A stretch of DNA of 64,000 nt. It comes from a virus. Lineage: Duplodnaviria; Caudoviricetes. The number at the start of each line of letters is the position of its first letter. Positions within the stretch are counted from its first letter, which is position 1. Below the pieces are notes generated by a model, which saw nothing but the letters and a program-made list of their open reading frames with translations, was not told where the DNA came from and did no database searches. The position numbers were made by a program, and so were the translations under genes. Of the stretch, positions 1 through 64,000 are shown one piece after another. The DNA lies in the IMG/VR virus record IMGVR_UViG_2627853916_000003, positions 1 through 64,000 of that record; one strand, written 5' to 3'.

Positions 1-975
1 GGAATTTCAAACAACACCCACCAGCAACAAAACACATAAGAAAAATAAGAAATATAAATATCATCTGTCGCTTTTCAAAAACAAAATAAACGAGGTGTAA
101 GCTAAATCACCTATACATTTTCAGCGAACCTGTACACTTTTAATAAGGGCAGAGATCGTCGTAGCAACTTTAGGATTTGCAACTATTCAATAGTTAGTAC
201 CAATCGAGCAGTTGCCTACATTGCGGTTTGTAGTTCATTTTGAACAGAGAGAACAGGTTTGAGAATAAGCCTCGTCCGTTGGGAGCGGTTTCCTAGATGC
301 TAATAGTTGCACCTGATATAGTTGCTTCAACAAACTGACTCCTGACTGTTTCGCTGCGCATCGACTCCAAATAGTTGAGTTTAATGCTGCTAACGGATAA
401 CTTGATGGAAGCCCATTTTGATGAATTGGTTAAAAAAAGCCGTTTTTCACCTCATGTGTCGTGAGAGTTTCCGGTTTAAATTTAAGATGTTATATAATCG
501 GCCTAGTTTGAATATGATGGAGCTACATACACAACGTCGAATGTTTATAGACAAACACAAAGACGTTGATTAACCTCGGTGATGTACAGAAAGTGAGCAA
601 TCAAACAGAAAACCTCGCCTGTTAGGTTCTGTATCAGGGCTATTTTTAGCTAGATGCAATAAAATGAATACATTCGCGGTGGAAAAAAGCTTTATACCAT
701 TTCGCCGTTTGTAAAATCGGCTAGTTATCTGGAATACTAGAAAAATATTTCGATGGGACAAATTCTATCGAATACATGTGGGATTATGTTTATAGACATA
801 AAAAAAGGCTGGATTCAAAGAACCCAACCTTTAATTACTGGAGGCAATTATGTAATCACCAACCAAGCTCGAAGCAGCTAGAAAGCTTCACTTCGTGCAT
901 GCGGGTAAACGATGGCGGCCACCATCAAAAACCCTTGTGCGTTGTCTTTAACCATTGACCTTGGAAGGGTTTAAT

Positions 976-1050
976 ATGGGAAAAGTTATCGATCTGATGA
1001 TTGCGATCATCAATTTTGTAACAGCCCTAGTGCAAGCACTATTAGGCTAA
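976..1050 (+). CDS. DinQ-like type I toxin peptide (24 aa, MGKVIDLMIAIINFVTALVQALLG)
   Basis: Hand-translated. Single hydrophobic helix; SD GGAAGGG with a complementary AAACCCTT upstream (about 929-936); hairpin GGGGgagcaatCCCCC downstream. Confidence 0.65.
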   Translation: MGKVIDLMIAIINFVTALVQALLG

Positions 1051-1149
1051 TCGACTAACGGGGGAGCAATCCCCCAAACAACGCTTATTTATACCCAATA
1101 TTGATTAATTAAACGCTTTGAGTCAAGTTTGGATTGAATCCATCTTGGC

Positions 1150-1305
1150 TTACTGCGCTACGCCTAACGAAACCATCAATTTCTCAACCACCAAGTACCA
1201 AGCCCAAAAAGGGATTATGCAAAGCAATGTACTGAAAAAGCCTTTCGCCAGTACAAATCCGGCCAACCAAGCTACGCCGGAAATCAAACTTACTAGGTAT
1301 TTCAC
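1150..1305 (-). CDS. Small membrane protein
   Basis: Hydrophobic 3' part of track ORF 1150..1569 from GTG (KYLVSLISGVAWLAGF...); follows 1322..1606 in the same orientation. Confidence 0.5.
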   Translation of the reverse strand: MKYLVSLISGVAWLAGFVLAKGFFSTLLCIIPFWAWYLVVEKLMVSLGVAQ

Positions 1306-1321
1306 GAACCTACCTTTCTGA

Positions 1322-1606
1322 TTAGATCTTACTTTCCTTGCACTTATCGCACTTACATCCGTGCAAATGATACGGAAATGTGTTGTCCAGCTCGACATAC
1401 CATTGGCCATGCTCGAAGCAGTAAAACAACTCCCAAATAGGCGTTGAGTAGTCACGCATCCACTGGCGAACGCGCTCCGGCAATGGCTTTTGAGGCTCAA
1501 GGATCTCGTTACGCAGATAATCTCGCTCTGCTTCCAATTCCGCGATCCGACTCTCCAAGCGTTGAACACGGTTCGACACCCAAAGCTCGTACTGTTGGTG
1601 CTGCAT
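1322..1606 (-). CDS. Hypothetical protein with coiled coil and C-terminal Cys/His cluster
   Basis: Directly downstream of the rep-like gene, with AGGA SD. Confidence 0.6.
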   Translation of the reverse strand: MQHQQYELWVSNRVQRLESRIAELEAERDYLRNEILEPQKPLPERVRQWMRDYSTPIWELFYCFEHGQWYVELDNTFPYHLHGCKCDKCKESKI

Positions 1607-1615
1607 AGCTAGTCC

Positions 1616-2500
1616 TTACACGTAGCGAACTTGCACACGGTTGAATTGGTCACGGTAGTATTCTGGCTTGCCGCTAACCACTTGCTCAACTGCCTTGCAA
1701 ACCTTGTTCACACTAGCTTTAACGGCGCTTGCAGCCTTGTTGTGCCAGCTAGCAATCACAAACTTAAGGTATGCCACGAACTTAGGCGCTAAAGGCTGTT
1801 GGTGCTTGTTGTACAGCTTGATAACACGACGAGCTCCACTAGCTGATAGACGGCCTTGCTTAGCAGCTAGTTGAAGTTGTTTTACTTCATCTGCGTCACG
1901 TTTGAAGATCTTCAAAAACCAAGAATCAGACGGGATACCGTTATTAATTTTATTTTTACTCTCTGTAGAGAGATCTTTTGTATTTATAGTGCCATTTTCG
2001 TTTTTGTCTGATTGCTCGAAAGCCTTGTCAGCACTGGCCTCAAGAGGTTTTTCCACAGAAGACCCCCCTGAGTGCCATTTTTGTCTATTAAAACGCTTTT
2101 GTGCAGCTTGTAGCGCGTATTTGTATGCACCAGCGAACATGTTTTGGATGGCATCTACGCATAGAGTGATGTGACGTAGATTCTGACCTGTTGCATTGTT
2201 TGGCTTCTGTTCTCGAACAATTAAGTTCAAGTCTGCTGCTGTTTTCAGTTGTTTTTTGAGAGTGTCAAAAGTGGTTGGACGACAACCATAGCGATCGCAG
2301 TTCTCGTTGTAGACCTGTACCAATCGAGTAGTTGATGCAAAGCAGGTATGGCCATGCTTAAGAATATGGCTTGAGATAGTTTCTAGTAGGCAAGCAAGTT
2401 TACGTTGTGCCGATGGTTTATTGGCTTTGATATTGGAGGCTTGGGTTCTGAATCCTGACTTCCAGTAGCAAGGATGCAGTAAAAGCGGTGTGTTTTGCAT
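1616..2500 (-). CDS. Putative replication initiator (winged-HTH, RepL/Rep-like)
   Basis: Basic 294-aa protein; CFASTTRL...TLKKQLKTAADLNLIVREQ resembles the HTH of replication proteins; long structured leader. Confidence 0.55.
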   Translation of the reverse strand: MQNTPLLLHPCYWKSGFRTQASNIKANKPSAQRKLACLLETISSHILKHGHTCFASTTRLVQVYNENCDRYGCRPTTFDTLKKQLKTAADLNLIVREQKPNNATGQNLRHITLCVDAIQNMFAGAYKYALQAAQKRFNRQKWHSGGSSVEKPLEASADKAFEQSDKNENGTINTKDLSTESKNKINNGIPSDSWFLKIFKRDADEVKQLQLAAKQGRLSASGARRVIKLYNKHQQPLAPKFVAYLKFVIASWHNKAASAVKASVNKVCKAVEQVVSGKPEYYRDQFNRVQVRYV

Positions 2501-2659
2501 AAAATTCGCTCAAAAAAAAGGCGTAAAAATTTGCCACCGATCTCTTTGAACGTTATACTTACACCTGTTTCGTGATGTAATTTTTGTTAACGTTCGCTGA
2601 GATTGATGCTGCTGAGATTGATGCTCAATCCAAACTGTTAAATAAATTACTAACCATTT

Positions 2660-2826
2660 GAGGCATTAGTCGCCAAACTAAATGTCTCGCCTGATTAGGC
2701 TTCGGTCTAATTCATTACGGCATACTGACTTTCCTTAAGTTCGTTTGTCGTGACGCTTTAAGTTTGCCGCTTAAAGCTCGATTTCAGTAAGAAAGCCCGC
2801 TCGCCAAAGCGGGCTTTTTTATTTTC
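2660..2826 (+). ncRNA. Putative antisense (CopA/Inc-like) replication control RNA
   Basis: Several hairpins antisense to the rep leader, two with CGCCAAA loops; ends in AAGCCCGCTCGCCAAAGCGGGCTTTTTT. Confidence 0.45.
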
Positions 2827-3046
2827 TGCTGCCCGAAATCGAATCACTTTCTCTCTATCACGGCATCGCCATGATCTAATTACAGAAAAACTCCCCTATT
2901 ATTGATCGTAAATGGTTGATCAAACAAGTCCCTTTATCAAAGCGATTCCGAACAAGTGGCGTTACCATCTGGCGCAAGAGTTTACCAAAAATTTTATCTA
3001 TTTAAACTCCTTTTAGACGTGCTAATATTCCGAACACGCCTAATTT

Positions 3047-3055
3047 TGTGGATAA
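3047..3055 (-). promoter_or_regulatory. DnaA box (TTATCCACA)
   Basis: Exact consensus match (TGTGGATAA on +) near an AT-rich stretch and several GATC; function unproven. Confidence 0.3.
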
Positions 3056-3416
3056 GTCTGTGATGAAATTTACTCCCCCACCAAGTGCTGAACAGCAATT
3101 AGAAACTCAAGTTAACCAATTAAAACAAGAACTTAAGCGCCGTCAATTTCCGAAAAAGAACGCGCCAACGTTACCGTTAGATTTGTTAGTAACAATCTCA
3201 GGTTGCACCTTTAAATTACATAGCCAAACAGACGGCAGACTCGTTCTAAAGGCCGATAAGGCGATTAACTTTGATAAGGGCGTCAATGTGTTGCGCTCAA
3301 TCTCTTACATCGCTGGCGCGCGAGATAGCGTGTCTATTGCGGGTTGGGACTGGCGACCTACGCATTTCAAGAAAGATAAACTGTACTTGCGTCCTGTCGC
3401 GCCTACTGATTTATAA
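3048..3416 (+). CDS. Hypothetical protein
   Basis: Isolated 122-aa ORF preceded by the ATTCCGAACAC motif. Confidence 0.55.
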   Translation: MDKSVMKFTPPPSAEQQLETQVNQLKQELKRRQFPKKNAPTLPLDLLVTISGCTFKLHSQTDGRLVLKADKAINFDKGVNVLRSISYIAGARDSVSIAGWDWRPTHFKKDKLYLRPVAPTDL

Positions 3417-3506
3417 AATTCCGAATTGGCCACCAGCATTTTCGATTAATTAGACCGTTTTCGACGAGAAAAATTAACCGCTGGTGGCGCTTTTTAAATG
3501 ATCAAC

Positions 3507-4460
3507 TTATTGGAATTTTCGTGATGAAGATCCGAAGTTGACGAATTGCTGTTTAATTTGAGGGCTAACACCCACTTTTTGCTCTACTGGAACGTAGCGA
3601 TTTGTCGGTAAAGTCGCCAGTTTTCGAGAACCTAGCGACTCAAACATCGCTCGAACCACTTGATGATCTTCATCGCTGGCCATGTTCGAGATCGCCTTGC
3701 GCTGCGCATCGGTCACGTAGATAGGTAAAGAGTCCACAATATCAAGCAGCATCGAGGTTGCCTTAGCGTTTTGCTCTACCTGTTCACGCAATTCTGCGTT
3801 CACGCTTTCTAGGTACATAAGCTGGTTAGTAAGATCACCGACAAGCTCAATATTGGTCTGTTGAGTCATGTTTGCGTAGATATTACGCGCCGATTCCTCA
3901 TCAAAACCTTGTTCCTGTAGCGATTCGAGGATCATTTGCTCTCTGTTCGCGCTTTCCATCATCATGGCCGGATGGTTTAGGCTGATATAGTTCGGCTGCA
4001 ACACGTAGTCCATACCGTGATATGAAGTCGTGATCGATGCCTCGCGTGTATCTTGGCCACCAGTCGCCCAACTCCAACCACCAGCACGGCTATTGTGCAA
4101 ACCTAAAGCGATACGGCCTGTATCGGTATCTAAAAACTCTTGAGTGTGTTCAACAATACCGTCATCTGAACAGGTGATAGAGACAGTGCGGTTAGATGGC
4201 ACGTTTTCTACCACAACCGGACGACCATTAATCATGATCACCTCAGTTTCACCGATTGAGAGTTTATTAGCGCGTTGGCGTGATTGATGGCCATAGTAAC
4301 CATACGCTTCGCCTAGTCGTAGTAGCTCTTGAGTTCGTGGGCTGTTGATCATCGCTTGCACGGCTTTGATGATGTAATTGCGCTTGTTGGCGCTAAGCTT
4401 GCGACCGTCATTGAATAGGCTGAAACGGTCGGATACTTGTTTAAGTGCTTTTGCTGTCAC
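3507..4460 (-). CDS. pro: Prohead processing protease (P1 Pro-like)
   Basis: GYYGH and GGWSWATGG motifs; directly downstream of portal. Confidence 0.85.
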   Translation of the reverse strand: MTAKALKQVSDRFSLFNDGRKLSANKRNYIIKAVQAMINSPRTQELLRLGEAYGYYGHQSRQRANKLSIGETEVIMINGRPVVVENVPSNRTVSITCSDDGIVEHTQEFLDTDTGRIALGLHNSRAGGWSWATGGQDTREASITTSYHGMDYVLQPNYISLNHPAMMMESANREQMILESLQEQGFDEESARNIYANMTQQTNIELVGDLTNQLMYLESVNAELREQVEQNAKATSMLLDIVDSLPIYVTDAQRKAISNMASDEDHQVVRAMFESLGSRKLATLPTNRYVPVEQKVGVSPQIKQQFVNFGSSSRKFQ

Positions 4461-4473
4461 TTTCTTTTCTCCA

Positions 4474-6147
4474 TTAATGGCTTTGGATTTCGGTTAGTAG
4501 GTCGAGAACTACGTCTCTAACGAATCGTTCCGCTTCGCTTTGGTCTGTCATGCCAATGGATTCCATCATCTTGTCGTTTTTAGAGACTTGAGCGGCCAGC
4601 TCGGAAATGACTTCCTTGGCCAACTCGGAATCGAGGCCAATAACAGACGTGTAAAGGTGATTTTTGAGTTTTTCGGATTTGCCGATTGGGGATTGCTCGA
4701 TAAGGTCAAGCACGGTGGCCAGCATGGTTGCGTAGTTCGCTTGAGATTCCATTGCATCGGCTTTCTCTTGCTCAATAGCGGTATTGAGAGAGTTAAAGCG
4801 GATCTCGAATGGCATATCGTTATCGCTCCACACCTTGCCGTCTCGGTAGATGGTGTGAATATCGATGGCGCGTTTAACGAACTTCACCACGGCTGCGCGG
4901 ATTTGGTTGGCGCGTAGTGCAGATTGAATGGAAGCGCGGAAGAAACCACCCTCACCTAGTCCACCAGATAGCAGATCACCAAAACCAAGCATGGACGGGT
5001 CTACGCCAAGCGTTCCCGCCAAGCGTTTAAGGTGAAACATAATATCTTCGATGTGAGAGATATTCGGGTCAGTGGTAAAGGTATCGATCTGCAAGCCACC
5101 TTTAGCACCACCCATAAATGGCAATAGCGTGTTGATGACGGTTGGGATGAAACCTAGCTTGCGGGAACGGTCTACCACCTCTTGACGGTCTTGTTTCATC
5201 TGGTCAGCGACCATGTTGATGTATTCCGCAGCTCCCGCCGCATCCAAGCCGTCAGTGTTTACCGCCACCATGCGATCGATAAGCGAAGCATTCACACGAC
5301 TCGCGCCTAGCGCTGCAATGGACTGGCGAAGCATCGACCAAGCCTCAAAACAGGTAAGCAGAATCGATGTGCCGTAGTTCTGCGTCTCGATTGGTAGGCG
5401 TGAATACGCATCGTCATAGAGTGAGTAGCGCTGGCCAGTGTAGTTCACTGGTGGCAAGTCCATATCTGGTCGCCAGATTGGCATTTTGAGCGGGATTAGC
5501 GCCCAAGGTTCGGCAAGGCGTACCTGTTCGCCGTTCGCTCGTGTTTGGAGATATTCCGCAGTAAAGCCAGCCAGTTCGCCCGAACGTTCGTACTCACGTA
5601 TTTGGTTAGGTAAGGTGTAATAGTTGGCCTCAAAGTGAGTGATGCCGACACCCTCTTTCGTGTACGGACGAACGTAGTTAACCCCATAAACCAGCGTTGA
5701 ATACGTCCAGTTCATTAGGTTGTCGTTGATTGGCGCTAGTAATTCTCGATTAAGACGGCCTACATACTCTGCGTATTTCTCATCGGTGGGATGAAGATAC
5801 ACGGCCATGCCATGATCGTTTGATACCGAAAGAGCGTGACCAAGGTGCAGATTGAGCGCGGCATCAATCGTGCTGTCCTCGGCCATTTCCTTGAGTATCG
5901 GATATAGCATGAAGCGATCTTTTGGCAGCTTATGAAGAAAAAAGCGGTCTGAGCTCTTTCGACCGTCATTGGTCAAAGCGCCGTTGCTTTCATCTAATTG
6001 GTTATCGCGATCGTGGAATGGCGATCCCGTGTATCCAGCACCAGATTCAAAACTAATCCCACTCTCTTTATCGTCATTCTCGTTAAAGAAAGGGAACGCT
6101 TGTTTTAAAGCTGCCGCCAGTCCAATTGATGCCTTGTTTTGCGACAT
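4474..6147 (-). CDS. prt: Portal protein (P1 Prt-like)
   Basis: 557 aa; LSGGLGEGGFFR motif as in P1 Prt; synteny. Confidence 0.9.
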   Translation of the reverse strand: MSQNKASIGLAAALKQAFPFFNENDDKESGISFESGAGYTGSPFHDRDNQLDESNGALTNDGRKSSDRFFLHKLPKDRFMLYPILKEMAEDSTIDAALNLHLGHALSVSNDHGMAVYLHPTDEKYAEYVGRLNRELLAPINDNLMNWTYSTLVYGVNYVRPYTKEGVGITHFEANYYTLPNQIREYERSGELAGFTAEYLQTRANGEQVRLAEPWALIPLKMPIWRPDMDLPPVNYTGQRYSLYDDAYSRLPIETQNYGTSILLTCFEAWSMLRQSIAALGASRVNASLIDRMVAVNTDGLDAAGAAEYINMVADQMKQDRQEVVDRSRKLGFIPTVINTLLPFMGGAKGGLQIDTFTTDPNISHIEDIMFHLKRLAGTLGVDPSMLGFGDLLSGGLGEGGFFRASIQSALRANQIRAAVVKFVKRAIDIHTIYRDGKVWSDNDMPFEIRFNSLNTAIEQEKADAMESQANYATMLATVLDLIEQSPIGKSEKLKNHLYTSVIGLDSELAKEVISELAAQVSKNDKMMESIGMTDQSEAERFVRDVVLDLLTEIQSH

Positions 6148-6527
6148 GTGCGACCTCAGTTAGTTGAGGCGCTTTTTACAGGGATGGGGATGATTTTTGA
6201 TGATAGCGCATCGCGTCAATGTGACCAATACGCTAATAAATCATTGATTTTTGTTGGATTAAATTTTTTCAGTCAAAGTTCAATTGCTTGCCTTTTAAAC
6301 ATGGTTACTCACTGAAAACACTAATTTTTCGCCTTGATAGCGTGCTGTGTGTTCGGAATAATCAGCTCGTCCCTAAAAATCTACTTCCTTAGATATTTTA
6401 GATTATTCATTAACTTAAATTGATATTGATAGTGGCGTTTTTTTGGGATGGGGAATAGGAAAGGAAAAAGTCGGGCGAAAGCTCGACTTTTTTTTTGGCT
6501 TTTATCCAAAAAATAAAAGGCAAGTTC

Positions 6528-9500
6528 ATGAACACTGATTTAATCCGCAGTATTGAACAGGCGACAACAATCGATGAACTGGTACGCCAGTTTGAAGCCT
6601 TGCTCGCTGTCGATATTAGCGATACTCCAAAAGGCCACCAGCGCCTTAAGGCTAACCAACTAGCCAAAGACATTCTCGCCAAGTACAACGGCGACTACTC
6701 CAACATTTCACCCGAAGATAAAGCAGCTCTGCGCGACTACACAGGTTTTGGCGGTATCGGCGGCTCTACCAACGAATACTACACGCCTAAATGGCTGGCG
6801 AGCGCGACTTGGGATGCAGTTCGTTCCTATGGCTTTGATGGCGGTAGCGTACTTGAACCAAGTTCGGGCGTGGGCGTATTTAGCGAAACCAAACCTAAAG
6901 GCACACTGACTACATCCGTAGAAATGGATCAGACCTCGGCGGCCATTAACCAAATTCTTCACCCCGAAGACCATGTAATTCAATCGGCATTCGAAGCCGT
7001 GGCCAGCAATCCCGATATTGGCGATTTCGACCTAGTGATCGGCAACCCGCCTTACGGTGTTCGTGATGCTAGTGCGATGAAAGACAAAGCGTACAAAGAC
7101 ATTAAGTACGCCGATCAGTATTTCGTTTCTCGTTCTATCGATAAAGCGAAAGCTGGTGGCTTGATTGCCCTAGTGCTTCCAACTCGTATTTGTGATGCGA
7201 AAAACCTTGAGAAGTGGCGTACACAACTCGCACTTAAAGCGGAGTTCTTGGGCGCACACCGACTACCAACGGGCACGTTCGCTGATACGGGCGTAGTGAC
7301 TGACCTTGTTATCTGGCGCAAACACAGCGACCAAGCGAAAGCACTGATTGATAGTGCCGACCGTGACACGCTGATTGAATCTAACGTGCTTTGGGATACT
7401 TGGCTTAAAGGTAAGTGGTTCGAGCGCGAGGGCAAGAAATTCATCAACGGCGAACAGACTGTTGAGGGCGTAGGTAAGTTTGCGCGCAAAGTCGTGAAGC
7501 GTGGCAACCGTTCTAACGAGGACATTAAACAGTCCCTAATGCGCCGCTTTAACAGCCGTATCGACTGGATGTTGCTTGATGAATCGGTAAGTGAGCCAGT
7601 GAGCGCGAAATACTCCGAGGGCGACACAATGTTCCGCAATGGCCAGCAATACGAAATGATTGATGGCGAATGGGAAGTGTCCGAAAGCAACGCGAAAACA
7701 GGCGTTATCAGCAAGGCGACCTATGGCGTAGATAACACCGATGAGATCGGTTCTATCACCTACTCTACTGAATCGATGCTTAAGCTATCGGCCAGCCAAG
7801 CGCTACAGATTTTCGAAGATTACGGCTACTTGTGTCATGACGACTTTAAAGCCCTAATGCGCGAGATTGCCAAGCTGCCAAAAGCGAGCCAAGAACACGC
7901 TTACAAAGGCATTCTACTTGGCATGAAAGTTCAAACGCTTGCAACGCTGGTTGCGGGTAGCCGAACCACATCCAATAGCGACTTGGCCAACATGGCAATG
8001 GGCGCGGAGGACTTCCAGACCGAACAATATCGCGTGAAGTTAAGCGGCGAAGTGTTAGAGCTGAACGCACTAATGGGCGGCTCTAAGGTATCGAAGAAAG
8101 CGCTAAGCAACTTGAGCGAGAAGTACGTCTCTGCATGGAATTACTACCACTCATCGATCGATTCCAAGGGCAAACTGTCTGACCTACTCAAAGGCAACCT
8201 TAAGCGTGAACTTACTGTTCAATACAGTTCGTCTCGCATTGGTGACGTATTCCATCTATGTGACCGTGAGCTAGGCATAACCACACTGACACTGCATGAC
8301 GTTCGCACGTATTACACCGCCAGCAGTATCGATACGATGAGCGATGAGCAGTTGCTTGATTACCTAGCGAGCATGGATGAGGTAGCCGTAAACCCTGACG
8401 GTACGGTGACAGCTTTCCACAAAGCGACGACTGGCCTAGTCGGTAAACGCATGGATCAGTTGACCACACAATTAGTATCGGCCACCAGCGATACCGTGAA
8501 AGCTAACATCATGCGCCAAATCCAAGCCATCGAATCTAAGCGAAACAAGATCTCGATTGCCGATGTGAAGATGAAGCTTACCGATAAGTGGATTCCTAAA
8601 AACATCATGCTTGAGTTCCTGCATGATCGTGGCTACACGGAATTTATCTTGGGCGACTTTACCGAGGATAAGGACGGCTTTGAAGATTTCGTGCAAAGCG
8701 AATCTGGCCAATACCTCACTGGCTACCGTTGGCGTGATGGCGAATGGATTGATGGCCTAACTCGTAATGGCGTGAAAGGTAAAGCAGCGAACAGCGATGA
8801 GCGATTCGAGCGTCAAATTGAATCGTACATTAACTATGGTGCGGTTCGTGGCGGTAGTAAGAACGAAGATAAATCACTTATCCGTGAGCAAATGCGCCGC
8901 CTCGATGATGAGTTTTCTACATGGATTGCATCATCTGACCATTCAGAATACTTGGAACAGGTTTACAACAATACGTTTAACGGTTGGATTAAACCGGAGT
9001 TCGATGACACTCCATTATCGCTAGATGGCGTATCTGGTGCGATTGAGTTCCTACCTTACCAAAACTCAACGATTCGCCGTCACAGTGCAGACGGTAACGG
9101 CATTATTGCCTTTGGTACTGGCTTGGGTAAAACGCTCACTGGCCTTGGTCTAGTGCAGTACAACCTAGAAACCAAACGTGCAAACCGTGTGGCCATCGTT
9201 GTTCCTAAATCAGTGTTAGAGAACTGGTTCTATGAAGCCGATCTGTTCTTTGGTGAAAGCAATCTATCTGACAAGGTATTTATCGGCCTTGAGGTTCACA
9301 AAGACGATGACGGCAAAATCATTCGGGAACCGGTATTAGATGAAACGGGCGAACCTAAGCTAGACAAGAAAGGCGATCCTATCTTGCGCGCCAAACTGAC
9401 CGTGGACACCAACGGCAAGCGCGTAGCAGAACAGCTCCACCAGCTTACACAGTCAACCGCTCGCATCGTGGTAATGACAAAAGACGTGTACAACCGCATT

Positions 9501-10763
9501 CCATTGAAGCCGGACACGATTACGGCCAACGTGCTTGAAATGCGCGATGCTGGTTTGATTGCTGGTTCAAGCAAGCTAGTTAAGGAAGCGGAAAGCCACA
9601 CAGAGAAAGCGAAGAACGCGCGCTTTGAAGCGAAATACGCTGACGATGGCACGGCCAAAAACGAAGAACTACCGTACTTCGAGGACTTGCTATTCGACTC
9701 CGTTATGGTCGATGAGGCGCATGATTTCCGTAACTCGTACAAGGGCGGCTCATACCGAAATAACCTGGCATTTTTGCCTAGCCAAGCTCAAGCCGATCGC
9801 GCTATCGATATGCAGCTTAAGAACAACGTCATTAAGGCGCGCAATGACGGTCGAGGCGTTTACTTCCTAACAGCTACGCCAACCGTAAACAGCCCTGTTG
9901 ATATGTTCAATATGCTGTCCCACATCATTCCGGCAGACACGTTTGCCAAGATGGGTATCTTTGACAGCGACGACTTTATCCGCATGTTTGGTAAGACTGG
10001 CGAAGCGCTGGTTACTAAGATTTCGGGCGAAGTTGAACAGCGTGAAGCCCTACTCGGATTCCAAAACCTAGACGCACTTCGAAACATCGTTAACCGCTAC
10101 ATGACGATCGAGGATGCTAAATCCGTTGGTGCCAACGTTCACATTCCTGACCTAATTAGTCAGCAAAGCTTTGTCCAAATGAATAGCGAACAGGAAGCGC
10201 TATATGAGGAACTACGCCAACGCGCTGACGCTATCAGCAATCCAGACAAAGACGAAAACCAAGAAATCTTAGAGCAATACCCTAACGACACGGTTTTTGG
10301 CCTAATCCGTAAAATGGACAAGGTAAGTACAGACCTTGATTTGTACTATGAGCGTGTTACCTACCGATTCGCCAAGGACAGCAAGAAAGAGGTTGAGGCG
10401 GCAGTAGCCAAGCTACCAAATACCGTCACAGTCACTTTTGAGGATGTAGCACCAGACGGCACGGTTAAGCTAAGCAAAATCCAAGTTAAGGTTGATAAGA
10501 GCGTTAAGGTCGAGGGCGATCACTGCGTGGTTCAGCTCCACCAGCAACTTGATGACAAGTTCACAAGCATTTGTGACAAAGCTAAGTTGAAATTTACGCA
10601 CCCTGTCTCTCCTAAGTACGCCAAGTTCCTTGAGAACGCGCGCGAGATTTATCTGGCTGGCGGCAAGCAGCTTGTCTTTACCGAAGAAAAACACAGCACA
10701 AAAAACTGGCTCGCATCATTGCGGATTTTGTTGGTTGCAAGCTGTCTGAAATCGGTATTTTGA
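6528..10763 (+). CDS. darB: DarB N-terminal part: N6-adenine MTase plus SNF2 helicase N domain (frameshifted)
   Basis: EPSSGVG and NPPY MTase motifs; GTGLGKT and DEAH helicase motifs; frame breaks at the A5 run 10687-10691. Confidence 0.9.
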   Translation: MNTDLIRSIEQATTIDELVRQFEALLAVDISDTPKGHQRLKANQLAKDILAKYNGDYSNISPEDKAALRDYTGFGGIGGSTNEYYTPKWLASATWDAVRSYGFDGGSVLEPSSGVGVFSETKPKGTLTTSVEMDQTSAAINQILHPEDHVIQSAFEAVASNPDIGDFDLVIGNPPYGVRDASAMKDKAYKDIKYADQYFVSRSIDKAKAGGLIALVLPTRICDAKNLEKWRTQLALKAEFLGAHRLPTGTFADTGVVTDLVIWRKHSDQAKALIDSADRDTLIESNVLWDTWLKGKWFEREGKKFINGEQTVEGVGKFARKVVKRGNRSNEDIKQSLMRRFNSRIDWMLLDESVSEPVSAKYSEGDTMFRNGQQYEMIDGEWEVSESNAKTGVISKATYGVDNTDEIGSITYSTESMLKLSASQALQIFEDYGYLCHDDFKALMREIAKLPKASQEHAYKGILLGMKVQTLATLVAGSRTTSNSDLANMAMGAEDFQTEQYRVKLSGEVLELNALMGGSKVSKKALSNLSEKYVSAWNYYHSSIDSKGKLSDLLKGNLKRELTVQYSSSRIGDVFHLCDRELGITTLTLHDVRTYYTASSIDTMSDEQLLDYLASMDEVAVNPDGTVTAFHKATTGLVGKRMDQLTTQLVSATSDTVKANIMRQIQAIESKRNKISIADVKMKLTDKWIPKNIMLEFLHDRGYTEFILGDFTEDKDGFEDFVQSESGQYLTGYRWRDGEWIDGLTRNGVKGKAANSDERFERQIESYINYGAVRGGSKNEDKSLIREQMRRLDDEFSTWIASSDHSEYLEQVYNNTFNGWIKPEFDDTPLSLDGVSGAIEFLPYQNSTIRRHSADGNGIIAFGTGLGKTLTGLGLVQYNLETKRANRVAIVVPKSVLENWFYEADLFFGESNLSDKVFIGLEVHKDDDGKIIREPVLDETGEPKLDKKGDPILRAKLTVDTNGKRVAEQLHQLTQSTARIVVMTKDVYNRIPLKPDTITANVLEMRDAGLIAGSSKLVKEAESHTEKAKNARFEAKYADDGTAKNEELPYFEDLLFDSVMVDEAHDFRNSYKGGSYRNNLAFLPSQAQADRAIDMQLKNNVIKARNDGRGVYFLTATPTVNSPVDMFNMLSHIIPADTFAKMGIFDSDDFIRMFGKTGEALVTKISGEVEQREALLGFQNLDALRNIVNRYMTIEDAKSVGANVHIPDLISQQSFVQMNSEQEALYEELRQRADAISNPDKDENQEILEQYPNDTVFGLIRKMDKVSTDLDLYYERVTYRFAKDSKKEVEAAVAKLPNTVTVTFEDVAPDGTVKLSKIQVKVDKSVKVEGDHCVVQLHQQLDDKFTSICDKAKLKFTHPVSPKYAKFLENAREIYLAGGKQLVFTEEKHSTKNWLASLRILLVASCLKSVF

Positions 10764-13246
10764 ACAGCGATACCGTTGCTGGTAAGAAAGGCTCGAAAGC
10801 GACTGAGGACGATGAAGAAGCGGGTTTGGAAGCAATCGCCAATGCTTACAATACCTCGAAATACAAATTCATGATCCTCAATAAAAAAGGCGAAGTCGGT
10901 ATCAACTTGCATCATGGCACAACCGACATTCACCACTTAACGCTACCGTGGACTCCAATGAGTATCACACAGCGTAATGGTCGTGGCGCTCGTGTTGGCT
11001 CAAAACAAAACAGCGTGAATGTTCACTACTACACGTCTAAAGGCTCATTCGATGATTTCCGCTTGGCCACAATCCAACGTAAATCAACTTGGATTGAGAC
11101 AATGTTCAAAGGCAATGACAAGTACATTGCGAACGCCGATGCAGACGCAGCCGACGAAACCGCGATCATGCTGGCGGCAAATCCAGAAGAAGCGAAAGCC
11201 CGTATCGAAGCGGCCAAACGTGAAGCGGAGCGCAAGCGCAAGTTAGAGGAACGCCGACTAGCAAGTATCAACGTTAGCAAGTACATCAAAGCTACCCAAA
11301 TACTTGCTTTGGATGTGACCGCAGTTGAGGGCGAGCTGGCCGAACTACGCGAGAAGTTAGAACCGCTACGCAATGAAGTGGAAGAAGATCGCCTACGCGC
11401 AGAGGGCGAGAAGCGCGGCAGTTGGCAGCACCAAAACTACCAACGCACTAAAGGCAAATTGTTTGCCCTAGAAAGCCAAATCAAAACCTTTGAGGCAGCG
11501 ATCAAAAACCGCGACAAAGCGAGCGACACCATCAAGAAATTGAAACCAGCAATGGAGCTGGCCATCAATGACGGTGTGTTAAAGGATTACCCTGACTTCC
11601 TAACTCATCCAGAGCTATACATTGTTCGCAACGGTGTGATTGTTCGTAATGGCTACACCTACAAAGCCGAAGTTAAGAGCCGTTCTTGGAGCGCCGAGTA
11701 CGACTCAAAAGCAACAATCATGATCACCAACTTCGACCGTAAATCTGGCACGGTGGACGGCTTTATTACTGAAATGGACGGCGAACCAGCGTCACGCAAC
11801 TACGTCGATCTACCTGTTGAACGCATCATTGAAATTGCGCCAGTGAATCAGGATAGAGCAGCATTAGAAGCAAAAGCGCTCCAAGGTGTACCACTAAGTG
11901 AAGTCGCTCATACGTTTGACCGTGAGACGTTCTTTGAACTGGTCGCAGAGAAGAAAATGAAAGCCTACGGTAACAGCCGCCGTTGTTTGGTGCGCAATGC
12001 TGACGGCTCATTCTCTACGCCGTGGGGATTGGATGTTGAACCAGACCAAACGCTGATTTATCCAGATGCGAGCGATAAAGCGATCGTGAAAGCCCTACTC
12101 GACCAAGTGACCAAACAGTTGGAAGATAAAGGTCGCGTGATGTTGGAACACGACATTCTAAGTTTCTTTATCGGTAGCGATTGGGACAAACAGGCGATGG
12201 AAAACGGCAACCAAGTTAGCGAACAGGAAGTCGTTGAACTGGTGACACTTGAGATCAAAGCATTCGAGGAAAAACACCCTGAGCTTTATCAAGAAGCGCT
12301 ACTGAAAGCGGAGACAACTTACAAAACGTCTATCACTTTCCTTAAAGAGCTAGATAACCATCTAAGTAATTTGAAATGGACAGGTTACACCAACGCACAC
12401 GAAGCGCGCCGCCTATCGGCTCGTGAGTTCACTCGTTACACCGATATTCTGACCGAACGCTCTAGCGAATACCGCACAGAGCTGGAAGATAAGCTATTCG
12501 CTGACTTCACTAAGCTGGTGGCCAACGACCCTGACCGTGCGAAACGTCTATCACAGATCGCGTACTGGATGACGCAATACAAGCCAACGACCGATACTCA
12601 CTTGCTGAAAAAGGTCGATGCGATTTACGGCGAAAACTCACAAGAAACCATGCTTAAGGTATGTGCCGACCTACACGCCATTGGCGAACGTGAGTTCCTA
12701 TCCGGTGATGGTCTAATCTTCTCGGATGACTGGTCATTGAATCGCATGAAAGGTGCGTATGGTTCGCTATTCACTTACCGCAGCACACAGCGCGAAGAAT
12801 TTATCGAGAAGTACCTAAATGCGGATAAGCCGGAAAAGGCCGAGGTTCAAGTGACCGAAACGCAGAAAGTGAAAATCGATAATATCTCTGCCATTAACGT
12901 GGAGAGCATCGAGAAGTTTAGCGAACTAATGTCAGGCATTGGCATCGACGTTAAAATGGTGACTTCACCAATTAGCTGGAAGCCTAAGCGCGGTCGCAAC
13001 CGAAAAGAGATTGTTGTAGAGCCATACGAGCGCATTGGTTTGATGGACAACAATGGCCTTAAAGGTTCGCTTAAAGTGATGTTCGCTGGTGACAAGGAAG
13101 CTAAGGCCGAGTACGGCGCTGACTTCGCATCAAACGCAAGCAGTGAATTTAATGGCGGCTGGTGGTTTATCTCTGCGAAAGCGGATTTGGAACTACTGGC
13201 GAAATCGCTATTAACCATCCACAACACGTTGGCCGAAGCTGCCTAA
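10691..13246 (+). CDS. darB: DarB C-terminal part (helicase C domain and tail)
   Basis: One extra A gives TEEK-TQHKKLARIIADFVGCKLSEIGILNSD continuing into GEVGINL and QRNGRGAR. Confidence 0.85.
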   Translation, partial: TQHKKLARIIADFVGCKLSEIGILNSDTVAGKKGSKATEDDEEAGLEAIANAYNTSKYKFMILNKKGEVGINLHHGTTDIHHLTLPWTPMSITQRNGRGARVGSKQNSVNVHYYTSKGSFDDFRLATIQRKSTWIETMFKGNDKYIANADADAADETAIMLAANPEEAKARIEAAKREAERKRKLEERRLASINVSKYIKATQILALDVTAVEGELAELREKLEPLRNEVEEDRLRAEGEKRGSWQHQNYQRTKGKLFALESQIKTFEAAIKNRDKASDTIKKLKPAMELAINDGVLKDYPDFLTHPELYIVRNGVIVRNGYTYKAEVKSRSWSAEYDSKATIMITNFDRKSGTVDGFITEMDGEPASRNYVDLPVERIIEIAPVNQDRAALEAKALQGVPLSEVAHTFDRETFFELVAEKKMKAYGNSRRCLVRNADGSFSTPWGLDVEPDQTLIYPDASDKAIVKALLDQVTKQLEDKGRVMLEHDILSFFIGSDWDKQAMENGNQVSEQEVVELVTLEIKAFEEKHPELYQEALLKAETTYKTSITFLKELDNHLSNLKWTGYTNAHEARRLSAREFTRYTDILTERSSEYRTELEDKLFADFTKLVANDPDRAKRLSQIAYWMTQYKPTTDTHLLKKVDAIYGENSQETMLKVCADLHAIGEREFLSGDGLIFSDDWSLNRMKGAYGSLFTYRSTQREEFIEKYLNADKPEKAEVQVTETQKVKIDNISAINVESIEKFSELMSGIGIDVKMVTSPISWKPKRGRNRKEIVVEPYERIGLMDNNGLKGSLKVMFAGDKEAKAEYGADFASNASSEFNGGWWFISAKADLELLAKSLLTIHNTLAEAA

Positions 13247-13252
13247 CTTAAA

Positions 13253-13288
13253 TTTTCGCATGCGAAAAAGTTCTCGCATGCGAAAACT
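13253..13288. repeat. Palindrome pair AGTT(C/T)TCGCATGCGAAAACT (parS-like)
   Basis: Two adjacent copies between darB and ulx. Confidence 0.8.
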
Positions 13289-13302
13289 TTTTGGAGAAAA
13301 AA

Positions 13303-13728
13303 ATGATTACCCAAGTGAAATTGCCTACCGTTGAAGATCTAAAGCCCCTACTCGATGAGGCTTTAGAAACAGGGCAAAGCAAAGAGGCATTTATCCAAGC
13401 TCAAGTAGATGGCATTTACAAAACACTTCAAGCCAATCCGCTAATGTACCGTCACTATGGTGCTTATTGGTGGGCGGTTAAATCGCTAATGGCCAAACAT
13501 GGTTATGACCTTGGCAGCGATTCAGAAGTGATCACAGAGCAACACTTCAATTTCGAAGACCCTGCGATTTTGTTGTGTGCTGCGTGGGCGTACCAGCAAG
13601 AGCAAATTGATAAAGGCTACTGGCAAGCAAACCTACATACCTACTACGCCGATGATGAAGAATTTGAATATTCTATCGAGGATGTGAACCTTGAAGCGTG
13701 GAGCGTGAACGCCAAATCGATGCGTTAA
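13303..13728 (+). CDS. ulx: Ulx-like antirestriction accessory protein
   Basis: NPLMYRHYGAYW resembles P1 Ulx NPRLYRSYGPYW; follows darB. Confidence 0.8.
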   Translation: MITQVKLPTVEDLKPLLDEALETGQSKEAFIQAQVDGIYKTLQANPLMYRHYGAYWWAVKSLMAKHGYDLGSDSEVITEQHFNFEDPAILLCAAWAYQQEQIDKGYWQANLHTYYADDEEFEYSIEDVNLEAWSVNAKSMR

Positions 13729-13906
13729 GTTTTCGCATGCGAAAACTTTTTCTCATATGCCCGTCATTTTTGGCGGGTATTTTTTTGCACGGAATTTTGT
13801 AGAGAGTTCTCGCATGCGAAAACTATATGGAACGGAATGCTTTAAAGTTCTCGCATGCGAAAACTATATCGAACGGAATGTTTTAAAGTTCTCGCATGCG
13901 AAAACT
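13728..13906. repeat. parS-like palindromes: one single copy plus a 3-copy array with 41-bp period
   Basis: Copies start at 13728, 13805, 13846, 13887. Confidence 0.85.
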
Positions 13907-13914
13907 TTTGCTAG

Positions 13915-14017
13915 AAAAAAATAAACCCCGCCACTGGAAATGGCGGGGATTGCACGTTGAATCGATAAGCATTAATGCCCCACTACTACCCCTAATAGTT
14001 TTGTTGCTGCCTATCTG
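13915..14017 (-). ncRNA. Putative ~100-nt sRNA
   Basis: TTGTAT-N17-TACATT promoter (14052-14024) and terminator CCCCGCCA...TGGCGGGG followed by a T-rich tail. Confidence 0.55.
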
Positions 14018-14025
14018 TTGCGTAA

Positions 14026-14051
14026 TGTATATGAAATATATTTCATATACA
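14026..14051. promoter_or_regulatory. 26-bp perfect palindrome with AphA-box-like core ATATGAA-N6-TTCATAT
   Basis: TGTATATGAAATATATTTCATATACA spans the promoter spacer. Confidence 0.6.
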
Positions 14052-14170
14052 ACAAGTTTTTGCGTCTTTTTGATTAAAAACAATCAGTTATGCAACCGTG
14101 TACACTTGCCGTTTACGCGCTGGCAATTCTGTCACTTTGCTGAGCTGAATAAGTAATAATTCTGTCAAAA

Positions 14171-14238
14171 AGTTTTCGCATGCGAAAACTCTCTGAATCG
14201 CCCTCACATTTTTTGCAAAGTTCTCGCATGCGAAAACT
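14171..14238. repeat. parS-like palindrome pair (48-bp spacing) upstream of par operon
   Basis: Copies at 14171 and 14219. Confidence 0.85.
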
Positions 14239-14271
14239 TGTGCAATCGGTTCTGTTTGCTCACTTTTTCTC

Positions 14272-14323
14272 TTGTGCTGTTGCTTCTGGCAACGTATAGT
14301 ATGAGCCCGTTGCCAGTGACAAC
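14272..14323 (+). promoter_or_regulatory. par operon promoter with two operator-like inverted repeats
   Basis: TTGTGC-N17-TATAGT; GTTGCTTCTGGCAAC (14279-14293) and GTTGCCAGTGACAAC (14309-14323). Confidence 0.6.
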
Positions 14324-14340
14324 AATTAAGAGGCGTTGAT

Positions 14341-14583
14341 ATGGCATCTAAGGAACGATGCGAAAGACTAATTCAATTAGTCGAGAAAGCAGGAAGTACC
14401 AGAAAAGCCAAGCTGCTTATTGATGGCGTTAAGGGAGTAAGCCCTTGTCATACTGCCATCTACAAAGCGATGAATGGCGGCGGTACGACCGATTATGTGG
14501 TTCAGTGCTATATCGATGATCTTGAAACAGCACTGAGCAATTCAAAACAGCAAACAAATTCCACCAGCAAAGGAAATCATTAA
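14341..14583 (+). CDS. Small putative DNA-binding regulator of the par operon
   Basis: First gene of operon; TAATG overlap with parA; HTH-like segment. Confidence 0.6.
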   Translation: MASKERCERLIQLVEKAGSTRKAKLLIDGVKGVSPCHTAIYKAMNGGGTTDYVVQCYIDDLETALSNSKQQTNSTSKGNH

Positions 14584-15356
14584 TGAGCACTATCATGGCG
14601 ATTGCCAACCAAAAAGGCGGCGTAGGTAAGACAACGTGTACTTACAACTTTGGTATTCACATCGCTAACCAAGGCAAGAAATGTCTATTCCTGGACTTTG
14701 ACCCACAAAACAACTTGGGCGGCTCTATTGCACCAGAAATGGTCGAGAATCCAGAGTACACATCTGCGAGCTGCCTACACAACGCTTACAACCTTTTCGA
14801 AAATCCAGTAAAGGCTAAGCCTTTCGAAGTAAGCGAAAACGTACACGTTATTGGCGGCGATAAGCGCATGGGTAACATTACCCAAGACCAAATCCTAAAC
14901 GTGGCTGAGTCTATCGACCTTATCAAAGACGATTACGACTACATCCTTATCGACTGTCCACCAGCGGCGAACTCACTACAGCATGCAGCTCTACTTGTAG
15001 CTAGCAAGCTGCTTATCATTAGCCAAGCACAAAAAATGTCAATTAAGGGCGTTAATGAGCTGGTTAAGACTTCGCGCCAAATCCGTCGAATGAACCCTGA
15101 ATTAGAAGTGTTAGGCATTGTCCTAAACCTTATCGAAGCCAATATCACAAACGACCAACGCGAACAGGAAGCAGAACTTCGTAAAGAGTACGGCAACCTA
15201 GTTTTTGAAAACAAACTGATTAAAACAACGCGCGTAAGTGAAGCTCTAAACCAAGGCAAAGCACTGATTGAAACCAACCCTAAAGCGGCTGATAAATTCG
15301 GCTTTACAGCGGTTTGTGATGAACTTTGCATGCGCATGGCAGAGGTGACAGCATGA
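14583..15356 (+). CDS. parA: ParA/Soj Walker-type ATPase
   Basis: KGGVGKTT, DFDPQ, IDCPP. Confidence 0.95.
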   Translation: MSTIMAIANQKGGVGKTTCTYNFGIHIANQGKKCLFLDFDPQNNLGGSIAPEMVENPEYTSASCLHNAYNLFENPVKAKPFEVSENVHVIGGDKRMGNITQDQILNVAESIDLIKDDYDYILIDCPPAANSLQHAALLVASKLLIISQAQKMSIKGVNELVKTSRQIRRMNPELEVLGIVLNLIEANITNDQREQEAELRKEYGNLVFENKLIKTTRVSEALNQGKALIETNPKAADKFGFTAVCDELCMRMAEVTA

Positions 15357-16273
15357 CCAAAAGCTTAAGAGATCGAATCAAGCTTAGCGACCTAGATAAT
15401 CTCTTGGACGAATCAGCGGTAGAAATCCGCGATGCAGCGAAAGTGTTGGCCATCCCTAAAGACTCTTTGTATTCAGTCGAGCAAGTACGTGAAGAATTTA
15501 ACGATGAATCACTGCTTGAATTGTGCGAAAGCCTAGAAGAAAACGGCCAAATTCAACCTGTCGTTGTTTACCCGTTCGATGGCAAGGGATACAAAATCCA
15601 AGAGGGTGAACGCCGTTGGCGCGCCACTATGTTGAGCGACAAGCTGACTCACGTTGAATGTATTATCCGTGAAAAGGGCGATATTTTTGGCCAGCTCATT
15701 GAAAACATCCAGCGTGAAGATTTAACGCCAATCGAATTAGGTAAGGCGTTTGACCAAGCTAAGAAAAAGCACAATTTGGATAACCGTGGCTTGGCTAAGC
15801 GCCTTGGCAAATCAGACGGCTACATTTCGAAATACCTAAATGTACTTAAAGCCCCTGACTTTGTTTTGGAAGCATTCCAAAAAGGGATTATTGGTGATGT
15901 GGAGTCAATCAACGAACTACGCAAAGCAACCATCGATAACTCTGAGCGCGTTCGTGAAGCACTGGAAAGCGGCGAGAAGCTAACACGCCAAGATTGTGTG
16001 AAGTTACGCACCAATGCGTTTGGCAATGAGGTTGAGGTCAAGCTTAGCGAAGCAGATAAAGCAGACAAGGTAGAAAAGACCCAAACGACACCAGTAAGCA
16101 AAAAGCCTACAGCAAACCAAAAGCCTACCAGCATTTGTGTCATGGTTAATGGTCGTCATGGTTTGGTGTTCGCATCTGGTAAGCATAGCGACAAGCTAAC
16201 GGTACTGTTTGATGATGGCGAACTTGAGCAAGTGCCAGTTGGTGAAGCTCAATTAGTAGGTTATCGCGTGTAA
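15353..16273 (+). CDS. parB: ParB/Spo0J CTPase
   Basis: GERRWRA, ENIQREDL, central HTH. Confidence 0.95.
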   Translation: MTKSLRDRIKLSDLDNLLDESAVEIRDAAKVLAIPKDSLYSVEQVREEFNDESLLELCESLEENGQIQPVVVYPFDGKGYKIQEGERRWRATMLSDKLTHVECIIREKGDIFGQLIENIQREDLTPIELGKAFDQAKKKHNLDNRGLAKRLGKSDGYISKYLNVLKAPDFVLEAFQKGIIGDVESINELRKATIDNSERVREALESGEKLTRQDCVKLRTNAFGNEVEVKLSEADKADKVEKTQTTPVSKKPTANQKPTSICVMVNGRHGLVFASGKHSDKLTVLFDDGELEQVPVGEAQLVGYRV

Positions 16274-16293
16274 AGTTCTCGCATGCGAAAACT
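16274..16293. repeat. parS-like palindrome
   Basis: Single copy directly after the parB stop. Confidence 0.8.
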
Positions 16294-16295
16294 TT

Positions 16296-16628
16296 TTAAA
16301 GCGGGTGGCTGATAGGCTGCCCGTTTTTCGTTAGGACGTAATACCCGCCGTCACGGTACACACCAACCAAATAGTGATCGGTTGGTAGGTGAAACCAATC
16401 AAATATCCCCAACTCGTCGTGAGTAAAGGCAACGATATTCACCAGCTTCACTTTCTGGACGTGAAGCAGATAGACGTTATCCAGCGACCCTTTGTAGGGC
16501 TTATAGATATACTCGCCGTCTTTCCTTAAGGCGGGGATCTCGTTCTTGGTTATCGCTTTGCCATCGATAACACCGTCTTTGTTTATATCTACGTTCCCGT
16601 AGTGATAGCGATGCCGGATAGTTAACAT
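16296..16628 (-). CDS. hxr: Hxr-like protein
   Basis: VQKVKL...GQPISHPL recalls P1 Hxr; position after ddrB. Confidence 0.55.
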   Translation of the reverse strand: MLTIRHRYHYGNVDINKDGVIDGKAITKNEIPALRKDGEYIYKPYKGSLDNVYLLHVQKVKLVNIVAFTHDELGIFDWFHLPTDHYLVGVYRDGGYYVLTKNGQPISHPL

Positions 16629-16647
16629 CCCCTACTCCCTCAAATGC

Positions 16648-16684
16648 AAAAACGCCAGATTTGACGTTTAAATCTGGCGTTTTT
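16648..16684. terminator. Bidirectional intrinsic terminator
   Basis: AAAAACGCCAGATTT...AAATCTGGCGTTTTT. Confidence 0.7.
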
Positions 16685-16724
16685 GTTGCGTCTTCTAGGT
16701 TGTCACAGGCTAGGAAGCCTAAAC

Positions 16725-18134
16725 CTATTTTATAGTCGCGTAGTGCATTCTTGCAAGTTCGTCCGGTCGCAGAACAGACTCGAAAATAAAGCCTGTTTGT
16801 ACGCCCTCGTTTTCCAGCTCTTGATTCACTCGGCCAAGAATGTCGATAAGCGATGCACTACCGCCGCCAAACATATCCCCTAGCGCTTGGCCTTGGTGAA
16901 GCAGCTCACTATTGATTGCCTCGGCCATTGTCTTAAATGCCAGCGTCATGCGTTTTGCGCTTCGGTTATTGGCAGCAATGAATCTCGCCAGCGCTTCGGC
17001 CTCGGGATCGTTGTCGCCAAACAAGCCGGACTGAGCCAATAGCTCGTCAATGTGTTGGCCGGACTCTTTTGCCTGTCTTACCAGCTCGGTTGCTTGCACT
17101 AGCGAGTCAAGTGCTGACTTAGCGAGGTCAGGTTGTGAAGCGTTAATTTCCACGGCCTCTGCCAGCGTTTCAGACGTGTTTTTATGTACTTCCCCGCTCA
17201 GGTATTGCATCTCAACAAACGCGCTTGCTGCGCCGTTTAGCGCGCTCAAAATGTTGCGAATTTCGGGATCGGCTTCCTCGGCTACCAGCTTCACTAACTT
17301 CTCGTTTTTGTACGCCTTGGCAAACACGGCATTTTGCATGCGCTCAATCAGTTGTTTGGTTGGTCGGCCATCTTCGGTCAGTAGTCCGGCGGTTGAGTTA
17401 TCCCCAATTTCGGTTAGGAAGCTGTTTATAAATCCTTGGTTAGACTTGGCCAAAAGGTTGCCTGTTTCGCTCGGTTGGAACAGAGCAATCATGCGGTCAT
17501 CGATGCGTTCTGCGTCAACCCAAGCTGTCTCGGCTGCGCTCATTTGTTGCAAGTCAGAGAGGTTGGAATCTCGGGCAAACTTAGCACGGTTAACTTGGGT
17601 GACACGTTCTCGAACCAACACTGGCTCGCGCATGCTTTCAATTTTCTCCGGTGATAAGTCGAAGCGTTCCGCATTGTCGATTAGGAACTGGCGGTACTTT
17701 TCAGCTTTGCCCTCTCTATACGCTTTGATGATAGCGATGGTTCGACCGTTCCCCGACTCCACCACATTGTCCGAGCCGACAATCGGTGCGCCGTGGCTAG
17801 ATAGTCCAGAATCCGTTAATTGTTGTGGGCGCAAATCGTTGGCCATTTTTGAGATCTGCAATTTTGAGGATACGCGAGTACGGTCGCGCGGTTGCAGCTC
17901 TTGTGGGAAATTCGGATTGATTCGACCGTCCAAATCGTTCGATGGAATAAGGTCGCTGGCTTCCACGACTTTAAAGCCTGTCTCTACTTCGTCGCCTTTT
18001 GCTGTCACAACGTAGCTGGTGCGACCTAGCTTGGGTTTTGGATTGTCTGTTGCGTACAGTTGAACAATCTCGGCTAGGTCATTGATGGTTTTTGCCTCTT
18101 TGATTTCGGCGTTAATTGATGTGAGTTGATTCAA
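16725..18134 (-). CDS. ddrB: DdrB-like protein (ParB-superfamily domain)
   Basis: YVVTAKGDEV, QELQPRDRTR, SSHGAPI, VESGNGRT as in P1 DdrB. Confidence 0.88.
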   Translation of the reverse strand: MNQLTSINAEIKEAKTINDLAEIVQLYATDNPKPKLGRTSYVVTAKGDEVETGFKVVEASDLIPSNDLDGRINPNFPQELQPRDRTRVSSKLQISKMANDLRPQQLTDSGLSSHGAPIVGSDNVVESGNGRTIAIIKAYREGKAEKYRQFLIDNAERFDLSPEKIESMREPVLVRERVTQVNRAKFARDSNLSDLQQMSAAETAWVDAERIDDRMIALFQPSETGNLLAKSNQGFINSFLTEIGDNSTAGLLTEDGRPTKQLIERMQNAVFAKAYKNEKLVKLVAEEADPEIRNILSALNGAASAFVEMQYLSGEVHKNTSETLAEAVEINASQPDLAKSALDSLVQATELVRQAKESGQHIDELLAQSGLFGDNDPEAEALARFIAANNRSAKRMTLAFKTMAEAINSELLHQGQALGDMFGGGSASLIDILGRVNQELENEGVQTGFIFESVLRPDELARMHYATIK

Positions 18135-18160
18135 TTTGACCGCTCCGGTTTGGAGTGGCG

Positions 18161-18180
18161 AGTTCTCGCATGCGAAAACT
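18161..18180. repeat. parS-like palindrome
   Basis: Single copy upstream of ddrB. Confidence 0.8.
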
Positions 18181-18199
18181 TTTGGGACAGGGAAAAGGA

Positions 18200-18322
18200 T
18201 TAAAGGCTCTTAAGCAATGCGAAAAGCGCCTTGGCGTAGTTGTGCCGCTCACTGGCTGCCAGTGCAAGGTTTAGAGATTGCTTGTAGTAATAATCTGCTC
18301 GGATTTTAGTTAAAACATTCAT
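18200..18322 (-). CDS. Small hypothetical protein (40 aa, MNVLTKIRADYYYKQSLNL...)
   Basis: Hand-translated; fills the gap between two palindrome loci; weak GAG SD. Confidence 0.4.
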   Translation of the reverse strand: MNVLTKIRADYYYKQSLNLALAASERHNYAKALFALLKSL

Positions 18323-18347
18323 TTTGGTTTTCTCAAGTTCTCTGAAA

Positions 18348-18538
18348 AGTTTTCGCATGCGAAAACTATATCGAACGGGATTCTTTAAAGTTCTCGCATG
18401 CGAAAACTATATCGAACGGGATTCTTTAAAGTTCTCGCATGCGAAAAGTATATGGAATGTCATGTTTTAAAGTTCTCGCATGCGAAAACATCCGTGTTTT
18501 TCGCGCTCCGTGCAAAAAAGTTCTCGCATGCGAAAACT
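18348..18538. repeat. parS-like 5-copy array (spacing 41,41,41,48)
   Basis: Copies at 18348, 18389, 18430, 18471, 18519. Confidence 0.9.
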
Positions 18539-19242
18539 TAAGCGGCCAGTTTGTCAGGATTGTGCTCGAACCATTCAATCGCTTTTTGCTTGATGCTATC
18601 TAGCTCCAAGCCCTCTGAGTGAACGTCTCGCATTACATCAACAAACACCGATGGTTTGGCGTTATTAAACTCGCCAGCAAGGAATCTCGCAACTAGATCG
18701 CTTTGCTCAACTGGACGTTCGCCATTGTCGCGCTCATTCTGCTCGATGTGCTTCGTAAGAGTCTTGATAGCCTTGTTACGGTCAGCGCGCGACCAGCTAC
18801 CAAAGCCACCATTTTTCTTAGCTGAACCTGCATCGTTTTTCCAGTAGTCCAAACCGCGCGCAATATGCCCTTTGTAGCCAAACTGGAAGTTTTCACCATC
18901 CTTATACACAACGTAGTTATCGCCCTTTTCAACCACTTGGTAATTAGGGAAAAACGCCATTTCGTATTCGTACCAATTAGGCAGCAATAGCACTTCATTG
19001 AGCTTTTCAAGCTTATCGGAGCGACCTAACTTGGAAAATTCTTCTACCGATATTGGCTCATCCGAACTTGATACCGGCTTCTGCTCAACCTTTTGGTTAG
19101 CGCCAGTCAGTTTATTAAGAATTTCCACCAGCTCACGGTTCTTTTTGATGCGTTCACCAATCGATAGCTGGCCACTCTTAAGCTCTATCAACAAACCCGC
19201 AGCATCGCGGTTGAGCGTCATTTTTTCTCTTAAGCTTAACAC
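18538..19242 (-). CDS. ddrA: DdrA-like protein with internal insertion
   Basis: C-terminus LVARFLAGEF...IKQKAIEWF...LAA resembles P1 DdrA; follows darA. Confidence 0.65.
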   Translation of the reverse strand: MLSLREKMTLNRDAAGLLIELKSGQLSIGERIKKNRELVEILNKLTGANQKVEQKPVSSSDEPISVEEFSKLGRSDKLEKLNEVLLLPNWYEYEMAFFPNYQVVEKGDNYVVYKDGENFQFGYKGHIARGLDYWKNDAGSAKKNGGFGSWSRADRNKAIKTLTKHIEQNERDNGERPVEQSDLVARFLAGEFNNAKPSVFVDVMRDVHSEGLELDSIKQKAIEWFEHNPDKLAA

Positions 19243-19289
19243 TTGATTCTCTCCGGTTTAGGCCGCCGATGTGGCGGCCTTGGTTGTGA

Positions 19290-22200
19290 TTAGATTTGCG
19301 CTTGGATCATGCTAGTGATGTTGCTTAGAGCGGCATCCATCAACGCCTCGTTCTCTGCCACTTGGTCGTTAGCTTCGAAGTAGGCGTAAGCTTGTTCTAG
19401 TGCGGTTTGGAACTCATCAACCAATTCCGGCGTAGGTTCACCAGTGAAATCTCGGATTTCTTTTAGTTTCTCTACATGTTCCATTTCTTCGTTATTACCC
19501 TCTGTTTCAGATTGAGGCGCCTCACTACTTAGATTGAACGCTTTCACTAATAACGCTTCCATTTCCGCTGTTTCGTCAAATTCACCGATCAAGTCGTCGC
19601 CTTGGTATAGCGCGAACTTGTACTCGCCATCTTTAGCGATTGGGTAAATATCAACGTAGTGTTCGTTTAGCCATGAACGCACGGTTAGCGGAGCGTACAC
19701 GTTCGCTGGTACAGAGCCATTTACTGAATGGATACCCGCCGCAACGCTTGGTTGTACCAATGCGCCTTTTTCGTTGTAGTAGCTATCCGCAGATTGCCAG
19801 CCCTTAATCGTCTCAAGCTGAGCTTTCGCTTTTTCGCTTAAGTCGGTCGCTAGAATGTCGAATAGAACGTCTAGGCTGTCAGTTAGCCCGTCCTCATCTT
19901 TCGCATTAATCGACTTCACTCGGCCTGTTGGGAATGTCACTTCCTGCTTACCAAGTTTTAGCTCTAGGTTGGTAAAGGCTTCTAGCTGCTCAAGCGCTTT
20001 CGCTTCTTCTTCGTCTAGGCTTTCACGGAATGAGTTAACGTCTAGTACGTCATCCTCTGCCTGTTCGCCTTGCTGGTGAATTTCAGTTAGAGACGCGAGC
20101 TCTACCACTTTGCGCTCTTTACCAAAATCGAAGTCCACGGTTAGGCGGCCACCAAAGAAATTGCGATCGTAGTAATCGGTCATTGTGTCGCTGTTGTTGT
20201 AGTCGTATTGGCCTACATAAGCGTTAACGAACTCGATCAGCTGATCTACTGCTTCGGTATAACGGCTCATTCCGTGTGGCGTAGTCGAGTTAGGGTTATC
20301 AATCTCGAACTGTAGGTAAGCGGGATTGTAGAGCATGACGTTTCTTGGCAAGTCGGTCAGCGTTAGGTCTAGTGTGCCGTAGCGAGGCTTGCGCACTGAG
20401 ATTTTAACGTCATTGCTGATTTTGCCAGCTTTCTTAAGTTGAGCGATAAAGGCGCGGATTCGCTTAGCGATTTCACCCGTATCTCGAATGCCCTCTTTCT
20501 CGTAGATTGAGCCAAATGAATATTGAGTTGGGTCTAGCGCGAGAAGTTGTTTTTCTTCCTCGGACGCACCCTTATTCACTTCATCTGCTGTGTCAGATTC
20601 TACGGCGTTCTTAGCACCCAATAGCTCAAGCAGTTTGTTTGCACCGTCAACCGTTAGGTAGCTGCGAGAATTGGTGTTAGCGATAAAGCGTAGCTCTTTA
20701 CCCTTGCTCGATTTTGCAGAGAAGAAACTGTAGCCAAATGTGTTTTCCATTTGGTTCTCTTGTTCTTCGGTTAGCGCAATACCGTTAACCTTGCCGTCAT
20801 CGTCCACCTTGGCCAGTAGCTTGTCGGCGTTCTCGCGTAGTGTTGGGCGCGAGTGAAGCGAACCTGAGCCGTTAATGGCCAATGTTGAATACAATGATTC
20901 AAAGCCGTTGATTGTGGTGAACATGGCCGGACTGACAGGCTCTAGTGGTGCGCTGTATTCCGTCTCTGCAATTTGCTCAAGCGTTTTGCCGTCCTTAAGC
21001 ATGTTAAAGATTGCAATAGTGCTTTCTTTCACTGCTTGGTCGTTTAGTTGAGTCGCTTTTTGCTGCGCTGCTGCACCCTCTAGGCCAGTTTCCAGCACCT
21101 TGCCTGTGTACGTGTCGATAACGCTAAAGTCAGCTTGGCCAATAGTGCCTACTGGTGCGTAGCGCTTCTCGCGTGTCGCCTTGAATTGGCCTTTGTGGTT
21201 CAAGTCAGGCAATGCAGCAAGGCTAGGGAAGCCACGGCTTTCGTATTCCGCTTCGATAGCTTTTGTGTACCACAATGGCATGACTGAGTTATGGATAGCG
21301 CGCGCCATCTGTTCGTTGTCGATCTGCTCATCGTTATCCAAGTATCTAAAGCCATGAACAGCTAGGATGTCTTGGTTAGTTACACTCGCCATTGCGTAGT
21401 GCTGAGCAAAGAGCTCATCTGAACTTAGTTCGGATAGGTCAGGGTAGCTACCGTCATCGATCGCCTTAATGAAGCGCTCAACTTTTTGGTAGTCCTCGCC
21501 TTGGTCTGCCATTGCTGGAATGACGGTTTCACCTTTTGCCTTGGTGTAAGCTACGTCACCCTCATGGTAAACCGTTGTTGCGCTAAACGCTTTTTCTACG
21601 TCATCCAGTGCCAACGCTTCGCCGTTCTCAAACTTCTCGTATAGGTCGCCACGTAGCGCGCGTAGGTCGAACATTTTCGCCGTTGCGCTAAAGAATCCGT
21701 CACGGTAGTTCAAGATAGCTTGCAGTAGGTCAGCACGTTTCGCACGGCGGTTAAATGGGATGCGATGAGCCGTTAGGAAATCAGTGATCTCTTTACGGTT
21801 CTTAAACTGCGCTTCCAATGACGCTAGGGTTTCACCTTGTAGTGATTCCACTAGGTGCGCTTGCTCTGAAATGCGCTTAGCTTGGTCATCCACTTTCTCG
21901 CCACGTTTTAGCGTTTTGCCAGTGCCTAGCGTTAGGTCAGCCAGCATAACGAGACGTTTGCGATCGCTTGGGCTCACTGACTGCATATCCTTAAGTTTAG
22001 ATAGGGCAGTTTCTTGGAAGCGCATGCGGCCTTGCGTGTGTTCTGCTTGGCGTTGTAATTCAGCATCGCTTTGAACCAGCATTAGGTCTTCGGCAATCTC
22101 TTGAATCATTTCCGGTGTCACAAGGTCAATCGATGCGCTCCATAGCTTGTACGCTTTTGGATTTTCCTTGCGGTTCTTCATTTCCGGTTGCTGGCGTAGC

Positions 22201-24083
22201 TGCTTAGCGAACGCTGCTTTGAAGCTCACTTGTTTTAGGGTATCGAGCGTAGACTGAGGAATTTCATCAACGCCTTTGTCCTCAACCCATTGGTCTAGCG
22301 CTTCGGTTGCGATGCGCTCCGCTTCCTCTAGGTCGCCCTCAACCTTGCCAAATAGCGGCTCTAGGTCAAAGTTGCTTACTAGCTCTGGTGGCAGTTTTTG
22401 GTCATAAGCGATCGCGCCGTGGCGAATGCCACTACCAGCGTCAGCGAATTGCTCTTTAGCCAATTCTGGATCGAGGTACTTAACCACTTGATGTTGTGGC
22501 GGCGTTGTAGCAAAGCCATAAGGGCGTAGACGTAGGCCATACCAGAATAGGTTAGCTGTGGTTTCGTCTTTGTCTTGGTCGTTCGCGTTTGGCTCGTCGT
22601 TCTCAATTGGTTGCGGTTCTTCGTTGCTGTCATCGGTATCTTGAAGCAATTTAGATTCACGGTCGTAGTCAGCCAGAATAAGCGATTTAGCTGCTTCCCA
22701 ACCTTGTAGATCGTCGCCACCAGCAAGCGGTGAACCCTCGCCGTAAGTGACAGCCAAGGTTTGGTTATCACGCGCATGGATCATGTACTGGCCAAAGCTA
22801 TCATCGTCGTTCGCGTCAGGCGATTCGAAGTAGACAAACGGCTCGCTATCTTCGCCTTTATCCATCTTCCAGCCCTTAGCAATGGTCTTGCGGCCAATAA
22901 GAGCCAATAGCCATTCTTTGCGCTCGATATTCGCTTTTCGCTCGCGTTCTTCGTCTGACAACTGAGGAAAATCGTTTTCAATTGAATCACGGATGTATTC
23001 TTTAGCCTCGGCAAGCTCTGATACCGTCATAGCGCCTTTATCGAGCTCATAAATCGCATCATTGATGTACGACTCTGAATACGTGCTAGGAACGTTTTGA
23101 TTTGCTGCGCCCGCAAACTCTAATGAGTCTTTAAACTCTTGGCTTAGCTGCTTAACAAAGGCATCGAGATCGCCATTGAAAGCACGGTCAATGATGAAGT
23201 CGCGTTTCTCTTGCTTAGTCCATGAAGCGTCCCATTGCTCGATCACTTGAGACGGACTGCCACCAGCGTCCACATTGGTCGCTGCTGTATTTGCTGCTGG
23301 CTTGATGGCAGCAAGCTGTTTGCGTAGTTCTTCTTGGATTTCGTTTTGCGTAGCAATCTGAGTTTTTAGGCGTTTCTCTTTCTTGGCCAGCTCATCAAGT
23401 TTCTGCTCCAAGTCTGTTGTTTCTTCGCCTAGCTGAGCGGCTTGCTCATCGAGCTCTTGTGCCTTTTGTTGCGCTTCTTCCAGTGCTTTTGCGTCAGCGT
23501 CTTTCTTGGCCTTACCGGCGACAAATTTCTCGCTGTTGTTCTCAAGCAATTGCGCTAGCTTGTCGGTCACTTCCTTAAGAGACAAATCCATGTTGCCTTT
23601 TGGCGCGACTACGTGAGTAATATCGCGCGAGTTCATTAGGAAGCGGAACGCGATTAGCGTGTCATCTGGATTGATTTTTAGCGGATCGTTATCCGGCGCA
23701 TGGAACGCAATAGAAATGCTCTGGCCATCCGAGAATGGGATTTTCACCATTTGAACAGCGACCGCACCAGATTTACGCGGTTTACCCACTTCTACAGCTT
23801 CTACTGATAGCGTTGGCGTTTTACGTTCCAAGTGCTTACCAAATTGCTGAGCACGAAACTCAAGCTTTGACGCTTTTGATTTGAACGCCTCTAGCATCAT
23901 TTGAGGCACTGGTTTGCACTGGTATAGGTAAGTGTTTTCCAAATCCTCAAGCGATAGTGCTTCTAGGATTTGGTCGGCGTTTTCACCTTGCAGTACCGCT
24001 TCGATTTGCTCCGGTGTTAGCGTTTTAGCTAGATGGTCGATGCGATCCACAATCTTGATTTGATTTTGACTGGTAAACATCAT
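19290..24083 (-). CDS. darA: DarA-like polyvalent internal head protein (1597 aa)
   Basis: DarA N domain (FSDGQSISIAFHAP...DITHVVAP), DarA C-like YGLRLRP...RHGAIAY, additional domains. Confidence 0.88.
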   Translation of the reverse strand: MMFTSQNQIKIVDRIDHLAKTLTPEQIEAVLQGENADQILEALSLEDLENTYLYQCKPVPQMMLEAFKSKASKLEFRAQQFGKHLERKTPTLSVEAVEVGKPRKSGAVAVQMVKIPFSDGQSISIAFHAPDNDPLKINPDDTLIAFRFLMNSRDITHVVAPKGNMDLSLKEVTDKLAQLLENNSEKFVAGKAKKDADAKALEEAQQKAQELDEQAAQLGEETTDLEQKLDELAKKEKRLKTQIATQNEIQEELRKQLAAIKPAANTAATNVDAGGSPSQVIEQWDASWTKQEKRDFIIDRAFNGDLDAFVKQLSQEFKDSLEFAGAANQNVPSTYSESYINDAIYELDKGAMTVSELAEAKEYIRDSIENDFPQLSDEERERKANIERKEWLLALIGRKTIAKGWKMDKGEDSEPFVYFESPDANDDDSFGQYMIHARDNQTLAVTYGEGSPLAGGDDLQGWEAAKSLILADYDRESKLLQDTDDSNEEPQPIENDEPNANDQDKDETTANLFWYGLRLRPYGFATTPPQHQVVKYLDPELAKEQFADAGSGIRHGAIAYDQKLPPELVSNFDLEPLFGKVEGDLEEAERIATEALDQWVEDKGVDEIPQSTLDTLKQVSFKAAFAKQLRQQPEMKNRKENPKAYKLWSASIDLVTPEMIQEIAEDLMLVQSDAELQRQAEHTQGRMRFQETALSKLKDMQSVSPSDRKRLVMLADLTLGTGKTLKRGEKVDDQAKRISEQAHLVESLQGETLASLEAQFKNRKEITDFLTAHRIPFNRRAKRADLLQAILNYRDGFFSATAKMFDLRALRGDLYEKFENGEALALDDVEKAFSATTVYHEGDVAYTKAKGETVIPAMADQGEDYQKVERFIKAIDDGSYPDLSELSSDELFAQHYAMASVTNQDILAVHGFRYLDNDEQIDNEQMARAIHNSVMPLWYTKAIEAEYESRGFPSLAALPDLNHKGQFKATREKRYAPVGTIGQADFSVIDTYTGKVLETGLEGAAAQQKATQLNDQAVKESTIAIFNMLKDGKTLEQIAETEYSAPLEPVSPAMFTTINGFESLYSTLAINGSGSLHSRPTLRENADKLLAKVDDDGKVNGIALTEEQENQMENTFGYSFFSAKSSKGKELRFIANTNSRSYLTVDGANKLLELLGAKNAVESDTADEVNKGASEEEKQLLALDPTQYSFGSIYEKEGIRDTGEIAKRIRAFIAQLKKAGKISNDVKISVRKPRYGTLDLTLTDLPRNVMLYNPAYLQFEIDNPNSTTPHGMSRYTEAVDQLIEFVNAYVGQYDYNNSDTMTDYYDRNFFGGRLTVDFDFGKERKVVELASLTEIHQQGEQAEDDVLDVNSFRESLDEEEAKALEQLEAFTNLELKLGKQEVTFPTGRVKSINAKDEDGLTDSLDVLFDILATDLSEKAKAQLETIKGWQSADSYYNEKGALVQPSVAAGIHSVNGSVPANVYAPLTVRSWLNEHYVDIYPIAKDGEYKFALYQGDDLIGEFDETAEMEALLVKAFNLSSEAPQSETEGNNEEMEHVEKLKEIRDFTGEPTPELVDEFQTALEQAYAYFEANDQVAENEALMDAALSNITSMIQAQI

Positions 24084-24712
24084 TCTTTGGCCGCCTCTAA
24101 TTGCGCTTCAAGTTCCTTGGTTTCTTGCTTCTCTTGCTCTAATGCAGCTTCAAGATCGGCTACACGGCGTTGGTCTTCTTCCAACTTCGTGCGAACACTG
24201 TCCCGAGCGGCTAGGGCGTTGGTGTAATTGGATTGTGCAACCTGTTCGGCTGCCTTGGCTTCTTCCAATCGCTTAGCAATAGAACGTGTGGCTGGTTGAA
24301 TGTCTGAGGTGTCTTTAACGGCCTGTGCCGCTTTGCGAGCAACTTGCTTGTCAAACTTGCTTTGGTTGCGCTCCATTAGGCGAACCATTTCACGCGCAAG
24401 CTCGCGCTCATTCTTCACGCTTGGGATAGGCTGTTTCGTGTTGTTCAGTGTCATTTGGTAAATGTCACCCTCATCACCCACAAACAGCGTCATGGACTGG
24501 CCATTATCAAAGAATAGTTTGGCGCGTTTTACTGTCTCGCCGTCACGCTTCGTTTTCTTGTTGGAAGCTTCTACGTCCGTAACAGTCGCACCAGCTTGTT
24601 TTAACGCAGTGATCAGACTCTTAAGGCCGCGTTCGGTCACGTTGTCAAAATCGACCACCACATAGTTGTGCGACTGGTCTAGTGCAAACTTGCTGTTGTT
24701 ACGCAATTTCAA
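24080..24712 (-). CDS. hdf: Hdf-like protein
   Basis: VVVDFDNVTERGLKSLI; position between lydB and darA. Confidence 0.8.
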   Translation of the reverse strand: MKLRNNSKFALDQSHNYVVVDFDNVTERGLKSLITALKQAGATVTDVEASNKKTKRDGETVKRAKLFFDNGQSMTLFVGDEGDIYQMTLNNTKQPIPSVKNERELAREMVRLMERNQSKFDKQVARKAAQAVKDTSDIQPATRSIAKRLEEAKAAEQVAQSNYTNALAARDSVRTKLEEDQRRVADLEAALEQEKQETKELEAQLEAAKE

Positions 24713-25112
24713 ATTCCTCTGAATATGTCGTACAGGTAGGGAAGATTTTGTATAGCGGATTGATTAGGGAACAGGAGCGCTCAATCTTCACGTCCAGAAT
24801 CCACTCGCCATGTAGCTTTTCCCCTGCTTCACGTTCAAGCAACTTGCGGTCGAACGTTAGGTATTCGCTGTTATTTCCGGCGTGTGAAAAGTCGAGTTTA
24901 CGTGTGCGAGTAATGACGGCCTTTGGTCGTTTCTTACTTCGCAACGAATAGGTTAGTGTCCCATTCGTAATAGCTCGTTTGGATTGATAACCAAGAACGA
25001 ATCGAATCACTTCGGGATCGTCCATCTGGTTTGCATGCAGTATTTTTACTGCGTTTCGTTTAAGCAAAAATCGGTCAGCAATGGCTAGGCCAATCACTGC
25101 AAATTCCATCAT
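24699..25112 (-). CDS. lydB: LydB-like antiholin
   Basis: Synteny; SLINPLYKIFP motif. Confidence 0.7.
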   Translation of the reverse strand: MMEFAVIGLAIADRFLLKRNAVKILHANQMDDPEVIRFVLGYQSKRAITNGTLTYSLRSKKRPKAVITRTRKLDFSHAGNNSEYLTFDRKLLEREAGEKLHGEWILDVKIERSCSLINPLYKIFPTCTTYSEEFEIA

Positions 25113-25432
25113 TTGCTTTGCCCTCCGGTATTAAAGAATCTCGCTAACGTGTGGCTAGCTAGTTTGCGGATAAAGTTTATTGAGTCTGCTCCGTTGTTTG
25201 ACGCGATGAGGACAAGCGCACTGGTGTAACCAGCCTCCACACCCTCACTGTCACACAAGTAAGCGACTATCAAACCGACCACTAACGCCAGCGTTAGCTC
25301 GGTTAAAAAGTCAAGGAATCCACCAGCCAAACGTTGCTCGCGTATGCCTTGGAGATATGACCCAACACCACTGAGGACGGATAGAGCCAGAACGCTAATA
25401 GCAAAGCTCTCACCAACAACTGATACTGGCAT
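25109..25432 (-). CDS. lydA: LydA-like holin
   Basis: Hydrophobic helices, LIASNNG motif. Confidence 0.8.
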   Translation of the reverse strand: MPVSVVGESFAISVLALSVLSGVGSYLQGIREQRLAGGFLDFLTELTLALVVGLIVAYLCDSEGVEAGYTSALVLIASNNGADSINFIRKLASHTLARFFNTGGQSK

Positions 25433-25572
25433 TAAATCCCCCTTTTATATGTGTCCTGCAAAGTGTATTCGGAATGGTAGCAATTGCTCAATAGACGGGC
25501 GTTACTTACTTTTTAAAGGCTATAAAATAGGGCTGGTTTTTGGGAAAAAGAGATTTATCAATGGTCTATGTA

Positions 25573-25688
25573 AAGAAAAACCTCTCACCCAACGAGTGAG
25601 TGAGAGGCAAATCCAACCGTTTTGTCGCGCGGCAACGCGAACAAAACATTCCACGAGGAAACAATGAGGTGAAATCTATATTTGAGAG
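25573..25688 (-). ncRNA. Putative ~115-nt sRNA
   Basis: TTGATG-N16-TATAAT promoter (25722-25695), internal hairpin, terminator CCTCTCAC...GTGAGAGGTTTTT. Confidence 0.5.
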
Positions 25689-25732
25689 ATTTGGATTATA
25701 GCCAATTTCGTTTTCGCATCAATATGCGTCAA

Positions 25733-25875
25733 TGTTCTCGCATGCGAAAACTATACAGAACGAAATGCTTTAAAGTTCTCGCATGCGAGAACTATATGGA
25801 ACGGGATGCTTTAAAGTTCTCGCATGCGAGAACTATATGGAACGGGATGCTTTAAAGTTCTCGCATGCGAAAACT
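25733..25875. repeat. parS-like 4-copy array (41-bp period)
   Basis: Copies at 25733, 25774, 25815, 25856. Confidence 0.9.
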
Positions 25876-25915
25876 TTTGCAAGAAAAAAGGGACAACGAA
25901 TTGCCCCTTTGATTG

Positions 25916-28540
25916 CTATGGCTTGATGTAGCGGATAGCGAAGTGCGAACCCTCAATCGAAGTCGAAGCACCCCAATCGAGGAATTGCAGTGTGTCACCA
26001 GCGTTTAGTTTACCAACCCAACGAACGTTAACTGGCGTACAGTCGTAGTCGTTCGACAAGCCTTGTGTTTGAGCAAGAATGGTAGATTTGCCTTTTGAGA
26101 TGGCCGCTTTACACACAGAGTCACTACCATGACTACGGCGCATCGCTGTCCATTCCAGTTCGTAGTAACCAGAAACTTTAATTTTAAAGCCATCTGCCGC
26201 ACTAACCAGATCGACTAGATTGAATGGATCTTGATATTTACCCGTCCAATCTTTGTATGCCCAATTAATGCTACTTAAAGATAATGTACCAGCCGCAGCG
26301 CGATTACCGTTATGGCCTACAGCCACCTCACCACAACGGTTCAATGCGGCAACTTTAGAGTCAACGTAATCCTTGCGCGTTAATGCGTTACTAGCCTGGC
26401 TTTGAGGCGAGCCAGCAAACACATTACCACCATATATCTCTGCGTAGTTGCTTCTACGGTTAGTGTAGAACCTCATTCGACCGTCAGAGTTAGAAAGAAT
26501 CTGAATACCAGCACGAATGTTAGTTGCATCATAGTAAGAAGCTAAAGCCCAATGAGCGCCTGAGCTATCACTACAACGGAGGTTACAAGCAGCTATACCA
26601 TTACCACCCCATGTGCCGTCATAGAAGTCCTTATTTACTTTTGCTGTCTTGTTTTGGTTATTCCAATCGCCAACAGTAAAGTAACCATCGGTACGAACTA
26701 CACCAACGTTACCAAAGTAAACACCAGAACTAAATTGACCACTAGGATTCAAGCGTAACCAAGAATCACCCTTAATTGCTTCTTTACCAGCTACCTTAAT
26801 ACCTACATCACTATGTACGTTAATACCCTTAACAAACTCAAAATGACTGTAAGAGTAAAAACCGCTTGAGGCTTCTGTCTCCATGTGACAGTAGGATGTG
26901 TTGCGTGAACCAATCCAAGTTTTCTTTGTAGAGTAATTGAGTTCTAAACCCTTTCCATCAACAGAGTTAATTGCCCCTAAGTCTTTATTGTAAGAGGTAT
27001 AGCTAGTAACCATTTGCCCTTTGACAATACCCGCTGGCTCAGTTGCACCTTTGTTGCTAACGGATGGCGTAATGGCGTGACTACACATGTATCGAATGAG
27101 GATGTTCACGCTGTAAGCACTGCGTGTTTTCACATAGATTGCGTAATTGTCACCACTAGTATTCACCCAACCAAACTCACTAAATGGCAAGCCGCTAGGA
27201 TGATCTGTGATTACTTGGCCATTTAGACCTTTAGGGCTGCTATTACTGGCTCGCAGAATCATTTGGTGTCTTGACGATTGGTAGTGCAAGTTGACGTTAA
27301 AGCCAGCACCACCAAAGAACTCAATAACCGCAGTAGAGCTTGATTGAGGCAGTGTTACGTTGGCAACCAAACACCAAGAGTTGTCACTACCTAAAGAAGC
27401 GCTCACAACCTCAGTACGGTTGAATGCTTCGGTAATCACCTTATGCCCTTGGATTTCAATAGGCACATTACTGGTCACTTTGCTCTTATTTAAGATCAGG
27501 TTTGCAGCCGTTGAGTTGTGCGCACCACCTACACCAATTTTTACCTCGGCTTTGTCATCGGTTGAGCCGTTAGTGATATACAGAATTTGGCGATTACCAA
27601 TCAAACCATAACCATCTAGTTTTACGCGGTCGGTTGTTGGGACGGCATTGCCAGCTCTTGTACCTTGCACTTCAACACTACGGTTAGAAGATAGCGACTC
27701 TGTTGTGCTTAGTGAGCCGTATAGCGTTGTTTCACCACCTTTGCGGATCTTCAATCGACTTGAAACGTCACTCTCTACAATGTCAAATGAGCCATCGGTT
27801 TTCGTTTCCATGTGGAATCGCTTACCTGTATGGCCTAAGTGAAGTTGTGAGACGCTACTTGCGCCCTCATCGATGAGTAGGCCGCCAGTCAATGTACCGC
27901 CTGACAGTTTTAGGTAGCGGCCATCGGCTTGTGCTTGTGTCATCTTCGACGCTGCAAGGTCATACGCTTTCTTAACTGCACCTGCCGCCGCAAACTTCAC
28001 GTCACTGGCATCGTTAACCGCCGCTGTGAATGCGTAGTTAGGTACGTTGGATAAGCCAACTTGAGCTTTTGTAACCTTGTGTGGGTTTGATGTGTCGGAT
28101 TTGTGTTGAGCGATATTGGTTGTAATAGCTGCTACCGCATCACCTTGATCCATTAACGCATCACCTAGCTCTTTGATTGTGTCGAGCGCTTCTGCTGGCG
28201 CACCACCAATCAAAGTGCTGATACGGTCGTCGGTGTGCTTGTTCGCGTTTGTCTCTGCTTGCTCTGCACGGTCATAAGCAGCGTTACCGCGATTTAAACC
28301 CTCAACGCCTTTGTCGTATGCCTGTTTAACAGCACCAGCGGTCGCAAGTTTGCTGTTGGATGTATCCGATACCGAGCTGGTGGCCGGATAGTTTGGTACG
28401 TTACCTAAGCCTACTTGCGCCTTTGTGACTCCGTGCGGGTTTGTTTTCTTGCTAGCATGCTCATCAACTTTCGTAGCGATTTCTTCACGAATTTTGCGAG
28501 CCGGACTACCACCAACCTGAGTCAATTTATTTAATGCCAT
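25916..28540 (-). CDS. Tail fibre, distal receptor-binding protein
   Basis: NPHxVTKAQVGLxNVPNY repeats, ADGRYLKLSGGTLTG, variable C-terminus. Confidence 0.9.
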   Translation of the reverse strand: MALNKLTQVGGSPARKIREEIATKVDEHASKKTNPHGVTKAQVGLGNVPNYPATSSVSDTSNSKLATAGAVKQAYDKGVEGLNRGNAAYDRAEQAETNANKHTDDRISTLIGGAPAEALDTIKELGDALMDQGDAVAAITTNIAQHKSDTSNPHKVTKAQVGLSNVPNYAFTAAVNDASDVKFAAAGAVKKAYDLAASKMTQAQADGRYLKLSGGTLTGGLLIDEGASSVSQLHLGHTGKRFHMETKTDGSFDIVESDVSSRLKIRKGGETTLYGSLSTTESLSSNRSVEVQGTRAGNAVPTTDRVKLDGYGLIGNRQILYITNGSTDDKAEVKIGVGGAHNSTAANLILNKSKVTSNVPIEIQGHKVITEAFNRTEVVSASLGSDNSWCLVANVTLPQSSSTAVIEFFGGAGFNVNLHYQSSRHQMILRASNSSPKGLNGQVITDHPSGLPFSEFGWVNTSGDNYAIYVKTRSAYSVNILIRYMCSHAITPSVSNKGATEPAGIVKGQMVTSYTSYNKDLGAINSVDGKGLELNYSTKKTWIGSRNTSYCHMETEASSGFYSYSHFEFVKGINVHSDVGIKVAGKEAIKGDSWLRLNPSGQFSSGVYFGNVGVVRTDGYFTVGDWNNQNKTAKVNKDFYDGTWGGNGIAACNLRCSDSSGAHWALASYYDATNIRAGIQILSNSDGRMRFYTNRRSNYAEIYGGNVFAGSPQSQASNALTRKDYVDSKVAALNRCGEVAVGHNGNRAAAGTLSLSSINWAYKDWTGKYQDPFNLVDLVSAADGFKIKVSGYYELEWTAMRRSHGSDSVCKAAISKGKSTILAQTQGLSNDYDCTPVNVRWVGKLNAGDTLQFLDWGASTSIEGSHFAIRYIKP

Positions 28541-28636
28541 TCAGAAATATGCCTTTCTCAATTCATTGACTAGCAACTCCGACAAAGCGCCGGAGCCACG
28601 TTGTTAGTGGGGAAGTAGGAAAGGAAAGGGCATGGC

Positions 28637-29755
28637 TTATTTGAAGCCGATAACAGTCACAATGTCGCCAGCTTGTAGCTGCTCACCGAACGTAATTGTG
28701 TTGCCAGATAGATTCCATACACCTGCGTTTTGCATTACACCGCATACGCTTAGAACAAGAACGGCAGTGATAGTACCTGCTGGCAGAGTGACGGTAGTTG
28801 ATGCCGCTTCGACGGTAATATCGACAGTGCGGATCGCGTCTTTGATTGAGGTTGCTACGCTTGCTTTGGTCGCGTATTTGCCGTCAGATTCCGCTTTGGT
28901 GTATGACGAGCCACTTGCAGCAAGGCCGCTACGCGCTTCTGAAATGATTTGCGCTTTTGTCGCGTTCTCAAGTTTCGCTGCGTTAGCGGCAGTTTCGCCA
29001 GCACCTAGCGCGCCCACGTCTTCTGCTGTTAGCGCGATGTTTTGGCTTAGCGCGTGACCGTTGATAGTGCGAGTCTTTGGTACTGCATTCACAACACGAG
29101 AGTCGTTACCCTCCATCACTGTGCCAGCGGCATTACCAAAGTTTTTGTTGAACGCTGTGTTTTTGCTAAACGCTGGCTCTGCGCCTACGTCTGTAGCTTC
29201 AAGCACTACGTTACCGCGCTGGCCGTTAACAGATGAAACCGCATCGGTAGGTGTTAACAGCTCTTGCCAGTTCGCCAGTGTGCTTGCTGGTTGGCGCATA
29301 AGAACGAATGATTTACGCAGATCCGAACGGATTGCCATATCACCCTCTTGTGCCACCAGCGCAAGCATTTCCGCTTCTGACTTAACAGGGAACGTTTCTT
29401 TGATAGCGATAGCTGGCAATTGACCTTGTGGGATCTTACCTGTGCTATCTAGCGTAGCCACACCCTCTGCAACGCCTTTCTTGTTGTTCGGGATGTAGTC
29501 GTGAGTGTGGCTTACTGGCGCTGCGCCAACGTCAGTATGAGTCAGAGTCACATCACCTGTTAGTGGCTTGTTGTTGATAGTGCGAGAGGTAGGAACAAGG
29601 TTCGCGCGCGCTTCACTAACAACTTGAGCCTTAGTTTTGCCCTCAAGTTTTGATGCGTCTGCCGCGCGAGCGCCTACTGGCAATGCGCCAACGTCTTGTG
29701 CTGTTAAGTCAGAAACGAGGCGGTTAATGCGAGTTAATTTGTTTTGTGTAGCCAT
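28637..29755 (-). CDS. Tail fibre protein (middle)
   Basis: RTINxxxL...LTxxDVGA fibre repeats. Confidence 0.85.
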   Translation of the reverse strand: MATQNKLTRINRLVSDLTAQDVGALPVGARAADASKLEGKTKAQVVSEARANLVPTSRTINNKPLTGDVTLTHTDVGAAPVSHTHDYIPNNKKGVAEGVATLDSTGKIPQGQLPAIAIKETFPVKSEAEMLALVAQEGDMAIRSDLRKSFVLMRQPASTLANWQELLTPTDAVSSVNGQRGNVVLEATDVGAEPAFSKNTAFNKNFGNAAGTVMEGNDSRVVNAVPKTRTINGHALSQNIALTAEDVGALGAGETAANAAKLENATKAQIISEARSGLAASGSSYTKAESDGKYATKASVATSIKDAIRTVDITVEAASTTVTLPAGTITAVLVLSVCGVMQNAGVWNLSGNTITFGEQLQAGDIVTVIGFK

Positions 29756-29827
29756 AAAAGATCCAATTTATTTATTAGTTAAAAAGGGCATTTATGGGGA
29801 ATAGGTTTTGGGGAATGTAGAAACTGA

Positions 29828-31087
29828 TTAGCCGACCAAGGTGATCTCCGTTCCTGCTGCAATTTCGTCAACAAACCGGATAACACCAGTGTCAGGCACG
29901 ATGGTGTAAGCAAAGTCTTTCGATTGTTGCACGCCTTGTAGGAACACAAGCTTAATCGCACGCTCTGCAAAAGCTGGCGGGATAGCGAATGTGTTCGAGG
30001 TGTTAGGGAAGTGGCTATGGAAAACTTCCATAGGCGAGCCAGTAGCACCGCTATTGATGATGGATTCAAGCTTATCGATGTATTCTTGAAGCTCGGCAAT
30101 GATCGTGCTTGATGTTGCCGATGGCGAACCAAGCGTAATCACCACTTCATCACCCTCCTCAAGTGGCTCGGCCACTTCGACTTCGTTCGTGCCTTTGAGG
30201 AACTGCCAAGCGCTACCTTTGGTCTGCACAATGCCTTGAATGGACATTGAATCCACTTCCGGCACTTCATAAGGCAATGCGATTTTTGTCTCGCCGCCAA
30301 CCGCAATATATGGCCAATGCTCAACCGCTTTGTTGTAGGCCGCGACCGCTTTATCGTGGACTAACTTGATCGCTTTTGCCGTGGCATACAGCTGATCGCT
30401 ATCTACGTTAATCTCACTGGTTGCCGCCCAGTTGTTTACCAAGCCAAGGCCAACTTGAGCTTTGGTTACGTGGTGCGGGTTTTCACGGTCTGCGTAGTGC
30501 GCTTTAGCCTCGGCGCGCATCGCATATTGCTTGTGTGGGTCTGGATGTGAAACGTGACCTTGTAGGTCATAACCGCCTTGCTCACGGTCATCAAAGTTGA
30601 GGTGTTCTTGTTCCAGTTGGGTAGCGGTATCTGGCACGGTGACACGGCACAAAATCAAATGATGATCTTCAACCGATTCCAGTGGCAGCACCTTAACTTC
30701 TGACGCTTCAATCTCTGACGCTAAATCGACTTGTTTTGTCTTTACGCCGTACTTATAGAACGCTTCAAGCACTACGTATGATGTCGCACCCGCCGGAATT
30801 TCCACATCAATATCGTGTTGCTGGCGAACAGTTAGGATGTAGTCGTCACGCTCAACCAGCGCCACGCCAAATTGTTCACCACTGCTCACACGCAGTTTCA
30901 TTCCACCAGCCGGAGCACATTCAAAGCCACGGAAAATACCAGCGCGAACGATGCCGTAGAATTTACGGTTTAGGCTGTTACTGGCCAGTGGCTCTAGGTA
31001 CTGCGTATCGGTGATAAGCGGTAGCGCTTGCCAGTCCGTTAGCAGTGGTGGAATGATGATTGTTTCTTCGAAGTTTGGGCGACTCAT
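29828..31087 (-). CDS. Tail fibre proximal protein (P1 gpS constant-region-like)
   Basis: QYLEP...LNRKFYGIV..G.F.GF as in the P1 S N-terminus. Confidence 0.8.
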   Translation of the reverse strand: MSRPNFEETIIIPPLLTDWQALPLITDTQYLEPLASNSLNRKFYGIVRAGIFRGFECAPAGGMKLRVSSGEQFGVALVERDDYILTVRQQHDIDVEIPAGATSYVVLEAFYKYGVKTKQVDLASEIEASEVKVLPLESVEDHHLILCRVTVPDTATQLEQEHLNFDDREQGGYDLQGHVSHPDPHKQYAMRAEAKAHYADRENPHHVTKAQVGLGLVNNWAATSEINVDSDQLYATAKAIKLVHDKAVAAYNKAVEHWPYIAVGGETKIALPYEVPEVDSMSIQGIVQTKGSAWQFLKGTNEVEVAEPLEEGDEVVITLGSPSATSSTIIAELQEYIDKLESIINSGATGSPMEVFHSHFPNTSNTFAIPPAFAERAIKLVFLQGVQQSKDFAYTIVPDTGVIRFVDEIAAGTEITLVG

Positions 31088-31548
31088 TACGCACCAACCT
31101 GCGCCACTCTAGCGCTATCCGTGCGAGCCGTGTTGATCACGATTTCAATCGATAGGCCACGGTCTGAATAAATCCAAATAGGTTGCGTAACAGCCACCAG
31201 AATTAGGCCGCCGCTTGCATCTTTCACGCCCACGCAAGAGAACTGGTGTTGTTCATCTTCTGCTAGCGTACCCGCTGGTAAGTTTGCCGTGATCACGATG
31301 TTGCCATTCACATAGGCATAGTTGGCCTTAGAACGGTAAAACACGTTTTCAATGGTTTTCTTGTCCAGTGGAATAGGCATGCAGCTAGGCTTGCCCTCAA
31401 TTTCTTGGATAAGGTCAAAACCCCATTCAAGATCGCCAAATTGGAAATAAGGCGGAGTACCATTGGTAGGCAACGACGACAAGGCGCGTTCGTCGTAATA
31501 ACGGTTAAGCAGTTCACACTGCGATAGGACTACTTTTTGTGTAAGCAC
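31087..31548 (-). CDS. Tail fibre attachment protein (P1 gpR-like)
   Basis: Synteny; LLNRYYDERA motif. Confidence 0.7.
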   Translation of the reverse strand: MLTQKVVLSQCELLNRYYDERALSSLPTNGTPPYFQFGDLEWGFDLIQEIEGKPSCMPIPLDKKTIENVFYRSKANYAYVNGNIVITANLPAGTLAEDEQHQFSCVGVKDASGGLILVAVTQPIWIYSDRGLSIEIVINTARTDSARVAQVGA

Positions 31549-31605
31549 CTTTACGACCTCGTATAAGTCGTGGCGCTTTAATGGGACGGGGAATAGGAGT
31601 AGGGA

Positions 31606-32445
31606 TTAATAGTACCGTCTATCAATGGAGATCGCATCCAAGGGGATAGCATCCATTCGAGGTGTACCATACATCGGGCTAACTGGACGTTCTTCCTGTG
31701 TCGTCGTTCCAGTCCGAACAAAGTCCTGTTTATAGCTTGGTGTTGATTCTATATCGGCAGTGACCTGTTTTCCAACCGTAACATGGTCGGAATAGTGGGG
31801 AATTTCCACCATGTCCATGACTTCGAACTCGATTGAGTACAATTGGCCATCTAAAACGATGCGTAGCGGGATAAGTGGATGTACCACTCGTCTGATTTTC
31901 GCCTCAAACGCTCGAATGGCTTCCTCGGTGATACCGTCCTCTCCTGCAATGTCATTCAAAGGGATTCGAATCGCGCCTCGACTGGTCAGGAAAAAGTCAC
32001 TCGGGTTTAGTCCGTTTTGCAGCTCTAACTCTGACTCGGGAACTAAGAACGTGCCGTATGGGAATCGCTCTTGGTCTACTGGTGCATAGATTCGCTCCCA
32101 CTTCACACGTAGCCCTTTAAACTCACGCGCGAGCGTAGAGATAAGCGGGTAGATGGTCTTTTTAAAGTGGATTTCGTCCTTACGCTGCATTACAACGTGT
32201 GGCAAGTCTTCGTCGGCCACTTCACCTAGTGGGAAGATTTTTCGCAGCTCTTTAATATCTTCTAGCAGCGATTCTTTATCCATTTCGTACAGGGACGAAC
32301 GCGCCTTAAGCTTTTCAATGTATGACTCTACGTGCGTCTCGATAGAATCAGCGATGGCGCTTGCCAAATCCACCCAAGCCGTTTCTTTTTGACGCGCCTT
32401 GGTTAGCTGGCCAGATAGCCATTTTCTAAAGTCTCCAAATGCCAT
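31606..32445 (-). CDS. Baseplate protein (P1 gp16-like)
   Basis: QRKDEIHFK motif; follows bplA. Confidence 0.75.
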   Translation of the reverse strand: MAFGDFRKWLSGQLTKARQKETAWVDLASAIADSIETHVESYIEKLKARSSLYEMDKESLLEDIKELRKIFPLGEVADEDLPHVVMQRKDEIHFKKTIYPLISTLAREFKGLRVKWERIYAPVDQERFPYGTFLVPESELELQNGLNPSDFFLTSRGAIRIPLNDIAGEDGITEEAIRAFEAKIRRVVHPLIPLRIVLDGQLYSIEFEVMDMVEIPHYSDHVTVGKQVTADIESTPSYKQDFVRTGTTTQEERPVSPMYGTPRMDAIPLDAISIDRRYY

Positions 32446-32468
32446 GTTTTTCGCCTTGTTGGTCTGAA

Positions 32469-32618
32469 AGTTTTCGCATGCGAAAACTATACAGGATAGT
32501 GTTTCCTAAAGTTCTCGCATGCGAAAACTTTAGGGGATGCCATGTTTTAAAGTTCTCGCATGCGAAAACATCCGTGTTTTCCATGCTCCGTGCGAAAAAG
32601 TTCTCGCATGCGAAAACT
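32469..32618. repeat. parS-like 4-copy array (spacing 41,41,48)
   Basis: Copies at 32469, 32510, 32551, 32599. Confidence 0.9.
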
Positions 32619-32619
32619 T

Positions 32620-34017
32620 CTATGAGTAGTCGTAATTCAGTTGAATTGTTGACGTGCCCACATTCAAGTAGTGGTAAGTATCAATAGGGATACGGTCAAG
32701 AATGCCGACTACCTCAACCTCAAATTCCTTAATGCCTAGTGTCGCGTTGAGGTCTTGGATCACGTCCCAAATTTGGTTTTTGGTAATGCGCTCATTGCGG
32801 CTTGCTTGTTTACCAAATTTCGCATCCAACGCATCGGTCAGTACCTTTGTCGCCCATTCTGGATTTGAACTTGGATAAAGCTTGCCTTTGACCGTTACGG
32901 TAAATGGCACGTCCTTGCGTTCCACCAGCTTATAGCGTTCGTTATAGCCCTCACGGCCAGCGAATAGATCTTGGATTTCCTTATTCAAAATCTCGTCGGT
33001 CTTATCGGCAGAGTAAGCGCTAATAAAGATCGTGTTGATGTTGCGAACGTCCGGCGTTCCTGTGAGTTTTTCCTGTTCCGCTTCGCCCCAAATGGACAAC
33101 CAAGTAACACCCGAAATATTGCGCTTAACAAAGGTCATGTAATCCGAGTCCCACGCAATCTGCTCGTCATAGATTGGCGAGTAAAGGGCGTTGTTTCGGA
33201 TAGATTCAATATCCTCCGGCTCTGCACCACCGATAATGCTGGTGGCGGTTTTGATCGCAAGCTGGTCTTTGTAGGCGCTTTGAATACCCATATCGATGAG
33301 CTCTAAAGGCTGCGCATCGAGTAGGGTAGTTACACCATTAGTCAGCCATAGCTCAAACTCAATTACATCGCCCGTAGCTGGCGCACGACCGTTATTGTTG
33401 TTACCAAAACGAACGCCTAGCTGGTCGGTTGGCTTGTAATATTCCATGTAGGCTTTGGATTTGCCGTCCGTATTACGAAACTTAAAGACGTGCTCCCACA
33501 CCTCACCGTTCACGCGCACAATGATGTTATGAATGCGCTTAGTCAGCGCTTGCGGAAATGCAACGGCTAACCAGTTATGCCCCTCATCGACCGTGTAGGT
33601 CATCTTGGACACTTCGAACTGTTGAACCTCTACGGACGCGCTTTCCTGTGGCATAAGATCTATGGCTTCCATTAGCGTGTAGCGTAATTGGTTGCCAGCA
33701 ACGCATTGGCTGTATTTCGGCAAGGTAACGCGCTTAGTTCCGGTATTGGTCACTAGCGCACGGCCTTTCGATGGCGCTGCTTTTCGACCTACATAGCCCT
33801 CAGTTTCAGCGCCCGCCAAAATGGAAGTGCGCTTAGTCGCTAACGTCAAATAGGACTCTTGCAAAGCACGGCTACTGATCGCTGCCACACGCTCAACAAT
33901 CTTGGCCACAAACAAGCAAAGGTAGTCAACGAACTGCGAACCAATATGACGCGACCACCAGCTTGAGCCAGCAATCGCCTCGTTAAAGGTCTTTTTGATT
34001 TCTTCTAACTTACTCAA
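32620..34017 (-). CDS. bplA: Baseplate wedge J-like protein
   Basis: LGVRFGN and GGAEPEDIESIR, typical of J/gp6-type baseplate proteins. Confidence 0.85.
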   Translation of the reverse strand: MSKLEEIKKTFNEAIAGSSWWSRHIGSQFVDYLCLFVAKIVERVAAISSRALQESYLTLATKRTSILAGAETEGYVGRKAAPSKGRALVTNTGTKRVTLPKYSQCVAGNQLRYTLMEAIDLMPQESASVEVQQFEVSKMTYTVDEGHNWLAVAFPQALTKRIHNIIVRVNGEVWEHVFKFRNTDGKSKAYMEYYKPTDQLGVRFGNNNNGRAPATGDVIEFELWLTNGVTTLLDAQPLELIDMGIQSAYKDQLAIKTATSIIGGAEPEDIESIRNNALYSPIYDEQIAWDSDYMTFVKRNISGVTWLSIWGEAEQEKLTGTPDVRNINTIFISAYSADKTDEILNKEIQDLFAGREGYNERYKLVERKDVPFTVTVKGKLYPSSNPEWATKVLTDALDAKFGKQASRNERITKNQIWDVIQDLNATLGIKEFEVEVVGILDRIPIDTYHYLNVGTSTIQLNYDYS

Positions 34018-34361
34018 AACGTAATACCTCTTTCCAACGTTTGACCGTTCACAACGATCGTCAATTTGTAGGCATCGATACCGCTGACGTTTGGCTCTAC
34101 GGCAATGCCGTGAACCACTGCGCCTTTCACGTCTATTGGGAGGGTTAATAGGATTGAGTTTTCGATAGCTGCTGCTGTGGTTTCGTTTACTGGTTCATGC
34201 TTGTATGCCCCTAATCTGTTGCCCCATTGCGGAGCGCCCCAAACTTGGCCTTGAGGTGTATCGAGCCATTCAGAGACACGCGCAACGATCGCGTGTTTCT
34301 CATCGGCTACTTTTACACCGTCAATATCGACCCGTAGTAAGTAATCAATTTCTTGGCTCAT
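34014..34361 (-). CDS. pmgA: Baseplate gp25/W-like protein
   Basis: EWLDTPQGQVWGAPQWGN; synteny. Confidence 0.75.
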   Translation of the reverse strand: MSQEIDYLLRVDIDGVKVADEKHAIVARVSEWLDTPQGQVWGAPQWGNRLGAYKHEPVNETTAAAIENSILLTLPIDVKGAVVHGIAVEPNVSGIDAYKLTIVVNGQTLERGITF

Positions 34362-34365
34362 TTAT

Positions 34366-37035
34366 CTACTCCATATCAGCGCTTTGACGCTGTAACGAAC
34401 GGTCATCAAAGTTGAGAGGAATAGAGCCACTAGCCTTAGTGGATGACGCTGGCTTGTCTTTGCTTGAGCCACCGCTAGGCGCTGCAAAGATAGTGGTTGG
34501 TTTGGTTGCATCACTGCCGTTAACCGCGCGCCCAATGGCATCCAGTGAATGCTTGCTAAGTTCCACGGTTTGAGGCTTACCGCTCTCTTTGAGGTCTTTC
34601 ATCGCTGCTTGTGCTTGCAGCTCGCTAACTCGCTCATTGCGTTGGATGGATGATTGAGTAGCGACCGTCTTATTCGAGGTGTTTTCGGTATCCACTTTCA
34701 CCACGGATTGAGTGTCCGTTTTCTGCTTACTTAGCTCGGTATTGATGGATGATTCATGGCTGGCTGTGGTCACGCTGTTGGTTTGCGTGTTGTCTGCTGC
34801 CTTGGTTAGAGCGGCTACCGCCTCGGCCTCTTTGCGGCGTTTGATCTCCGCATCGACGGCGGCCACTTGCTCGGCTTTCTTTTCTGGCGAGTAGACTTGG
34901 CCAAGGTCGGGATGCTCGACCATACCGGACATATCCATGCCCGTTTCCTTGGCCACTTTCACACGTTTGTCCTGGCTATCTTGCTTTTCGCTTTTCACGG
35001 CAAGGTAAGCCTCTTTGTAGCTAATGCCTTGCTCGTTGGCCTTTTGCGCCACCTCCTGAGAGGTCACTTGATTTGAGTTTTTCGCATCAAGTTCGCGCAT
35101 GGCTTTCTCATCACCGGACGCTTTAGCCGTGTGGTAGGCTTCGGCACTCTTAAGGTGTTCCTCTTTCTCTGGCTTGGCCTTTTTGTCGCCCTCAATCTCG
35201 CCGCCAAACAGCTTGTAAATACCCTTGGCTAGATCGCCAGAATCAAAGGTCAACGCTTCCTTAGCGCCATCAAAACCGAACGCGCCAAGCGCCGAGCCAA
35301 GCAAACCAGCACCGCCACTGACTAGACCACCCAAATCAAGCACGTTCGCCAATGCCATTGAGCTTTTCTGGCCAGTTGTCGCCTCTTGGCCATCTTTGAG
35401 GTTGAACGTCTCTTTCTGCTTGTCTTTGTCAGTGAATCCGCTAAACGCATCGTAGGCCATTAAGGCCGGAGCAAGGAAAGGGATCGCCTTGCCAGCAACA
35501 GAGCCGATTTTAGACATACCTTTAAAGGCAGCACCCGCCATCGATACGCCCTTGCTGGCCACGTTTGAGGCTTTGCTACCAATGCCTGACATAACCGATT
35601 TGATTCGGCCACGTTTGCCACCCGCTTTACGGCCAGCACGTCCACCAGCACGGCCACGGCGACGTTCAAACATATCGCCAGCTAGGTCTAATAGACCGCC
35701 TTGGCCATCATTCGCCGCCGCTTTGGTTGCTGAAATCAGATCATCAAGCTTATCCAGTACATCATCGAACTGGCGTTCGCGGTCAGCGCTGGATTCATGC
35801 AATACCTCAAGCATGTTTGCTCGGTAGGTTTGCTCTTTGGTGTTTTTGATCTCGCTAGCTGTGCTTATCCGGCTAGAATCGACCCCACCACGATTGACAG
35901 ACACGTTACCCCTAGCACCATCACGGTTAGGTCGATCACTAGGCGTAATTTGCGTTGAATGGCTTGTCTCGAACGAATCTTTTGTCGCTGATAGTTGTTC
36001 ATGGCTAATTGTCTCTATGGCTGTAACGGCCTGACTGTCTGCCTCGGGCGCTTTCTTGCCTCGGGTAAAGAGTCGGCCTAGTTTCGATTCTTTTAGCTTG
36101 TCTTTGGTTGAGGTGGCTTTTTCGGTCACATCATCCAGTGCGTCTTTAGCGTCTTGCCCTAAGTGGTAAAGCTCTTTAGCGGAGTAGAAGAACGAACCAC
36201 CCGCCGCAGCGCCAGCCGCATCGGTCGCATCGTTTTCTTCCTGTAGGAACTCTTTCACGTTATTGATGGCCAGTTGCTTAAGGCTGGTGGCCACCTTGGC
36301 AAAAACGTTCTGGCTTTCCTTTTCCGTGTCGGTTTGCTTTTCAATCTGGCGCTCTAATGCCGTTTGCTGCGCGTTCTTGTAAGCCGATTGCTCTTGCTTA
36401 CTCGCATAGCGGCCATCGGAGCGTCGAAGTTTGCCGTTAGCGTCTTCCCAATAGCCCTCAAACTCTGCCAGTGCGTCAGAGACGGCCTTTTCTAGCTTCT
36501 CTGGCACATCATCAAGTATTGAGGTATCCAAACGCTCAGAATTGGATTCTGGCGCTTCTACATTCACGACAACAGGCGCTTGTTTAACTGGTTCGCGCGC
36601 GACCTCGTTTTTCAGTGTGTCAGCAATAGGCGTAACGGCACTTACAGAGCTGTTTTGCTCGACCGCTTTAGCATCCGGTTTGGCCTGTGTCTCTGCTGGC
36701 TGACTAGGCGCAAATGACAGCTCAATTTCACCTGTTCGCTTGGTCTTGGTTGAGCTGGATTTAGGCGTTTCACTGGTTTGTGATTTTAATCCTTTTTGTG
36801 GATTGTTGCTCGGAATCGCAGAGACGTTAAAAGAGGCATTAGAAACACCCTTAGTCACCGCCTTTTCGATGCCTTTTGTATCTACAGCAAGGACAGCCTT
36901 TTTCTGGTTCGTTGGCAGCGTCTTACCATCGAGTTTACGACTAATCTCAGATAGCACGGCCAGCTCTCTGTCACTGGCTCGCTTCACTGCATCAACAACC
37001 AGCGATAGATCGACCTCTTGTTGATTTTTGTCCAT
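34366..37035 (-). CDS. sit: Tape measure protein (P1 Sit-like)
   Basis: 889 aa, Ala/Gly/Lys-rich; position. Confidence 0.75.
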   Translation of the reverse strand: MDKNQQEVDLSLVVDAVKRASDRELAVLSEISRKLDGKTLPTNQKKAVLAVDTKGIEKAVTKGVSNASFNVSAIPSNNPQKGLKSQTSETPKSSSTKTKRTGEIELSFAPSQPAETQAKPDAKAVEQNSSVSAVTPIADTLKNEVAREPVKQAPVVVNVEAPESNSERLDTSILDDVPEKLEKAVSDALAEFEGYWEDANGKLRRSDGRYASKQEQSAYKNAQQTALERQIEKQTDTEKESQNVFAKVATSLKQLAINNVKEFLQEENDATDAAGAAAGGSFFYSAKELYHLGQDAKDALDDVTEKATSTKDKLKESKLGRLFTRGKKAPEADSQAVTAIETISHEQLSATKDSFETSHSTQITPSDRPNRDGARGNVSVNRGGVDSSRISTASEIKNTKEQTYRANMLEVLHESSADRERQFDDVLDKLDDLISATKAAANDGQGGLLDLAGDMFERRRGRAGGRAGRKAGGKRGRIKSVMSGIGSKASNVASKGVSMAGAAFKGMSKIGSVAGKAIPFLAPALMAYDAFSGFTDKDKQKETFNLKDGQEATTGQKSSMALANVLDLGGLVSGGAGLLGSALGAFGFDGAKEALTFDSGDLAKGIYKLFGGEIEGDKKAKPEKEEHLKSAEAYHTAKASGDEKAMRELDAKNSNQVTSQEVAQKANEQGISYKEAYLAVKSEKQDSQDKRVKVAKETGMDMSGMVEHPDLGQVYSPEKKAEQVAAVDAEIKRRKEAEAVAALTKAADNTQTNSVTTASHESSINTELSKQKTDTQSVVKVDTENTSNKTVATQSSIQRNERVSELQAQAAMKDLKESGKPQTVELSKHSLDAIGRAVNGSDATKPTTIFAAPSGGSSKDKPASSTKASGSIPLNFDDRSLQRQSADME

Positions 37036-37168
37036 TTTTCACCTTGTCTTGGAGCGCTTTATCTAGGCTTATGGCCATCGTTTGAGGCGTTTTGAATACC
37101 GCATCGATAGGTTGGCCACCGTAGATCGTTAAGTTCTCAATCAGTACGTTCCAACCAACGTAATCAAA
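36992..37168 (-). CDS. Probable frameshift extension of the tail assembly chaperone
   Basis: Open +1 frame after TTT TGA at the pmgB end, bridging to the tape measure gene. Confidence 0.5.
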   Translation of the reverse strand, partial: FDYVGWNVLIENLTIYGGQPIDAVFKTPQTMAISLDKALQDKVKNGQKSTRGRSIAGC

Positions 37169-37976
37169 ACGTTGTAATGAAGTCGTTATTCCGAAAGGGT
37201 AAGAGCAACGTTCGAGTTGCTTCACCTCCTTGCTCGATAACTTTCTGGCATTGCGCAATGGTAGCGACTAGGTAATAGCGACCCTCATCGTACTTAGTGA
37301 GTAAGCCGTGACGCGCATTGCGTAGGCACTTTTCAACCTTGGCAAAGGCCACACGAAATTCCGTGTTGAGGTACATCGATTTCAATAGGTCGATTTTCCA
37401 CACTAGAGCATCGTCTTGGTCTTTCGGTTGTTCTTCGAACGTTAGGCAGTAGGCCAGCTCAGTGAGCGCCATGCGGTTAGCTTGTTGCTTCCATTCAGCG
37501 CTGTCCGGTTCGTACTGGTCGCGCTCATTACGAATGTTCTCAAGTTGCTCCGCTTCGTAACCGGTTAGTGGTTTCACGTTCGCAAGGTATGGCTTGCCTT
37601 TCACGCTTAAGGTGATCTCTTGTTTTGGCAATCCATTGAGCGCTTTGGCCGATTCCATTAGCTCGCCCATATTGAGATCGAGATAGTGAGTTTCTTTGCA
37701 GTGCTCGCACTCATAACTAAATGGAATTGTGCCTAGCTCGCTGGTGGACATAAAAATCCACCACAACGCTGCACGGCGATCTTCACCAGTCCATAGGCCG
37801 CTATCACTCATAGGGCGCTTGCTGGTGTCTTGCATGTGGTTCAGATAGCGAGTTGTGTTGGCTTCCTCTTGGTACTCGTTGAGGTCGCAGAACAATAGAG
37901 CGTCTTCCACGGTTGGGACTCGAAACTCAATCACTTCTGAAATGTTACTTGGTAGTGGAAATGATGGAATGTGCAT
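37164..37976 (-). CDS. pmgB: Tail/baseplate assembly chaperone (PmgB-like)
   Basis: FPLPS N-terminus, CEHC motif; upstream of tape measure. Confidence 0.75.
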   Translation of the reverse strand: MHIPSFPLPSNISEVIEFRVPTVEDALLFCDLNEYQEEANTTRYLNHMQDTSKRPMSDSGLWTGEDRRAALWWIFMSTSELGTIPFSYECEHCKETHYLDLNMGELMESAKALNGLPKQEITLSVKGKPYLANVKPLTGYEAEQLENIRNERDQYEPDSAEWKQQANRMALTELAYCLTFEEQPKDQDDALVWKIDLLKSMYLNTEFRVAFAKVEKCLRNARHGLLTKYDEGRYYLVATIAQCQKVIEQGGEATRTLLLPFRNNDFITTF

Positions 37977-38491
37977 TACAGTACCTTGTTACCTACAGAC
38001 ATAAATTTTTGGAGAATGAGCGGGAATGACTGGATCTGGTTGCCGTTTTCGCGTGAAAACATCACGTTGCCAATCTTGGTAGGAAAGACTTGATAGCTCT
38101 TATAGAGTGACTTTTTGCCGTCCTCGTTGAGCGTAAAAATGTTGACCTTAAACACGTACTCTTTAGGGATGTTGAGTGTGCCGTCTTGGTTTCTGACTTT
38201 CTTGATTCGGTTTTCAAACCACTTGGAGATAGTCAGGTTTTGGTCATCACGAACCGTTAGCGTGATTTCGCCAACGCTGCTGTATGTAGGCAGCGCAATA
38301 GAGCCCGAACCGACTTGGAATGAATCCGCATCGATAGAGCCAGCACCAAAATCAATATCCTTTACGTAAATATCAAAGTCCGTTGGCGCGTCCGGCGAGT
38401 CGATTTCTACCGCCCATTGCCAGCCTTGTAGCCACGGCTTATTCATAAAGTTATTGGTCGCGCGTTTGGCGAGCTGCATGTATGGATTCAT
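37976..38491 (-). CDS. tub: Tail tube-like protein (P1 Tub-like)
   Basis: QGWQWAVEI, ITLTVRD, NQDGTLNIP. Confidence 0.8.
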   Translation of the reverse strand: MNPYMQLAKRATNNFMNKPWLQGWQWAVEIDSPDAPTDFDIYVKDIDFGAGSIDADSFQVGSGSIALPTYSSVGEITLTVRDDQNLTISKWFENRIKKVRNQDGTLNIPKEYVFKVNIFTLNEDGKKSLYKSYQVFPTKIGNVMFSRENGNQIQSFPLILQKFMSVGNKVL

Positions 38492-38502
38492 GGCCGCCTC
38501 GC

Positions 38503-39063
38503 TTAGAGCAACGATACTGGTGGAACAATGGCACGGTTCGCGCGCATTGAGTTTTCAATCTCGGCTTTACGTGCGGCTAAGTCAGGTTCGGCAGCAATAT
38601 CGGTCACATCCAACTTGCCAGCGATGGCAATACGGCGTTGACGCTCTGCGTTCGGGATAGTGATCAGCAATTCCAGATAATCGCCAAGCAAGCTAATGCA
38701 CGGCGTTGGAAGCTGGAACGAATCAAACGGCTCATTGAGTACGTTTTGCATGTACATCAATGTCAGTGGGAATGTTTCTACGCCCGTTAATTTCAGTTCA
38801 AGAACGTTGCCCCAAACCTCGCTACGCACATAACGGCCACGGTCATCTTTGACCACCAGCCTTGCAGCAAAGTCGGACGGTAATTCAAACTGATTGTTAT
38901 CGGCTAAGTCGCTTTGGTAGATGCGGGTTTTAGTGGTAAATCCGGCAATCTCTTGGTACTTGGCCAGCGCTTTACGCAATAGGCTTAACAGCGCCTTTTC
39001 GTCGTCGTGTAGCAAGATAGGGAATCTCGCTTTCACGTCTTCGAGTAGTTCAATCGGTGTCAT
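38503..39063 (-). CDS. pmgC: Head-tail adaptor (PmgC-like)
   Basis: MTPIELLEDVKARF...LLRKAL as in P1 PmgC. Confidence 0.8.
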   Translation of the reverse strand: MTPIELLEDVKARFPILLHDDEKALLSLLRKALAKYQEIAGFTTKTRIYQSDLADNNQFELPSDFAARLVVKDDRGRYVRSEVWGNVLELKLTGVETFPLTLMYMQNVLNEPFDSFQLPTPCISLLGDYLELLITIPNAERQRRIAIAGKLDVTDIAAEPDLAARKAEIENSMRANRAIVPPVSLL

Positions 39064-39198
39064 GGCCGCTCCGGTAGTGGCGGCGCATTTTGAGATAGGG
39101 GATAGGCTTGTTGAATCTTAACTCAAAGCGATAGGGCGCGCGATAGGCGATATTGAGTTACCAGATAAGCAAAAACCGCCAGCTAGGGCGGTTTTGAA

Positions 39199-39534
39199 TC
39201 AAACTAACCCTTTAAAGTCTACGCGGTCTATTGCCCGTTTGGCGTAACCAAAAACGGCATTAGGCGATGAAGTGCAATCAAGATATTCAGGGACGTTGAT
39301 TGCACGGTAACAGGCTACATCAAGAAAGTCGTATTCTTCGATTAGTCCGTACTCAGTTAGACGATTAAGCAAGTTGATAGTAGAGATAAGGTTAAGCCCT
39401 GTTTTCTTGCAAATATCCTCTGCATTGAGCCCGAAATACTTACCGTCCCGCAATCTGCCGTGAACCAGTTCTTGCAATAGATTCACTGCCAAAACTTTAA
39501 ACGCTTTTCTTTTAAAGAAGCCAAACATAACCAC
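39199..39534 (-). CDS. Hypothetical, possible winged-HTH
   Basis: AEDICKKTGLNLISTINLLNRLTEYGLI; followed by terminator at about 39171-39195. Confidence 0.55.
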   Translation of the reverse strand: MVMFGFFKRKAFKVLAVNLLQELVHGRLRDGKYFGLNAEDICKKTGLNLISTINLLNRLTEYGLIEEYDFLDVACYRAINVPEYLDCTSSPNAVFGYAKRAIDRVDFKGLV

Positions 39535-39667
39535 TCCTTTCTTTGTTAAATCAAAACTTTATACACCCAATTTTCTACCCAATCCTCGATACAAACTTTG
39601 CTGTAGGTCACTGATTAAAATTTGAGAAAGGAGAAAATCTGCATCGTTTGGAGTCGTAGTTAAGGAA

Positions 39668-39979
39668 ATGACCAAAATGAGAAACACAAACCGCGAACCT
39701 GTAAGCGTTGGCAGTATATTGAAAACAGAATTTCTCGACCCGTTATCGATCAGCGAAAGCAAGCTCGCTGGTGCGATTGGCATCGATAAAAGCGCTGTAG
39801 ATGGCCTAATTAACGGAGAAATTACCATCACGCCGCTCATTGCGGCCAAGCTGGCCATTGCGCTAGGGACTACGCCCGATTTTTGGCTAAACATCCAACA
39901 CGCTGTTGATGTTTGGCAAAGCAAGCGCGCAATTGAAACTATTCAGCAAAGCATTACACCGCTTGTAACTCCAAGATAG
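39668..39979 (+). CDS. higA: HigA-family antitoxin (no cognate toxin adjacent)
   Basis: PVSVGSILKTEFL and LGTTPDFWLNIQHAVD. Confidence 0.85.
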   Translation: MTKMRNTNREPVSVGSILKTEFLDPLSISESKLAGAIGIDKSAVDGLINGEITITPLIAAKLAIALGTTPDFWLNIQHAVDVWQSKRAIETIQQSITPLVTPR

Positions 39980-40049
39980 ATAAGCGATTGACTCCTGCTA
40001 TCCGTGTGCAATACTGGTTGCATTAAACATTTTCAAAAAGTTTCACGGC

Positions 40050-41381
40050 ATGAGCAAAAAGATAGCGGGAGTCAGCATCCCACCAGCAAAACCCACTGAT
40101 TTCATTAAAGTAGTAGAGCTAATCGACAAGCTAGACCCAATTAAATACGGGTTTGATAGTAGCGGTAACTACTTGCATTGGAATGACTTCCAGTACCGTT
40201 CAAAAGAGTTTAAAGGCGACCAAAAGGGCTACGCTTGGCATGCCCTAAAAATTAGACGTGGCCTTAACGACATTTCGCTTGTCGATGAAAAGGGCAATCC
40301 GTTCCAACTTAGTGCCGCCAGTCTCGACGCAAAGCTATACCAGATAGATAAACAGCTTAAACTAGAAGATTTACCGCTATCTGCGCATGAAAAAAAGATC
40401 CACCTAGTGAAAAGCGTGATCATGGAAGAAGCCATTAGCAGCGCCCAATTGGAGGGAGCAGCTACAACACGCAAAGTAGCCAAGGAAATGCTTGAAACGG
40501 AGCGTGAGCCTAAAGATGACTCCGAACGGATGATTATCAATAACTGGCGTTTGATCATGATGGCCGATGAACTTAAGGATGTAGAGCTCACACCGGAATT
40601 GATTAGCGGATTTAATGAAATAGCCACCAATGGCGTGTTAGAGAATGAGCACGTTGCTGGCCAATACAGAACGGATGCGGTCATGGTTAGAGACGTGGCC
40701 ACTGGCGATATTGTTCACGAAGCGCCAGAACATGAGCACGTTTTGAAGCTCATCGAGCAACTATGTGACTTCGCCAACACCGACCATACCACCAGCACCA
40801 ATTTTATTAACCCAATCGTTAAGGCTTGTATTCTGCACTTCATGATTGGCTACGTTCACCCATTCATGGACGGGAACGGGAGAACGGCTAGGGCGCTTTT
40901 CTACTGGTTCATCCTTAAGCATGGTTATGAGAACTTTAAGTACGTCTCGATCTCTGCACATCTTAAGAGCGCGCCAACCAAGTACGTTAGAAGCTACGTT
41001 TACACCGAAACGGACGACAACGACTTAACGCACTTTGTGGACTATCAGTTAACGGTGATCATCAATGCGATTGAGCGCTTTAACGAGTACATCAAATCTA
41101 AGATTGAAGATACGAGAGAGGTGCGCGAGCTACTTGATGACTCCAAGCTTAAGGGCGTTTTGAAGCCGCCGCATATTATGATTCTGACCAAGGGCATAGA
41201 AACAGCCGGACGTGTCTTTTCAGTTAAGGAAATTCAGTCTGACTTTGACGTGTCTCATACCTCTGCGCGCAAGTATCTTGAGAAGCTGGTGGAGCTGAAA
41301 TTGCTGTTCAAATCAAAGGATGGCAACGAGAACACCTACATTGCACCAGCCGACTTGAAAGAGAGACTGACCAAAGCTTAA
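40050..41381 (+). CDS. Fic-domain protein (class II) with C-terminal wHTH
   Basis: HPFMDGNGRTAR catalytic motif; SAQLEG inhibitory helix. Confidence 0.92.
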   Translation: MSKKIAGVSIPPAKPTDFIKVVELIDKLDPIKYGFDSSGNYLHWNDFQYRSKEFKGDQKGYAWHALKIRRGLNDISLVDEKGNPFQLSAASLDAKLYQIDKQLKLEDLPLSAHEKKIHLVKSVIMEEAISSAQLEGAATTRKVAKEMLETEREPKDDSERMIINNWRLIMMADELKDVELTPELISGFNEIATNGVLENEHVAGQYRTDAVMVRDVATGDIVHEAPEHEHVLKLIEQLCDFANTDHTTSTNFINPIVKACILHFMIGYVHPFMDGNGRTARALFYWFILKHGYENFKYVSISAHLKSAPTKYVRSYVYTETDDNDLTHFVDYQLTVIINAIERFNEYIKSKIEDTREVRELLDDSKLKGVLKPPHIMILTKGIETAGRVFSVKEIQSDFDVSHTSARKYLEKLVELKLLFKSKDGNENTYIAPADLKERLTKA

Positions 41382-41387
41382 GAGCAT

Positions 41388-41417
41388 CAAAAAAGCCGCC
41401 TAATTGGCGGCCTTTTT
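41388..41417. terminator. Bidirectional terminator between fic and bplB
   Basis: AAAAAAGCCGCCtaattGGCGGCCTTTTT. Confidence 0.75.
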
Positions 41418-41446
41418 GTGGGGAATAGAATAGGTTGGTTTGGCGA

Positions 41447-41944
41447 TTAGAAGTCTACCCAGTTGTATTGCAGCGTGATAGCTGGCTTAACCAGTGCCGC
41501 AGTATCTTCTGTTGATAGGTCGATCACGTCTGAACGCACCTTTACGTGCTCTAAGCGGAATCGATGTGACTTAGCACCCTTACCTTTAGTCGATTCAGGC
41601 GTAGACTCGATAACCACTGTGACCATTTTCTTGTCACGAACGATTTCACGCAGCATATCTAGCACTGTACCAGTGATAGTTTCTACGCACGTTACCGCGA
41701 TTTCGCCTTTGTTCTCAAGCGCACCATTTTGGATGTAGCCCAAGCCCATTTGGCCAAAATCTTCTACGTCTGCACGACCCATTGCTGGAAACTGAGTAGA
41801 ACGAACCAAAACGCTGATATTTGGGTATTCTTCGATTTTCATTTCGAACTCTGTACCCATCATCTTTTCGCCAGCTTGGACGTTCTTTGTGAATTTCTGT
41901 TTCAAGAAATTCATATCGCCTTTTGCGTTAAATGCTCCGGCCAT
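41447..41944 (-). CDS. bplB: Tail tube protein (BplB-like)
   Basis: ISVLVRSTQFP, CVETI, DLSTED...YNW. Confidence 0.85.
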   Translation of the reverse strand: MAGAFNAKGDMNFLKQKFTKNVQAGEKMMGTEFEMKIEEYPNISVLVRSTQFPAMGRADVEDFGQMGLGYIQNGALENKGEIAVTCVETITGTVLDMLREIVRDKKMVTVVIESTPESTKGKGAKSHRFRLEHVKVRSDVIDLSTEDTAALVKPAITLQYNWVDF

Positions 41945-41957
41945 AATTACACCTATT

Positions 41958-42566
41958 CTATTGGAAGTGGTTAGGAATCTGTGACTGATTAATCATTTGC
42001 TTAGGAGCGGCGGTAATAGTTACCGTGTTGTAAGCGAAGTTCCCGTCTCGCGTCTTAGGTGCGTTAATGTCATAACTCACCTCGCTAATTCGCATAGGTA
42101 GATTGAGCGCTTTGCCAATCTTGAATCTCGCATCACTTGGAACACGGCCACCAAGGCCATCGGAACTGACTGGAACAGTATTTTGCAGCTCGGGACTTAT
42201 CATCTGAGCCAGGTATTTAATGGGATCATTAACCTCGGATTTGGCATTGGTGAACGCGACAAATTTAAGCGTTACGGTTATCTCTGGCGGTTCGTTCCCT
42301 TGCCAAACTTGCTGACTGTTCCATAGTGTTTTACTCGTCTTATCCGACACGGTTTGCGCGATTGAGGACGTTTTATCTAGGGCATTGATGTTACCCACGG
42401 AATCGCCCTCAAACGGCGCTTCCCATATCGCTCTAAAGGCAAGCTGACACTCATCAGTCATGTAACCAATGACCGTAACCTCTTGACCGCCTATGACTTG
42501 TGTAATGGCGCATTTATTGTGGATAGACACGCCATCATCATTAGGTACGCCGACAATTACAGCCAT
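41958..42566 (-). CDS. pmgG: Tail tube initiator/baseplate protein (PmgG-like)
   Basis: WEAPFEGDS and MISPEL motifs; synteny. Confidence 0.75.
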   Translation of the reverse strand: MAVIVGVPNDDGVSIHNKCAITQVIGGQEVTVIGYMTDECQLAFRAIWEAPFEGDSVGNINALDKTSSIAQTVSDKTSKTLWNSQQVWQGNEPPEITVTLKFVAFTNAKSEVNDPIKYLAQMISPELQNTVPVSSDGLGGRVPSDARFKIGKALNLPMRISEVSYDINAPKTRDGNFAYNTVTITAAPKQMINQSQIPNHFQ

Positions 42567-42575
42567 TGCTTACCC

Positions 42576-43244
42576 TTAATCGTCCATACCGCGAGAATCG
42601 CGCATGCGGTTAGACTTTTTGCGAGCTGCTTTAGCTGCTGAGCTGTGAGCTTTCGCGCGCGCTTTCTTAAGTGCTGCTTTTTGTGCTGCACTCATACGGC
42701 GCTTACGGCGATTCGTTTTGATGTAAGTCACCTTACCGTCACGGATCACTTTCTTAAGCGCTTCAAGCATCATGGATTCACGAACGGCGAACTCTGCGAT
42801 CGCTTCGTCTGAGTCCACGTTGTCTAGGCCACGCTCTAGGGATTCAAAGATGCGATCTGCCGCTTCTGGATCTTCCAGTGCTTCTCGCATGTCGCCATCT
42901 TTAGGCTGGCCAACTTGAGCAATAAACTCACTAGCCGCTTCCTGTAGCGATTCGTATAGCGCTGCTTGGCCATCGGTTAGCTCGGTATCGTCATCGCCAC
43001 CAGCCATGCCAAATAGCATTGCGTCTAGGTTGTCGATTGAGCTGTCACCACCGTTAACCCACTGAACACAAGCCGCTGCTGCGTCTTGGCGAGCCATGAT
43101 GGTTGATGCACGGTTGATGGACTCAAGAAGTTGGTCTTCTGTTACAGACTCAAAAAATGCAGTTTCAGTTTGTTCCTGCTCGGCCACTTGTGGCATCACA
43201 AATGGGCGAGCAAGAACAGAACCCTCAGAAAACATTGATTTCAT
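42576..43244 (-). CDS. P1 gp21-like virion protein
   Basis: Acidic body with basic tail RMSAAQKAALKKAR as in P1 gp21. Confidence 0.8.
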   Translation of the reverse strand: MKSMFSEGSVLARPFVMPQVAEQEQTETAFFESVTEDQLLESINRASTIMARQDAAAACVQWVNGGDSSIDNLDAMLFGMAGGDDDTELTDGQAALYESLQEAASEFIAQVGQPKDGDMREALEDPEAADRIFESLERGLDNVDSDEAIAEFAVRESMMLEALKKVIRDGKVTYIKTNRRKRRMSAAQKAALKKARAKAHSSAAKAARKKSNRMRDSRGMDD

Positions 43245-43265
43245 TCTATTCTTGCTCTTTGTTGA

Positions 43266-44840
43266 TTAACGGATTAGTACAGGTTCACCAAGGATTCGAC
43301 GTGCAGAGCCAGTTGGACAGAACGACCAAGTGACTTTCCAGTAATCGATTTCCACTTGCTTAACTTCCAGCGTCCAAGCGTTCTCGCCGTCTTGAGCTGG
43401 ATTACGAGGTGTCACTAGCGCACCAACGGCTTCATAGCCCTCTAGGATGCTGGCCATACCGTCAGTTAGACCCTCAAGCGTTGCACCGTCAGGTTGGTGT
43501 TTTAGGCGATTACCTAGTGCGTAGAAGTCGCGTGAGATAGCGTCAGCAATAGACACGACTTGCTCAAAACGTAGGTAGTTTTCAGCCGCAGATGACGTTA
43601 GGGAGTCATCAACGAACAGGTTGCCGTTTTCGTCTGTGCCTAGTTTGTTTAGACGTGCCTTGTACATTTCTTGGTAGTTAGGCTCGCCAGCACCTTGGAT
43701 TGGTTTTAGGCCAGTACGTTGGATAACAGCACGTTCAACACCCGCTGGTGTGTAGTGCCAACCGCCGACCGGAGAGGTCTTAGCAACGCCAAGCGCTTTA
43801 GCTGCAAAGCCGATGCCGGAGCCGCCCCATACCGCCATGTTGCCGTAGAAACGACACTTCGCTTGGTAAGGGATATGCACGAATGAAGCGCGATGGTTGT
43901 TGAAGTTCAGACCTTTTTTGAACTCCAATGCCGCTTCGTGCGTTAGGCGAGGATCAACATCGAAGTAGCCAGAAATGCGTTTGTCTTTACAGATTTGCGC
44001 AAGATCAGTGATCACCGCTGTTTCGTAGCAGCCCAAACCACAAACGTAGTTAAAGCTGTAAACGGTAGTGCGTAGTGCTTTCACTGCTTTCTGGTAGTCG
44101 TCAGCCGTAATTTCGCTAATATTGCCGTTGGTCGCGCCAGTGAATTTGGTTTTAGCAATTGCAGTAACTTCGCGTTTCGCTACTTCTGCATCGATGCGAC
44201 AAGTTAGGTACTGCGAACGTTCTTCAAGAACAGTCTCGATAAACGCCGCGCTACCCATTTGGTCTACTGCTGTAGGCTCTAGGGATACAATCCATTCTTC
44301 TAGCACTACAGAGCCACCAGCCGCTTGTTCTTCCTCTAGGGTAAGAGTGAACATACCAGCGCCGTAAGTCGCTTCGTCTGCTTTCGCAAGCGTGATAGAA
44401 CGGTTGTCTGATTGAGCACCGTCTTTGATAGCGAACGCTAAAAATTCGCTTTCTTCTAGCGATAGGTCAGCCGAGTAGTTGATCGCTTCGTTAGTGATAA
44501 CTACATCGTCTGCTGGTTTAGTTAGCTTGATAGCTGGGTAAGTTGCCGTTTTTGGTACGACACGAACCACAAGGCCATTACCGCCGCGCAATGCTTCGTC
44601 AAGAACGCGCATGCCGTCAGCTAATTTGCCAAGGCTTGAGTGGTAAGGCTTACCTAGTTTGTCTAGGAAGTTAGCCGCCGTTACCGGAATAACTTCGAAC
44701 GGCTTACCTTTTTGAGACACAATCACACCGCCAAACACTAGCTGGTTTGAGCCAGTGCCTTGCTTAGTTGTCGAGTCAGCGTTAATTGGCGCAACCGCAA
44801 CTTGTGAGACGTTATCCATTGAAAATTCAATCTTACTCAT
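43266..44840 (-). CDS. Tail sheath (P1 gp22-like)
   Basis: 524 aa; GGWHYTPAG, NYLRF, CPTGSARRI. Confidence 0.9.
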   Translation of the reverse strand: MSKIEFSMDNVSQVAVAPINADSTTKQGTGSNQLVFGGVIVSQKGKPFEVIPVTAANFLDKLGKPYHSSLGKLADGMRVLDEALRGGNGLVVRVVPKTATYPAIKLTKPADDVVITNEAINYSADLSLEESEFLAFAIKDGAQSDNRSITLAKADEATYGAGMFTLTLEEEQAAGGSVVLEEWIVSLEPTAVDQMGSAAFIETVLEERSQYLTCRIDAEVAKREVTAIAKTKFTGATNGNISEITADDYQKAVKALRTTVYSFNYVCGLGCYETAVITDLAQICKDKRISGYFDVDPRLTHEAALEFKKGLNFNNHRASFVHIPYQAKCRFYGNMAVWGGSGIGFAAKALGVAKTSPVGGWHYTPAGVERAVIQRTGLKPIQGAGEPNYQEMYKARLNKLGTDENGNLFVDDSLTSSAAENYLRFEQVVSIADAISRDFYALGNRLKHQPDGATLEGLTDGMASILEGYEAVGALVTPRNPAQDGENAWTLEVKQVEIDYWKVTWSFCPTGSARRILGEPVLIR

Positions 44841-45264
44841 GTTCAGTCTCTTTCAGCGTTAGATCCTGTGCTGCAAGCTGGCCGACAATTTCTTGCAAAC
44901 CCGCTTGAGCAATACCTTTCACCGAAATCACGTTTTCTTGCGTCATCTCGGTTAGTTGCTCAACCGTTGTTACACCGTGGTTAGTCAGTGCTTTTTCAAC
45001 GCTCGCGCTTAGCTCAAGTGCTGATAGCGCTGTGCCTTTGTCGCTGGTGGCTGTGTCTGGTTGTTTTTGAACTTCTGGTAAAACCGTTGGCTCAAGGCGA
45101 ACCGAAACAAGGCCGTTTGGATAGGCCGCTTCCACTTCGTGTTTGAAGCGGTTCACGTTGAAAACTGAGAGAGGAAAATCTTTAGCCAGTGGTGGCATGA
45201 CGCGACCCTGTACCGTGATTTCCTTTGGTGTGTGGTTGGTGATTAAAACGATCGTTTCTTTCAT
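44833..45264 (-). CDS. Protein with C-terminal RNAP alpha-CTD-like (HhH) domain
   Basis: LELSASVEKALTNHGVTTVEQL...VKGIAQAGLQEIVGQL. Confidence 0.65.
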   Translation of the reverse strand: MKETIVLITNHTPKEITVQGRVMPPLAKDFPLSVFNVNRFKHEVEAAYPNGLVSVRLEPTVLPEVQKQPDTATSDKGTALSALELSASVEKALTNHGVTTVEQLTEMTQENVISVKGIAQAGLQEIVGQLAAQDLTLKETEHE

Positions 45265-45310
45265 CGAATCCCCCAAGAGCGGCAGCCCGTAAGACTGCCG
45301 CTTACTTGCC

Positions 45311-46957
45311 TTATGCCGCTTCTGCTACAGGAGCTTCGTCGATAAGTTTCACACGGTAGAAGTAGTTCTCACCGTCGAATGGATGGATCTCGCCGTAGGC
45401 CAATTCGTATAGCGTGTTAGACGCTACTAGACCTTTGCCGATTGGATGTGTGTACATGGTTGCTGCGATCGCATCACCCGCTACGTAACCGGCTTCTGAG
45501 TGAGAAGAACCGCGACCGTAACAAAGCATGTCGTTCGTACCGATAACGACTGGACACTCGAACACTTTCCACATACCGAACAATTTACCCGCGTAGTGGA
45601 TAGCGTTTTTCTGTTGGTAGTTAGCCGGAGCAACGAAATATGGAGCACCTAGTGACTTAAGGATTGTTGACGCGCCAGTACCAGCAAAGATACCTGTCAT
45701 GCCAGTTGTGCGAGTCGCTTGTAGGATCTTCGTAGAAACGTTTAGAAGAACTTCGTTTAGACGTTCACGATGTAGACGCCAATCTTCACCAGCCGCTACA
45801 TAGATATTGAATGTTTCTTCGCGTGTACATGCGAAGTCCATATCTACTAGGTGGCGAGTAGACTTCTCAGATGCCAATGTGTTGCGCATGTGGCTCATTT
45901 GAAGCGATTTCAGATCTTGGCCAAACTCACGTTGCATTGCGAACATCGCTTGGATTGTTGCGTCTGCTGCGATTGCGTTTTGACGTGGGCGAAGAATGCG
46001 AGAATCCATATCGTGATCGATAGTTGGGATCAGGTCTGGACGTTTCTCGATGTCTACTTCGAACTCGATGTGTAGAACAGTTTCGGCTGGAAGTGCTGAT
46101 GTTGGGTTAACAGTCACTTTGCCTTTCGCATGGTCAATCTGACAGTTGATAACTACACCGTTGTGAGTACCAGTCATGATTGCGCCGCCGTTGCTGTCTA
46201 GGTCGCGCGCCACACGTTTGTGGTTTACGAATAGAGAAACGGAAGTCTTAGTGAATGGGATTTCAAACTTGGTGTGTTTTAGGTCAGTCTTAGAGTCAAA
46301 GACGTGAGTTGTCTTAGAACCGTCAGGCTGTTGTTCGTCTGCGAACTTGTAACGTTGACGCATTGATGAGTATTGGCCAACCGTTGCTTGGTCGATCTCA
46401 GTACCCGCTGCGAAGTCACCGAAGTTTGAACCAGTGCGGCGGTACACTTTGAAGATCTCAACTTCGTTAGCACCCGCAGGGATCATCGTTACAGCGTCAA
46501 GTGTTGCTGTTTCAAGAAGAACAGGAAGCACTAGGCCAACCATCTTCGCACGGATTTCAACACCCTCAGATGTTGATAGAGATTGACCGATAGACTCAAG
46601 CATCATTGCGCCTGTTGAGCCGTCACGTTTAGCACCCTCTAGTGTCATCATGTTACGCATAGTTGCGTGAGCAGATGCCATTAGTTCGTCGCTAGGTAGG
46701 TGGCCGTAAGTCTTCTCGTACTCACGTACCGCAGATTGCATACCAGATACGATACCAACCGCTGTTTCTTGAGACACAGACTCGAACATAGGCTCATTCG
46801 CAATAGCTGACAAAATAGCCGCGCCACGAGAATTGTCGTCAGTTAGAAACATGCCTGTTTGCGCATCGAATTGGGATTCGATACACAGATTACGCATTGC
46901 TTGAGCGCCTAAATGGATCGCCTCAATGCGTTTGTTGAAGTTAGAACGCTTATCCAT
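45311..46957 (-). CDS. Major capsid protein (P1 gp23-like)
   Basis: 548 aa; DIEKRPDLIPTIDH and AGYVAGDAI. Confidence 0.9.
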   Translation of the reverse strand: MDKRSNFNKRIEAIHLGAQAMRNLCIESQFDAQTGMFLTDDNSRGAAILSAIANEPMFESVSQETAVGIVSGMQSAVREYEKTYGHLPSDELMASAHATMRNMMTLEGAKRDGSTGAMMLESIGQSLSTSEGVEIRAKMVGLVLPVLLETATLDAVTMIPAGANEVEIFKVYRRTGSNFGDFAAGTEIDQATVGQYSSMRQRYKFADEQQPDGSKTTHVFDSKTDLKHTKFEIPFTKTSVSLFVNHKRVARDLDSNGGAIMTGTHNGVVINCQIDHAKGKVTVNPTSALPAETVLHIEFEVDIEKRPDLIPTIDHDMDSRILRPRQNAIAADATIQAMFAMQREFGQDLKSLQMSHMRNTLASEKSTRHLVDMDFACTREETFNIYVAAGEDWRLHRERLNEVLLNVSTKILQATRTTGMTGIFAGTGASTILKSLGAPYFVAPANYQQKNAIHYAGKLFGMWKVFECPVVIGTNDMLCYGRGSSHSEAGYVAGDAIAATMYTHPIGKGLVASNTLYELAYGEIHPFDGENYFYRVKLIDEAPVAEAA

Positions 46958-47240
46958 GTAAATAAACCTTAGTTATTTATTGAGTGTGTTCGGAATCATT
47001 AAGCCGCAGAAAAAGCGGTAAAAATTCGCTCAATTTCGGATAGTAATTAAGATTTATTGCGAAAAAAACAGGGCAAAAATGGCGTTTAACTTATTGTTAT
47101 CTAATGGTTTTGTGTCTTTTTGTGTGTCTTTGTGGGAATGGTAACGAAAGGGTATTTCTATATCTTTGATTGTGTGTTTTTGGAGAGGTAAAAGGGGATA
47201 GGAAAGGACAGCTAAAAAAATTTTAAAAAATTTTTAGCCG

Positions 47241-47588
47241 TTATAGCGTTCCAGCCAAAAAGCCGAACACATTGCTTAGCAGCTCTTGTGTGTCAGTTTC
47301 CAAGCTAGGAAGCTGTACACCGTAGAAAACCGCTAAAAAGTCACGAACGATGAGCTGATAAACGACCACCAGCGCAATGCTCCACATCATTGCTGAGCGT
47401 CCAGTGCGTACCAGCGTGTTAGAGCTGGCTGCCTCAAGTTCTGCCAGTTTGTAGGCAAACTCTTTGCGTTCTTCGTCGCTGGTAAACACGCGATCTCCAA
47501 ACTCGGCCAGTTCGTGAATAATGCCGCCCACTTTATCGCTGGTGGCACTCTTAAATAGACCTTTAGTAAACACTTTTGCTAGTCCCAT
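47241..47588 (-). CDS. Putative holin
   Basis: FTSDEER motif plus TM helix; next to amidase. Confidence 0.65.
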
Positions 47589-47590
47589 AT

Positions 47591-48139
47591 TTAGCCCTCT
47601 TTGATGTGTTCTGCGAACGCTTCTGCCAGTACCACGGCGAGCTGTTCACGTAGTTCTAAGCCCTTTTGCAACGATTCATCGTTAGACAAAAAGAACGGCT
47701 CTAAAATCACGGCTGGCATCTTGGTTTTCATCAAGAAACGCCAACCGCGAGTATCAGTACCAGTGTTCGAGATAGGCTTAAGGCCACGGTCACGCTGTCC
47801 GATAAGTCCAGCCACCGCTTTTTGTAGGCACTGCGCGAGCGCTTGGCTCTTGGCGGATTTGTGCCAGTACAATGTCTCTGAGCCTTGAACGTCCTTATTG
47901 GCCACGCTGTTACAATGTAACTCGATGGCGTAGTTAGCGCCCGAACCGTTCACGTCATCGATCATGCGTGAGTAGGTATCTCGGTACATGATCACTGGAA
48001 GAATGTCGCGCTTATGCAGTTCGGCAGCCAATAAGCTGGCTAGGGGATGATTGTATGCGTACTCATTCATTCCGAATGTTTCATTGTGCGCGCCACCATC
48101 TTTAAAACTATGGCCAACGATAATACAGACTTTTTTCAT
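47591..48139 (-). CDS. Endolysin, N-acetylmuramoyl-L-alanine amidase (Amidase_3)
   Basis: [20 protein letters not shown]. Confidence 0.92.
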
Positions 48140-48183
48140 TTTTCAGATTTCCAAACTAAATATAACTAATTAATAGTTAAGTG

Positions 48184-48212
48184 TTGACTGTGTTCGGAAT
48201 AGGAAATATATT
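48184..48212 (+). promoter_or_regulatory. sigma70 promoter of the Qrr-like sRNA, with GTGTTCGGAAT in the spacer
   Basis: TTGACT-N17-TATATT. Confidence 0.7.
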
Positions 48213-48218
48213 ATTTGC

Positions 48219-48340
48219 GTCTACTCGTTCTCCCAAGCGAGTGATGCCAACTGACGTTGAGATACTTCAATTTACTTCGACTGACAGCCTGACATTAGCT
48301 TCCAGTTTCGCCGCGACTCACTTACCTCGCGGCTTTTTTT
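48219..48340 (+). ncRNA. Qrr-like small RNA
   Basis: 5' hairpin ACTCGTT/AGCGAGT; Qrr core GCCAACTGACGTTG (48246-48259); terminator GCCGCGA...TCGCGGC-T7. Confidence 0.7.
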
Positions 48341-48386
48341 GCCTGTCGCATAGAAAAAACCAGCGCGAACGCTGGCTTTACTTGGA

Positions 48387-48728
48387 TTATGGTCGGTTGT
48401 GAACGGGCTCTATCTTGTTTGATTTAAAGTAATCAATAACAGGATTCACTCGATACGGCTCTACATGGAAGCTGGCTACTACCTGATCTTTGCGCATCAA
48501 GTAAAACTGATTTCCGTTGTATCGTACCGCATCAAATATCACGTTCATCCGGCATCCATCGTACATGTACTCGCCATCGACGCTAAGGCTTTTGCGTATC
48601 ACAAAGGATAGGCGCGCCTTGGTCGCTTTAAGCTCATTACGGACTTTAACTAAGTTAATCGCCAGTACGATAAGGAGCGACAATAATCCGCATAGTTGGT
48701 ATGCGTTAAGGTTAATTGAATAGCTCAT
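48387..48728 (-). CDS. Membrane-anchored hypothetical protein
   Basis: N-terminal TM helix starting MSYSINL; terminator at 48354-48379. Confidence 0.6.
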   Translation of the reverse strand: MSYSINLNAYQLCGLLSLLIVLAINLVKVRNELKATKARLSFVIRKSLSVDGEYMYDGCRMNVIFDAVRYNGNQFYLMRKDQVVASFHVEPYRVNPVIDYFKSNKIEPVHNRP

Positions 48729-48778
48729 ATTGTTATTTTTTATGTACGAATAGGAAATTTGTAAAATACGGAAACATT

Positions 48779-49546
48779 CTACAGTGTAAACACCTCTGCT
48801 GTCGCGTCTTTGATGCTCGGTTTTTTCGTCTGGTTGCTGCAAATGGTAAACGAAATCGCCTTAGTGAAGTAGTCCAGCGCCAAGGTGCGTTCCTCTTTCG
48901 ACGCAATGATCATTGCCTCAATCACCTTGCTTGAGCTGGCCACGCCACCAGCAAGCGGAGTCATTACCTCGTTTAGTGCATCGGCCTTGTTGGCCAGTTC
49001 TGGCGGTAAGACTGGCGGCGGCAAGGTTGCACCTCCACCCGTACCACTTTCGCCCGTTGGTGGCGCTGGTGGCGTCAATGCGCTGTTGATTTGCGCCATT
49101 AGGGACACGGCCTCATCAACATGGCCAGAAATACCGTTGATCACTGCCTCAAGCGCTTTCAGTTCTTCCTTGCTGGTAATTGGCAAGATACTCGGAGCGG
49201 GTACGTTGTCCTCTGTACCATCTACCTTGCGCTTAATGTTCACACCAATAGACACTTGCTCTAGGTCGGTTGGGTCGGTGATCAACACTAGGTGCTCATT
49301 CCATTGCGTTAACGTGGCCACGGTTGCGCTCACTGAGACATTTAAGCCCTTAAGCGTTGCGACTAGCTTTGATGCGCCTTGGTAGTCCTCAATATCCTCG
49401 CTCACGCAGCCTGATAGCTTCTCTGACAAACTTTCACACTTCACCTTAAGGGATTTACCTCGGGTAAGGTTCTCCGCTTCCTTAAGGCCGCCTACGTCTA
49501 AAAACTGGCGAAACTGCTCGATTTGCTCTTGTGTGTCTAACATCAA
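48779..49546 (-). CDS. upfB: UpfB-like baseplate-associated protein
   Basis: GGG-ATLPPP linker and N-terminus resemble P1 UpfB; next to PAAR. Confidence 0.65.
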   Translation of the reverse strand: MMLDTQEQIEQFRQFLDVGGLKEAENLTRGKSLKVKCESLSEKLSGCVSEDIEDYQGASKLVATLKGLNVSVSATVATLTQWNEHLVLITDPTDLEQVSIGVNIKRKVDGTEDNVPAPSILPITSKEELKALEAVINGISGHVDEAVSLMAQINSALTPPAPPTGESGTGGGATLPPPVLPPELANKADALNEVMTPLAGGVASSSKVIEAMIIASKEERTLALDYFTKAISFTICSNQTKKPSIKDATAEVFTL

Positions 49547-49552
49547 ATTGCC

Positions 49553-49837
49553 TCAATCAATCGTCATTAAGTCGTTACCGTTCACCAGCGTAGCGCCACA
49601 CCCAAGGGCATCGCCTACTACTGCGACCGGAACGCCATTAACAGTAAGTTTTGAACTACCAGTAATAACGCCAACGTGCGGCGGGTTATCTGGTTTTACG
49701 TGCATGACGGATATATCACCCGTCCCTAAAACGTTGACTCCATTCACGGTCAGTAGTGGTTGGCCAGTAACAAAAACACCTGGACTAAAGCCACCATGAC
49801 CACTATCCACACTCCCTACAATTCCTACGGCTGGCAT
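49553..49837 (-). CDS. PAAR spike-tip protein (UpfC-like)
   Basis: SGHGGF, VNGVPVAVVGDALGCG. Confidence 0.9.
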   Translation of the reverse strand: MPAVGIVGSVDSGHGGFSPGVFVTGQPLLTVNGVNVLGTGDISVMHVKPDNPPHVGVITGSSKLTVNGVPVAVVGDALGCGATLVNGNDLMTID

Positions 49838-49843
49838 GGCGCA

Positions 49844-50614
49844 CTACCCTAATGTAAATGGAGCTGCGGCAGCCTTAACAGCGAACTGGCCACCAGCATC
49901 GATATTGACGTTACCACTCGCTTTAATGGTCACTTCATTGCCCTCTAGGTTGGCTTTACCGGAGGCTTTTACGGTTGCATTACCACCCGCTTCGATGTTC
50001 GCATCGCCTTTCACTTTGATAGTTAGTGCGCCTCCAACTTGCTCCAATGTGTTCCCTGTTGAGCTGCGAAACGCATTGCCCTCGACGTGGATAACACATT
50101 GGCCATCTGGCGTAATTTCAATGGCCGTGCCGCTTTGGGTATGCGTAACTGAGTAGCCGCCTTGATGCGTGATGAGCTCGCGCAAACCAAATCGCACAAA
50201 GAGCGCATCTTTGCGGTCATAGGCTGGTGGCTCGGGTTCACCCTCGGCTCGTTTAGGCTGATAGGCTTCGCCGTTCACCTCGCTTGGTAGGTACGATTCG
50301 TAGTTAGGCGCGTAGTAAAGCGATCCGGTAATACGGGGATAACGGGTATCGCCATTGCGAGGAAAATCCACCCAAACCAGATCGCCTTTTTCCACTGGCA
50401 CGACTTGGCCACAACTCGGTTTTGCACCTAATGGCAGTAGAAACTCGGCAAAGGGGAGATCTTTATCGGGGATAGCATCCCAATAGCCAAGCAAGCGAAC
50501 CGATACCATGTACAAGCCTTTCGGATGGACAGGATTAACCACCTCGGCCTGATAGCTACCAAACAAGCGGTTAGTGACGTTGGTGCGTGTTCTGTTCTCT
50601 GACGAATCGCTCAT
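49844..50614 (-). CDS. Baseplate spike (P1 gp5/gpV-like)
   Basis: OB fold GDLVWVDF, beta-helix C-terminus. Confidence 0.85.
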   Translation of the reverse strand: MSDSSENRTRTNVTNRLFGSYQAEVVNPVHPKGLYMVSVRLLGYWDAIPDKDLPFAEFLLPLGAKPSCGQVVPVEKGDLVWVDFPRNGDTRYPRITGSLYYAPNYESYLPSEVNGEAYQPKRAEGEPEPPAYDRKDALFVRFGLRELITHQGGYSVTHTQSGTAIEITPDGQCVIHVEGNAFRSSTGNTLEQVGGALTIKVKGDANIEAGGNATVKASGKANLEGNEVTIKASGNVNIDAGGQFAVKAAAAPFTLG

Positions 50615-51588
50615 AGGTTTCGCACTCCTAACTCGATACGACACTGATACCGGTTCCCACGTTGGCAATGGGCGACACGGTTCATGATTTGTTTCTCTGG
50701 CATGGACTCATCCAGCTCGGTAGCGGGTAGCCGTTTATGGAATAGCACTGAGCACACCGAAAGAGGCGTAAAGGCGGTATTTCCGGTAAGTTCCACATCC
50801 AAAATAGGGATGATGGCCATGTGTTGATTATTCAGCGCCTTGGCTTGTGGAACGCTAACCATAACCATAGCGCCCGAACGTTTACCGCCTTGGAAGCCCT
50901 CGACGGTATCCCAAGAGGCATAGTTACGGTTAAGAACGCGCTCAAACAGGGCTTCCTCTCCGATAATGGAGTAGTTCGCAATGCTGTGCTCTGCTTCCTC
51001 TGGATTCGACTGTTCCAGCTTGAATTGCTCGCTCATATCCATGTTCTTGAGCGACTTAAAGTGCATAACACCACGGCAGATAAACGCTGCTGAACCGTAA
51101 TCTCTGGCCATTGTTCGAATTAAGCGAGACTTAGTGCCACCAGCGTTTAAATGGTACGTAGCGCCACGCTCAAAGCTGTCACATTCGATTTTTAGGTCGG
51201 GTAATAGCTCGGCCAGAATGTCTCTAGGCTGCATTTCGACAAAGAATCGAGGCGTTGTGACTGGCTCTTTAAGTAGGTGCGCGTCCTTTTGGAACGCTTG
51301 AACCGTTAGCATGCCGTCAGCGCTGGTGGACTTGGCCACAATGAATTTTTCAATCCAAACCTGATCGCCTCGTTCGTTCACATCGGCCATCGTGACCTCG
51401 ATCTCTGAACCGCGCTTAATCCCGTAGTCATCCCGATAAACGGCAGCCTGATCCATGATTTCCATTACCAGCTTATTGCCGTCCATCGAAGCGCACTCAA
51501 TGTAGGTAAACGAATGTACGTCCTCGATGGTGATGTCATTTCCGTTGGTGACAACTTTTTGGGCGAGAAAGTATTCTTTGTTACTCAA
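50611..51588 (-). CDS. Baseplate hub (P1 gp6-like)
   Basis: Synteny; probable TTG start at 51588. Confidence 0.75.
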   Translation of the reverse strand: MSNKEYFLAQKVVTNGNDITIEDVHSFTYIECASMDGNKLVMEIMDQAAVYRDDYGIKRGSEIEVTMADVNERGDQVWIEKFIVAKSTSADGMLTVQAFQKDAHLLKEPVTTPRFFVEMQPRDILAELLPDLKIECDSFERGATYHLNAGGTKSRLIRTMARDYGSAAFICRGVMHFKSLKNMDMSEQFKLEQSNPEEAEHSIANYSIIGEEALFERVLNRNYASWDTVEGFQGGKRSGAMVMVSVPQAKALNNQHMAIIPILDVELTGNTAFTPLSVCSVLFHKRLPATELDESMPEKQIMNRVAHCQRGNRYQCRIELGVRNL

Positions 51589-52342
51589 TGACTCGACCTC
51601 CCACGCCAATCGCGCCCTGACGGACAGTAATCGACTCGGCCTCATAAACCTCTGCAATCACTTCAAAAGAGATTGAGGAAGCAAACAGGCGAGTATTTTC
51701 ATGGTCTACTTCGGCGGGTTCGGTCATCGCATCTTTACGGCCACGGATCTCGATGCTGATTTCCATTTCAGTACCCGCGAGCATGGTTTTCGCTCTGAAT
51801 ACGTGCTTACGCTTGCCCTTGGTATGACGTAACCAAACCATTAAACCTAGCGCTAGGCGGCTAAGGGTAGACTGGTTCCAAGCTAGGGCATTAATGCGGT
51901 AGGTAAGCGCGACAAAGGACTTATTAACCACGGCATAAGGCTGGCCTTGCTCATTGGCCAGTTCGCCATAGTCAGCAATATCGACGTACTCCGCGCCATC
52001 AACAAACCCAATCACCGGATCGCGCGTGATATAGCAAACAGGCACAAGCTCATTGCGGTTCGCTTTCACCTTGTCGCCTAACTTGGCCGTTAACTTAGAT
52101 AGGAATGACACTGGATCGGTAAAGTTGCCGTAATAAATCTTTCTCGACTTATCACGGCCAACAAAGCGAGAAAACTCACTGTTCTCTCGCCGTTTAGTGT
52201 CAGTCACAACTAAGGAATCAAGCACGTTCTGGAAAAAGGCTGCCACCGCACGGTCAATATCGGTTAACTCTGTGTGTTCCACCTTGCCATCGAATGTCAC
52301 TACATCGCATGGGATTTCAAAGAACGCATCGTCCAGTTGCAT
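51581..52342 (-). CDS. Tail completion protein (P1 gp24-like)
   Basis: Synteny. Confidence 0.65.
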   Translation of the reverse strand: MQLDDAFFEIPCDVVTFDGKVEHTELTDIDRAVAAFFQNVLDSLVVTDTKRRENSEFSRFVGRDKSRKIYYGNFTDPVSFLSKLTAKLGDKVKANRNELVPVCYITRDPVIGFVDGAEYVDIADYGELANEQGQPYAVVNKSFVALTYRINALAWNQSTLSRLALGLMVWLRHTKGKRKHVFRAKTMLAGTEMEISIEIRGRKDAMTEPAEVDHENTRLFASSISFEVIAEVYEAESITVRQGAIGVGGRVIE

Positions 52343-52344
52343 GA

Positions 52345-52890
52345 TTAGTCCTCCAAATCGTCCAGCTCGTAATACTTACGGCCTTTCACGATAGTGATGC
52401 ACTTATCGCTTCGGTGTAAGGTCACATCGAACTTGTGGAAGTTGCTCGTTAGGATAGGGAGGTAAGCTGATACAGGCTCATTGCGCTGGTAGCCGTCTCG
52501 CGTTTTGCGGCCTTTACCGGATCGGTTGCCCTCATTGATTTGAATGACCGCGCAATCAAAATCAATCTTGGCCATGTCTGCGATCGCTGCGTCTAGGTCT
52601 TTGTGCATGTTAAGCACGTTCGCGCATAACATGACGCAAAAACGGCGTTTTGAGCTATCAATTTCGGCAATATTGTTTACTACGCCTTTCGCTTTCGAGT
52701 TCGGGTCATAGTGAGTGACCGTCATAATCTGCTTGTGGTAGTTAGTGAGGTATTCTTCTGTTAGGTCGGGAAACTTACCGCAACCAAAGTTAAGAATGTT
52801 TTTCGCGTATGACCAGTTAGGTGCAAGTCTGCTAAGGCACTTGGCACTGGCTGGCACTTGCTTTCGGCTAGTCTGTAATGTCATGCACAC
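52345..52890 (-). CDS. Small SAM-dependent methyltransferase-like protein
   Basis: ILNFGCGK motif I, YDP, CANVLN, GYQRN. Confidence 0.75.
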   Translation of the reverse strand: MCMTLQTSRKQVPASAKCLSRLAPNWSYAKNILNFGCGKFPDLTEEYLTNYHKQIMTVTHYDPNSKAKGVVNNIAEIDSSKRRFCVMLCANVLNMHKDLDAAIADMAKIDFDCAVIQINEGNRSGKGRKTRDGYQRNEPVSAYLPILTSNFHKFDVTLHRSDKCITIVKGRKYYELDDLED

Positions 52891-52944
52891 TCCAAAATTG
52901 GAGTGGCGCTTTAAGGATGGGTTGGAATAGGGCTGATATTAGCG

Positions 52945-53565
52945 TTAAAGCTCGATCACTTCACCGTCTTGTAAGTTTTCTTCCGGTTCTGGTAAGAAAT
53001 CCTCCACTGGCTCGGGTTCTGACTCAATTGAACTATCCGGCAATTCCGGTAAGTTCGCTGGTGGCTGATTAAAATCACGCATTGGTATGCAGATATAGAT
53101 CACGCCCACGTTCGCCGTGCCATAGCCAACGGCCTTATGTACGTACCACCACACGGTTCGTAATCCCTCGGCAGTTTCTTCATCCCATTCCAGCACACTA
53201 CCGATAGGAACATGGTGCGAAGCAATACGCAGCATTAGCGGCTCTAAGGACTCGCCAAGGTTTTCGTCGCCATCGTCCATCATGAAAAAGTTCTCTTGCT
53301 CATCTGGACAATCCAACAAAGCCACCAGCTCCGGATCGCTATAAGTGAGCGTGTCTTGGTTGGTTTCGAGCTCTAACACTGACTCGTTTTGGTAATTATC
53401 ATCCGTTGGTGCGGATTCTGGCTCTACAGGACGATACAGGGACGCTTCAAAGTGATCAGGTGATAGTTTGATAGCCTTAATCCAATCTTCCCTTAAAACG
53501 CGATTAAAGGGCTCATGGCCTTGGTATCGAACCTTTCTTGCTACAGGTTTAACTACGTCACTCAC
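52945..53565 (-). CDS. P1 gp7-like tail/neck protein
   Basis: GHEPFN...DW, VPIGSVLEW, WWYVH; synteny. Confidence 0.65.
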   Translation of the reverse strand: MSDVVKPVARKVRYQGHEPFNRVLREDWIKAIKLSPDHFEASLYRPVEPESAPTDDNYQNESVLELETNQDTLTYSDPELVALLDCPDEQENFFMMDDGDENLGESLEPLMLRIASHHVPIGSVLEWDEETAEGLRTVWWYVHKAVGYGTANVGVIYICIPMRDFNQPPANLPELPDSSIESEPEPVEDFLPEPEENLQDGEVIEL

Positions 53566-54713
53566 TTGATGATTCTCTCTAATTTGCTTGGTGTTACGTT
53601 CATCAATTTTGCGAAGTCGGCCAGCGCTTCACCCTTAGTCTTTCCTTGCAGTTTGTAGCCGTCATGGAAGTTCTGGAAGCCGACCTTAATCATATCGATA
53701 TAACCTTTCTTCTCGTTGGACTCCTTACGCAGTTTGCGCGCTTGGCGCTTGATGGTTTCGCTTTCCCGTTTCTGTTTGGCGATCTGTTTTTCCATTGCTT
53801 TCTGAGCGCGTAGATATTTCGCGTGTTCGCGCGTAGCGGCGGCCTTATCCACCACCGTTTTACGGTTGCGAGCGGCGGCTTTCTTCTCGCGTTCGTTGAG
53901 CAAGTACGTCTTGTTATCTGAGCCAAAACCAACACGGCGCGCTTGCTGCTTCATTTGGTTGGCCAAGATGCGTTGCCATGCCAGCGATTGCAGCATGGTT
54001 GTTGCCTTAAGAACGTGTTTACATGCCACACCGGACAATTCAGGGTTTCGGATTTTCGGGAAAGCAAACTCTTTAGGCGGCGCTATGCAGTAGTTACCCA
54101 TAGTGGCCAAGTATCGATACCAATACTGGTGACGGCCACAGTCGCAATCAAAGGAAATACGGCCAGCACACGCCAGTTGCACCGCTTGGTTGTAATCCCC
54201 GTTAGGCGGTTCGTGTAGTAGTTCATCCCACTGCTCAAAACGCACCTTTACTCGGTGTTCCTCATGTTTCGATACGCTTGAGGCTCGAACACGAATCAGC
54301 GCGATATTGTTCTTAATACCGAACATCGTGGCCTTGTGAATGCCTGTACCGTCATCGACACGGTTGTTTGCACGGTCTACGTCGATTTGACGCGAGTTCT
54401 TCACCAAAAAGGCGTAGGTGATACCCGCTGTCTTGCTGTCATAGACCTCTTTGTGTCGCTGGCGAGCCTTGTCGAACTTGATCAGGTCTTCTTTGGTAAA
54501 TCGTTGCCCTTTAGCCTTTTCGCCTAGCGCCTTTAACGCCTTGTTGGTTGGTTTGGTCAGCGTTGAGGCGGTCAGCGTTCGCTTGGCATTGCGGCGGTTT
54601 TTCTTTTGCGCCTGTTCAATCTTGTTGAATAGCTGGTTGAACTGCTTTTCATTGAGGCCAAGGCTGGCAAATGAGCCGTTATCCCGTTTTTCCGCTTCAA
54701 ACTTCTTCGGCAT
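53562..54713 (-). CDS. P1 gp25-like protein with SWIM-type Zn finger
   Basis: CDCGRHQYWYRY...ACKH. Confidence 0.75.
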   Translation of the reverse strand: MPKKFEAEKRDNGSFASLGLNEKQFNQLFNKIEQAQKKNRRNAKRTLTASTLTKPTNKALKALGEKAKGQRFTKEDLIKFDKARQRHKEVYDSKTAGITYAFLVKNSRQIDVDRANNRVDDGTGIHKATMFGIKNNIALIRVRASSVSKHEEHRVKVRFEQWDELLHEPPNGDYNQAVQLACAGRISFDCDCGRHQYWYRYLATMGNYCIAPPKEFAFPKIRNPELSGVACKHVLKATTMLQSLAWQRILANQMKQQARRVGFGSDNKTYLLNEREKKAAARNRKTVVDKAAATREHAKYLRAQKAMEKQIAKQKRESETIKRQARKLRKESNEKKGYIDMIKVGFQNFHDGYKLQGKTKGEALADFAKLMNVTPSKLERIIK

Positions 54714-54716
54714 AGG

Positions 54717-55046
54717 TTACAGCCCCATTTCGTCCATGAATTGACGCATAGAGCGGCGCACCCACGCTGCTGGTGGCAGTTTGATAGTTTGGCCAACGGG
54801 TAGCGGATTCATTGGGTCATCTACGTCACAAACCAGACTCACTAGCCAATCAAGCTCAACCGTGCCATAGGCGCGATAAGAGGCCAGATCGGCACGGTAG
54901 GTTTCATCAAGTCGAATGGTGTACTCAAACAGCTCGGTATTGCCCGAACGGTTGACGTATTCCATGACTTTCGCAAAGAAATGCGCCCGTAGAATATCGT
55001 CCTCGATGTTCTCTGCTGAGAGGCGGGATAACTTACTCATGATCAC
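54717..55046 (-). CDS. Baseplate protein (P1 gp26-like, LysM-like)
   Basis: YRADLASYRAYG...LPVGQTIKLP. Confidence 0.8.
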   Translation of the reverse strand: MIMSKLSRLSAENIEDDILRAHFFAKVMEYVNRSGNTELFEYTIRLDETYRADLASYRAYGTVELDWLVSLVCDVDDPMNPLPVGQTIKLPPAAWVRRSMRQFMDEMGL

Positions 55047-55665
55047 CTCCCATACGATACTTACCGTCTGCGATTAGCCCCGTTTTGGCCTTAAACAGTC
55101 CAAACGCGCGCGAGGCCATTTCCGGCTCTTTCTTGGGCTTGCGTAACATGCCAAACAAGCTCTTAAGCGTTACCGTGTCGTTAAGGTTGTCTTGTGTGGC
55201 CGCATAGACCACAAACATGAGCGCGTAGGTATCAGGGCGCAGTTCTGACCAGTCGATGTTGTACATTGGCTTGCCATCTGTTCCCCGTACTTCTTCCACG
55301 ATGGACGGCGACACTTCATAGCGGCCACCAGCATTAGGCGGGTAGGTGATAGCATTTAGGGATGAGAGATAGTTATAGGCTTCCATTGCCGACACAATGA
55401 TCGGTCTGCCTTTTGCGTCCAGCTCGGATAAGCGAACGGCGCGCCCATACTTCGCAAAATAGGGCGTAACCTCGTCCACCAGCACAATAAAACCGCCTTT
55501 TTTGAGCTTTTCTAGCTTCTTAGGCAAGGTAAGTTTGAGGCTCATTAAAGAGCGCTCTAATTGCTGGCATTCGATGATATGGAGTTGGCCATCATCCACA
55601 CCAGCAAGCATAAGCCGTGGCTGGCCGGATGATAGAGTGAGTACAGCTATGCGCTTTCGTGCCAT
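55033..55665 (-). CDS. P1 Pmg-type morphogenetic protein (possibly PmgR-like)
   Basis: IVLVDEVTP, GRPIIV, IDWSELRP recall a P1 morphogenesis protein. Confidence 0.5.
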   Translation of the reverse strand: MARKRIAVLTLSSGQPRLMLAGVDDGQLHIIECQQLERSLMSLKLTLPKKLEKLKKGGFIVLVDEVTPYFAKYGRAVRLSELDAKGRPIIVSAMEAYNYLSSLNAITYPPNAGGRYEVSPSIVEEVRGTDGKPMYNIDWSELRPDTYALMFVVYAATQDNLNDTVTLKSLFGMLRKPKKEPEMASRAFGLFKAKTGLIADGKYRMGGDHE

Positions 55666-55762
55666 GTTGTGACCTCTAAGCGCGCTTTTTAAGATGGGGA
55701 ATCTTGGTCAGTTTAACACCATTAACCAAGCTTTTGAGCCTCGTTAATGGTGTTTATGTTAA

Positions 55763-56437
55763 TTAATGTTCGGAATGCTTAGGATAAATATTTTCCAGTA
55801 GTTCAAGCGGCAATCCCGCCAGCTTATAGACCTTAAACAACAGCTCTATCTCTGTACCGTTGTAGATCTTCCATTGCGCCTTACCGCCGTATTTCCCTTT
55901 CGCATGGAGCGGTATCATATCTGGATACTGAGCACGCTTATCCGCTTCCAGTAGCGTGTCGTGGTGATAACAACACAAGGGTAATACATACGCATGCGCC
56001 CGTTCACCAACACGGCCAAACACATGATGTAAGGAAATCACCGGATTCTCTCGGCCATGCAGCCAACACGCAATACATGGTAAGCGGCCAATGGCATCCA
56101 TGATGCGCCTTTCCTCTGCTGTTGGCGTTCGGCCTTTCAATCCCTTACTGGCGATCTTTTTGGTTGGTTTCTTCACTACAGGCTTTGCCTTTTGGCGCTC
56201 GATGCGCTGTTGCTGTTTGTCACGCTGCTTTTTCTGGTATTCGGGATCATTTAAGCGCTCGATTTGGCGCTGACGCTGACGTTCTTGCTGCTGTAATTGC
56301 TTTTTGAAGCGCTTCTCCCGTTCCTCGGGATCATTCATCTTGGCGATTTGCTTTGCGCGCGCCCGTTCCATTGATTGTTTTTGCTTCTCTCGTTGTCTTT
56401 GAAGTTTCTCTGCTATTGTCAAAGCCATTAAAAACAC
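55763..56437 (-). CDS. ref: Ref, RecA-dependent HNH nuclease
   Basis: GLKGRTPTAEERRI...LPCIAC...SLHH...LPLC..HH as in P1 Ref. Confidence 0.93.
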   Translation of the reverse strand: MFLMALTIAEKLQRQREKQKQSMERARAKQIAKMNDPEEREKRFKKQLQQQERQRQRQIERLNDPEYQKKQRDKQQQRIERQKAKPVVKKPTKKIASKGLKGRTPTAEERRIMDAIGRLPCIACWLHGRENPVISLHHVFGRVGERAHAYVLPLCCYHHDTLLEADKRAQYPDMIPLHAKGKYGGKAQWKIYNGTEIELLFKVYKLAGLPLELLENIYPKHSEH

Positions 56438-56537
56438 CTACTATTCGCTTTGCTCATGTTTCACATTTGCTGGTGGAACACGAAAAGGCTGGTAACTCGA
56501 ATTTTTGCTGATTCGAACTGTTTGCTAAGGCCAGCCG

Positions 56538-56568
56538 CAAAAAAACCGCGTTTATTCGCGGTTTTTTT
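56538..56568. terminator. Bidirectional terminator
   Basis: AAAAAAACCGCGtttattCGCGGTTTTTTT. Confidence 0.75.
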
Positions 56569-56575
56569 GTACCTA

Positions 56576-56764
56576 TCAAAAGTAACTCTCAATCAAAACC
56601 CGATGGCATGGTTTGCCCTCATCGTTGCGAAGTCTCTGCCCTAAAGTGACGATCTTCATCAACTTGCCCTCATAGTCCCAAGGCTGGTTTCGAGTTAAGC
56701 ACTCTTTGGCTCGTTTAAGTGCTGGCGAGCCAACTAAGAGATAAACGGCCTTTCTAGGTTTCAT
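56576..56764 (-). CDS. Hypothetical protein
   Basis: ATGA overlap with the aphA-like gene; GGAGG SD. Confidence 0.6.
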   Translation of the reverse strand: MKPRKAVYLLVGSPALKRAKECLTRNQPWDYEGKLMKIVTLGQRLRNDEGKPCHRVLIESYF

Positions 56765-57294
56765 GCAGCGTCCTCCGTAGCAATGCTTGAGGAAGTGATC
56801 ATTGATAGCGAACGTTCGGCAAACTTAAGCTCTGCTTTACGCATATCAATGTCGCGCTCTACATGCAGTGTGAAGTTGTCACAGAACACGCCTTTCTCTT
56901 TCTGGTGCGCGTTCAGCTTCTCTTTAAGTTGAGTGATTTCTTGATTGAGTTTTTCAATGTACGACTTGAAGTAGGTCTCGCTGCCGATTTCCAGCATCAC
57001 CGATGCAGGACAGCGAATGATAGACAGGTCGCGGCACGTAGATTCGTTGCGTAAAAGGTCAAGAACGCGCTCACCATCTTGAGTTAGTGTGTAATTCTTG
57101 CGGTCTGGTTTGCCGTCTTGAGCTTCCAGTTCGTGTGATACTAAGCCCTTTTCAGCCATGCGATTTAGTTCGCGGTACACTTGCTGGTGGCTGGCTTGCC
57201 ATGCGCCAGATTCAGGCATGGATTTGTTTGTTAAGTCGTAACCAGTTTGTGTTTTTTGCTCAAGAATTGATAGAAGTAGATTACCCAAAGTCAT
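56761..57294 (-). CDS. AphA-like PadR-family transcription factor
   Basis: TGYDLT...WQASHQQVYRELNRM..GLV...Q.GKPDRK.Y..TQ.G closely matches Vibrio AphA; 177 aa. Confidence 0.88.
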   Translation of the reverse strand: MTLGNLLLSILEQKTQTGYDLTNKSMPESGAWQASHQQVYRELNRMAEKGLVSHELEAQDGKPDRKNYTLTQDGERVLDLLRNESTCRDLSIIRCPASVMLEIGSETYFKSYIEKLNQEITQLKEKLNAHQKEKGVFCDNFTLHVERDIDMRKAELKFAERSLSMITSSSIATEDAA

Positions 57295-57310
57295 AGTTAG
57301 TTACCTTTTG

Positions 57311-57769
57311 TTATTGTTGCCAAATTTCACCTGAGTCCTCGTCAATAAATCCATGACATAGGTACTCTCTACTTGTTGAGTAATGCGTAAGTCTTCCCTT
57401 TAACGCTTTTTTGTTGCGGTTATGCCAGTGCTCGTATCCGGCAGTAAACGCATATTGGTTATTGTTGTAATCTGCATAATGCAGATCTGAGCCATTGCGA
57501 GCCTCACTTACTCCCGCCGACCAGCTTGCTAGAAAATCGTCACGCTCATTGAGTTTGATGGCTTGTCGCTCATCATCATGCACCCCAAGTAGCGTGATAA
57601 TTCCTAGCCCTTGCATGCGGTCAATGACGGTCGTATCGAAATAGCCGATGTAGATTTCATCGTGTGGGATAAATTCTACTTGTGGTGGCATTTCGTAGAC
57701 CGTGCCATCTAGCGGTAGAGCTTCCATAAGCTCTATGAGTAGGCTCAACTGGTTTTTTGGAATTGCCAT
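57311..57769 (-). CDS. Hypothetical protein
   Basis: 152-aa ORF in the same operon as the aphA-like gene. Confidence 0.65.
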   Translation of the reverse strand: MAIPKNQLSLLIELMEALPLDGTVYEMPPQVEFIPHDEIYIGYFDTTVIDRMQGLGIITLLGVHDDERQAIKLNERDDFLASWSAGVSEARNGSDLHYADYNNNQYAFTAGYEHWHNRNKKALKGRLTHYSTSREYLCHGFIDEDSGEIWQQ

Positions 57770-58016
57770 TGGCCAGCGCCTTGTCTAGTTGTTTAACCAC
57801 ATCAGCGCACATGGAAAAGCGAGGCATTTCATTTCGTATCGCTTTTTCGTCTGCGCCCTCAATAAAGGCTTTCGCCTCATCTGCACTCCCTAACACCCAA
57901 CTCACACATACGTTCGCTACCGCGCCAGCGTTGCGGCTAATGGCCATCGATACTGTTGCTCCGTGGTTAGACAGGACAATAGTGCCTTTGCTGGTATTGA
58001 ACTTTTTTATGGTCAT
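57657..58016 (-). CDS. Hypothetical protein
   Basis: Probable start MTIKKFN; overlaps the next ORF. Confidence 0.5.
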   Translation of the reverse strand: MTIKKFNTSKGTIVLSNHGATVSMAISRNAGAVANVCVSWVLGSADEAKAFIEGADEKAIRNEMPRFSMCADVVKQLDKALANGNSKKPVEPTHRAYGSSTARWHGLRNATTSRIYPTR

Positions 58017-58221
58017 TGGTCGATAATTTATGAACCGTGTTCGGAATGTTGGAAAAAAGACTACCACAACAAATTTTGGATATGCAACCACTAATTTGCA
58101 CCTTAACATCAAAATTTTATAGCTCGATAAAAATTTGCGTGTTCGGAATAAAAAGGTGTTGCCATAATCCAAAAATGGGATTAGATTACGCCCCAAGCAA
58201 ACAGTCGGAGCAGTTTAAGAA

Positions 58222-58650
58222 ATGAATCTAATTCACGGATTTTGCAGCACTAACCCACTAATTAACCCTGATATGGTGCTAATGCAGAGAGGCACATACG
58301 CCCACCAGCTAAAGCGACTTTTCACTGACAGCAAACTACGTGTTGGCCATCTTTACGAAATGAGAACGACAGCAAGTAGCAGCGAAAAATACTGGGAATC
58401 ATTGGCCGCCTATTTTGATGAAATCACTTTTAAAGCCAAACAAAGTTATACAGAAAGTGATTCTCAGTATCACTTTTTAACTTACTTATCCGATGCGGTT
58501 TATTTGATAGAGAAAAAGGGCATTGATTGGGATGTGCTTATTCACTCTTTGATTTTGGATAGCGACCAAACGCAAGAAACCCAAGATCAACAGCTACGCA
58601 ATATCAGCCACCTTTTGAAAATGACACAGCAATACGCAGAGCAGTTTTAA
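58222..58650 (+). CDS. Hypothetical protein
   Basis: First gene of the rightward operon. Confidence 0.65.
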   Translation: MNLIHGFCSTNPLINPDMVLMQRGTYAHQLKRLFTDSKLRVGHLYEMRTTASSSEKYWESLAAYFDEITFKAKQSYTESDSQYHFLTYLSDAVYLIEKKGIDWDVLIHSLILDSDQTQETQDQQLRNISHLLKMTQQYAEQF

Positions 58651-58652
58651 CG

Positions 58653-58850
58653 ATGGTGACGATCTACCCATTAGACGAATTTATTAAAGCGAATTTCCGA
58701 AGCAATTCGGAGTTTGCCAGGATTCACGGCGTTGTCTTAAACACGGTTTACAAGATGAACGCCAATGGCGTCCATGCCAGCGGTGACAGAAACAATTACA
58801 CCCTTTGGTATGGCAAGAAACACGGCAGTGAACAACAGCAATTGTTCTAG
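58653..58850 (+). CDS. Small Cro-like HTH protein
   Basis: SNSEFARIHGVVLNTVYKM. Confidence 0.5.
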   Translation: MVTIYPLDEFIKANFRSNSEFARIHGVVLNTVYKMNANGVHASGDRNNYTLWYGKKHGSEQQQLF

Positions 58851-58888
58851 TTCCACCAGCAATTAAGAAACATCAAGAGACAGAGAGC

Positions 58889-59338
58889 ATGTTGAATATG
58901 ACTTTATTCGAACTGATCACCCCTAGCGACCCATACACGTTCTACGCGCCTAACTTAGAAGTGGCAGCGGTCGTCGCTTACTCACTATCAAGCCATTACG
59001 GCGCTGTTTCAGTCGATAATCCAGAAGAACGCTCACCGATCCTTTTAGGTTGGGGAGAATGGTTTGAAGAACGAAACATCGATGGCGAGTGGATGAAAGC
59101 AAACCATCTTGTTTTGGCCGATGCCTTTGATTCGTTAGTGATTGGCAAGCCGGAGAAACGCGCACAGTTCGACGCGACATTGGCCGCACTATCTGACAGC
59201 CAGAAAGAGGCATTCAAGCGCGAACACAACGACAAGAAGCGCTCAAGCTTGAACAATATTGCCAGCGTTGCTTACGAGTACGCAGCGAAGTGCCGAGAAC
59301 TGCATAAACGAGAACAGGGTAAAGCTAATGCTATTTGA
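58889..59338 (+). CDS. Hypothetical phage protein
   Basis: FELITPSDPYTF...RSSLNNI. Confidence 0.7.
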   Translation: MLNMTLFELITPSDPYTFYAPNLEVAAVVAYSLSSHYGAVSVDNPEERSPILLGWGEWFEERNIDGEWMKANHLVLADAFDSLVIGKPEKRAQFDATLAALSDSQKEAFKREHNDKKRSSLNNIASVAYEYAAKCRELHKREQGKANAI

Positions 59339-59771
59339 GAAACTAAGTAAGGGCGATGTGGTTTTTGTTAGACGTACCGTTAATGTCAGCTCCGGTTGGT
59401 GTACTCGAACACTAGGCACATTCTTTATCCCTGCCGAGGTTACAGCGGTTACTAAGGCACGTTTTAAGGCAATGGTACTACGGGACGTTTTAAGCCCTAT
59501 TGAAATGACGTTTAGACGCGATGATGGCGTAGAACATCGAAGCGGTAGCCAACGCCTAATCGCATTCAAGCTAGGCCAAAACACGCAAGATGGCGTTGTC
59601 ACTGACCAGCTTAAAGAATGGCAAGAATGCTGCAAATTGGCTCGGGATATTCGTGACGTTCGCCACCTAGTGAACGTTAACGATATTGACCCTATGCAGA
59701 TGACCCAAGCGCTATGTGATGAAGTGTTGGCGGTGATTGCCAAGCTACCACGAAAAGAAAACGGCTATTAA
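59328..59771 (+). CDS. Hypothetical protein
   Basis: Probable start MLFEKLSKG. Confidence 0.65.
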   Translation: MLFEKLSKGDVVFVRRTVNVSSGWCTRTLGTFFIPAEVTAVTKARFKAMVLRDVLSPIEMTFRRDDGVEHRSGSQRLIAFKLGQNTQDGVVTDQLKEWQECCKLARDIRDVRHLVNVNDIDPMQMTQALCDEVLAVIAKLPRKENGY

Positions 59772-59909
59772 CTTTCCATTGGCTGCCAGTTCGCTGGTGG
59801 CCATCCCTATCCTGATTTATGGCCACTTTAGATGAGCGCCAACGGATAGATGCAGTTATAAGCTGTGGTGTATTATGTACACCCTAACTACCCAAAAGAT
59901 ATACAGAAA

Positions 59910-60836
59910 ATGACTTTCTTCAAAACCAAACTTGCTTCGATTTTATTGTTAGCACCAGCTTTGGCTATGGCTAAGACTGACGTTATCGATATACCCGCAG
60001 AACAGAACAGTCCGCGGCATTACAGTTGGAAGATAGATGAGGATACGACATTAACTCTACTTCGATACTGTGACCCTAAATGGGACAAGAATGATTTTTT
60101 CGTTTTTTACAAGGAAAGCTACTGCAACAACCGCGTCTATGTTCATAGCACTATGGCAGATGCCGCAAAAACGCGCTTTGGTAATAGCTATGCCGTTACG
60201 ATTAGCTATGGAGAAACGAGTGTCAGGTCTGAAATTTATTTGAGTACGCCTAGCCATAGTTCTATGGATATGTTTGCTCGCTCGCTATCTCAGGAGTCCG
60301 ACCCTGTTGTTAAGGTGAGTGGGTATGGTCAAATATCCGATGACAAGCTAATTAAACTGGATGGTCTTAAACGCGTTAAAGTTCCAAAAGGTCTGATTGA
60401 TAGCGACCCAACATATTCAATTGTTAAGTCCGTTCGTTTGATTGGATACCGTGATGCCTACAACGCTATTCATAATGGCGCTAAAGCCGAGTTCGATGCC
60501 AAGTATGATGAGCAGAACCTAAGCAATGCACTAATGCTGCTTATGAGTGTCATAGTGGCTCTTGGTGGAAGTTATGTGACTTGGAAGTACGTGTTAAAGC
60601 CAAGTGCGAATAAGCTAAGTGAAAAGAGCAAAGAAGTGGCTGATAAGCTTGAGAAAAGCAAGGTTAGGAGGATTGCCAAAGAAGAAGCGATTCGACAGAC
60701 CGTTCGTACCACAATCGAAAACGACAATGCTGCGATTACTGCACTAAAGGCTCAGATTAAAGAAGCTCTTGATAACAATGACGCTAAGACAGCAAAAATT
60801 CTGATGGAAGCGTTAGATAGGATGGAAAACAGTTAA
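59910..60836 (+). CDS. Exported/membrane protein
   Basis: Signal peptide (ALAMA), one TM helix, C-terminal coiled coil. Confidence 0.75.
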   Translation: MTFFKTKLASILLLAPALAMAKTDVIDIPAEQNSPRHYSWKIDEDTTLTLLRYCDPKWDKNDFFVFYKESYCNNRVYVHSTMADAAKTRFGNSYAVTISYGETSVRSEIYLSTPSHSSMDMFARSLSQESDPVVKVSGYGQISDDKLIKLDGLKRVKVPKGLIDSDPTYSIVKSVRLIGYRDAYNAIHNGAKAEFDAKYDEQNLSNALMLLMSVIVALGGSYVTWKYVLKPSANKLSEKSKEVADKLEKSKVRRIAKEEAIRQTVRTTIENDNAAITALKAQIKEALDNNDAKTAKILMEALDRMENS

Positions 60837-60854
60837 CCATTAAACCACCAGCAC
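60825..60854 (+). repeat. 30-bp direct repeat, copy 1
   Basis: GAAAACAGTTAACCATTAAACCACCAGCAC. Confidence 0.75.
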
Positions 60855-60872
60855 CAGATAAGGAACAGAGCA

Positions 60873-61424
60873 ATGATCATTAACTACGCCTTAAGTACCG
60901 TGCCGTTTGATGATGATATGGAATCGTGTGTAAGCACTATGACGGCAAGTGTGTTTATCCTTGGCGACCAAGGCGAAGAAACCGAAGTCGCAACGTGTGA
61001 TTTCTACATAGTGGACTTGGCCAGAGCATCAAACATTACGAACTGTCACGACTTGCTGGATTTAGACGGCAGCATTTATCACTTCACTAAAATTCTTGAT
61101 GATGAGTACATGCTGGTGGATGAGATCGAAGAACTGAATGATGAGCAACAATTAGGACTCTATTCAGAACCAGATCGCCTTATTGTCATCCACGAACTTA
61201 AGGTTAAGAAAGAGCACCGAGGGAACAAGTATTCCAGAGCGCTAATTAAGGACTTTATTGAACGCTTTACCACTGATAATGACTTGGTTGGATTAAAAGC
61301 GTATCCATTGGAAAATTACACTGAGGAAACCGTAACATCGTTACGTGGTTACTACGAACAATGTGGTTTTGTAGATACAGGTATCGATGACCTCATGCTG
61401 TTTGACTCGCTTCAAAGAGACTAA
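60873..61424 (+). CDS. GNAT-family acetyltransferase
   Basis: LKVKKEHRGNKYS, LRGYYEQCGF. Confidence 0.8.
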   Translation: MIINYALSTVPFDDDMESCVSTMTASVFILGDQGEETEVATCDFYIVDLARASNITNCHDLLDLDGSIYHFTKILDDEYMLVDEIEELNDEQQLGLYSEPDRLIVIHELKVKKEHRGNKYSRALIKDFIERFTTDNDLVGLKAYPLENYTEETVTSLRGYYEQCGFVDTGIDDLMLFDSLQRD

Positions 61425-61462
61425 TAAAAATAGAAACATCAAAATAATAGGTATCAATAGAA

Positions 61463-61729
61463 ATGCGTAAAATTGTTTGTTTATTACCGTTGTTACTGTC
61501 TGGTTGTGTCGCTGTTTGGGGACAGTCTTATAACATCGATGTTGCAAACGAGGACTATGTACAAGTTAACTACGATTCGGCAGTGATCAACTATAAGGCC
61601 ATGCTTAGCGAGGTTGCCGCGCATTGTGCCAAGTACGATAAAGATTACGTCAATGACAGTACGATTTTGAACGGTTGGGGAATCACAATGGCCGTTTATC
61701 GCTGCGTAGAGAAGAAAGAGAACAGTTAA
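61463..61729 (+). CDS. Small lipoprotein
   Basis: Lipobox LSGC. Confidence 0.8.
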   Translation: MRKIVCLLPLLLSGCVAVWGQSYNIDVANEDYVQVNYDSAVINYKAMLSEVAAHCAKYDKDYVNDSTILNGWGITMAVYRCVEKKENS

Positions 61730-61747
61730 CCATTAAGCCACCAGCAC
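61718..61747 (+). repeat. 30-bp direct repeat, copy 2
   Basis: GAGAACAGTTAACCATTAAGCCACCAGCAC (28/30 identical to copy 1). Confidence 0.75.
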
Positions 61748-61808
61748 GGTGGCTTTTTTTGCGTCTAAAGCTAAAATGCTACTAATTGCTTACAGAGAGG
61801 AATGACGA

Positions 61809-62057
61809 TTGAAAGAGTTTGATTTTGCGCTGGTGGCCAAGTTCCAAGGCGAATTGAATGCAGACACGCTTTGCGAGCTGTCTAACGCGCTCTTTGAAGT
61901 TGGTGCCAATGATTGCACCGTATCCGCATCTGGCAGCGATATTCGTATCGAGTTCGACCGAGAAGCTGACTCATACGAGGACGCTGTTAAAAGCGCGATG
62001 CAGCAAGCTAATCAAGTTAGCGGCCTTACTGCGCTCAGTGTGGCCAACAGCCAATAA
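61809..62057 (+). CDS. Antitoxin-like N-terminal domain protein lacking HTH
   Basis: ALFEVGANDC...EFDREADSYEDAVKSA. Confidence 0.5.
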   Translation: MKEFDFALVAKFQGELNADTLCELSNALFEVGANDCTVSASGSDIRIEFDREADSYEDAVKSAMQQANQVSGLTALSVANSQ

Positions 62058-62069
62058 CGAGGTTGCCCT

Positions 62070-62318
62070 ATGACGACTCAATTAAAAGAGTTTGACGCAT
62101 CCGACTACTTAACCGACCAACAGACTATCCAAGCCTATATCGATGAAGCGGCAAGCACTGGCGAACCCGCGCTTATTGCAGAAGCCTTGGCCGCTATCGC
62201 CAAGGCAAAGGGCATGGATAACACCTTACAGCCACCCAATGACCCATCTCTGTCCTCACTAATCTCGCTGGCCAACGTGTTAGGCGTATCAATTCAGTTA
62301 GGCATTAACGGGAAGTAA
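62070..62318 (+). CDS. Addiction-module antidote-like protein with shortened HTH
   Basis: FDASDYL...AYIDEA...ALAAIAKAKGM...PSLSSL...LGV. Confidence 0.7.
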   Translation: MTTQLKEFDASDYLTDQQTIQAYIDEAASTGEPALIAEALAAIAKAKGMDNTLQPPNDPSLSSLISLANVLGVSIQLGINGK

Positions 62319-62597
62319 TTTATTCCAGTTGTTCGGTTTGGCCGAACTACTCATTCAATAATCCGTTCGGAATCTATCCAATTTAGTTTCATTTCTCTAC
62401 AGAACTGAAACTAAACGCATGGCGCGCCTTAATGGTGCGCCTTTTTTTGATCTAAATCACGCCAGAAATAAACATAAATCAATCAATTTATATCTATTTA
62501 TAAAAAATGTGTTCGGAATGAGAAAAAGAAGTGGTATATTCAACTCGTTCCTAATCCCCTTGAACTTTCAGGGGAAGTACAGAAAACGGAGACTACT

Positions 62598-63344
62598 ATG
62601 ATTGTCTATAAAGTTGGACGTTACACATTCTCTGCTGACCTTTGCCGATACTCAAAAGAAGTCGGCCAAGAGGGCAACTACACACTAGGCTTTTGCACGG
62701 TCGAGTACCTACCTAAAGGCAATAGCCTATACCACCCTGAACCGAAGATTATCGACGCTAACAAACCATACGACATTATTGAGTTTGACCCTAAAGCGAA
62801 GATCAACGGCAGCCTGGCAATTCAGTGCGAACCAGATAAGTACAACGCGACACAAGCGGAGGAAATGAGCTGGATTGCCATCAAGATTGACGCACCAAAT
62901 GGCGACCTAGACGGACTTATCCGAAAAGTGGCCAAAGAACGCGGTATCGAGCTTACTGAGCGCGTTATGGATCAAACCAGAGAAAGACTATTCACCAAGT
63001 ACGCAACGCCTCAATACAGCGATCCGGCAACGGTTGGTGCGCTTGTTCGTAACACCTCAACCCTTAAGGCCGATTACTACTACAAATCGCGTATCAATGC
63101 GCTGGCTAAGCACTTCAATACGACCGTGCGACAAGCTGAATGGCTAGTATTTCTCGATCGCGGTTCGAAGATGGCCAAACGTGACGATGGCTGGCATCCA
63201 ACACTACTCGACCTAGACGAACCAGCCACAGAGAAAGAGCTTAATGAGCTGGTGGACGCTGGCGCAATCGCCTTTGATGCAGAGAGCAACACGTACACCA
63301 ACACTGAAAAAACAACCCTAGCACTAAGAGAGAACTACCTGTAA
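62598..63344 (+). CDS. Hypothetical protein, possible C-terminal wHTH
   Basis: 248-aa ORF with GGAG SD. Confidence 0.7.
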   Translation: MIVYKVGRYTFSADLCRYSKEVGQEGNYTLGFCTVEYLPKGNSLYHPEPKIIDANKPYDIIEFDPKAKINGSLAIQCEPDKYNATQAEEMSWIAIKIDAPNGDLDGLIRKVAKERGIELTERVMDQTRERLFTKYATPQYSDPATVGALVRNTSTLKADYYYKSRINALAKHFNTTVRQAEWLVFLDRGSKMAKRDDGWHPTLLDLDEPATEKELNELVDAGAIAFDAESNTYTNTEKTTLALRENYL

Positions 63345-63356
63345 GAGAGCACTACC

Positions 63357-64000
63357 GTGAATAAGCAAATAAAAATTTACGTACTGACTACCATGAACAA
63401 GGAAAGAGTTGAGTTCATGAAAAAGTTACTTAAGAACGTTAACTTTGAATTTGTGGAATCACTAGGCACGGAAGCCTTAAAAGAGCTTGAGGCGAAGTAC
63501 GCCCGTAAATCGCTGCGCTTTAGAAAGAAAGCCTTAATGCTTGGCGAACTTGGCGCATTCAAAACACACGCTATGGCTTGGGAACGCATCGCCAAATCAG
63601 GTGAAGCGGGGATTATCATCGAGGATAGCGCTGATTTCGTTCATGACGCATCGATCTTGCTAAGCGACGAAGTACGCAACCAAATCAACAATTGCGGCCT
63701 CGTATCTTTTACTGATTACGAGTACAAGCTGCATCCAGATAGACCAACGCTATTTAGCGATATTCCATTACGCAAGGCTTTCCCTATTCGTTGTTATGGC
63801 ATGACCGCACATCGAGCCTACCTATTGCTATCAGCATTAGACAAATCCGGCATGGTAATGCCTGTAGACCGTTGGCTGGCGACTCCGAAGCTATCCGGCC
63901 TGTTTGGCTTTGTCAGCAACATTGGCGTAGCGATTCGCCGTCACGGCATAACCAGTATAGCGAACGCGAGACGAGGCAAAGCGTCTTACAACCCGCTTAA
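63357..64000 (+). CDS. Glycosyltransferase family 25 (runs off window)
   Basis: Hand-translated, not in the track: IYVLT..NKERVEFM, GELGAFKTHAMAWERI, IIIEDSA, PVDRWL. Confidence 0.8.
   Translation, partial: MNKQIKIYVLTTMNKERVEFMKKLLKNVNFEFVESLGTEALKELEAKYARKSLRFRKKALMLGELGAFKTHAMAWERIAKSGEAGIIIEDSADFVHDASILLSDEVRNQINNCGLVSFTDYEYKLHPDRPTLFSDIPLRKAFPIRCYGMTAHRAYLLLSALDKSGMVMPVDRWLATPKLSGLFGFVSNIGVAIRRHGITSIANARRGKASYNPL

Follow-up and report, generated by a model that had tools for sequence, protein, structure and literature searches.

Does the short intergenic unit at positions 48184 to 48340 of this phage DNA encode an sRNA and, if it does, does the 14-nt stretch at its center, which is identical to part of the core of the Vibrio Qrr sRNAs, let that RNA act on Qrr targets? 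The window, meaning the whole 64,000-nt stretch that was analyzed, comes from a 91,867-nt viral record. The element carries P1-type genes, encoding DarB-like and DarA-like proteins, portal, baseplate, tail fibers, and a Ref-type nuclease. Ten Vibrio plasmids of 93 to 217 kb carry near kin of the 48184-48340 stretch; the nine plasmid records examined, which all belong to one replicon cluster, comprise eight circular ones and one entered as linear. Based on the P1-type genes and the kin on Vibrio plasmids, we regard the element as a P1-like phage-plasmid.

The unit is an orphan on the plus strand, lying between lysis and tail genes. Its divergent neighbor is an endolysin-type N-acetylmuramoyl-L-alanine amidase gene (47591-48139, minus strand; PF01520, 92.3 bits), which served as our synteny anchor. 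On the other side, the unit faces the end of a convergent minus-strand tail-side operon, whose terminal ORF in the ORF list spans 48387-48842 (minus strand) and which in relatives includes a gene for a PAAR-domain protein. As the preliminary description of this DNA had proposed, the operon has a terminator of its own at 48354-48379 (minus strand), serving ORF 48387-48842; the terminator scan and the sequence place its hairpin at 48360-48375, with A6 at 48354-48359 that reads as U6 on the minus strand.

The unit itself opens with a sigma70-type promoter, TTGACT-17 nt-TATATT, which matches the consensus at 10 of 12 positions (-35 hexamer, 48184-48189; -10 hexamer from the promoter scan, 48207-48212; both plus strand). 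The first 11 nt of the spacer (48190-48200, no strand assigned) are GTGTTCGGAAT, an operator-like motif with many copies in the genome. From a transcript start that probably lies at about 48218 to 48220, the minimum free energy fold begins with a 5' hairpin (SL1, 48218-48246, plus strand). SL1 leads into the presumed seed, GCCAACUGACGUUG (48246-48259, plus strand), which on sequence comparison is identical to 14 nt of the Qrr stem-loop 2 (SL2) core. As DNA, GCCAACTGACGTTG at 48246-48259 is the sole exact copy in the window. This core is unpaired in the center of the unit and can fold into the 4-bp CAAC/GUUG mini-hairpin that folding also gives for Qrr2. An A/U-rich linker follows (48260-48309, plus strand), with a weak hairpin at about 48279 to 48307; it is poorly conserved between types and is a possible Hfq-binding stretch. 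The intrinsic terminator (48310-48340, plus strand) consists of a GCCGCGA...UCGCGGC hairpin (48310-48333) and U7 (48334-48340); by our reading, a simple terminator scan missed it because its 10-nt loop exceeds the scan's 3-to-8 rule. For the 123-nt stretch 48218-48340, the fold energy is -31.9 kcal/mol (z = -3.24), a value equaled by 0 of 200 shuffles. The promoter, the 5' hairpin, the 14-mer, and the GC hairpin with its T7 tract thus all lie where the preliminary description had put them. The Rfam scan returned no family at its cut-off anywhere in the window, and the unit had no match in the phages collection.

The same arrangement occurs in four Vibrio phage-plasmid lineages, which we designated types A to D. 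Type A comprises the window and locus L011/L069 and has an RNA of 123 nt. Type B, the commonest, comprises the 10 plasmids, whose hosts are V. alginolyticus, V. diabolicus, and Vibrio sp., together with loci L012, L013, L133, L181, and L183; its RNA is 106 to 107 nt long. Type C is L037, which is identical to the 95,651-nt plasmids of three Vibrio sp. strains, and type D is locus L201 in Vibrio genome G104. All four lineages share the synteny of amidase, sRNA, and tail-side operon, build the promoter from the same kind of hexamers and spacer, and retain a strong dedicated terminator. The flanking amidases of types B, C, and D are 91%, 59%, and 56% identical to that of the window.

Within this shared frame, the match to the Qrr core is 14/14 in type A, 17 contiguous nt in type C, 12/14 in type B, and 9/14 in type D. 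Types A and C agree at 14 of 14 positions of the 14-mer, while their 5' parts are 38% and their 3' parts 58% alike; types A and B agree at 12 of 14 positions and have flanks that are 57% and 71% alike. The type B seed carries UAA in place of UGA, one B variant has CAA and reads CAACCAACG, and only ACU(G/A)ACGUU is common to all four sRNA types. A comparison of the 14-mer with the rest of the RNA, set beforehand, came out in favor of the 14-mer: no other part of the body is kept as well as the core, which nonetheless varies. Structure is maintained as well. SL1 is kept in all eight distinct A and B sequences, with two pairs changed on both sides, and 7 of 7 terminator stem pairs are invariant among these eight. 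Indels of 12, 3, and 1 nt separate type A from type B, which leaves no room for a conserved ORF in the unit; a 73-aa ORF at 48181-48402 was rejected as a gene because it covers the promoter and both terminators and its frame is broken by the between-type indels. The bare 14-mer is found in at least 119 viral contigs, in an unrelated context in 117 of those 119. Its place in the unpaired center of an orphan Vibrio unit, and its retention amid flanks that cannot be aligned, nevertheless go beyond chance. The unit shows the general hallmarks of an sRNA gene (promoter, intrinsic terminator, no conserved ORF, seed better kept than body), and we are highly confident that a conserved sRNA gene is present.

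Is this RNA a Qrr? In the passages of PMC3730234 consulted here, the Qrr sRNAs have four parts (SL1, SL2 with the core, SL3, and the terminator SL4), with the core pairing region in stem-loop 2 and stem-loop 1 protecting against RNase E. The type A RNA has a Qrr-like four-part build of SL1, the CAAC/GUUG mini-hairpin, a third hairpin, and the terminator. The third hairpin is weak and not conserved in type A, and the four-part build is clearer in type C, whose RNA folds into four hairpins. The core begins at nucleotide 29 from the inferred start in types A, B, and C, as it does in host Qrr2. The Qrr core of about 32 nt, GGGUCACCUAGCCAACUGACGUUGUUAGUGAA, is present in five of five qrr genes of a V. 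diabolicus genome, which bears out the earlier placement of the 14-mer inside the conserved core. Type A shares just 14 contiguous nt of it, with GAU for CCUA upstream and AGAUAC for UUAGUG downstream. Neither ACCU (region II) nor AGCC (region I) is found at the corresponding places in the type A RNA.

The pertinent sections of PMC3262071 indicate what these regions do. There, region II (ACCU) serves luxR, luxO, and aphA, and region I (AGCC) serves aphA. Shao and Bassler (2012) mutated both regions; mutation of region II in Qrr4 influenced the repression both of LuxR-GFP and of LuxO-GFP and eliminated aphA activation (same sections of PMC3262071). The UGA triplet, which in those sections weighs more for luxR than for luxO, falls within the phage 14-mer.

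Against the Rfam Qrr model (RF00378), type A aligns end to end (1-108) and scores 13.4 bits versus a gathering cut-off of 50, with E-values of 7.7 in a 321-nt search and 0.51 in a genome search. Type C scores 20.7 bits, and types B and D gave no match to the Qrr model at E ≤ 10. As a positive control, five V. diabolicus qrr genes score 81.5 to 112.8 bits. Type A therefore does not pass the family model, and the phage sRNA is neither a full Qrr substitute nor a member of the Qrr family. It would be a partial Qrr mimic without regions I and II. Of the mimicry first claimed for it, the 14-nt identity with the SL2 core stands, while the Rfam score and the missing region II speak against the rest. 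Like Qrr1-5 (RF00378), the phage RNA has a 5' protective hairpin, the CAAC/GUUG mini-hairpin, and a U-tail terminator, and it is of similar length. Unlike them, it is encoded on a phage-plasmid and has a sigma70-type promoter with a phage motif. Host qrr genes have an upstream element of the sigma54 type, TGGCA-N7-TGC, and no TGGCA-N7-TGC lies upstream of the phage sRNA start. These features support the proposal of a self-contained sRNA-type unit that has a sigma70-type promoter and lacks one of the sigma54/LuxO type.

The promoter also carries a mark of the element itself. GTGTTCGGAAT has 19 copies in the 91,867-nt genome, 12 of them exact and 7 with one mismatch, which face either way and lie at differing distances from -10-like hexamers; by our arithmetic, about 1.5 copies would be expected by chance. 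In types B, C, and D, variants of it occupy the corresponding place in the spacer. P1 has scattered asymmetric operators, which offer an analogue, and we read GTGTTCGGAAT as a putative operator-like site of an element regulator. Its presence in the promoter spacer makes it probable that sRNA expression is phage regulated and not constitutive. The earlier idea of a LuxO-independent sigma70 promoter thus holds as to its build, whereas constitutive expression is doubtful given a 19-copy motif in the spacer.

Public transcriptome data cover the locus at low depth. Two RNA sequencing (RNA-seq) runs of one organism with the type A sequence (X2 and X4) yielded contigs over the unit, in which a clear sRNA signal is absent. 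The X2 contig covers 48131-48364 at depth 4.6, and the contigs hold no strand or end information; the X4 contig covers 47929-48275 at depth 4.84, and 48304-48347 is missing in one run. Flanking genes reach depths of 5 to 15, versus 4.6 to 4.8 at the unit. A raw-read run (X21) contained 0 reads of the element and hence is no test of the transcript. In a metatranscriptome contig (X6), 110 other letters replace 48233-48334, possibly representing a further sRNA type.

We next consider pairing with host leaders. Reference leaders came from V. diabolicus G001, a genome that carries a type B element. Its luxR/opaR gene was identified by NF040929 (428.9 bits) and located via the neighboring hpt gene, its luxO adjoins qrr1, and a PadR-family gene is, judging from its neighborhood, presumably aphA. 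Pairing was predicted by full-length RNA co-folds, preceded by windowed duplexes. Whole-RNA duplexfold with unlimited loops was discarded because its long-range structures were meaningless, and a search of the host genome for the 14-mer with up to 3 mismatches was too noisy to locate the luxR leader. The co-folds recovered the known Qrr pairings used as controls (luxR -26 to -7, the luxO GCUAGGU site, and aphA regions I and II).

On the V. diabolicus luxR leader, host Qrr2 pairs through nucleotides 25 to 45 with mRNA positions -26 to -7 (ddG -13.5; 0 of 92 control leaders equal it). Type A forms 12 pairs between sRNA 29-43 and mRNA -24 to -11 with a ddG of -9.7, an ordinary energy that 14 of 92 control leaders equal (z = -1.2), and its co-fold leaves the Shine-Dalgarno sequence itself uncovered. 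Type C reaches -16.0, equaled by 0 of 92 control leaders; type B reaches -14.0 via a different part of the RNA, with 4 of 92 controls equal. In type A co-folds with the luxO and aphA leaders of G001, the Qrr pairings were not reproduced, and with regions I and II missing no luxO or aphA pairing is predicted. Qrr1-5 and the phage RNA thus have the same predicted luxR-leader site but differ in predicted luxO and aphA pairing.

Choice of site was scored separately from energy, as at least 9 of the 14 core nucleotides paired at -40 to -5 of a leader. Luxr-family leaders of 15 Vibrio genomes (written luxR below) were used, from 18 loci minus L225 and L226, which have no start codon near the match, and L227, which has no UGGCAAGG site. 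By this measure the Qrr site was chosen by Qrr2 in 15/15, type A in 10/15, type C in 13/15, type B in 2/15, and type D in 1/15 leaders; among control leaders, the counts were 8/92 for Qrr2, 7/92 for type A, and 12/92 for type C. The type A result follows from the shared 14-mer and so is not independent evidence. The 3' flank of type C (GAUAU) extends complementarity to the leader's AUAUC, which the Qrr flank does not, and by our reading the 3' flank of type A (GAGAU) partly continues it; as judged from these letters, the flank complementarity is more independent support than the type A site choice. The variant seeds behave differently. The leaders of G001 (type B) and G104 (type D) have the CAAC-UCA form, which is mismatched to UAA seeds, and this misfit to their own hosts' leaders implies that luxR may not be the family's conserved target. 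Leaders at L216 and L224 read CAACGUUA, and it is suggestive that a UAA seed would suit such leaders better than Qrr does, although these are not tied to known hosts. The luxR/opaR pairing put forward at the outset is therefore supported in part: the core goes to the Qrr site (10/15 versus 7/92), while the energy is ordinary and type B misfits its own host.

Several other accounts of the locus have to be weighed against this one. That there is no unit at all, only chance promoter-like and terminator-like sites with a chance 14-mer in an inter-operon spacer, would agree with the many unrelated contexts in which the bare 14-mer is found and with the RNA-seq contigs that lack a clear sRNA signal. 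We regard it as very improbable, as the complete arrangement is found again in four lineages and in eight distinct A and B sequences whose hairpins are kept by differing letters, the fold has a z of -3.24, and conservation of the core is far above that of the flanks. A purely cis role is a more substantial proposal: the sRNA promoter would overlap that of the divergent amidase gene and share the operator-like motif with it, either its firing or a repressor bound there would set endolysin expression through competition between the promoters, and the transcript would be a by-product. The sRNA -35 overlaps a minus-strand promoter-like site (48187 to 48159), by our reading a second minus-strand candidate (TTGGGA-17 nt-TAATAT) overlaps the sRNA -10, and the multi-copy motif GTGTTCGGAAT sits between these sites; overlap of the sRNA promoter with candidate amidase promoters makes such a role possible. 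The -35 of the second candidate is the TCCCAA loop of SL1, which is invariant in types A and B but lost in C and D. Competition at the promoter also leaves unexplained both the strong terminator kept in four lineages and the 14-nt identity of types A and C, which lies 30 to 40 nt inside the transcript, while the surrounding hairpin is replaced. We consider a purely cis role improbable.

The rival that deserves most attention accepts a real phage-plasmid sRNA and gives its seed, ACU(G/A)ACGUU, another target in the host or the element, so that the identity with Qrr would be incidental or the relic of a qrr gene that was captured and then decayed. Nothing longer than this seed is common to the four types, UAA in types B and D breaks the UGA:UCA block and misfits the luxR leaders of their own hosts, the energy of type A on luxR is ordinary, and regions I and II are absent; moreover, by our reading, the seed differences between types A and B (C/U and G/A) are transitions, and wobble pairing would let both pair with one target. 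Such a target did not emerge from the searches we made. Neither in the type A genome nor in the type B contig does the complement of the all-type seed, AACGT(C/T)AGT, occur close to the start of a gene. In an energy-only search that moved the 29-nt seed region along each strand of the same two sequences, -23 to -29 kcal/mol was reached by many random windows, and the best shared matches in the two element genomes were antisense to coding genes or inside ORFs. Two of these, the best shared energy site at 54563-54593 (plus strand, antisense to a coding gene) and a 9-nt complement at 56724-56744 (within a short conserved ORF), were rejected as not above chance. In the host genomes, AACGTTAGT, the 9-mer complement, has 49 and 50 copies (G001 and G104), versus 74 and 91 for the reversed control, and so shows no enrichment. 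Also at odds with another target, types A and C keep 14/14 and 17 nt of Qrr at a Qrr-like distance from the 5' end amid flanks that cannot be aligned, and the non-Qrr flank of type C lengthens the luxR-leader pairing. We hold this reading to be possible but somewhat unlikely. An antisense RNA of the P1 c4 type was also rejected: the c4 RNA (immI type) lies within the immunity operon, upstream of its own targets, while the present unit is an orphan between lysis and tail genes and has no Rfam match at a family cut-off.

The reading we prefer is that the unit encodes a trans-acting sRNA of about 120 nt, a partial mimic with Qrr layout that represses a regulator of the luxR/opaR/hapR type; we give it a probability of roughly 0.5. 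It is in our estimate an even chance whether the Qrr-identical seed is a functional mimic toward one Qrr target or more, luxR/opaR being the likeliest. Under the preferred reading, sigma70 RNA polymerase would transcribe the RNA from a promoter that bears the element's operator-like motif, and expression would follow the regulatory state of the phage instead of LuxO-P and sigma54. The RNA, whose features relevant to Hfq are the terminator U tail and the A/U-rich linker, would bind Hfq and pair with the luxR/opaR/hapR-type leader just 5' of the Shine-Dalgarno sequence, in three predicted blocks (UGCCA/UGGCA, UGA/UCA, and GUUGA/UCAAC) over mRNA -24 to -11 in V. diabolicus, as a result of which the high-cell-density master regulator would fall. 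The RNA may also hit other stem-loop 2-dependent targets, possibly including the Qrr target that favors VP882 lysogeny, and luxO and aphA would be spared for want of regions I and II. With a Qrr core copied under a phage promoter, the element might shut down the host master regulator without recourse to the host signal pathway. That the purpose is anti-defence is speculation; a role in the lysis-lysogeny or maintenance decision of the element is at least as likely. If the reading is true, a seed with the SL2 core and without regions I and II amounts to a natural dissection of phage-relevant Qrr targets.

The element may hold a second component of this circuit. It encodes an AphA-like PadR regulator (56761-57294, minus strand; PF03551, 55.9 bits), whose N-terminal domain shares 39% identity across 135 aa with the host PadR read as AphA, and a PadR homologue is encoded in all four lineages. 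A tentative extension, which we rate as doubtful, is that the Qrr-seed sRNA and the AphA-like regulator, both on the element's operator motif, form a two-part module for quorum-sensing takeover. If so, the element would, independently of autoinducers, impose or maintain a state resembling that at low cell density or make its lysis-lysogeny choice itself, and the UGA and UAA seed variants would track the CAAC-UCA and CAACGUUA leader sites in Vibrio.

Protein receptors such as VqmA-phi of VP882 are a known means by which phages listen in on Vibrio quorum sensing. Mobile-element sRNAs acting on host mRNAs, as the phage-plasmid sRNA would, have a precedent in DicF of Qin, and VP882 reportedly has a base-pairing sRNA of this kind as well (Sprenger et al., 2024). 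We know of no prophage or phage-plasmid sRNA that copies the seed of a host sRNA. As presented in the relevant sections of PMC11315295, VqmA-phi is a host quorum-sensing component copied on a Vibrio phage-plasmid and ties the phage life cycle to the host quorum-sensing circuit. In this it resembles our proposed sRNA. VqmA-phi is a protein receptor of the host signal, whereas the sRNA would act downstream and independently of the signal. The same sections report that Qrr sRNAs drive lysogenic conversion by the phage-plasmid VP882, independently of OpaR and via an unknown mRNA (Santoriello and Bassler, 2024; PMC11315295), and a phage thereby has a direct reason to carry such a seed itself. If our reading is true, the question of the OpaR-independent Qrr target becomes directly testable, and the element would be the first virus, within the literature searched, to copy the seed of a host regulatory RNA and to act below signal transduction.

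What is new here is a Qrr-seed sRNA on a phage-plasmid, probably under phage control. As to phage-borne Qrr in general, a search of titles and abstract openings, together with passages of the review PMC10335731, found no published description, in agreement at that level with the preliminary description, which knew of none. Public sequence data do contain phage-borne Qrr: true Qrr genes scoring 62.2 to 74.5 bits, above the Rfam cut-off, are present on four related temperate-phage contigs (L193, L194, L195, and L199), which encode small and large terminase subunits, portal, protease, endolysin, and integrase. Like the phage-plasmid sRNA, these genes are phage borne, lie beside lysis genes, and have the same core; unlike it, they have a core of 26 nt and a Qrr-like SL3 and terminator, and their carriers are integrase-bearing, siphovirus-type genomes unrelated to the P1-like element. 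Taken with such true Qrr genes on unrelated temperate phages, the phage-plasmid sRNA would, if the takeover reading above is true, mark the Qrr node as one that phage RNA mimicry targets repeatedly. The Qrr genes of the four contigs occupy the same position beside the lysis genes, the contigs are 70 to 96% alike at the nucleotide level, and a search of 401 Vibrionaceae genomes for their host gave matches in just 2, some 90 nt in length.

Four phage contigs carried sequences that passed the Rfam cut-off for Qrr small RNAs, scoring 62.2 to 74.5 bits against a threshold of 50. These contigs (L193, L194, L195, and L199) measure 40 to 44 kb, derive from different metagenomes, and belong to related temperate phages. 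The Qrr-like sequences lie at L193:1090-1182 (minus strand), L194:5833-5925 (minus), L195:1752-1848 (plus), and L199:7674-7770 (minus); they retain 26 nt of the Qrr core together with a Qrr-like terminator, and a promoter scan returned no sigma70-like promoter for them. On L199, the Qrr sequence is placed between a regulator gene and an endolysin gene, in surroundings that include terminase, portal, and integrase genes. When we searched for hosts of these phages, 2 of 401 Vibrionaceae genomes matched, only over approximately 90 nt.

The Qrr site was contrasted between luxR-family leaders from Vibrio genomes (L216, L224, L223, and L228 versus L213 and L211). At least two forms occur in luxR-type leaders 5′ of an invariant UGGCAAGG, namely, CAAC-UCA-N2-3 and CAACGUUA-N2-6. 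The UGA and UAA variants of the phage-plasmid sRNA seed would each be suited to one form.

In a contig from a seawater metatranscriptome (run X6), the 100 letters at window positions 48233-48334 are replaced by 110 different ones, with matching sequence on both flanks; the locus may thus house an additional type of the sRNA in this contig. In type A, the lineage of the window, CUGAC occurs three times within 48250-48296 (plus strand), in CAACUGACG, CGACUGACA, and GCCUGACA, a threefold arrangement that is absent in type B. By our own reading, a candidate minus-strand promoter (TTGGGA, 17 nt, TAATAT; 48209-48236) faces the amidase gene. The TCCCAA loop in the 5′ hairpin of the sRNA, which is invariant in types A and B, forms the −35 element of this candidate, and the −10 elements of the candidate and the sRNA overlap; therefore, the two promoters may be mutually exclusive.

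A PadR-family protein is encoded at 56761-57294 (minus strand) and shares 39% identity over 135 amino acids with a host PadR-family protein, which we read as AphA; the likeness lies in the DNA-binding half. All four element lineages encode a homolog (92%, 92%, 39%, and 35% identity). A small open reading frame of approximately 60 amino acids (56570-56765, minus strand) and the AphA-like gene overlap at the stop of the latter (ATGA). Within this reading frame, positions 56724-56744 include a 9-nt complement of the sRNA seed, to which the seeds of types A and B could equally pair; as a candidate sRNA target, we judged this match to be at chance level.

The asymmetric 11-mer GTGTTCGGAAT is present in 12 exact and 7 one-mismatch copies across the whole 91.9-kb genome. 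Copies lie at 6349, 46986, 48190, 58037, 58139, and 62509 (plus strand) and 3037 (minus strand) in the window and at 73495, 81333, 83875, 83895, and 90818 (minus strand) past it. Most copies, in both orientations, fall in spacers upstream of operons, and GTGTTCGGAAT is probably the operator of the element's master regulator.

What the first reader, a model, noticed from the sequence alone, without database searches (positions are those of the whole stretch)
48184..57294. Candidate system: two-armed phage lock of host quorum sensing (Qrr mimic plus AphA mimic)
Known: in Vibrio, Qrr sRNAs and AphA together define the low-density state and both oppose HapR/LuxR. Seen: this element carries a mimic of each, and both units have the motif GTGTTCGGAAT in their upstream regions (48190 for the sRNA; 58037 and 58139 for the operon containing the aphA-like gene). 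Inference: co-regulated rewriting of the host quorum-sensing output, distinct from phages that only sense autoinducer (such as VP882 VqmA).
Basis: inference. Interest (0 to 1): 0.9.

Follow-up and report, generated by a model that had tools for sequence, protein, structure and literature searches.

The report
Phage small RNA copying Qrr core
A Vibrio phage-plasmid carries a small RNA gene containing an exact 14-base copy of the target-binding core of the host's Qrr quorum-sensing RNAs, plus a distant phage relative of the regulator AphA, but the two look like separate members of the phage's general regulon, not a dedicated two-part system.

Summary
The sequence features are real, but the "two-armed lock" is only partly supported.

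**Small RNA (48219-48340, +).**
- It has a near-consensus sigma-70 promoter, a 5' hairpin and its own terminator.
- Bases 48246-48259 equal the invariant core of all 14 host Qrr genes compared.
- Rfam's Qrr model does not match, and identity stops at 14 bases.
- Only 2 of 16 related loci carry the exact core. The other 14 are not exact: 12 of the 13 read in full have 12/14, with UGA changed to UAA.
- The exact allele is predicted to pair at the Qrr site of opaR/luxR mRNA, but not with luxO or aphA.

**PadR protein (56761-57294, -).**
- It belongs to phage family phrog_13512, already published in 2026 as a "prophage AphA homolog".
- It is 39% identical to chromosomal AphA, with the DNA-reading helix and wing conserved.
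- Relatives occur in 96 Vibrio phage records.

**Shared motif.** GTGTTCGGAAT is a genome-wide phage signal, with 12 exact copies in 91.9 kb. It does not link these two loci specifically.

This scan noted the same RNA and protein earlier on another genome (e1-5953779, e1-5953780). The RNA is the new and testable part. I found no paper describing it.

The parts
48184..48212 (+). Sigma-70-type promoter of the small RNA: TTGACT, 17-nt spacer, TATATT. The phage motif fills the first 11 nt of the spacer.
   Evidence: Read directly. Conserved in related loci. There is no sigma-54 -24/-12 element, unlike the host qrr genes, whose upstream TGGCA-N5-TGC is visible.
48190..48200 (+). Copy of the phage-wide motif GTGTTCGGAAT inside the small RNA promoter. 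It is a likely operator or activator site for an unidentified phage factor.
   Evidence: The core TTCGGAAT is kept in relatives while the flanks vary.
48219..48340 (+). Predicted ~120-nt small RNA (allele A): 5' hairpin 48219-48245, core 48246-48259, weak hairpin 48279-48307, terminator 48310-48333 plus U7.
   Evidence: MFE -30.3 kcal/mol, z -2.59, and 1 of 200 shuffles folded as well. Allele B has the same architecture, with z -3.29. An RNA-library contig covers 48131-48364 with 2 other letters, but its strand and transcription are not shown. The start point is inferred from the promoter.
48246..48259 (+). GCCAACTGACGTTG: a 14-nt exact copy of the invariant Qrr stem-loop-2 core.
   Evidence: Identical in 14 of 14 host Qrr genes. 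Unique in the window. Predicted to pair with UCAACUCAAAUGGCA just 5' of the opaR ribosome-binding site.
48354..48379 (-). Separate terminator of the convergent minus-strand tail/baseplate operon.
   Evidence: Read directly. Conserved in relatives.
56761..57294 (-). 177-aa PadR-family regulator of phage family phrog_13512 (AphA-like).
57657..58016 (-). Unannotated conserved first gene of the operon (119 aa). It overlaps the next gene by about 113 nt.
   Evidence: tblastn gives 95-97% identity in two relatives and 41% over 120 aa in a V. campbellii plasmid, E 2e-25. No Pfam or PHROG hit.
57311..57769 (-). 152-aa protein of phrog_8101, function unknown.
   Evidence: E 6e-48.
56576..56764 (-). 62-aa ORF between PadR and Ref. 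It is annotated as hypothetical in relatives.
55763..56437 (-). Ref-type RecA-dependent nuclease, the last gene of the operon.
   Evidence: Pfam PF16786 at 8e-26. Annotated as Ref in relatives.
58037..58047 (+). Motif copy 20 nt upstream of the start codon of the first operon gene (57657-58016, minus strand).
   Evidence: Syntenic copy present in relatives.
58139..58149 (+). Second motif copy, 102 nt from the first. It sits 9 nt upstream of a TTGCCA-17-TAGATT promoter-like site for the plus-strand gene 58222-58650.
55766..55776 (+). One-mismatch motif copy (ATGTTCGGAAT) at the 3' end of ref, upstream of the tail gene block.
   Evidence: same variant at the syntenic place in a relative.
46986..46996 (+). 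Motif copy 28 nt upstream of the start of the 548-aa gene at 45311-46957. This shows the motif also serves virion genes.
14026..14051 (.). Unique 26-bp perfect palindrome (core ATATGAA-N6-TTCATAT). It is one base per arm from the published AphA box and overlies a minus-strand promoter of a ~100-nt structured transcript. It is a candidate operator of the phage PadR, by inference only.
   Evidence: (the longest perfect palindrome in the genome). Box consensus from PMC3440409.

Best explanation
The window is a P1-like Vibrio phage-plasmid. Between 48.2 and 58.2 kb it holds two separate regulators that belong to the phage's general regulon. They do not form a dedicated two-gene system.

(i) The small RNA. 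A real, independently transcribed, Hfq-type RNA of about 120 nt is driven by a strong sigma-70 promoter that carries a phage operator in its spacer. In this allele the single-stranded stretch after the 5' hairpin is an exact 14-nt copy of the Qrr stem-loop-2 core. The RNA most likely pairs with the Qrr site of the opaR/luxR/valR leader and lowers production of the high-density master regulator. This would not depend on LuxO phosphorylation or sigma-54. It cannot reproduce Qrr action on aphA or luxO.

(ii) The PadR protein. It is a phage-lineage, two-domain PadR (phrog_13512) whose recognition helix and wing equal those of AphA. It probably binds AphA-box-like dyads. Its first target may be the phage's own 26-bp palindrome, and host AphA sites are possible secondary targets.

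(iii) The motif. GTGTTCGGAAT is bound by an unidentified phage factor, as P1 C1 binds its dispersed asymmetric operators. It times both units together with at least ten other transcription units.

Shown: the anatomy, the sequence identity, the family placement and the distribution. Inferred: transcription, pairing, binding and any host effect.
For: Element:
- It is a 91.9-kb virus record.
- It is 92.8% identical over 99% of a 16-kb query to circular 93-kb non-mobilizable V. alginolyticus plasmids.
- It carries a Ref nuclease, a DarB-like protein and a portal protein.

Small RNA:
- The promoter, hairpin and terminator are read directly.
- The 14/14 match holds for 14 of 14 host Qrr genes.
- The host genome has no exact copy outside its five qrr genes.
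- Alleles A and B share one architecture, with different sequences forming the 5' hairpin.
- In co-folding, all five host Qrr RNAs bind opaR mRNA at AUAUCAACUCAAAUGGCAAGG (ddG -10.7 to -11.9). Allele A binds the same site through its core (ddG -8.5). Allele B does not.
- In the 27-nt duplex test on opaR, Qrr scored -16.4 and allele A -16.8 (10 of 300 shuffles as good). Allele B scored -10.0 (161 of 300).
- Shao & Bassler 2012 (PMC3262071, passages): mutating UGA in Qrr4 hits luxR repression hardest. Shao et al. 2013 (PMC3730234, abstract and passages): stem-loop 2 is the core pairing region.

PadR:
- AphA is the best solved relative.
- SHQQVYREL is invariant across phage and chromosomal members; of the wing GKPDRK, K62, P63 and K66 are invariant and G61, D64 and R65 are kept in at least 90% of the 12 sequences.
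- phrog_13512 matches at 2.8e-70.
- The model shows a two-domain PadR fold, pLDDT 81. PadR 5x11 and AphA 1yg2 are both among the top four Foldseek hits.

Motif:
- There are 12 exact copies in the genome, at syntenic places in relatives, with the core conserved while the flanks vary.
Against: - The Rfam Qrr model finds nothing. Identity ends abruptly at 14 nt, so common descent with qrr is not shown.
- 14 of 16 related loci do not carry the exact core. Of these, 12 of the 13 read in full and the seed-only match on G001 have GTCAACTAACGTTG, and L149 differs at three positions. The family's conserved function is therefore probably something else.
- The predicted opaR duplex is not exceptional. 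At least 8 of 131 phage start regions score better (-16.8 to -19.8) than opaR (-15.2) with the same 24-nt probe.
- The pairing stops 1 nt short of the Shine-Dalgarno sequence, which Qrr itself covers.
- RNA evidence is limited to unstranded contigs at low depth in RNA libraries, which may contain DNA.
- PadR is only 39% identical to AphA. Pfam does not detect the AphA C-terminal domain PF10400 in it.
- AphA boxes are not enriched in the window: 2 found against 3.3 expected.
- The palindrome is a single site. It is absent from a V. campbellii plasmid, from phage SSP002 and from provirus record G005 (L087), all of which encode related PadRs.
- No factor binding the motif was identified.
Confidence: 0.55

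Rival explanations
1. The RNA and the PadR form a co-evolved, co-regulated two-armed system that locks the host in the low-density state: the RNA removes LuxR/OpaR, and the protein supplies AphA activity.
For: Both parts exist on one element. Both carry the phage motif upstream. The RNA core equals Qrr, and the PadR reading head equals AphA. The RNA cannot activate host aphA, so a phage AphA surrogate would fill that gap. This point is inference.
Against: - The motif sits at 19 sites across the genome.
- PadR occurs without the RNA in 5 of 15 plasmids.
- The exact Qrr core is in only 2 of 16 loci, while every one of those elements keeps PadR.
- The other allele-A element is 96.6% identical to the window around the RNA but only 93.4% around PadR. 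That is no closer than allele-B carriers.
- AphA-like PadRs occur in 96 Vibrio phage records, none of which showed a match to this RNA region.
Confidence: 0.15
2. The small RNA is a phage regulator of phage genes, or of unrelated host genes. The 14-nt identity to Qrr is fortuitous or functionally insufficient.
For: - The majority allele B lacks the UGA needed for the luxR-type pairing, yet its body is almost invariant across the 13 loci read.
- Several phage start regions give stronger predicted duplexes than opaR.
- A V. campbellii relative has a different small-RNA-like unit at the same place.
Against: - A 14/14 match inside about 105 positions of an RNA against a 32-nt core has a chance expectation near 1e-5. 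Over the whole window the expectation is about 0.01. These are my arithmetic, not a tool result.
- The match lies in the exposed stretch right after the 5' hairpin, as in Qrr.
- It pairs at exactly the Qrr site of opaR.
Confidence: 0.3
3. The PadR is purely a phage-internal repressor, for example of the transcript under the 26-bp palindrome, and does not act on host genes. Its likeness to AphA reflects shared ancestry only.
For: - It is a phage family of its own (phrog_13512), widespread in lytic-type Vibrio phages such as SSP002.
- The C-terminal half has diverged.
- A unique palindrome of PadR type (ATGA-N8-TCAT) covers a promoter in the same genome and in close relatives.
Against: The recognition helix is invariant and the wing invariant or nearly so between the phage and chromosomal proteins, so cross-binding to AphA boxes is hard to exclude. 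No palindrome was found in more distant phages that carry the family.
Confidence: 0.35

Closest known systems
Qrr1-5 small RNAs of Vibrio (Rfam RF00378)
   Same: A 14-nt stretch is identical to the stem-loop-2 core. A protective 5' hairpin lies directly before it, and the RNA ends in a rho-independent terminator. It is predicted to pair at the same site of the opaR/luxR leader.
   Different: The covariance model gives no hit. The promoter is sigma-70 type with a phage operator, not a sigma-54/LuxO promoter. The AGCC and ACCU regions needed for aphA, and the flanks used for luxO, are missing. Everything outside the 14 nt is unrelated.
AphA of Vibrio (PDB 1yg2; Pfam PF03551 + PF10400)
   Same: It is the best solved sequence relative (E 2e-20). 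The recognition helix SHQQVYRELN is identical and the wing GKPDRK conserved. It has the same length and a two-domain PadR fold.
   Different: It is 39% identical over 135 aa, whereas true AphA orthologs are >=84% identical to each other (PMC3440409). PF10400 is not detected. It is encoded in a phage operon with Ref.
Prophage 'AphA homolog' phrog_13512 (prophage.8; Environ Microbiome 2026, PMC13670528, also bioRxiv 10.64898/2026.03.26.714470)
   Same: It is the same PHROG family, in the same kind of element (Ref next to it, P1-type hdf/ulx genes). That paper reports about 34% similarity to host AphA and closest relatives in V. alginolyticus (passages read). The window's protein hits phrog_13512 at 2.8e-70.
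   Different: In the passages I saw, that paper does not mention a Qrr-like RNA or the motif. It only speculates on function.
C1 repressor operators of phage P1 (recalled, not tested against P1 sequence here)
   Same: Short asymmetric sites, in either orientation, are dispersed over the genome at many operon starts. Two of them stand before the operon that contains ref.
   Different: The sequence differs from the P1 operator as I recall it. No C1 homolog was found among the 19 different ORFs scanned. A role as a late-promoter element is not excluded.
Quorum-sensing interference by phage VP882 (VqmA-Phi receptor; the small RNA VpdS is recalled from memory)
   Same: A Vibrio plasmid-like phage is wired to host quorum sensing. 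PMC10426928 and PMC11315295 were seen as search listing and abstract starts only.
   Different: VP882 listens to an autoinducer through a receptor protein. Here, an RNA would write directly on the master regulator's mRNA.

Membership tests
Qrr sRNA (RF00378) | Match to the covariance model at or above the 50-bit gathering score | tested here: not met
   No hit in the window at gathering, none at E<=10 on 47900-48900, and none in the whole virus record. As a control, 14 Qrr genes scored 80-116 bits in three Vibrio genomes.
Qrr sRNA (RF00378) | Sigma-54 / LuxO~P-dependent promoter | tested here: not met
   The phage unit has TTGACT-17-TATATT. The host qrr genes show TGGCA-N5-TGC upstream.
Qrr sRNA (RF00378) | Conserved ~32-nt core (GGGTCACCTAGCCAACTGACGTTGTTAGTGAA in the 14 host genes) | tested here: not met
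   Only 14 contiguous nt are shared. Of the 14 flanking positions compared by eye, 1 matches.
Qrr sRNA (RF00378) | Pairing with the luxR/opaR leader through stem-loop 2 | tested here: inconclusive
   Allele A is predicted to use the same site. The energy is unexceptional against phage start regions. There is no experiment.
Qrr sRNA (RF00378) | Pairing regions for aphA (AGCC, ACCU) and for luxO | tested here: not met
   The regions are absent from the sequence. Duplex scores fall within the shuffles: luxO 227 of 300, aphA 156 of 300. Requirement taken from PMC3262071.
AphA (PadR subfamily 1) | N-terminal PadR winged helix-turn-helix | tested here: met
   PF03551 at 4.2e-15, residues 7-78.
AphA (PadR subfamily 1) | AphA-type C-terminal domain (PF10400) | tested here: not met
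   Pfam does not report it for the window's protein, though it is precomputed for chromosomal relatives P0020-P0024. The model does show a helical C-terminal domain of PadR-subfamily-1 type.
AphA (PadR subfamily 1) | Orthologue-level identity (>=84% among nine Vibrio species, PMC3440409) | tested here: not met
   39% over 135 aa to V. diabolicus AphA. All chromosomal hits are <=52% in their best segment.
AphA (PadR subfamily 1) | Binding to the AphA box ATATGCA-N6-TGCATAT | not testable with these tools
   The recognition helix and wing are identical or nearly so. One AphA-box-like palindrome is present in the phage.
phrog_13512 phage transcriptional regulators | Full-length match to the family profile | tested here: met
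   E 2.8e-70, residues 4-173 on profile positions 8-177 of 178.
P1 C1-type dispersed operator | Short asymmetric site repeated at many promoters of one phage | tested here: met
   12 exact and 7 one-mismatch sites, mostly intergenic and on both strands, at syntenic places in relatives.
P1 C1-type dispersed operator | A C1-like repressor encoded by the element | tested here: inconclusive
   No hit among 19 different ORFs scanned with PHROGs or Pfam. Most of the roughly 130 ORFs were not scanned.

The most novel reading that the evidence does not exclude
Allele A is a phage-made surrogate of Qrr that is switched by the phage's own repressor rather than by host autoinducers. When expressed, it removes OpaR/LuxR whatever the cell density. 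The phage AphA-like protein occupies AphA boxes at the same time. Together they would force a low-density programme, for example to keep receptors up or density-induced defences down. The A/B polymorphism (UGA versus UAA in the core) would then be a natural on/off variant of this host manipulation, maintained by selection.
Probability: 0.2. Interest if true: 0.85.

Novelty: new variant of a known kind. Interest (0 to 1): 0.6.

Why it matters
Phages are known to listen to bacterial quorum sensing through receptor proteins. A phage RNA that copies the business end of the host's own quorum-sensing RNAs, placed under phage control, would be a different and more direct route. It would act after signal integration, on the master regulator's mRNA.

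Two natural alleles differ at the very triplet whose mutation weakens luxR repression. That gives a ready-made experiment.

The PadR part adds little that is new, since it was published in 2026. Its conserved DNA-reading head and the single AphA-box-like palindrome in the phage do, however, give a concrete binding test.

The report also corrects the system-level claim. The shared motif is a phage-wide signal, so co-regulation is generic, not a signature of a dedicated module.

Tried and rejected
- **Rfam.** It was run at gathering score and at E<=10. The only listed match was a chance-level RNAI hit on the minus-strand terminator (20.7 bits against a cut-off of 47). I rejected it.
- **Phage collection.** No match to the RNA region or to 16 kb around it.
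- **First duplex runs.** Those with full-length RNAs and long leaders gave implausibly long, loop-rich duplexes. I discarded them in favour of short probes and co-folding.
- **One-mismatch complements of the core in a Vibrio genome**. None was opaR. One lies about 100 nt upstream of a LysR-type gene, and I did not pursue it. opaR was instead found through a TetR_N scan.
- **Fixed -10 element next to the motif.** I read the sites in both orientations and found no consistent spacing. Whether the motif is a promoter element or an operator therefore stays open.
- **C1-like repressor or other motif binder.** Not found among 19 different ORFs.
- **AphA boxes.** Not enriched in the window.
- **Wrong spacing.** I used N6 between ATGAAA and TTTCAT, so it says nothing. 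One search repeated the search correctly.
- **Mis-specified row.** The coordinates for L159 were wrong. I use only the single-sequence folds and the by-eye alignments for structure.
- **Sequencing runs.** 14 DNA runs from 8 studies hold 0.67-0.69 of the sampled words of 47600-48900. I did not lay them, so their allele is not known.
- **RNA runs X15-X18.** They are contigs and show neither strand, ends nor level. Contig breaks at 48130/48131 in three runs look like assembly breaks. Parts without cover mean nothing.
- **Supplementary files.** They were closed. Data S10/S14 and Fig. S6-S7 of PMC13670528 could bear on which elements carry the PadR.
- **Literature on a phage Qrr-like RNA.** Searches found no paper describing one. 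Searches covered the PadR.

Full report
**What the element is.** The window is the first 64 kb of a 91.9-kb virus record.
- Over 99% of a 16-kb query (44000-60000) it is 92.8% identical to two circular, non-mobilizable 93-kb Vibrio alginolyticus plasmids.
- Over about half of that stretch it is 92-93% identical to eight larger Vibrio plasmids of the same replicon cluster. These carry cargo inserted after about 52980.
- It encodes a Ref-type nuclease, a DarB-like methylase/helicase and a portal protein.

**The small RNA unit.**
- Anatomy. Between the amidase gene (47591-48139, minus) and the end of the minus-strand baseplate/tail operon lies TTGACT-17 nt-TATATT (48184-48212). It is followed by a 27-nt 5' hairpin, the stretch GCCAACTGACGTTG (48246-48259), a weak hairpin, and a GC hairpin with seven U. 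The convergent operon has its own terminator at 48354-48379.
- Match to Qrr. I located 14 Qrr genes in V. diabolicus, V. harveyi and V. cholerae with the Rfam model, at 80-116 bits. All 14 contain the 14-mer inside their invariant core. In the 5.1-Mb V. diabolicus genome the only exact copies are the five qrr genes. In the window it is unique.
- Limits of the match. The identity ends abruptly on both sides. The Rfam Qrr model finds nothing in the phage at gathering score or at E<=10. The promoter is sigma-70 type, whereas the host genes show the sigma-54 TGGCA-N5-TGC signature.
- Conclusion. The unit shares a seed with Qrr but is not demonstrably a qrr homologue.

**Relatives of the RNA.** I compared 16 loci.
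- Allele A (exact core): the window and one IMG/VR record (L117).
- Allele B: 13 loci read in full (L001, L002, L118, L119, L145-L151, L159, L160), plus a seed-only match on a V. diabolicus phage-plasmid contig. Some of these records may be the same element filed twice. Sources.
- How B differs. Twelve of the 13 have GTCAACTAACGTTG (12 of 14, with UGA changed to UAA); L149 differs at a third position, with C for T. B lacks 12+3 nt and has a different middle part.
- What B shares. It keeps the promoter, a 5' hairpin built from different letters, and the terminator. Both alleles fold significantly better than shuffles.
- Conservation. The B body is nearly invariant, while the promoter flanks vary.
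- Other elements. A more distant V. campbellii plasmid has an unrelated small-RNA-like unit at the same place.
- Conclusion. This is a syntenic small-RNA locus with replaceable bodies, and the exact Qrr core is the minority state.

**Predicted targets.**
- Co-folding. All five V. diabolicus Qrr RNAs bind the opaR leader at AUAUCAACUCAAAUGGCAAGG (ddG -10.7 to -11.9). Allele A binds the same site through its core (13 pairs, ddG -8.5). Allele B does not.
- Short probes. They agree for opaR. They show no signal for luxO or aphA with either phage allele.
- Published genetics (passages read). aphA activation needs AGCC in stem-loop 1 and ACCU, both absent here. Stem-loop 2 is the core pairing region. 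Mutating UGA hurts luxR repression most, and UGA is the triplet that allele B has lost.
- Against. At least 8 of 131 phage start regions give stronger duplexes than opaR with the same probe. The pairing ends one base before the Shine-Dalgarno sequence.
- RNA libraries. Contigs of two studies cover the locus with allele-A sequence (48131-48364 with 2 other letters; 47929-48275 with 4). They show neither strand nor level, and DNA carry-over is possible.

**The PadR protein.**
- Family. The 177-aa protein is a PadR. Its best solved relative is AphA, at E 2e-20 against 6e-9 for the next.
- Conserved parts. In an alignment with phage and chromosomal relatives, the helix SHQQVYREL and wing residues K62, P63 and K66 are invariant, and G61, D64 and R65 are kept in at least 90% of the 12 sequences. 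The C-terminal half diverges.
- Distance from AphA. It is 39% identical over 135 aa to the chromosomal AphA of V. diabolicus. True AphA orthologues are at least 84% identical to each other (PMC3440409). Pfam does not see the AphA C-terminal domain in it.
- Structure. The AlphaFold model (pLDDT 81) is a two-domain PadR. It matches B. subtilis PadR and AphA about equally.
- Phage family. It matches phrog_13512 end to end. Relatives occur in 104 phage records, 96 of them Vibrio phages, including the SSP002 group.
- Prior publication. A 2026 paper (PMC13670528, passages) already describes this family as a prophage-encoded AphA homolog. It sits next to Ref on an element with hdf/ulx genes, and the authors speculate that it could affect the lysogenic switch or quorum sensing.
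- Possible operator. A search for AphA boxes in the window found no enrichment. One hit is the genome's longest perfect palindrome (26 bp, 14026-14051). It lies one base per arm from the AphA box and overlies a minus-strand promoter of a structured ~100-nt transcript. It is kept, imperfectly, in close relatives. It is absent from the three more distant records that encode related PadRs: a V. campbellii plasmid, phage SSP002 and provirus G005. It is a candidate operator and nothing more.

**The shared motif.**
- Counts. GTGTTCGGAAT occurs 7 times exactly and 3 times with one mismatch in the window, against 1.08 expected. In the whole genome it occurs 12 times exactly and 7 times with one mismatch.
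- Placement. It is mostly intergenic and found in both orientations. It stands before the portal/DarB divergent region, the 548-aa gene at 45311-46957, the amidase/RNA region, the tail block, the PadR operon (two copies 102 bp apart), and several units outside the window. One of those has a tandem pair before a leaderless-looking 98-aa ORF.
- Conservation. Syntenic copies exist in relatives. Between relatives the motif is conserved while its flanks vary.
- Role. I found no fixed -10 spacing and no binding protein. The pattern resembles the dispersed asymmetric C1 operators of P1, which is a recollection and was not tested.
- Conclusion. It places both loci in a phage-wide regulon but does not pair them.

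**Linkage of the two arms.**
- PadR is annotated under the match in 15 of 16 plasmids.
- The RNA locus is found in 10 of these.
- None of the 9 plasmid loci read carries allele A.
- The other allele-A element is 96.6% identical to the window around the RNA but 93.4% around PadR, like allele-B carriers.
- The arms are therefore not inherited as a unit.

**Verdict.** The observations stand. The RNA with the Qrr core is the interesting part. I found no paper describing it, though this scan noted the same thing earlier on another genome. The system-level reading is weakened for three reasons: the motif is generic, the exact seed is a minority allele, and the protein is a known phage family outside true AphA. 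I rate the finding a new variant of a known kind (phage small RNAs and phage interference with quorum sensing), with interest 0.6.

Noticed in passing
window 57657-58016 (-), overlap with 57311-57769: An unannotated 119-aa ORF starts 20 nt after a motif copy. It is conserved down to a V. campbellii plasmid (41% aa identity, E 2e-25). It overlaps the next gene by about 113 nt at an A-run (CCAAAAAACC), so the two may be overlapping genes or joined by a frameshift.
   Followed up: partly
window 13915-14051: A 26-bp perfect palindrome covers a minus-strand TTGTAT-17-TACATT promoter. It is followed by a ~100-nt structured RNA (z -3.9) with a strong terminator. The unit is conserved at 82-84% in ten plasmids. 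The RNA's unpaired stretch UUCAACGU is complementary to ACGUUGA(A) of the Qrr-like RNA over 7-8 bp, which could be chance.
   Followed up: partly
window 13253-32486: The palindrome TTTTCGCATGCGAAAA and its variant TTCTCGCATGCGAGAA recur many times. Perfect copies are at 13253, 13727, 14171, 18348, 25774, 25815 and 32469.
   Followed up: no
G000 83865-83895 (outside the window; L154 11865-11895): Two motif copies 20 bp apart are followed by TATAAT. An ATG lies 6 nt after that hexamer and opens a 98-aa ORF with no family hit. This looks like a leaderless, tightly controlled regulator gene.
   Followed up: partly
L152 4020-4130 (V. campbellii plasmid NZ_CP050480.1): At the place syntenic to the small RNA there is a different promoter-plus-terminator unit: TTGATT-17-TATAGT with GGGTTCGTATG in the spacer, then about 80 nt. 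This suggests a replaceable small-RNA slot with that phage's own operator variant.
   Followed up: no
L002 17000-24972 (NZ_CP046807.1): Larger relatives carry cargo inserted after the equivalent of window ~52980. It includes an NYN-domain protein, a GNAT/DUF1778 toxin-antitoxin pair, OsmC, glgC and a diguanylate cyclase.
   Followed up: no
window 48130/48131: RNA-library contigs of three runs from two studies end at 48130, and one begins at 48131, 9 nt inside the amidase ORF. This is probably an assembly break.
   Followed up: no
L123 (V. diabolicus G001:C4:48836-49849): A one-mismatch complement of the Qrr core (CAACATCAGTTGGC) lies about 100 nt upstream of a LysR-type regulator gene. It may be a Qrr target leader.
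   Followed up: no

Follow-up and report, generated by a model that had tools for sequence, protein, structure and literature searches.

The locus raises the question of whether a phage of vibrios carries its own AphA or a PadR regulator that is only kin to it. In many vibrios, AphA governs virulence genes and secretion systems as well as biofilm and motility (PMC3440409; accessible text of PMC13670528); the AphA box reads ATATGCA-N6-TGCATAT (PMC3440409), and AphA represses luxR, opaR and hapR. A phage-plasmid regulator that reads AphA DNA under a phage programme could allow a mobile element to switch the collective behaviour of V. alginolyticus and V. parahaemolyticus populations in aquaculture settings and on algae. 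A first-pass annotation, made from the DNA letters, had taken a PadR-type gene of this phage for an AphA homologue on the basis of two motifs, and had suggested that its product may bind host AphA boxes while escaping host control, or act as a dominant negative.

The window, the whole 64,000-nucleotide stretch that was analysed, takes up bases 1-64000 of a virus record in IMG/VR that is 91,867 bp long and has a completeness rating of 93%. It encodes portal, sheath, baseplate, holin/endolysin, Lyd, DarB, Hdf, DdrA, PmgB/C/G, Ref and ParA/ParB homologues, and the terminase genes lie outside it, in the remainder of the record. Near-identical DNA is found on circular 93-217 kb plasmids of Vibrio alginolyticus and V. 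diabolicus, the circular 93-kb plasmids showing 93% DNA identity over 84% of a 10-kb query; a megablast search of positions 50000-64000 against the phage collection returned no match. With P1-type virion, antirestriction and lysis genes, a partition system and relatives in circular plasmid form, the carrier is a P1-like phage-plasmid of ~92 kb from the Vibrio alginolyticus/parahaemolyticus/diabolicus group, and the gene is indeed phage-borne, as had been proposed.

The gene and the parts of its product are located as follows.

56761..57294, minus strand: padR-type gene (stop codon included), 177 aa, two-domain PadR subfamily-1 regulator and phrog_13512 member (ORF, Pfam, PHROG, AF2 model, Foldseek, dN/dS)
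57049..57294, minus strand: segment with Pfam PF03551 (residues 7-78); in the model, helices 3-13, 18-29 and 36-48, strands 52-59 and 62-70, helix 72-82
57157..57201, minus strand: recognition helix motif WQASHQQVYRELNRM, residues 32-46 (ORF translation, AphA alignments)
57091..57120, minus strand: wing motif QDGKPDRKNY, residues 59-68 (ORF translation, AphA alignments)
56764..57048, minus strand: C-terminal helical (dimerisation-type) domain, residues 83-177, diverged from AphA (model helices 96-103, 106-134 and 140-176; hhalign)
56764..56769, minus strand: Ala-Ala codons, residues 176-177, candidate ClpXP-type degron (clade comparison, model, degron rule)

In the ORF listing of the window, the reading frame opens with ATG and encodes 177 amino acids. 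Pfam assigns residues 7-78 to the PadR family PF03551 (E 4.2e-15, 55.9 bits, cut-off 27), and the full-length match to the phrog_13512 profile (E 2.8e-70, 236.7 bits; residues 4-173 against profile positions 8-177 of 178) places the protein in that family. The AF2 model (pLDDT 92) matches over its full length B. subtilis PadR (5x11, TM 0.74), AphA (1yg2, TMq 0.74/TMt 0.77, 27% identity) and VanR (5z7b among the full-length matches) in Foldseek. PadR subfamily-1 is defined by a size of about 19-22 kDa and C-terminal long helices for dimerisation (accessible text of PMC5728393); the phage protein combines a PF03551 winged helix-turn-helix, in a protein of the ~19-22 kDa type, with a separate C-terminal long-helix domain, the dimer itself being predicted only. 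The dN/dS ratio of padR is 0.144 and 0.128 against two relatives, each of 91% nucleotide identity, and padR is under purifying selection. The open reading frame is thus a real, functional gene for a two-domain PadR winged-helix transcription factor, in which the annotated position, both motifs and the PadR domain are confirmed.

The AphA motifs quoted for comparison, WKASHQQVYRELNKM and QEGKPDRKVY, are also correct, as seen in the alignment with V. cholerae 1yg2 and in the AphA proteins of Vibrio genomes. Between the phage protein and AphA, 13 of 15 residues are shared in the recognition helix and 8 of 10 in the wing, and all ten DNA-contact positions hold the same residues (Y19, H36, Q37, Q38, Y40 and K62-P63-D64-R65-K66). 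Mapped via the alignment of the 1yg2 search, H36, Q37, Q38 and Y40, which are invariant across the clade alignment A1, correspond to His38, Ser39, Gln40 and Tyr42 of B. subtilis PadR, the base contacts of its operator complex according to the accessible text of PMC5728393. The DNA-binding hot spots named in the same text are Tyr20, Tyr42 and Lys67; Y19 and Y40 are present in the phage protein and invariant in A1, and R65 replaces Lys67, as it likewise does in AphA. Since the DNA-contact residues are identical, binding of the phage PadR to host AphA boxes is plausible. The helix and wing motifs are, however, present in 75 and 63, respectively, of 130 related two-domain PadR cluster representatives; contact residues and motifs are common among non-AphA PadRs and are therefore no proof of AphA-box specificity. 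Contrary to the annotation, which read them as a mark of AphA, the two motifs are not diagnostic of it.

The likeness to AphA extends beyond the DNA-binding half. A comparison by hhalign of the phage-type clade with AphA and its kin covered both domains (probability 100, E 4.6e-47, 164 columns) and revealed a deletion of ~16 residues between the long C-terminal helices of the phage type relative to AphA. Identity in the C-terminal half is 14-20% to AphA and 25-34% to clade members, BLASTP finds no alignment with AphA past residue 133, and PF10400, detected together with PF03551 on AphA-type proteins (P0020-P0024), has no match on the phage protein at E<=0.1. The annotation had rightly described a conserved DNA-binding half (48-52% identity) and a diverged C-terminal half, the latter shorter yet still homologous. 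Its dominant-negative proposal holds that the phage PadR forms inactive heterodimers with host AphA; both proteins belong to subfamily-1 with homologous C-terminal domains by profile comparison, and the two genes share a cell in at least one strain, as the V. diabolicus genome G001 carries a chromosomal aphA and the phage-plasmid padR. Heterodimers nevertheless seem unlikely because C-terminal identity is so low, and the deletion between the long helices, the end of the BLASTP alignment and the missing PF10400 match tell against them as well, so that we regard this proposal as highly improbable.

Homology, even over the whole length, leaves the question of orthology. AphA 1yg2 is the best PDB sequence match (E 2e-20), and the BLASTP alignment of the two proteins spans 135 residues with 39% identity. 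With 13 named AphA rows the N-terminal half shares 48-52% identity, and its identity to the non-AphA representatives P0042, P0049, P0061 and P0026 falls in the same range. The capture of an AphA N-terminal domain in a chimeric protein was considered and rejected, as this identity is no higher for AphA than for several non-AphA PadRs. Only one of 1061 matches reached E<=1e-30, namely the cluster of the phage PadR itself, and the runner-up stood at 46% identity and 96.6 bits.

In the FastTree phylogeny of 157 rows, the phage PadR falls in a 65-row clade (SH-like support 97) with the PadRs of Mardecavirus SSP002 and MAR10 and IMG/VR loci, on the opposite side from AphA (18 rows). The IQ-TREE phylogeny of 66 rows places AphA within two starred clades (99/91 and 99/96) and the phage PadR clade (100/100) outside both. 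An AU test of the phage and AphA clades as one group rejected that grouping (dlnL 48.9), with a p value of only 0.019 for a group named after inspection of the tree. The trees are unrooted, and the clade may go back to a host aphA-like gene captured long ago. The phage protein lacks the features of the AphA orthologous group: grouping with chromosomal AphA of Vibrio, Photobacterium, Enterovibrio and Grimontia apart from other PadRs, the highly conserved AphA-type C-terminal domain PF10400, and a chromosomal locus with an autoregulatory AphA box. As far as these alignments and trees can tell, homology to AphA spans the entire protein, which nevertheless is not an AphA orthologue. The annotation's call of an AphA homologue thus holds for closest solved relative and whole-length homology and fails for orthology; the phylogeny against chromosomal AphA and other PadRs that it had asked for groups the protein with Vibrio phage PadRs, apart from AphA.

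The phage PadR belongs instead to a separate, fast-diverging clade whose named and contextual records are all Vibrio phages, phage-plasmids or phage-sized contigs; since the representatives are mostly unnamed metagenome records, the phage-borne clade designates this named and contextual subset. PadR relatives are encoded in 31 IMG/VR loci, and Vibrio accounts for 91 of 93 matching phage records and 12 of 14 PLSDB plasmid matches. Every P1-like Vibrio phage-plasmid record examined has a padR-type gene, including two distant plasmids picked by tail-gene DNA alone, each with a clade member beside its tail genes. Clade members are carried on the backbones of P1-like phages and Mardecavirus, on elements with ParA and on proviruses with an integrase. 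Identity between any two representatives does not exceed 50%, and between alleles at the syntenic P1-like site it is only 37%. That the clade spans unrelated Vibrio phage backbones and is missing from non-Vibrio phages would be explained by a host-directed role no less readily than by a phage-internal one.

Many clade members share a further trait at the very C-terminus. The protein ends in Ala-Ala in 23 of 59 clade rows against none of 92 outside (Fisher p 1.7e-11; 0.55% expected from composition), and in none of the 18 AphA-clade rows. At least 11 changes are needed to place the trait on the 66-row tree, and the Mardecavirus proteins and the PadR alleles of L102, L119 and L096 do without it. 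A terminal Ala-Ala carboxylate is the key ClpXP determinant (accessible text of PMC7652416), and in the model the last seven residues have a mean pLDDT of 64 (low confidence). We newly report this clade-specific ending as a putative ClpXP-type degron.

The surroundings of padR comprise the following elements.

57657..58016, minus strand: orf119, possible first operon gene, sharing 113 nt with orf152 in a different frame; homologues at protein level in the corresponding position of relatives
57311..57769, minus strand: orf152 (phrog_8101, E 6.2e-48), 16 nt upstream of the padR start; dN/dS 0.05-0.09
56576..56764, minus strand: orf62, small gene overlapping the padR stop by 4 nt, of no known family; dN/dS 0.10-0.13, homologue PGAP-annotated in NZ_CP082321.1
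56538..56569, no strand assigned: 13-bp perfect hairpin with A and T runs on either side, a two-way intrinsic terminator in the orf62/ref gap (hairpin scan)
55763..56437, minus strand: Ref-like RecA-dependent nuclease gene, conserved downstream neighbour (PF16786, E 8.4e-26)

These genes form a four-gene phage operon, newly described here, in the order orf119-orf152-padR-orf62, with padR third and the hairpin terminator at the end; dN/dS is 0.05-0.14 across all four. The order orf152, PadR, Ref, phrog_1837 is kept in all five P1-like viral loci, where orf152 is the best-conserved gene of the block, with 70-95% identity against 37-92% for PadR. Homologues of orf119 are found in L102, L095/L096 and L119 (E 1.6e-32 to 1.1e-7); the gene has no PGAP annotation in NZ_CP082321.1 and just a 56-aa remnant in L094. 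Contigs from RNA libraries of two studies end at 56434-56468. One from run X13 (1,593 nt) spans 56468-58017 plus 45 nt beyond, the part of this overhang that is shown carrying a GTTCGGAAT box; another from run X11 begins at 56462, and runs X6 and X1 yielded long contigs over the region that are possibly DNA. As the RNA data are assembled contigs, which cannot rank genes and may include DNA carry-over, they give a weak hint of one transcription unit.

One alternative reading is that the regulator and the translationally coupled small protein of orf62 form a sensor/anti-regulator pair feeding a lysis-lysogeny or plasmid-maintenance decision. Such a pair would be akin in spirit to the LftR/LftS pair of Listeria and to modules of a transcription factor and a small ORF on linear plasmid-phages. 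The overlap and the purifying selection on orf62 agree with such a pair, as do an unrelated 74-75 aa ORF overlapping the padR stop at the orf62 site in the distant P1-like relatives L102 and L119, and, in other elements, a PadR gene directly before parA-like (L097, L112) or xis/int-like genes (L103, L109). Against it, L095/L096 have no small ORF at the site, the known modules are divergently transcribed, unlike padR-orf62, and no immunity repressor was identified as its target. Moreover, orf62 has no family or PHROG match and no usable Atlas match (the best Atlas score for orf152 was 0.84, to a protein without family). We consider this pair improbable.

A classical ligand-sensing PadR, that is, a small-molecule-responsive local repressor of its neighbours like PadR/PadC, VanR or LmrR, would fit the top Foldseek matches, which are the ligand-responsive PadR and VanR, and the local action usual for PadR regulators (accessible text of PMC5728393). 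No decarboxylase, efflux or detoxification gene lies nearby, however: the neighbours are family-less phage genes and Ref, and Pfam found nothing on those other than Ref. Such a role seems more improbable still.

Control of the operon was approached through its promoter region.

58017..58221, no strand assigned: divergent promoter region between the padR operon (minus) and orf142 (plus); TTGCAT, 17 nt, TAGTCT/TAGAT-like promoter kept in L094, L102 and L119
58039..58047, minus strand: proximal ATTCCGAAC(AC) box (motif scan)
58141..58149, minus strand: distal ATTCCGAAC(AC) box (motif scan)

The 91,867 bp hold 19 copies of ATTCCGAAC, distributed over the three pieces of the record as 10, 6 and 3 against 0.49, 0.16 and 0.06 expected. 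In a box-to-gene listing that covered 18 of the 19 sites and left aside orf119 from its internal ATG, 13 sites have a same-strand ORF of >=80 aa 21-287 nt downstream, with portal, endolysin, small terminase and tail-cluster genes among these ORFs. The two boxes of the padR operon stand 270 and 372 nt from orf152, and about 25 and 125 nt from orf119 (internal ATG). A ATTCCGAAC box precedes most operons of the phage, and the two copies ahead of the padR operon are a new observation. As a general PadR operator ATTCCGAAC was rejected, with 0 copies in five PadR-bearing records (SSP002, two proviruses and two P1-like plasmids).

Scans for AphA boxes (<=3 mismatches) gave two matches in the window, at 652 and 14029 and both away from padR, where 3.33 were expected, and in the rest of the record two in L002 against 1.14 and none in L003 against 0.40, with no enrichment and none near the operon. 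The two L002 matches (genome positions 73083-73102 and 79236-79255) are intergenic and alike at 16 of 20 positions; they were discarded as a conserved operator, the first site alone recurring in close relatives and neither in the P1-like G004 and G005. The TGCA-N6-TGCA core is not enriched (two places, that is four matches over both strands, against 6.1 matches expected). Relatives share no dyad in the padR-operon promoter region, and the regions upstream of 21 PadR genes of other viral loci yielded no common motif, only individual palindromes such as CCTGTAC-N3-GTACAGG in L099 and L100. A LuxR/OpaR-type box gave 0 matches in the window, which is little informative with an expectation of only 0.01. 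At the level of these scanned cis-elements, the escape from host control that had been proposed finds support, with no AphA box near padR and no LuxR/OpaR-type box in the window.

On balance, the phage protein is probably, with considerable room for doubt, a functional, non-orthologous PadR of a phage operon, acting as its own labile homodimer on AphA-like half-sites. It would be made under the phage's own transcription programme and would homodimerise via its short C-terminal helical domain, with no pairing with host AphA. The homodimer would recognise dyads made of AphA-like half-sites and either repress or activate from them, and the Ala-Ala end could make it short-lived through ClpXP; what is predicted here is the dimer, which DNA it prefers, when it is expressed and how labile it is. 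Its targets may be mainly phage or plasmid promoters, to which we give slightly less than an even chance; host AphA-box promoters are a more doubtful set.

The host-directed alternative has the homodimer occupying host AphA boxes (promoters of aphA, opaR/luxR/hapR and qrr4, and the regulon), free of Qrr, LuxR and AphA feedback, so that a low-cell-density programme is imposed or perturbed for the benefit of the phage. The identity of the ten contact positions and the near-identity of helix and wing point in this direction, together with the distribution of the clade over unrelated Vibrio phage backbones, the lack of an AphA-type or other shared operator in the phage genomes, the co-residence with aphA in one strain and the same speculation in print (accessible text of PMC13670528). 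It has to be set against the many non-AphA PadRs with the same contact residues and motifs, a half-site spacing set by a dimerisation domain that is here diverged and shorter, a clade evolving fast where AphA and its boxes are highly conserved, and the position of padR within a phage operon behind a phage-wide ATTCCGAAC box. We hold this alternative to be possible but doubtful.

Compared with AphA itself (V. cholerae 1yg2; the V. diabolicus copy at L092:1501-2037, minus strand), the phage protein is built on the same plan: both are two-domain PadR subfamily-1 proteins (177 against 179 aa) with identical DNA-contact residues, a TM of 0.74-0.77 and homology in both domains. Unlike AphA, the phage protein stands outside the AphA clade, in a phage operon with no AphA box upstream, lacks PF10400 and ends in Ala-Ala.

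The core idea of a phage-encoded AphA homolog is already known: the accessible text of PMC13670528 (Environ Microbiome 2026; preprint 10.64898/2026.03.26.714470) describes a 'Prophage.8' AphA homolog, phrog_13512, from a Sargassum-biofilm Vibrio, ~35% identical to host AphA and structurally similar to it, in a tree of 34 sequences that falls into two clades, and speculates on quorum sensing or the lysogenic switch. A related element there is mitomycin-C inducible and abundant on Sargassum. That homolog shares with ours the PHROG family and the neighbours (Ref-like nuclease, Hdf/Ulx-type P1 genes); its element is treated as a prophage, unlike here, and the terms 'phage-plasmid', 'ClpX' and 'degron' are absent from the portion of PMC13670528 examined. 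Our analysis sharpens this view to a separate phage lineage rather than a captured aphA, with motifs that are no proof of AphA specificity and a degron-like tail on many members.

The Mardecavirus PadRs (SSP002 gp019, MAR10_016) fall in the same clade in both trees, with 31-34% full-length identity and an ASHQQVYRE-type helix; they differ in a 76-79 kb siphovirus backbone and the missing Ala-Ala tail, and SSP002 has no ATTCCGAAC boxes. B. subtilis PadR (5x11, operator complex; accessible text of PMC5728393) resembles the phage protein in fold (TM 0.74), two-domain dimeric architecture, Tyr/His/Gln/Tyr contacts and wing. Identity is 21-22%, position 39 is Ser there but Gln in both AphA and the phage protein, and the wing reads KLEKK there and KPDRK here; the target of B. 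subtilis PadR is a phenolic-acid decarboxylase gene, and none such stands beside the phage padR.

VqmA-Phi of vibriophage VP882 offers a parallel in concept, in that a plasmid-like Vibrio phage encodes a diverged counterpart of a quorum-sensing transcription factor of its host. VqmA-Phi and the phage PadR come from different protein families, and the ligand and targets of VqmA-Phi are experimentally defined. A bolder picture, which we think rather unlikely, is that the whole clade consists of short-lived, Ala-Ala-tagged and ClpXP-controlled AphA mimics, swapped among unrelated Vibrio phages and phage-plasmids and run by their own programme, which would occupy host AphA boxes and override the LCD/HCD switch, for instance keeping LuxR/OpaR-dependent functions off during phage development. 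If true, this would constitute a second, independent route beside VqmA-Phi for vibriophage takeover of quorum-sensing output.

The padR gene lies at 56761..57294 on the minus strand, exactly where the first-pass annotation had placed it, and encodes from an ATG start a protein of 177 aa, hereafter the window protein. Its assignment to the PadR family holds: Pfam PadR (PF03551) covers residues 7-78 with an E-value of 4.2e-15, NCBIfam returned weak generic PadR models alone, every one well under its cut-off, and no C-terminal Pfam family was found at E ≤ 0.1. The two motifs that had suggested kinship with AphA, which in Vibrio is the master regulator at low cell density, are WQASHQQVYRELNRM (residues 32-46) and QDGKPDRKNY (residues 59-68), and the AphA versions quoted for comparison were seen in the alignment with the V. 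cholerae AphA structure 1yg2 and in AphA proteins from Vibrio genomes. Among solved structures, 1yg2 is also the top relative by sequence (E 2e-20, query residues 1-133), ahead of B. subtilis PadR (5.9e-9). The initial observation is confirmed.

Whether the window protein is an AphA orthologue was examined half by half on an alignment of 157 rows, comprising the window protein, six close relatives, 15 AphA-labelled proteins (13 from named Vibrionaceae genomes), five phage or viral proteins and 130 of the 148 protein cluster representatives P0026-P0173, the 18 left out falling outside the range of 150-215 aa. As had been claimed, the N-terminal half is kept and the C-terminal half has diverged: identity to canonical AphA is 48-52% over the N-terminal 82 residues and 14-20% over the C-terminal half. 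The N-terminal residues are equally near to non-AphA representatives (P0042 and P0049, 53%; P0061 and P0026, 52%), and the C-terminal half is 25-34% identical to representatives that align over their full length, including P0027, P0029, P0043 and P0037. The motifs do not mark AphA alone, SHQQ[VI]YR being present in 75 of the 130 representatives and GKP[DN][RK]K in 63, and are thus common to a broad AphA-like subfamily.

In a FastTree phylogeny of the 157 rows, the window protein falls inside a 65-row clade (SH-like support 97), here called phage-type, together with the PadRs of Mardecavirus Vibrio phages and the IMG/VR viral loci L085, L087 and L088; an 18-row AphA clade stands on the opposite side of the tree. 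Named members of neighbouring clades include a protein from Gallibacterium anatis and extra Vibrio paralogues of V. cidicii, V. navarrensis and Vibrio sp. D404a. An IQ-TREE analysis (LG+C20+F+G4) of 66 of the 157 rows, chosen to cover all parts of the tree, placed AphA within two starred clades, of 30 rows (99/91) and 24 rows (99/96), neither of which contains the window clade; the latter (six rows, 100/100) joins an unresolved set of phage-type lineages. Constraining the window clade to group with the 14-row AphA clade cost 48.9 log-likelihood units (p-AU 0.019), a grouping written down after the tree had been seen, though it is the hypothesis of the first-pass annotation. Profile-profile comparison of 30 phage-type with 26 AphA-type sequences aligned 164 columns over both domains (probability 100, E 4.6e-47), the phage-type proteins having a gap of about 16 residues relative to AphA-type proteins between the long C-terminal helices. 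Because half-by-half identities, trees, AU test and profiles combine in this way, the sequences identify the window protein as a full-length AphA homologue in a sister-type lineage, and neither as an AphA orthologue nor as a recent capture of aphA.

The AlphaFold2 model, built from a 30-row alignment (pLDDT 92, pTM 0.79), predicts three helices, a two-stranded wing, a fourth helix and three C-terminal helices, with a mean pLDDT of 64 for the final seven residues. Its full-length Foldseek matches in the PDB are two-domain PadRs, including operator-bound B. subtilis PadR 5x11 (TM 0.74), smu.1604c and VanR; AphA 1yg2 (TMq 0.74, TMt 0.77, rmsd 3.1 Å, 27% identity) has the top identity and target-TM, yet ranks 11 by E-value. 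The modelled fold is that of a generic PadR of subfamily 1. In the B. subtilis PadR-DNA complex, bases are contacted by Tyr20, His38, Ser39, Gln40 and Tyr42, and the wing residues Lys64, Leu65, Lys67 and Lys68 add contacts (PMC5728393). Alignments place Y19, H36, Q37, Q38, Y40 and K62-P63-D64-R65-K66 of the window protein at the equivalent positions; AphA has the same residues at all mapped positions, and they are invariant or nearly so across the phage-type clade. It is a fair inference that half-sites would be read much as AphA reads them; their spacing cannot be inferred, since it is set by the dimerisation domain, which has diverged.

A word-indexed protein search gave 25 relatives among 61 candidates, of which 17, from V. 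parahaemolyticus, V. alginolyticus and V. diabolicus and often on contigs of 100-140 kb, are 84-95% identical, and the next are at most 37% identical. An exhaustive search of 1.84 billion representatives gave 1061 matches at E ≤ 1e-3; only the window protein's own cluster reached E ≤ 1e-30, and the runner-up had 46% identity and 96.6 bits. A set of one genome for each of 185,579 species contains 142 stretches coding for a relative; among the best 80, the sole close copy (92%) lies on the 116-kb V. diabolicus contig CCKK01000024, and the remaining Vibrionaceae matches are chromosomal AphA. By tblastn, 93 of 50,697 phage records match, 91 of them Vibrio phages and all below 60% identity, the Mardecavirus group (SSP002, MAR10 and others) standing at 31-34%. 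One V. diabolicus genome carries both a chromosomal aphA (179 aa) and the phage-plasmid padR, on different contigs; the two proteins share 39% identity over 135 residues, with nothing aligned past residue 133.

The window spans bases 1-64000 of a 91,867-bp IMG/VR virus record with a completeness rating of 93%, the rest being the pieces L002 and L003. Scanned against PHROG, 57 ORFs of the window and 44 from the remainder revealed a P1-type phage gene set: virion genes (portal, sheath, tube, baseplate, tail fibres), terminase, lysis genes (holin/endolysin/Lyd), P1-type genes (DarB-like, Hdf-like, DdrA-like, PmgB/C/G-like, Ref-like nuclease) and partition genes (ParA/ParB). A 10-kb stretch around padR matched 14 PLSDB plasmids, 12 of them from Vibrio, including two circular plasmids of 93 kb from V. 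alginolyticus, which cover 84% of the query with 93% identity and on which PGAP labels padR 'PadR family transcriptional regulator'. Given this gene set and the circular plasmid matches, the carrier is a P1-like phage-plasmid, not an integrated prophage.

Further features of the record deserve mention. The DarB-like methyltransferase/helicase consists of two abutting plus-strand ORFs (6495-10763, 1422 aa; 10760-13246, 828 aa) that jointly span positions 45-1377 and 1454-2270 of the 2278 of phrog_1685, and may represent a split gene, a frameshift or a two-gene form that occurs naturally. A MazF-like growth-inhibitor ORF (116 aa, phrog_1936) and the 84-aa ORF that precedes it (L002:16276-16880, minus strand) are likely a toxin-antitoxin pair for addiction in the plasmid state. 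The scanned ORFs included no recognisable P1 C1-type repressor. An HTH_3 (Cro/C1-type) regulator of 100 aa (L003:7094-7396, minus strand) faces divergent small ORFs (L003:7943-8363, plus strand), with a ATTCCGAAC box at L003:7808, and is a candidate phage immunity switch.

padR belongs to a four-gene operon.

Features of the padR operon
58017-58221, minus strand: promoter region, upstream of the four genes
57657-58016, minus strand: orf119, 119 aa, overlapping the start of orf152 by 113 nt
57311-57769, minus strand: orf152, phrog_8101
56761..57294, minus strand: padR, beginning 16 nt past orf152
56764-56769, minus strand: Ala-Ala codons of padR
56576-56764, minus strand: orf62, overlapping the padR stop by 4 nt
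56538-56569: hairpin at the operon end, perfect 13 bp, A and T runs on its flanks

The Ref-like nuclease gene comes after the hairpin. Purifying selection acts on all four tested genes (dN/dS 0.05-0.14). Homologues of orf119, which lacks a PGAP annotation in a close RefSeq plasmid, occupy the same place in distant P1-like loci at the protein level (E 1.6e-32 to 1.1e-7); locus L094 has a 56-aa remnant. The order orf152, PadR, Ref, phrog_1837 is conserved in all five P1-like IMG/VR loci, where identity is 37-92% for PadR, 70-95% for orf152, 47-96% for Ref and 47-93% for phrog_1837, so that within a conserved block the regulator is one of the genes that vary most. At the orf62 site, L102 and L119 have an unrelated ORF of 74-75 aa and L096 has none. 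Two distant P1-like Vibrio plasmids, found by tail-gene similarity alone, have a clade member beside their tail genes, interrupted in one by a single TGA stop. In other viral loci, PadR precedes parA-like, xis/int-like or NdpA-like genes. Expression data consisted of assembled contigs of RNA libraries only: one 1,593-nt contig from one run covers 56468-58017 plus 45 nt beyond, the shown part of this overhang containing a GTTCGGAAT box, and a contig from another study begins at 56462. These ends give a weak hint of a transcription unit running from box to terminator.

The padR promoter region contains two direct copies of ATTCCGAAC(AC), which flank a TTGCAT, 17 nt, TAGAT-like promoter, also in L094, L102 and L119; the L096 counterpart of the box is ATTCCTAAC. 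The ATTCCGAAC 9-mer, extended to ATTCCGAACAC in most copies, occurs 19 times in the record against about 0.7 expected, with 10, 6 and 3 copies per piece (0.49, 0.16 and 0.06 expected), never matched by shuffles.

Positions of the ATTCCGAAC box
Window: 2945, 3027, 6351, 46988, 48192, 55768, 58039, 58141, 62365, 62511
L002: 6615, 8644, 9485, 13507, 15129, 17323
L003: 865, 885, 7808

At 13 of 18 listed sites (of the 19), the box precedes an ORF of at least 80 aa on the same strand by 21-287 nt, such ORFs including portal, endolysin, small terminase, phrog_1014 and the phrog_1837 tail cluster. Of the P1-like relatives, G004 carries 21 copies and G005 11; there are 0 in SSP002, in two proviruses that bear PadR and in the two distant P1-like plasmids. 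From this distribution, the box appears to serve this phage group as a lineage-specific promoter or operator element. Its pattern of occurrence resembles that of late promoters, and it is a candidate for such a promoter or for a global operator. As the site of PadR itself in general it was rejected, given its absence from PadR-bearing SSP002, proviruses and distant plasmids. Its position ahead of the padR operon suggests that these genes may be wired into the phage's own programme.

The published AphA box, ATATGCA-N6-TGCATAT (PMC3440409), is not enriched across the phage record and has no copy close to the padR operon. Two intergenic 20-mers, 2-3 mismatches from it, are alike at 16 of 20 positions: AGTTGCATTATTTTGCATAT (L002:9083-9102, record 73083-73102) and AGGTGCATCATTGTGCATAG (L002:15236-15255, record 79236-79255), the latter 25 nt ahead of a 303-aa ORF without known family. 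They were discarded as conserved operators, the first alone recurring in close relatives and G004 and G005 having neither. No common dyad was found upstream of 21 other viral PadR genes. A strong palindrome unlike the AphA box, (AAAT)CCTGTAC-AAT-GTACAGG(ATTT), is found some 60 nt upstream of PadR in a group of 78-82 kb viral contigs (L099:2900-2975, L100:2900-2975) and is a candidate operator for that allele. With the AphA box unenriched, its look-alikes not conserved and no common dyad, the phage sequence appears neutral on binding to host AphA boxes, giving neither support nor evidence against.

A distinctive trait of the clade is its C-terminus. With the window family counted once, 23 of 59 clade rows end in Ala-Ala and 35 in Ala; outside the clade, Ala-Ala ends 0 of 92 rows, including all 18 of the AphA clade (Fisher p 1.7e-11; 0.55% expected from alanine content). 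Carried by 15 rows of the 66-row tree, the trait requires at least 11 changes on it and hence is not one inherited accident; it is missing from the Mardecavirus proteins and the L102, L119 and L096 alleles. Recognition of the ssrA tag by ClpXP depends mainly on its terminal Ala-Ala carboxylate, and related Ala-Ala degrons target further cellular proteins (PMC7652416). The tail may be a ClpXP-type degron, which we read as a sign that many clade members, the window protein included, would be built to be short-lived.

Most likely, the window protein would work on its own as a homodimeric regulator that the phage controls. The first-pass annotation had proposed that it may bind host AphA boxes while escaping host control, or act as a dominant negative; cross-talk with host boxes is possible though rather doubtful, and a dominant-negative role improbable. 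That interpretation was half right and is not new: the protein is a PadR of AphA-like type from a phage lineage, not an AphA orthologue, and the central proposal is already in print as a hypothesis (PMC13670528, Environ Microbiome 2026;21:123). An earlier paper of the same group had listed a viral aphA among biofilm genes (PMC11295528). In the literature, phrog_13512 was found in PMC13670528 and its preprint; the accessible portion of the former does not mention the Ala-Ala tail, and the words 'ClpX' and 'degron' are absent from that paper. The system described there is 'prophage.8' of Vibrio, an element induced by mitomycin C and carrying hdf- and ulx-like genes, whose regulator, phrog_13512, is flanked by a Ref-like nuclease, is 34.78% identical to host AphA, resembles it in AlphaFold3 structure with a predicted C-terminal homodimer, falls in a 34-sequence tree that splits into two clades, and was speculated to influence the lysogenic switch or quorum sensing (PMC13670528).
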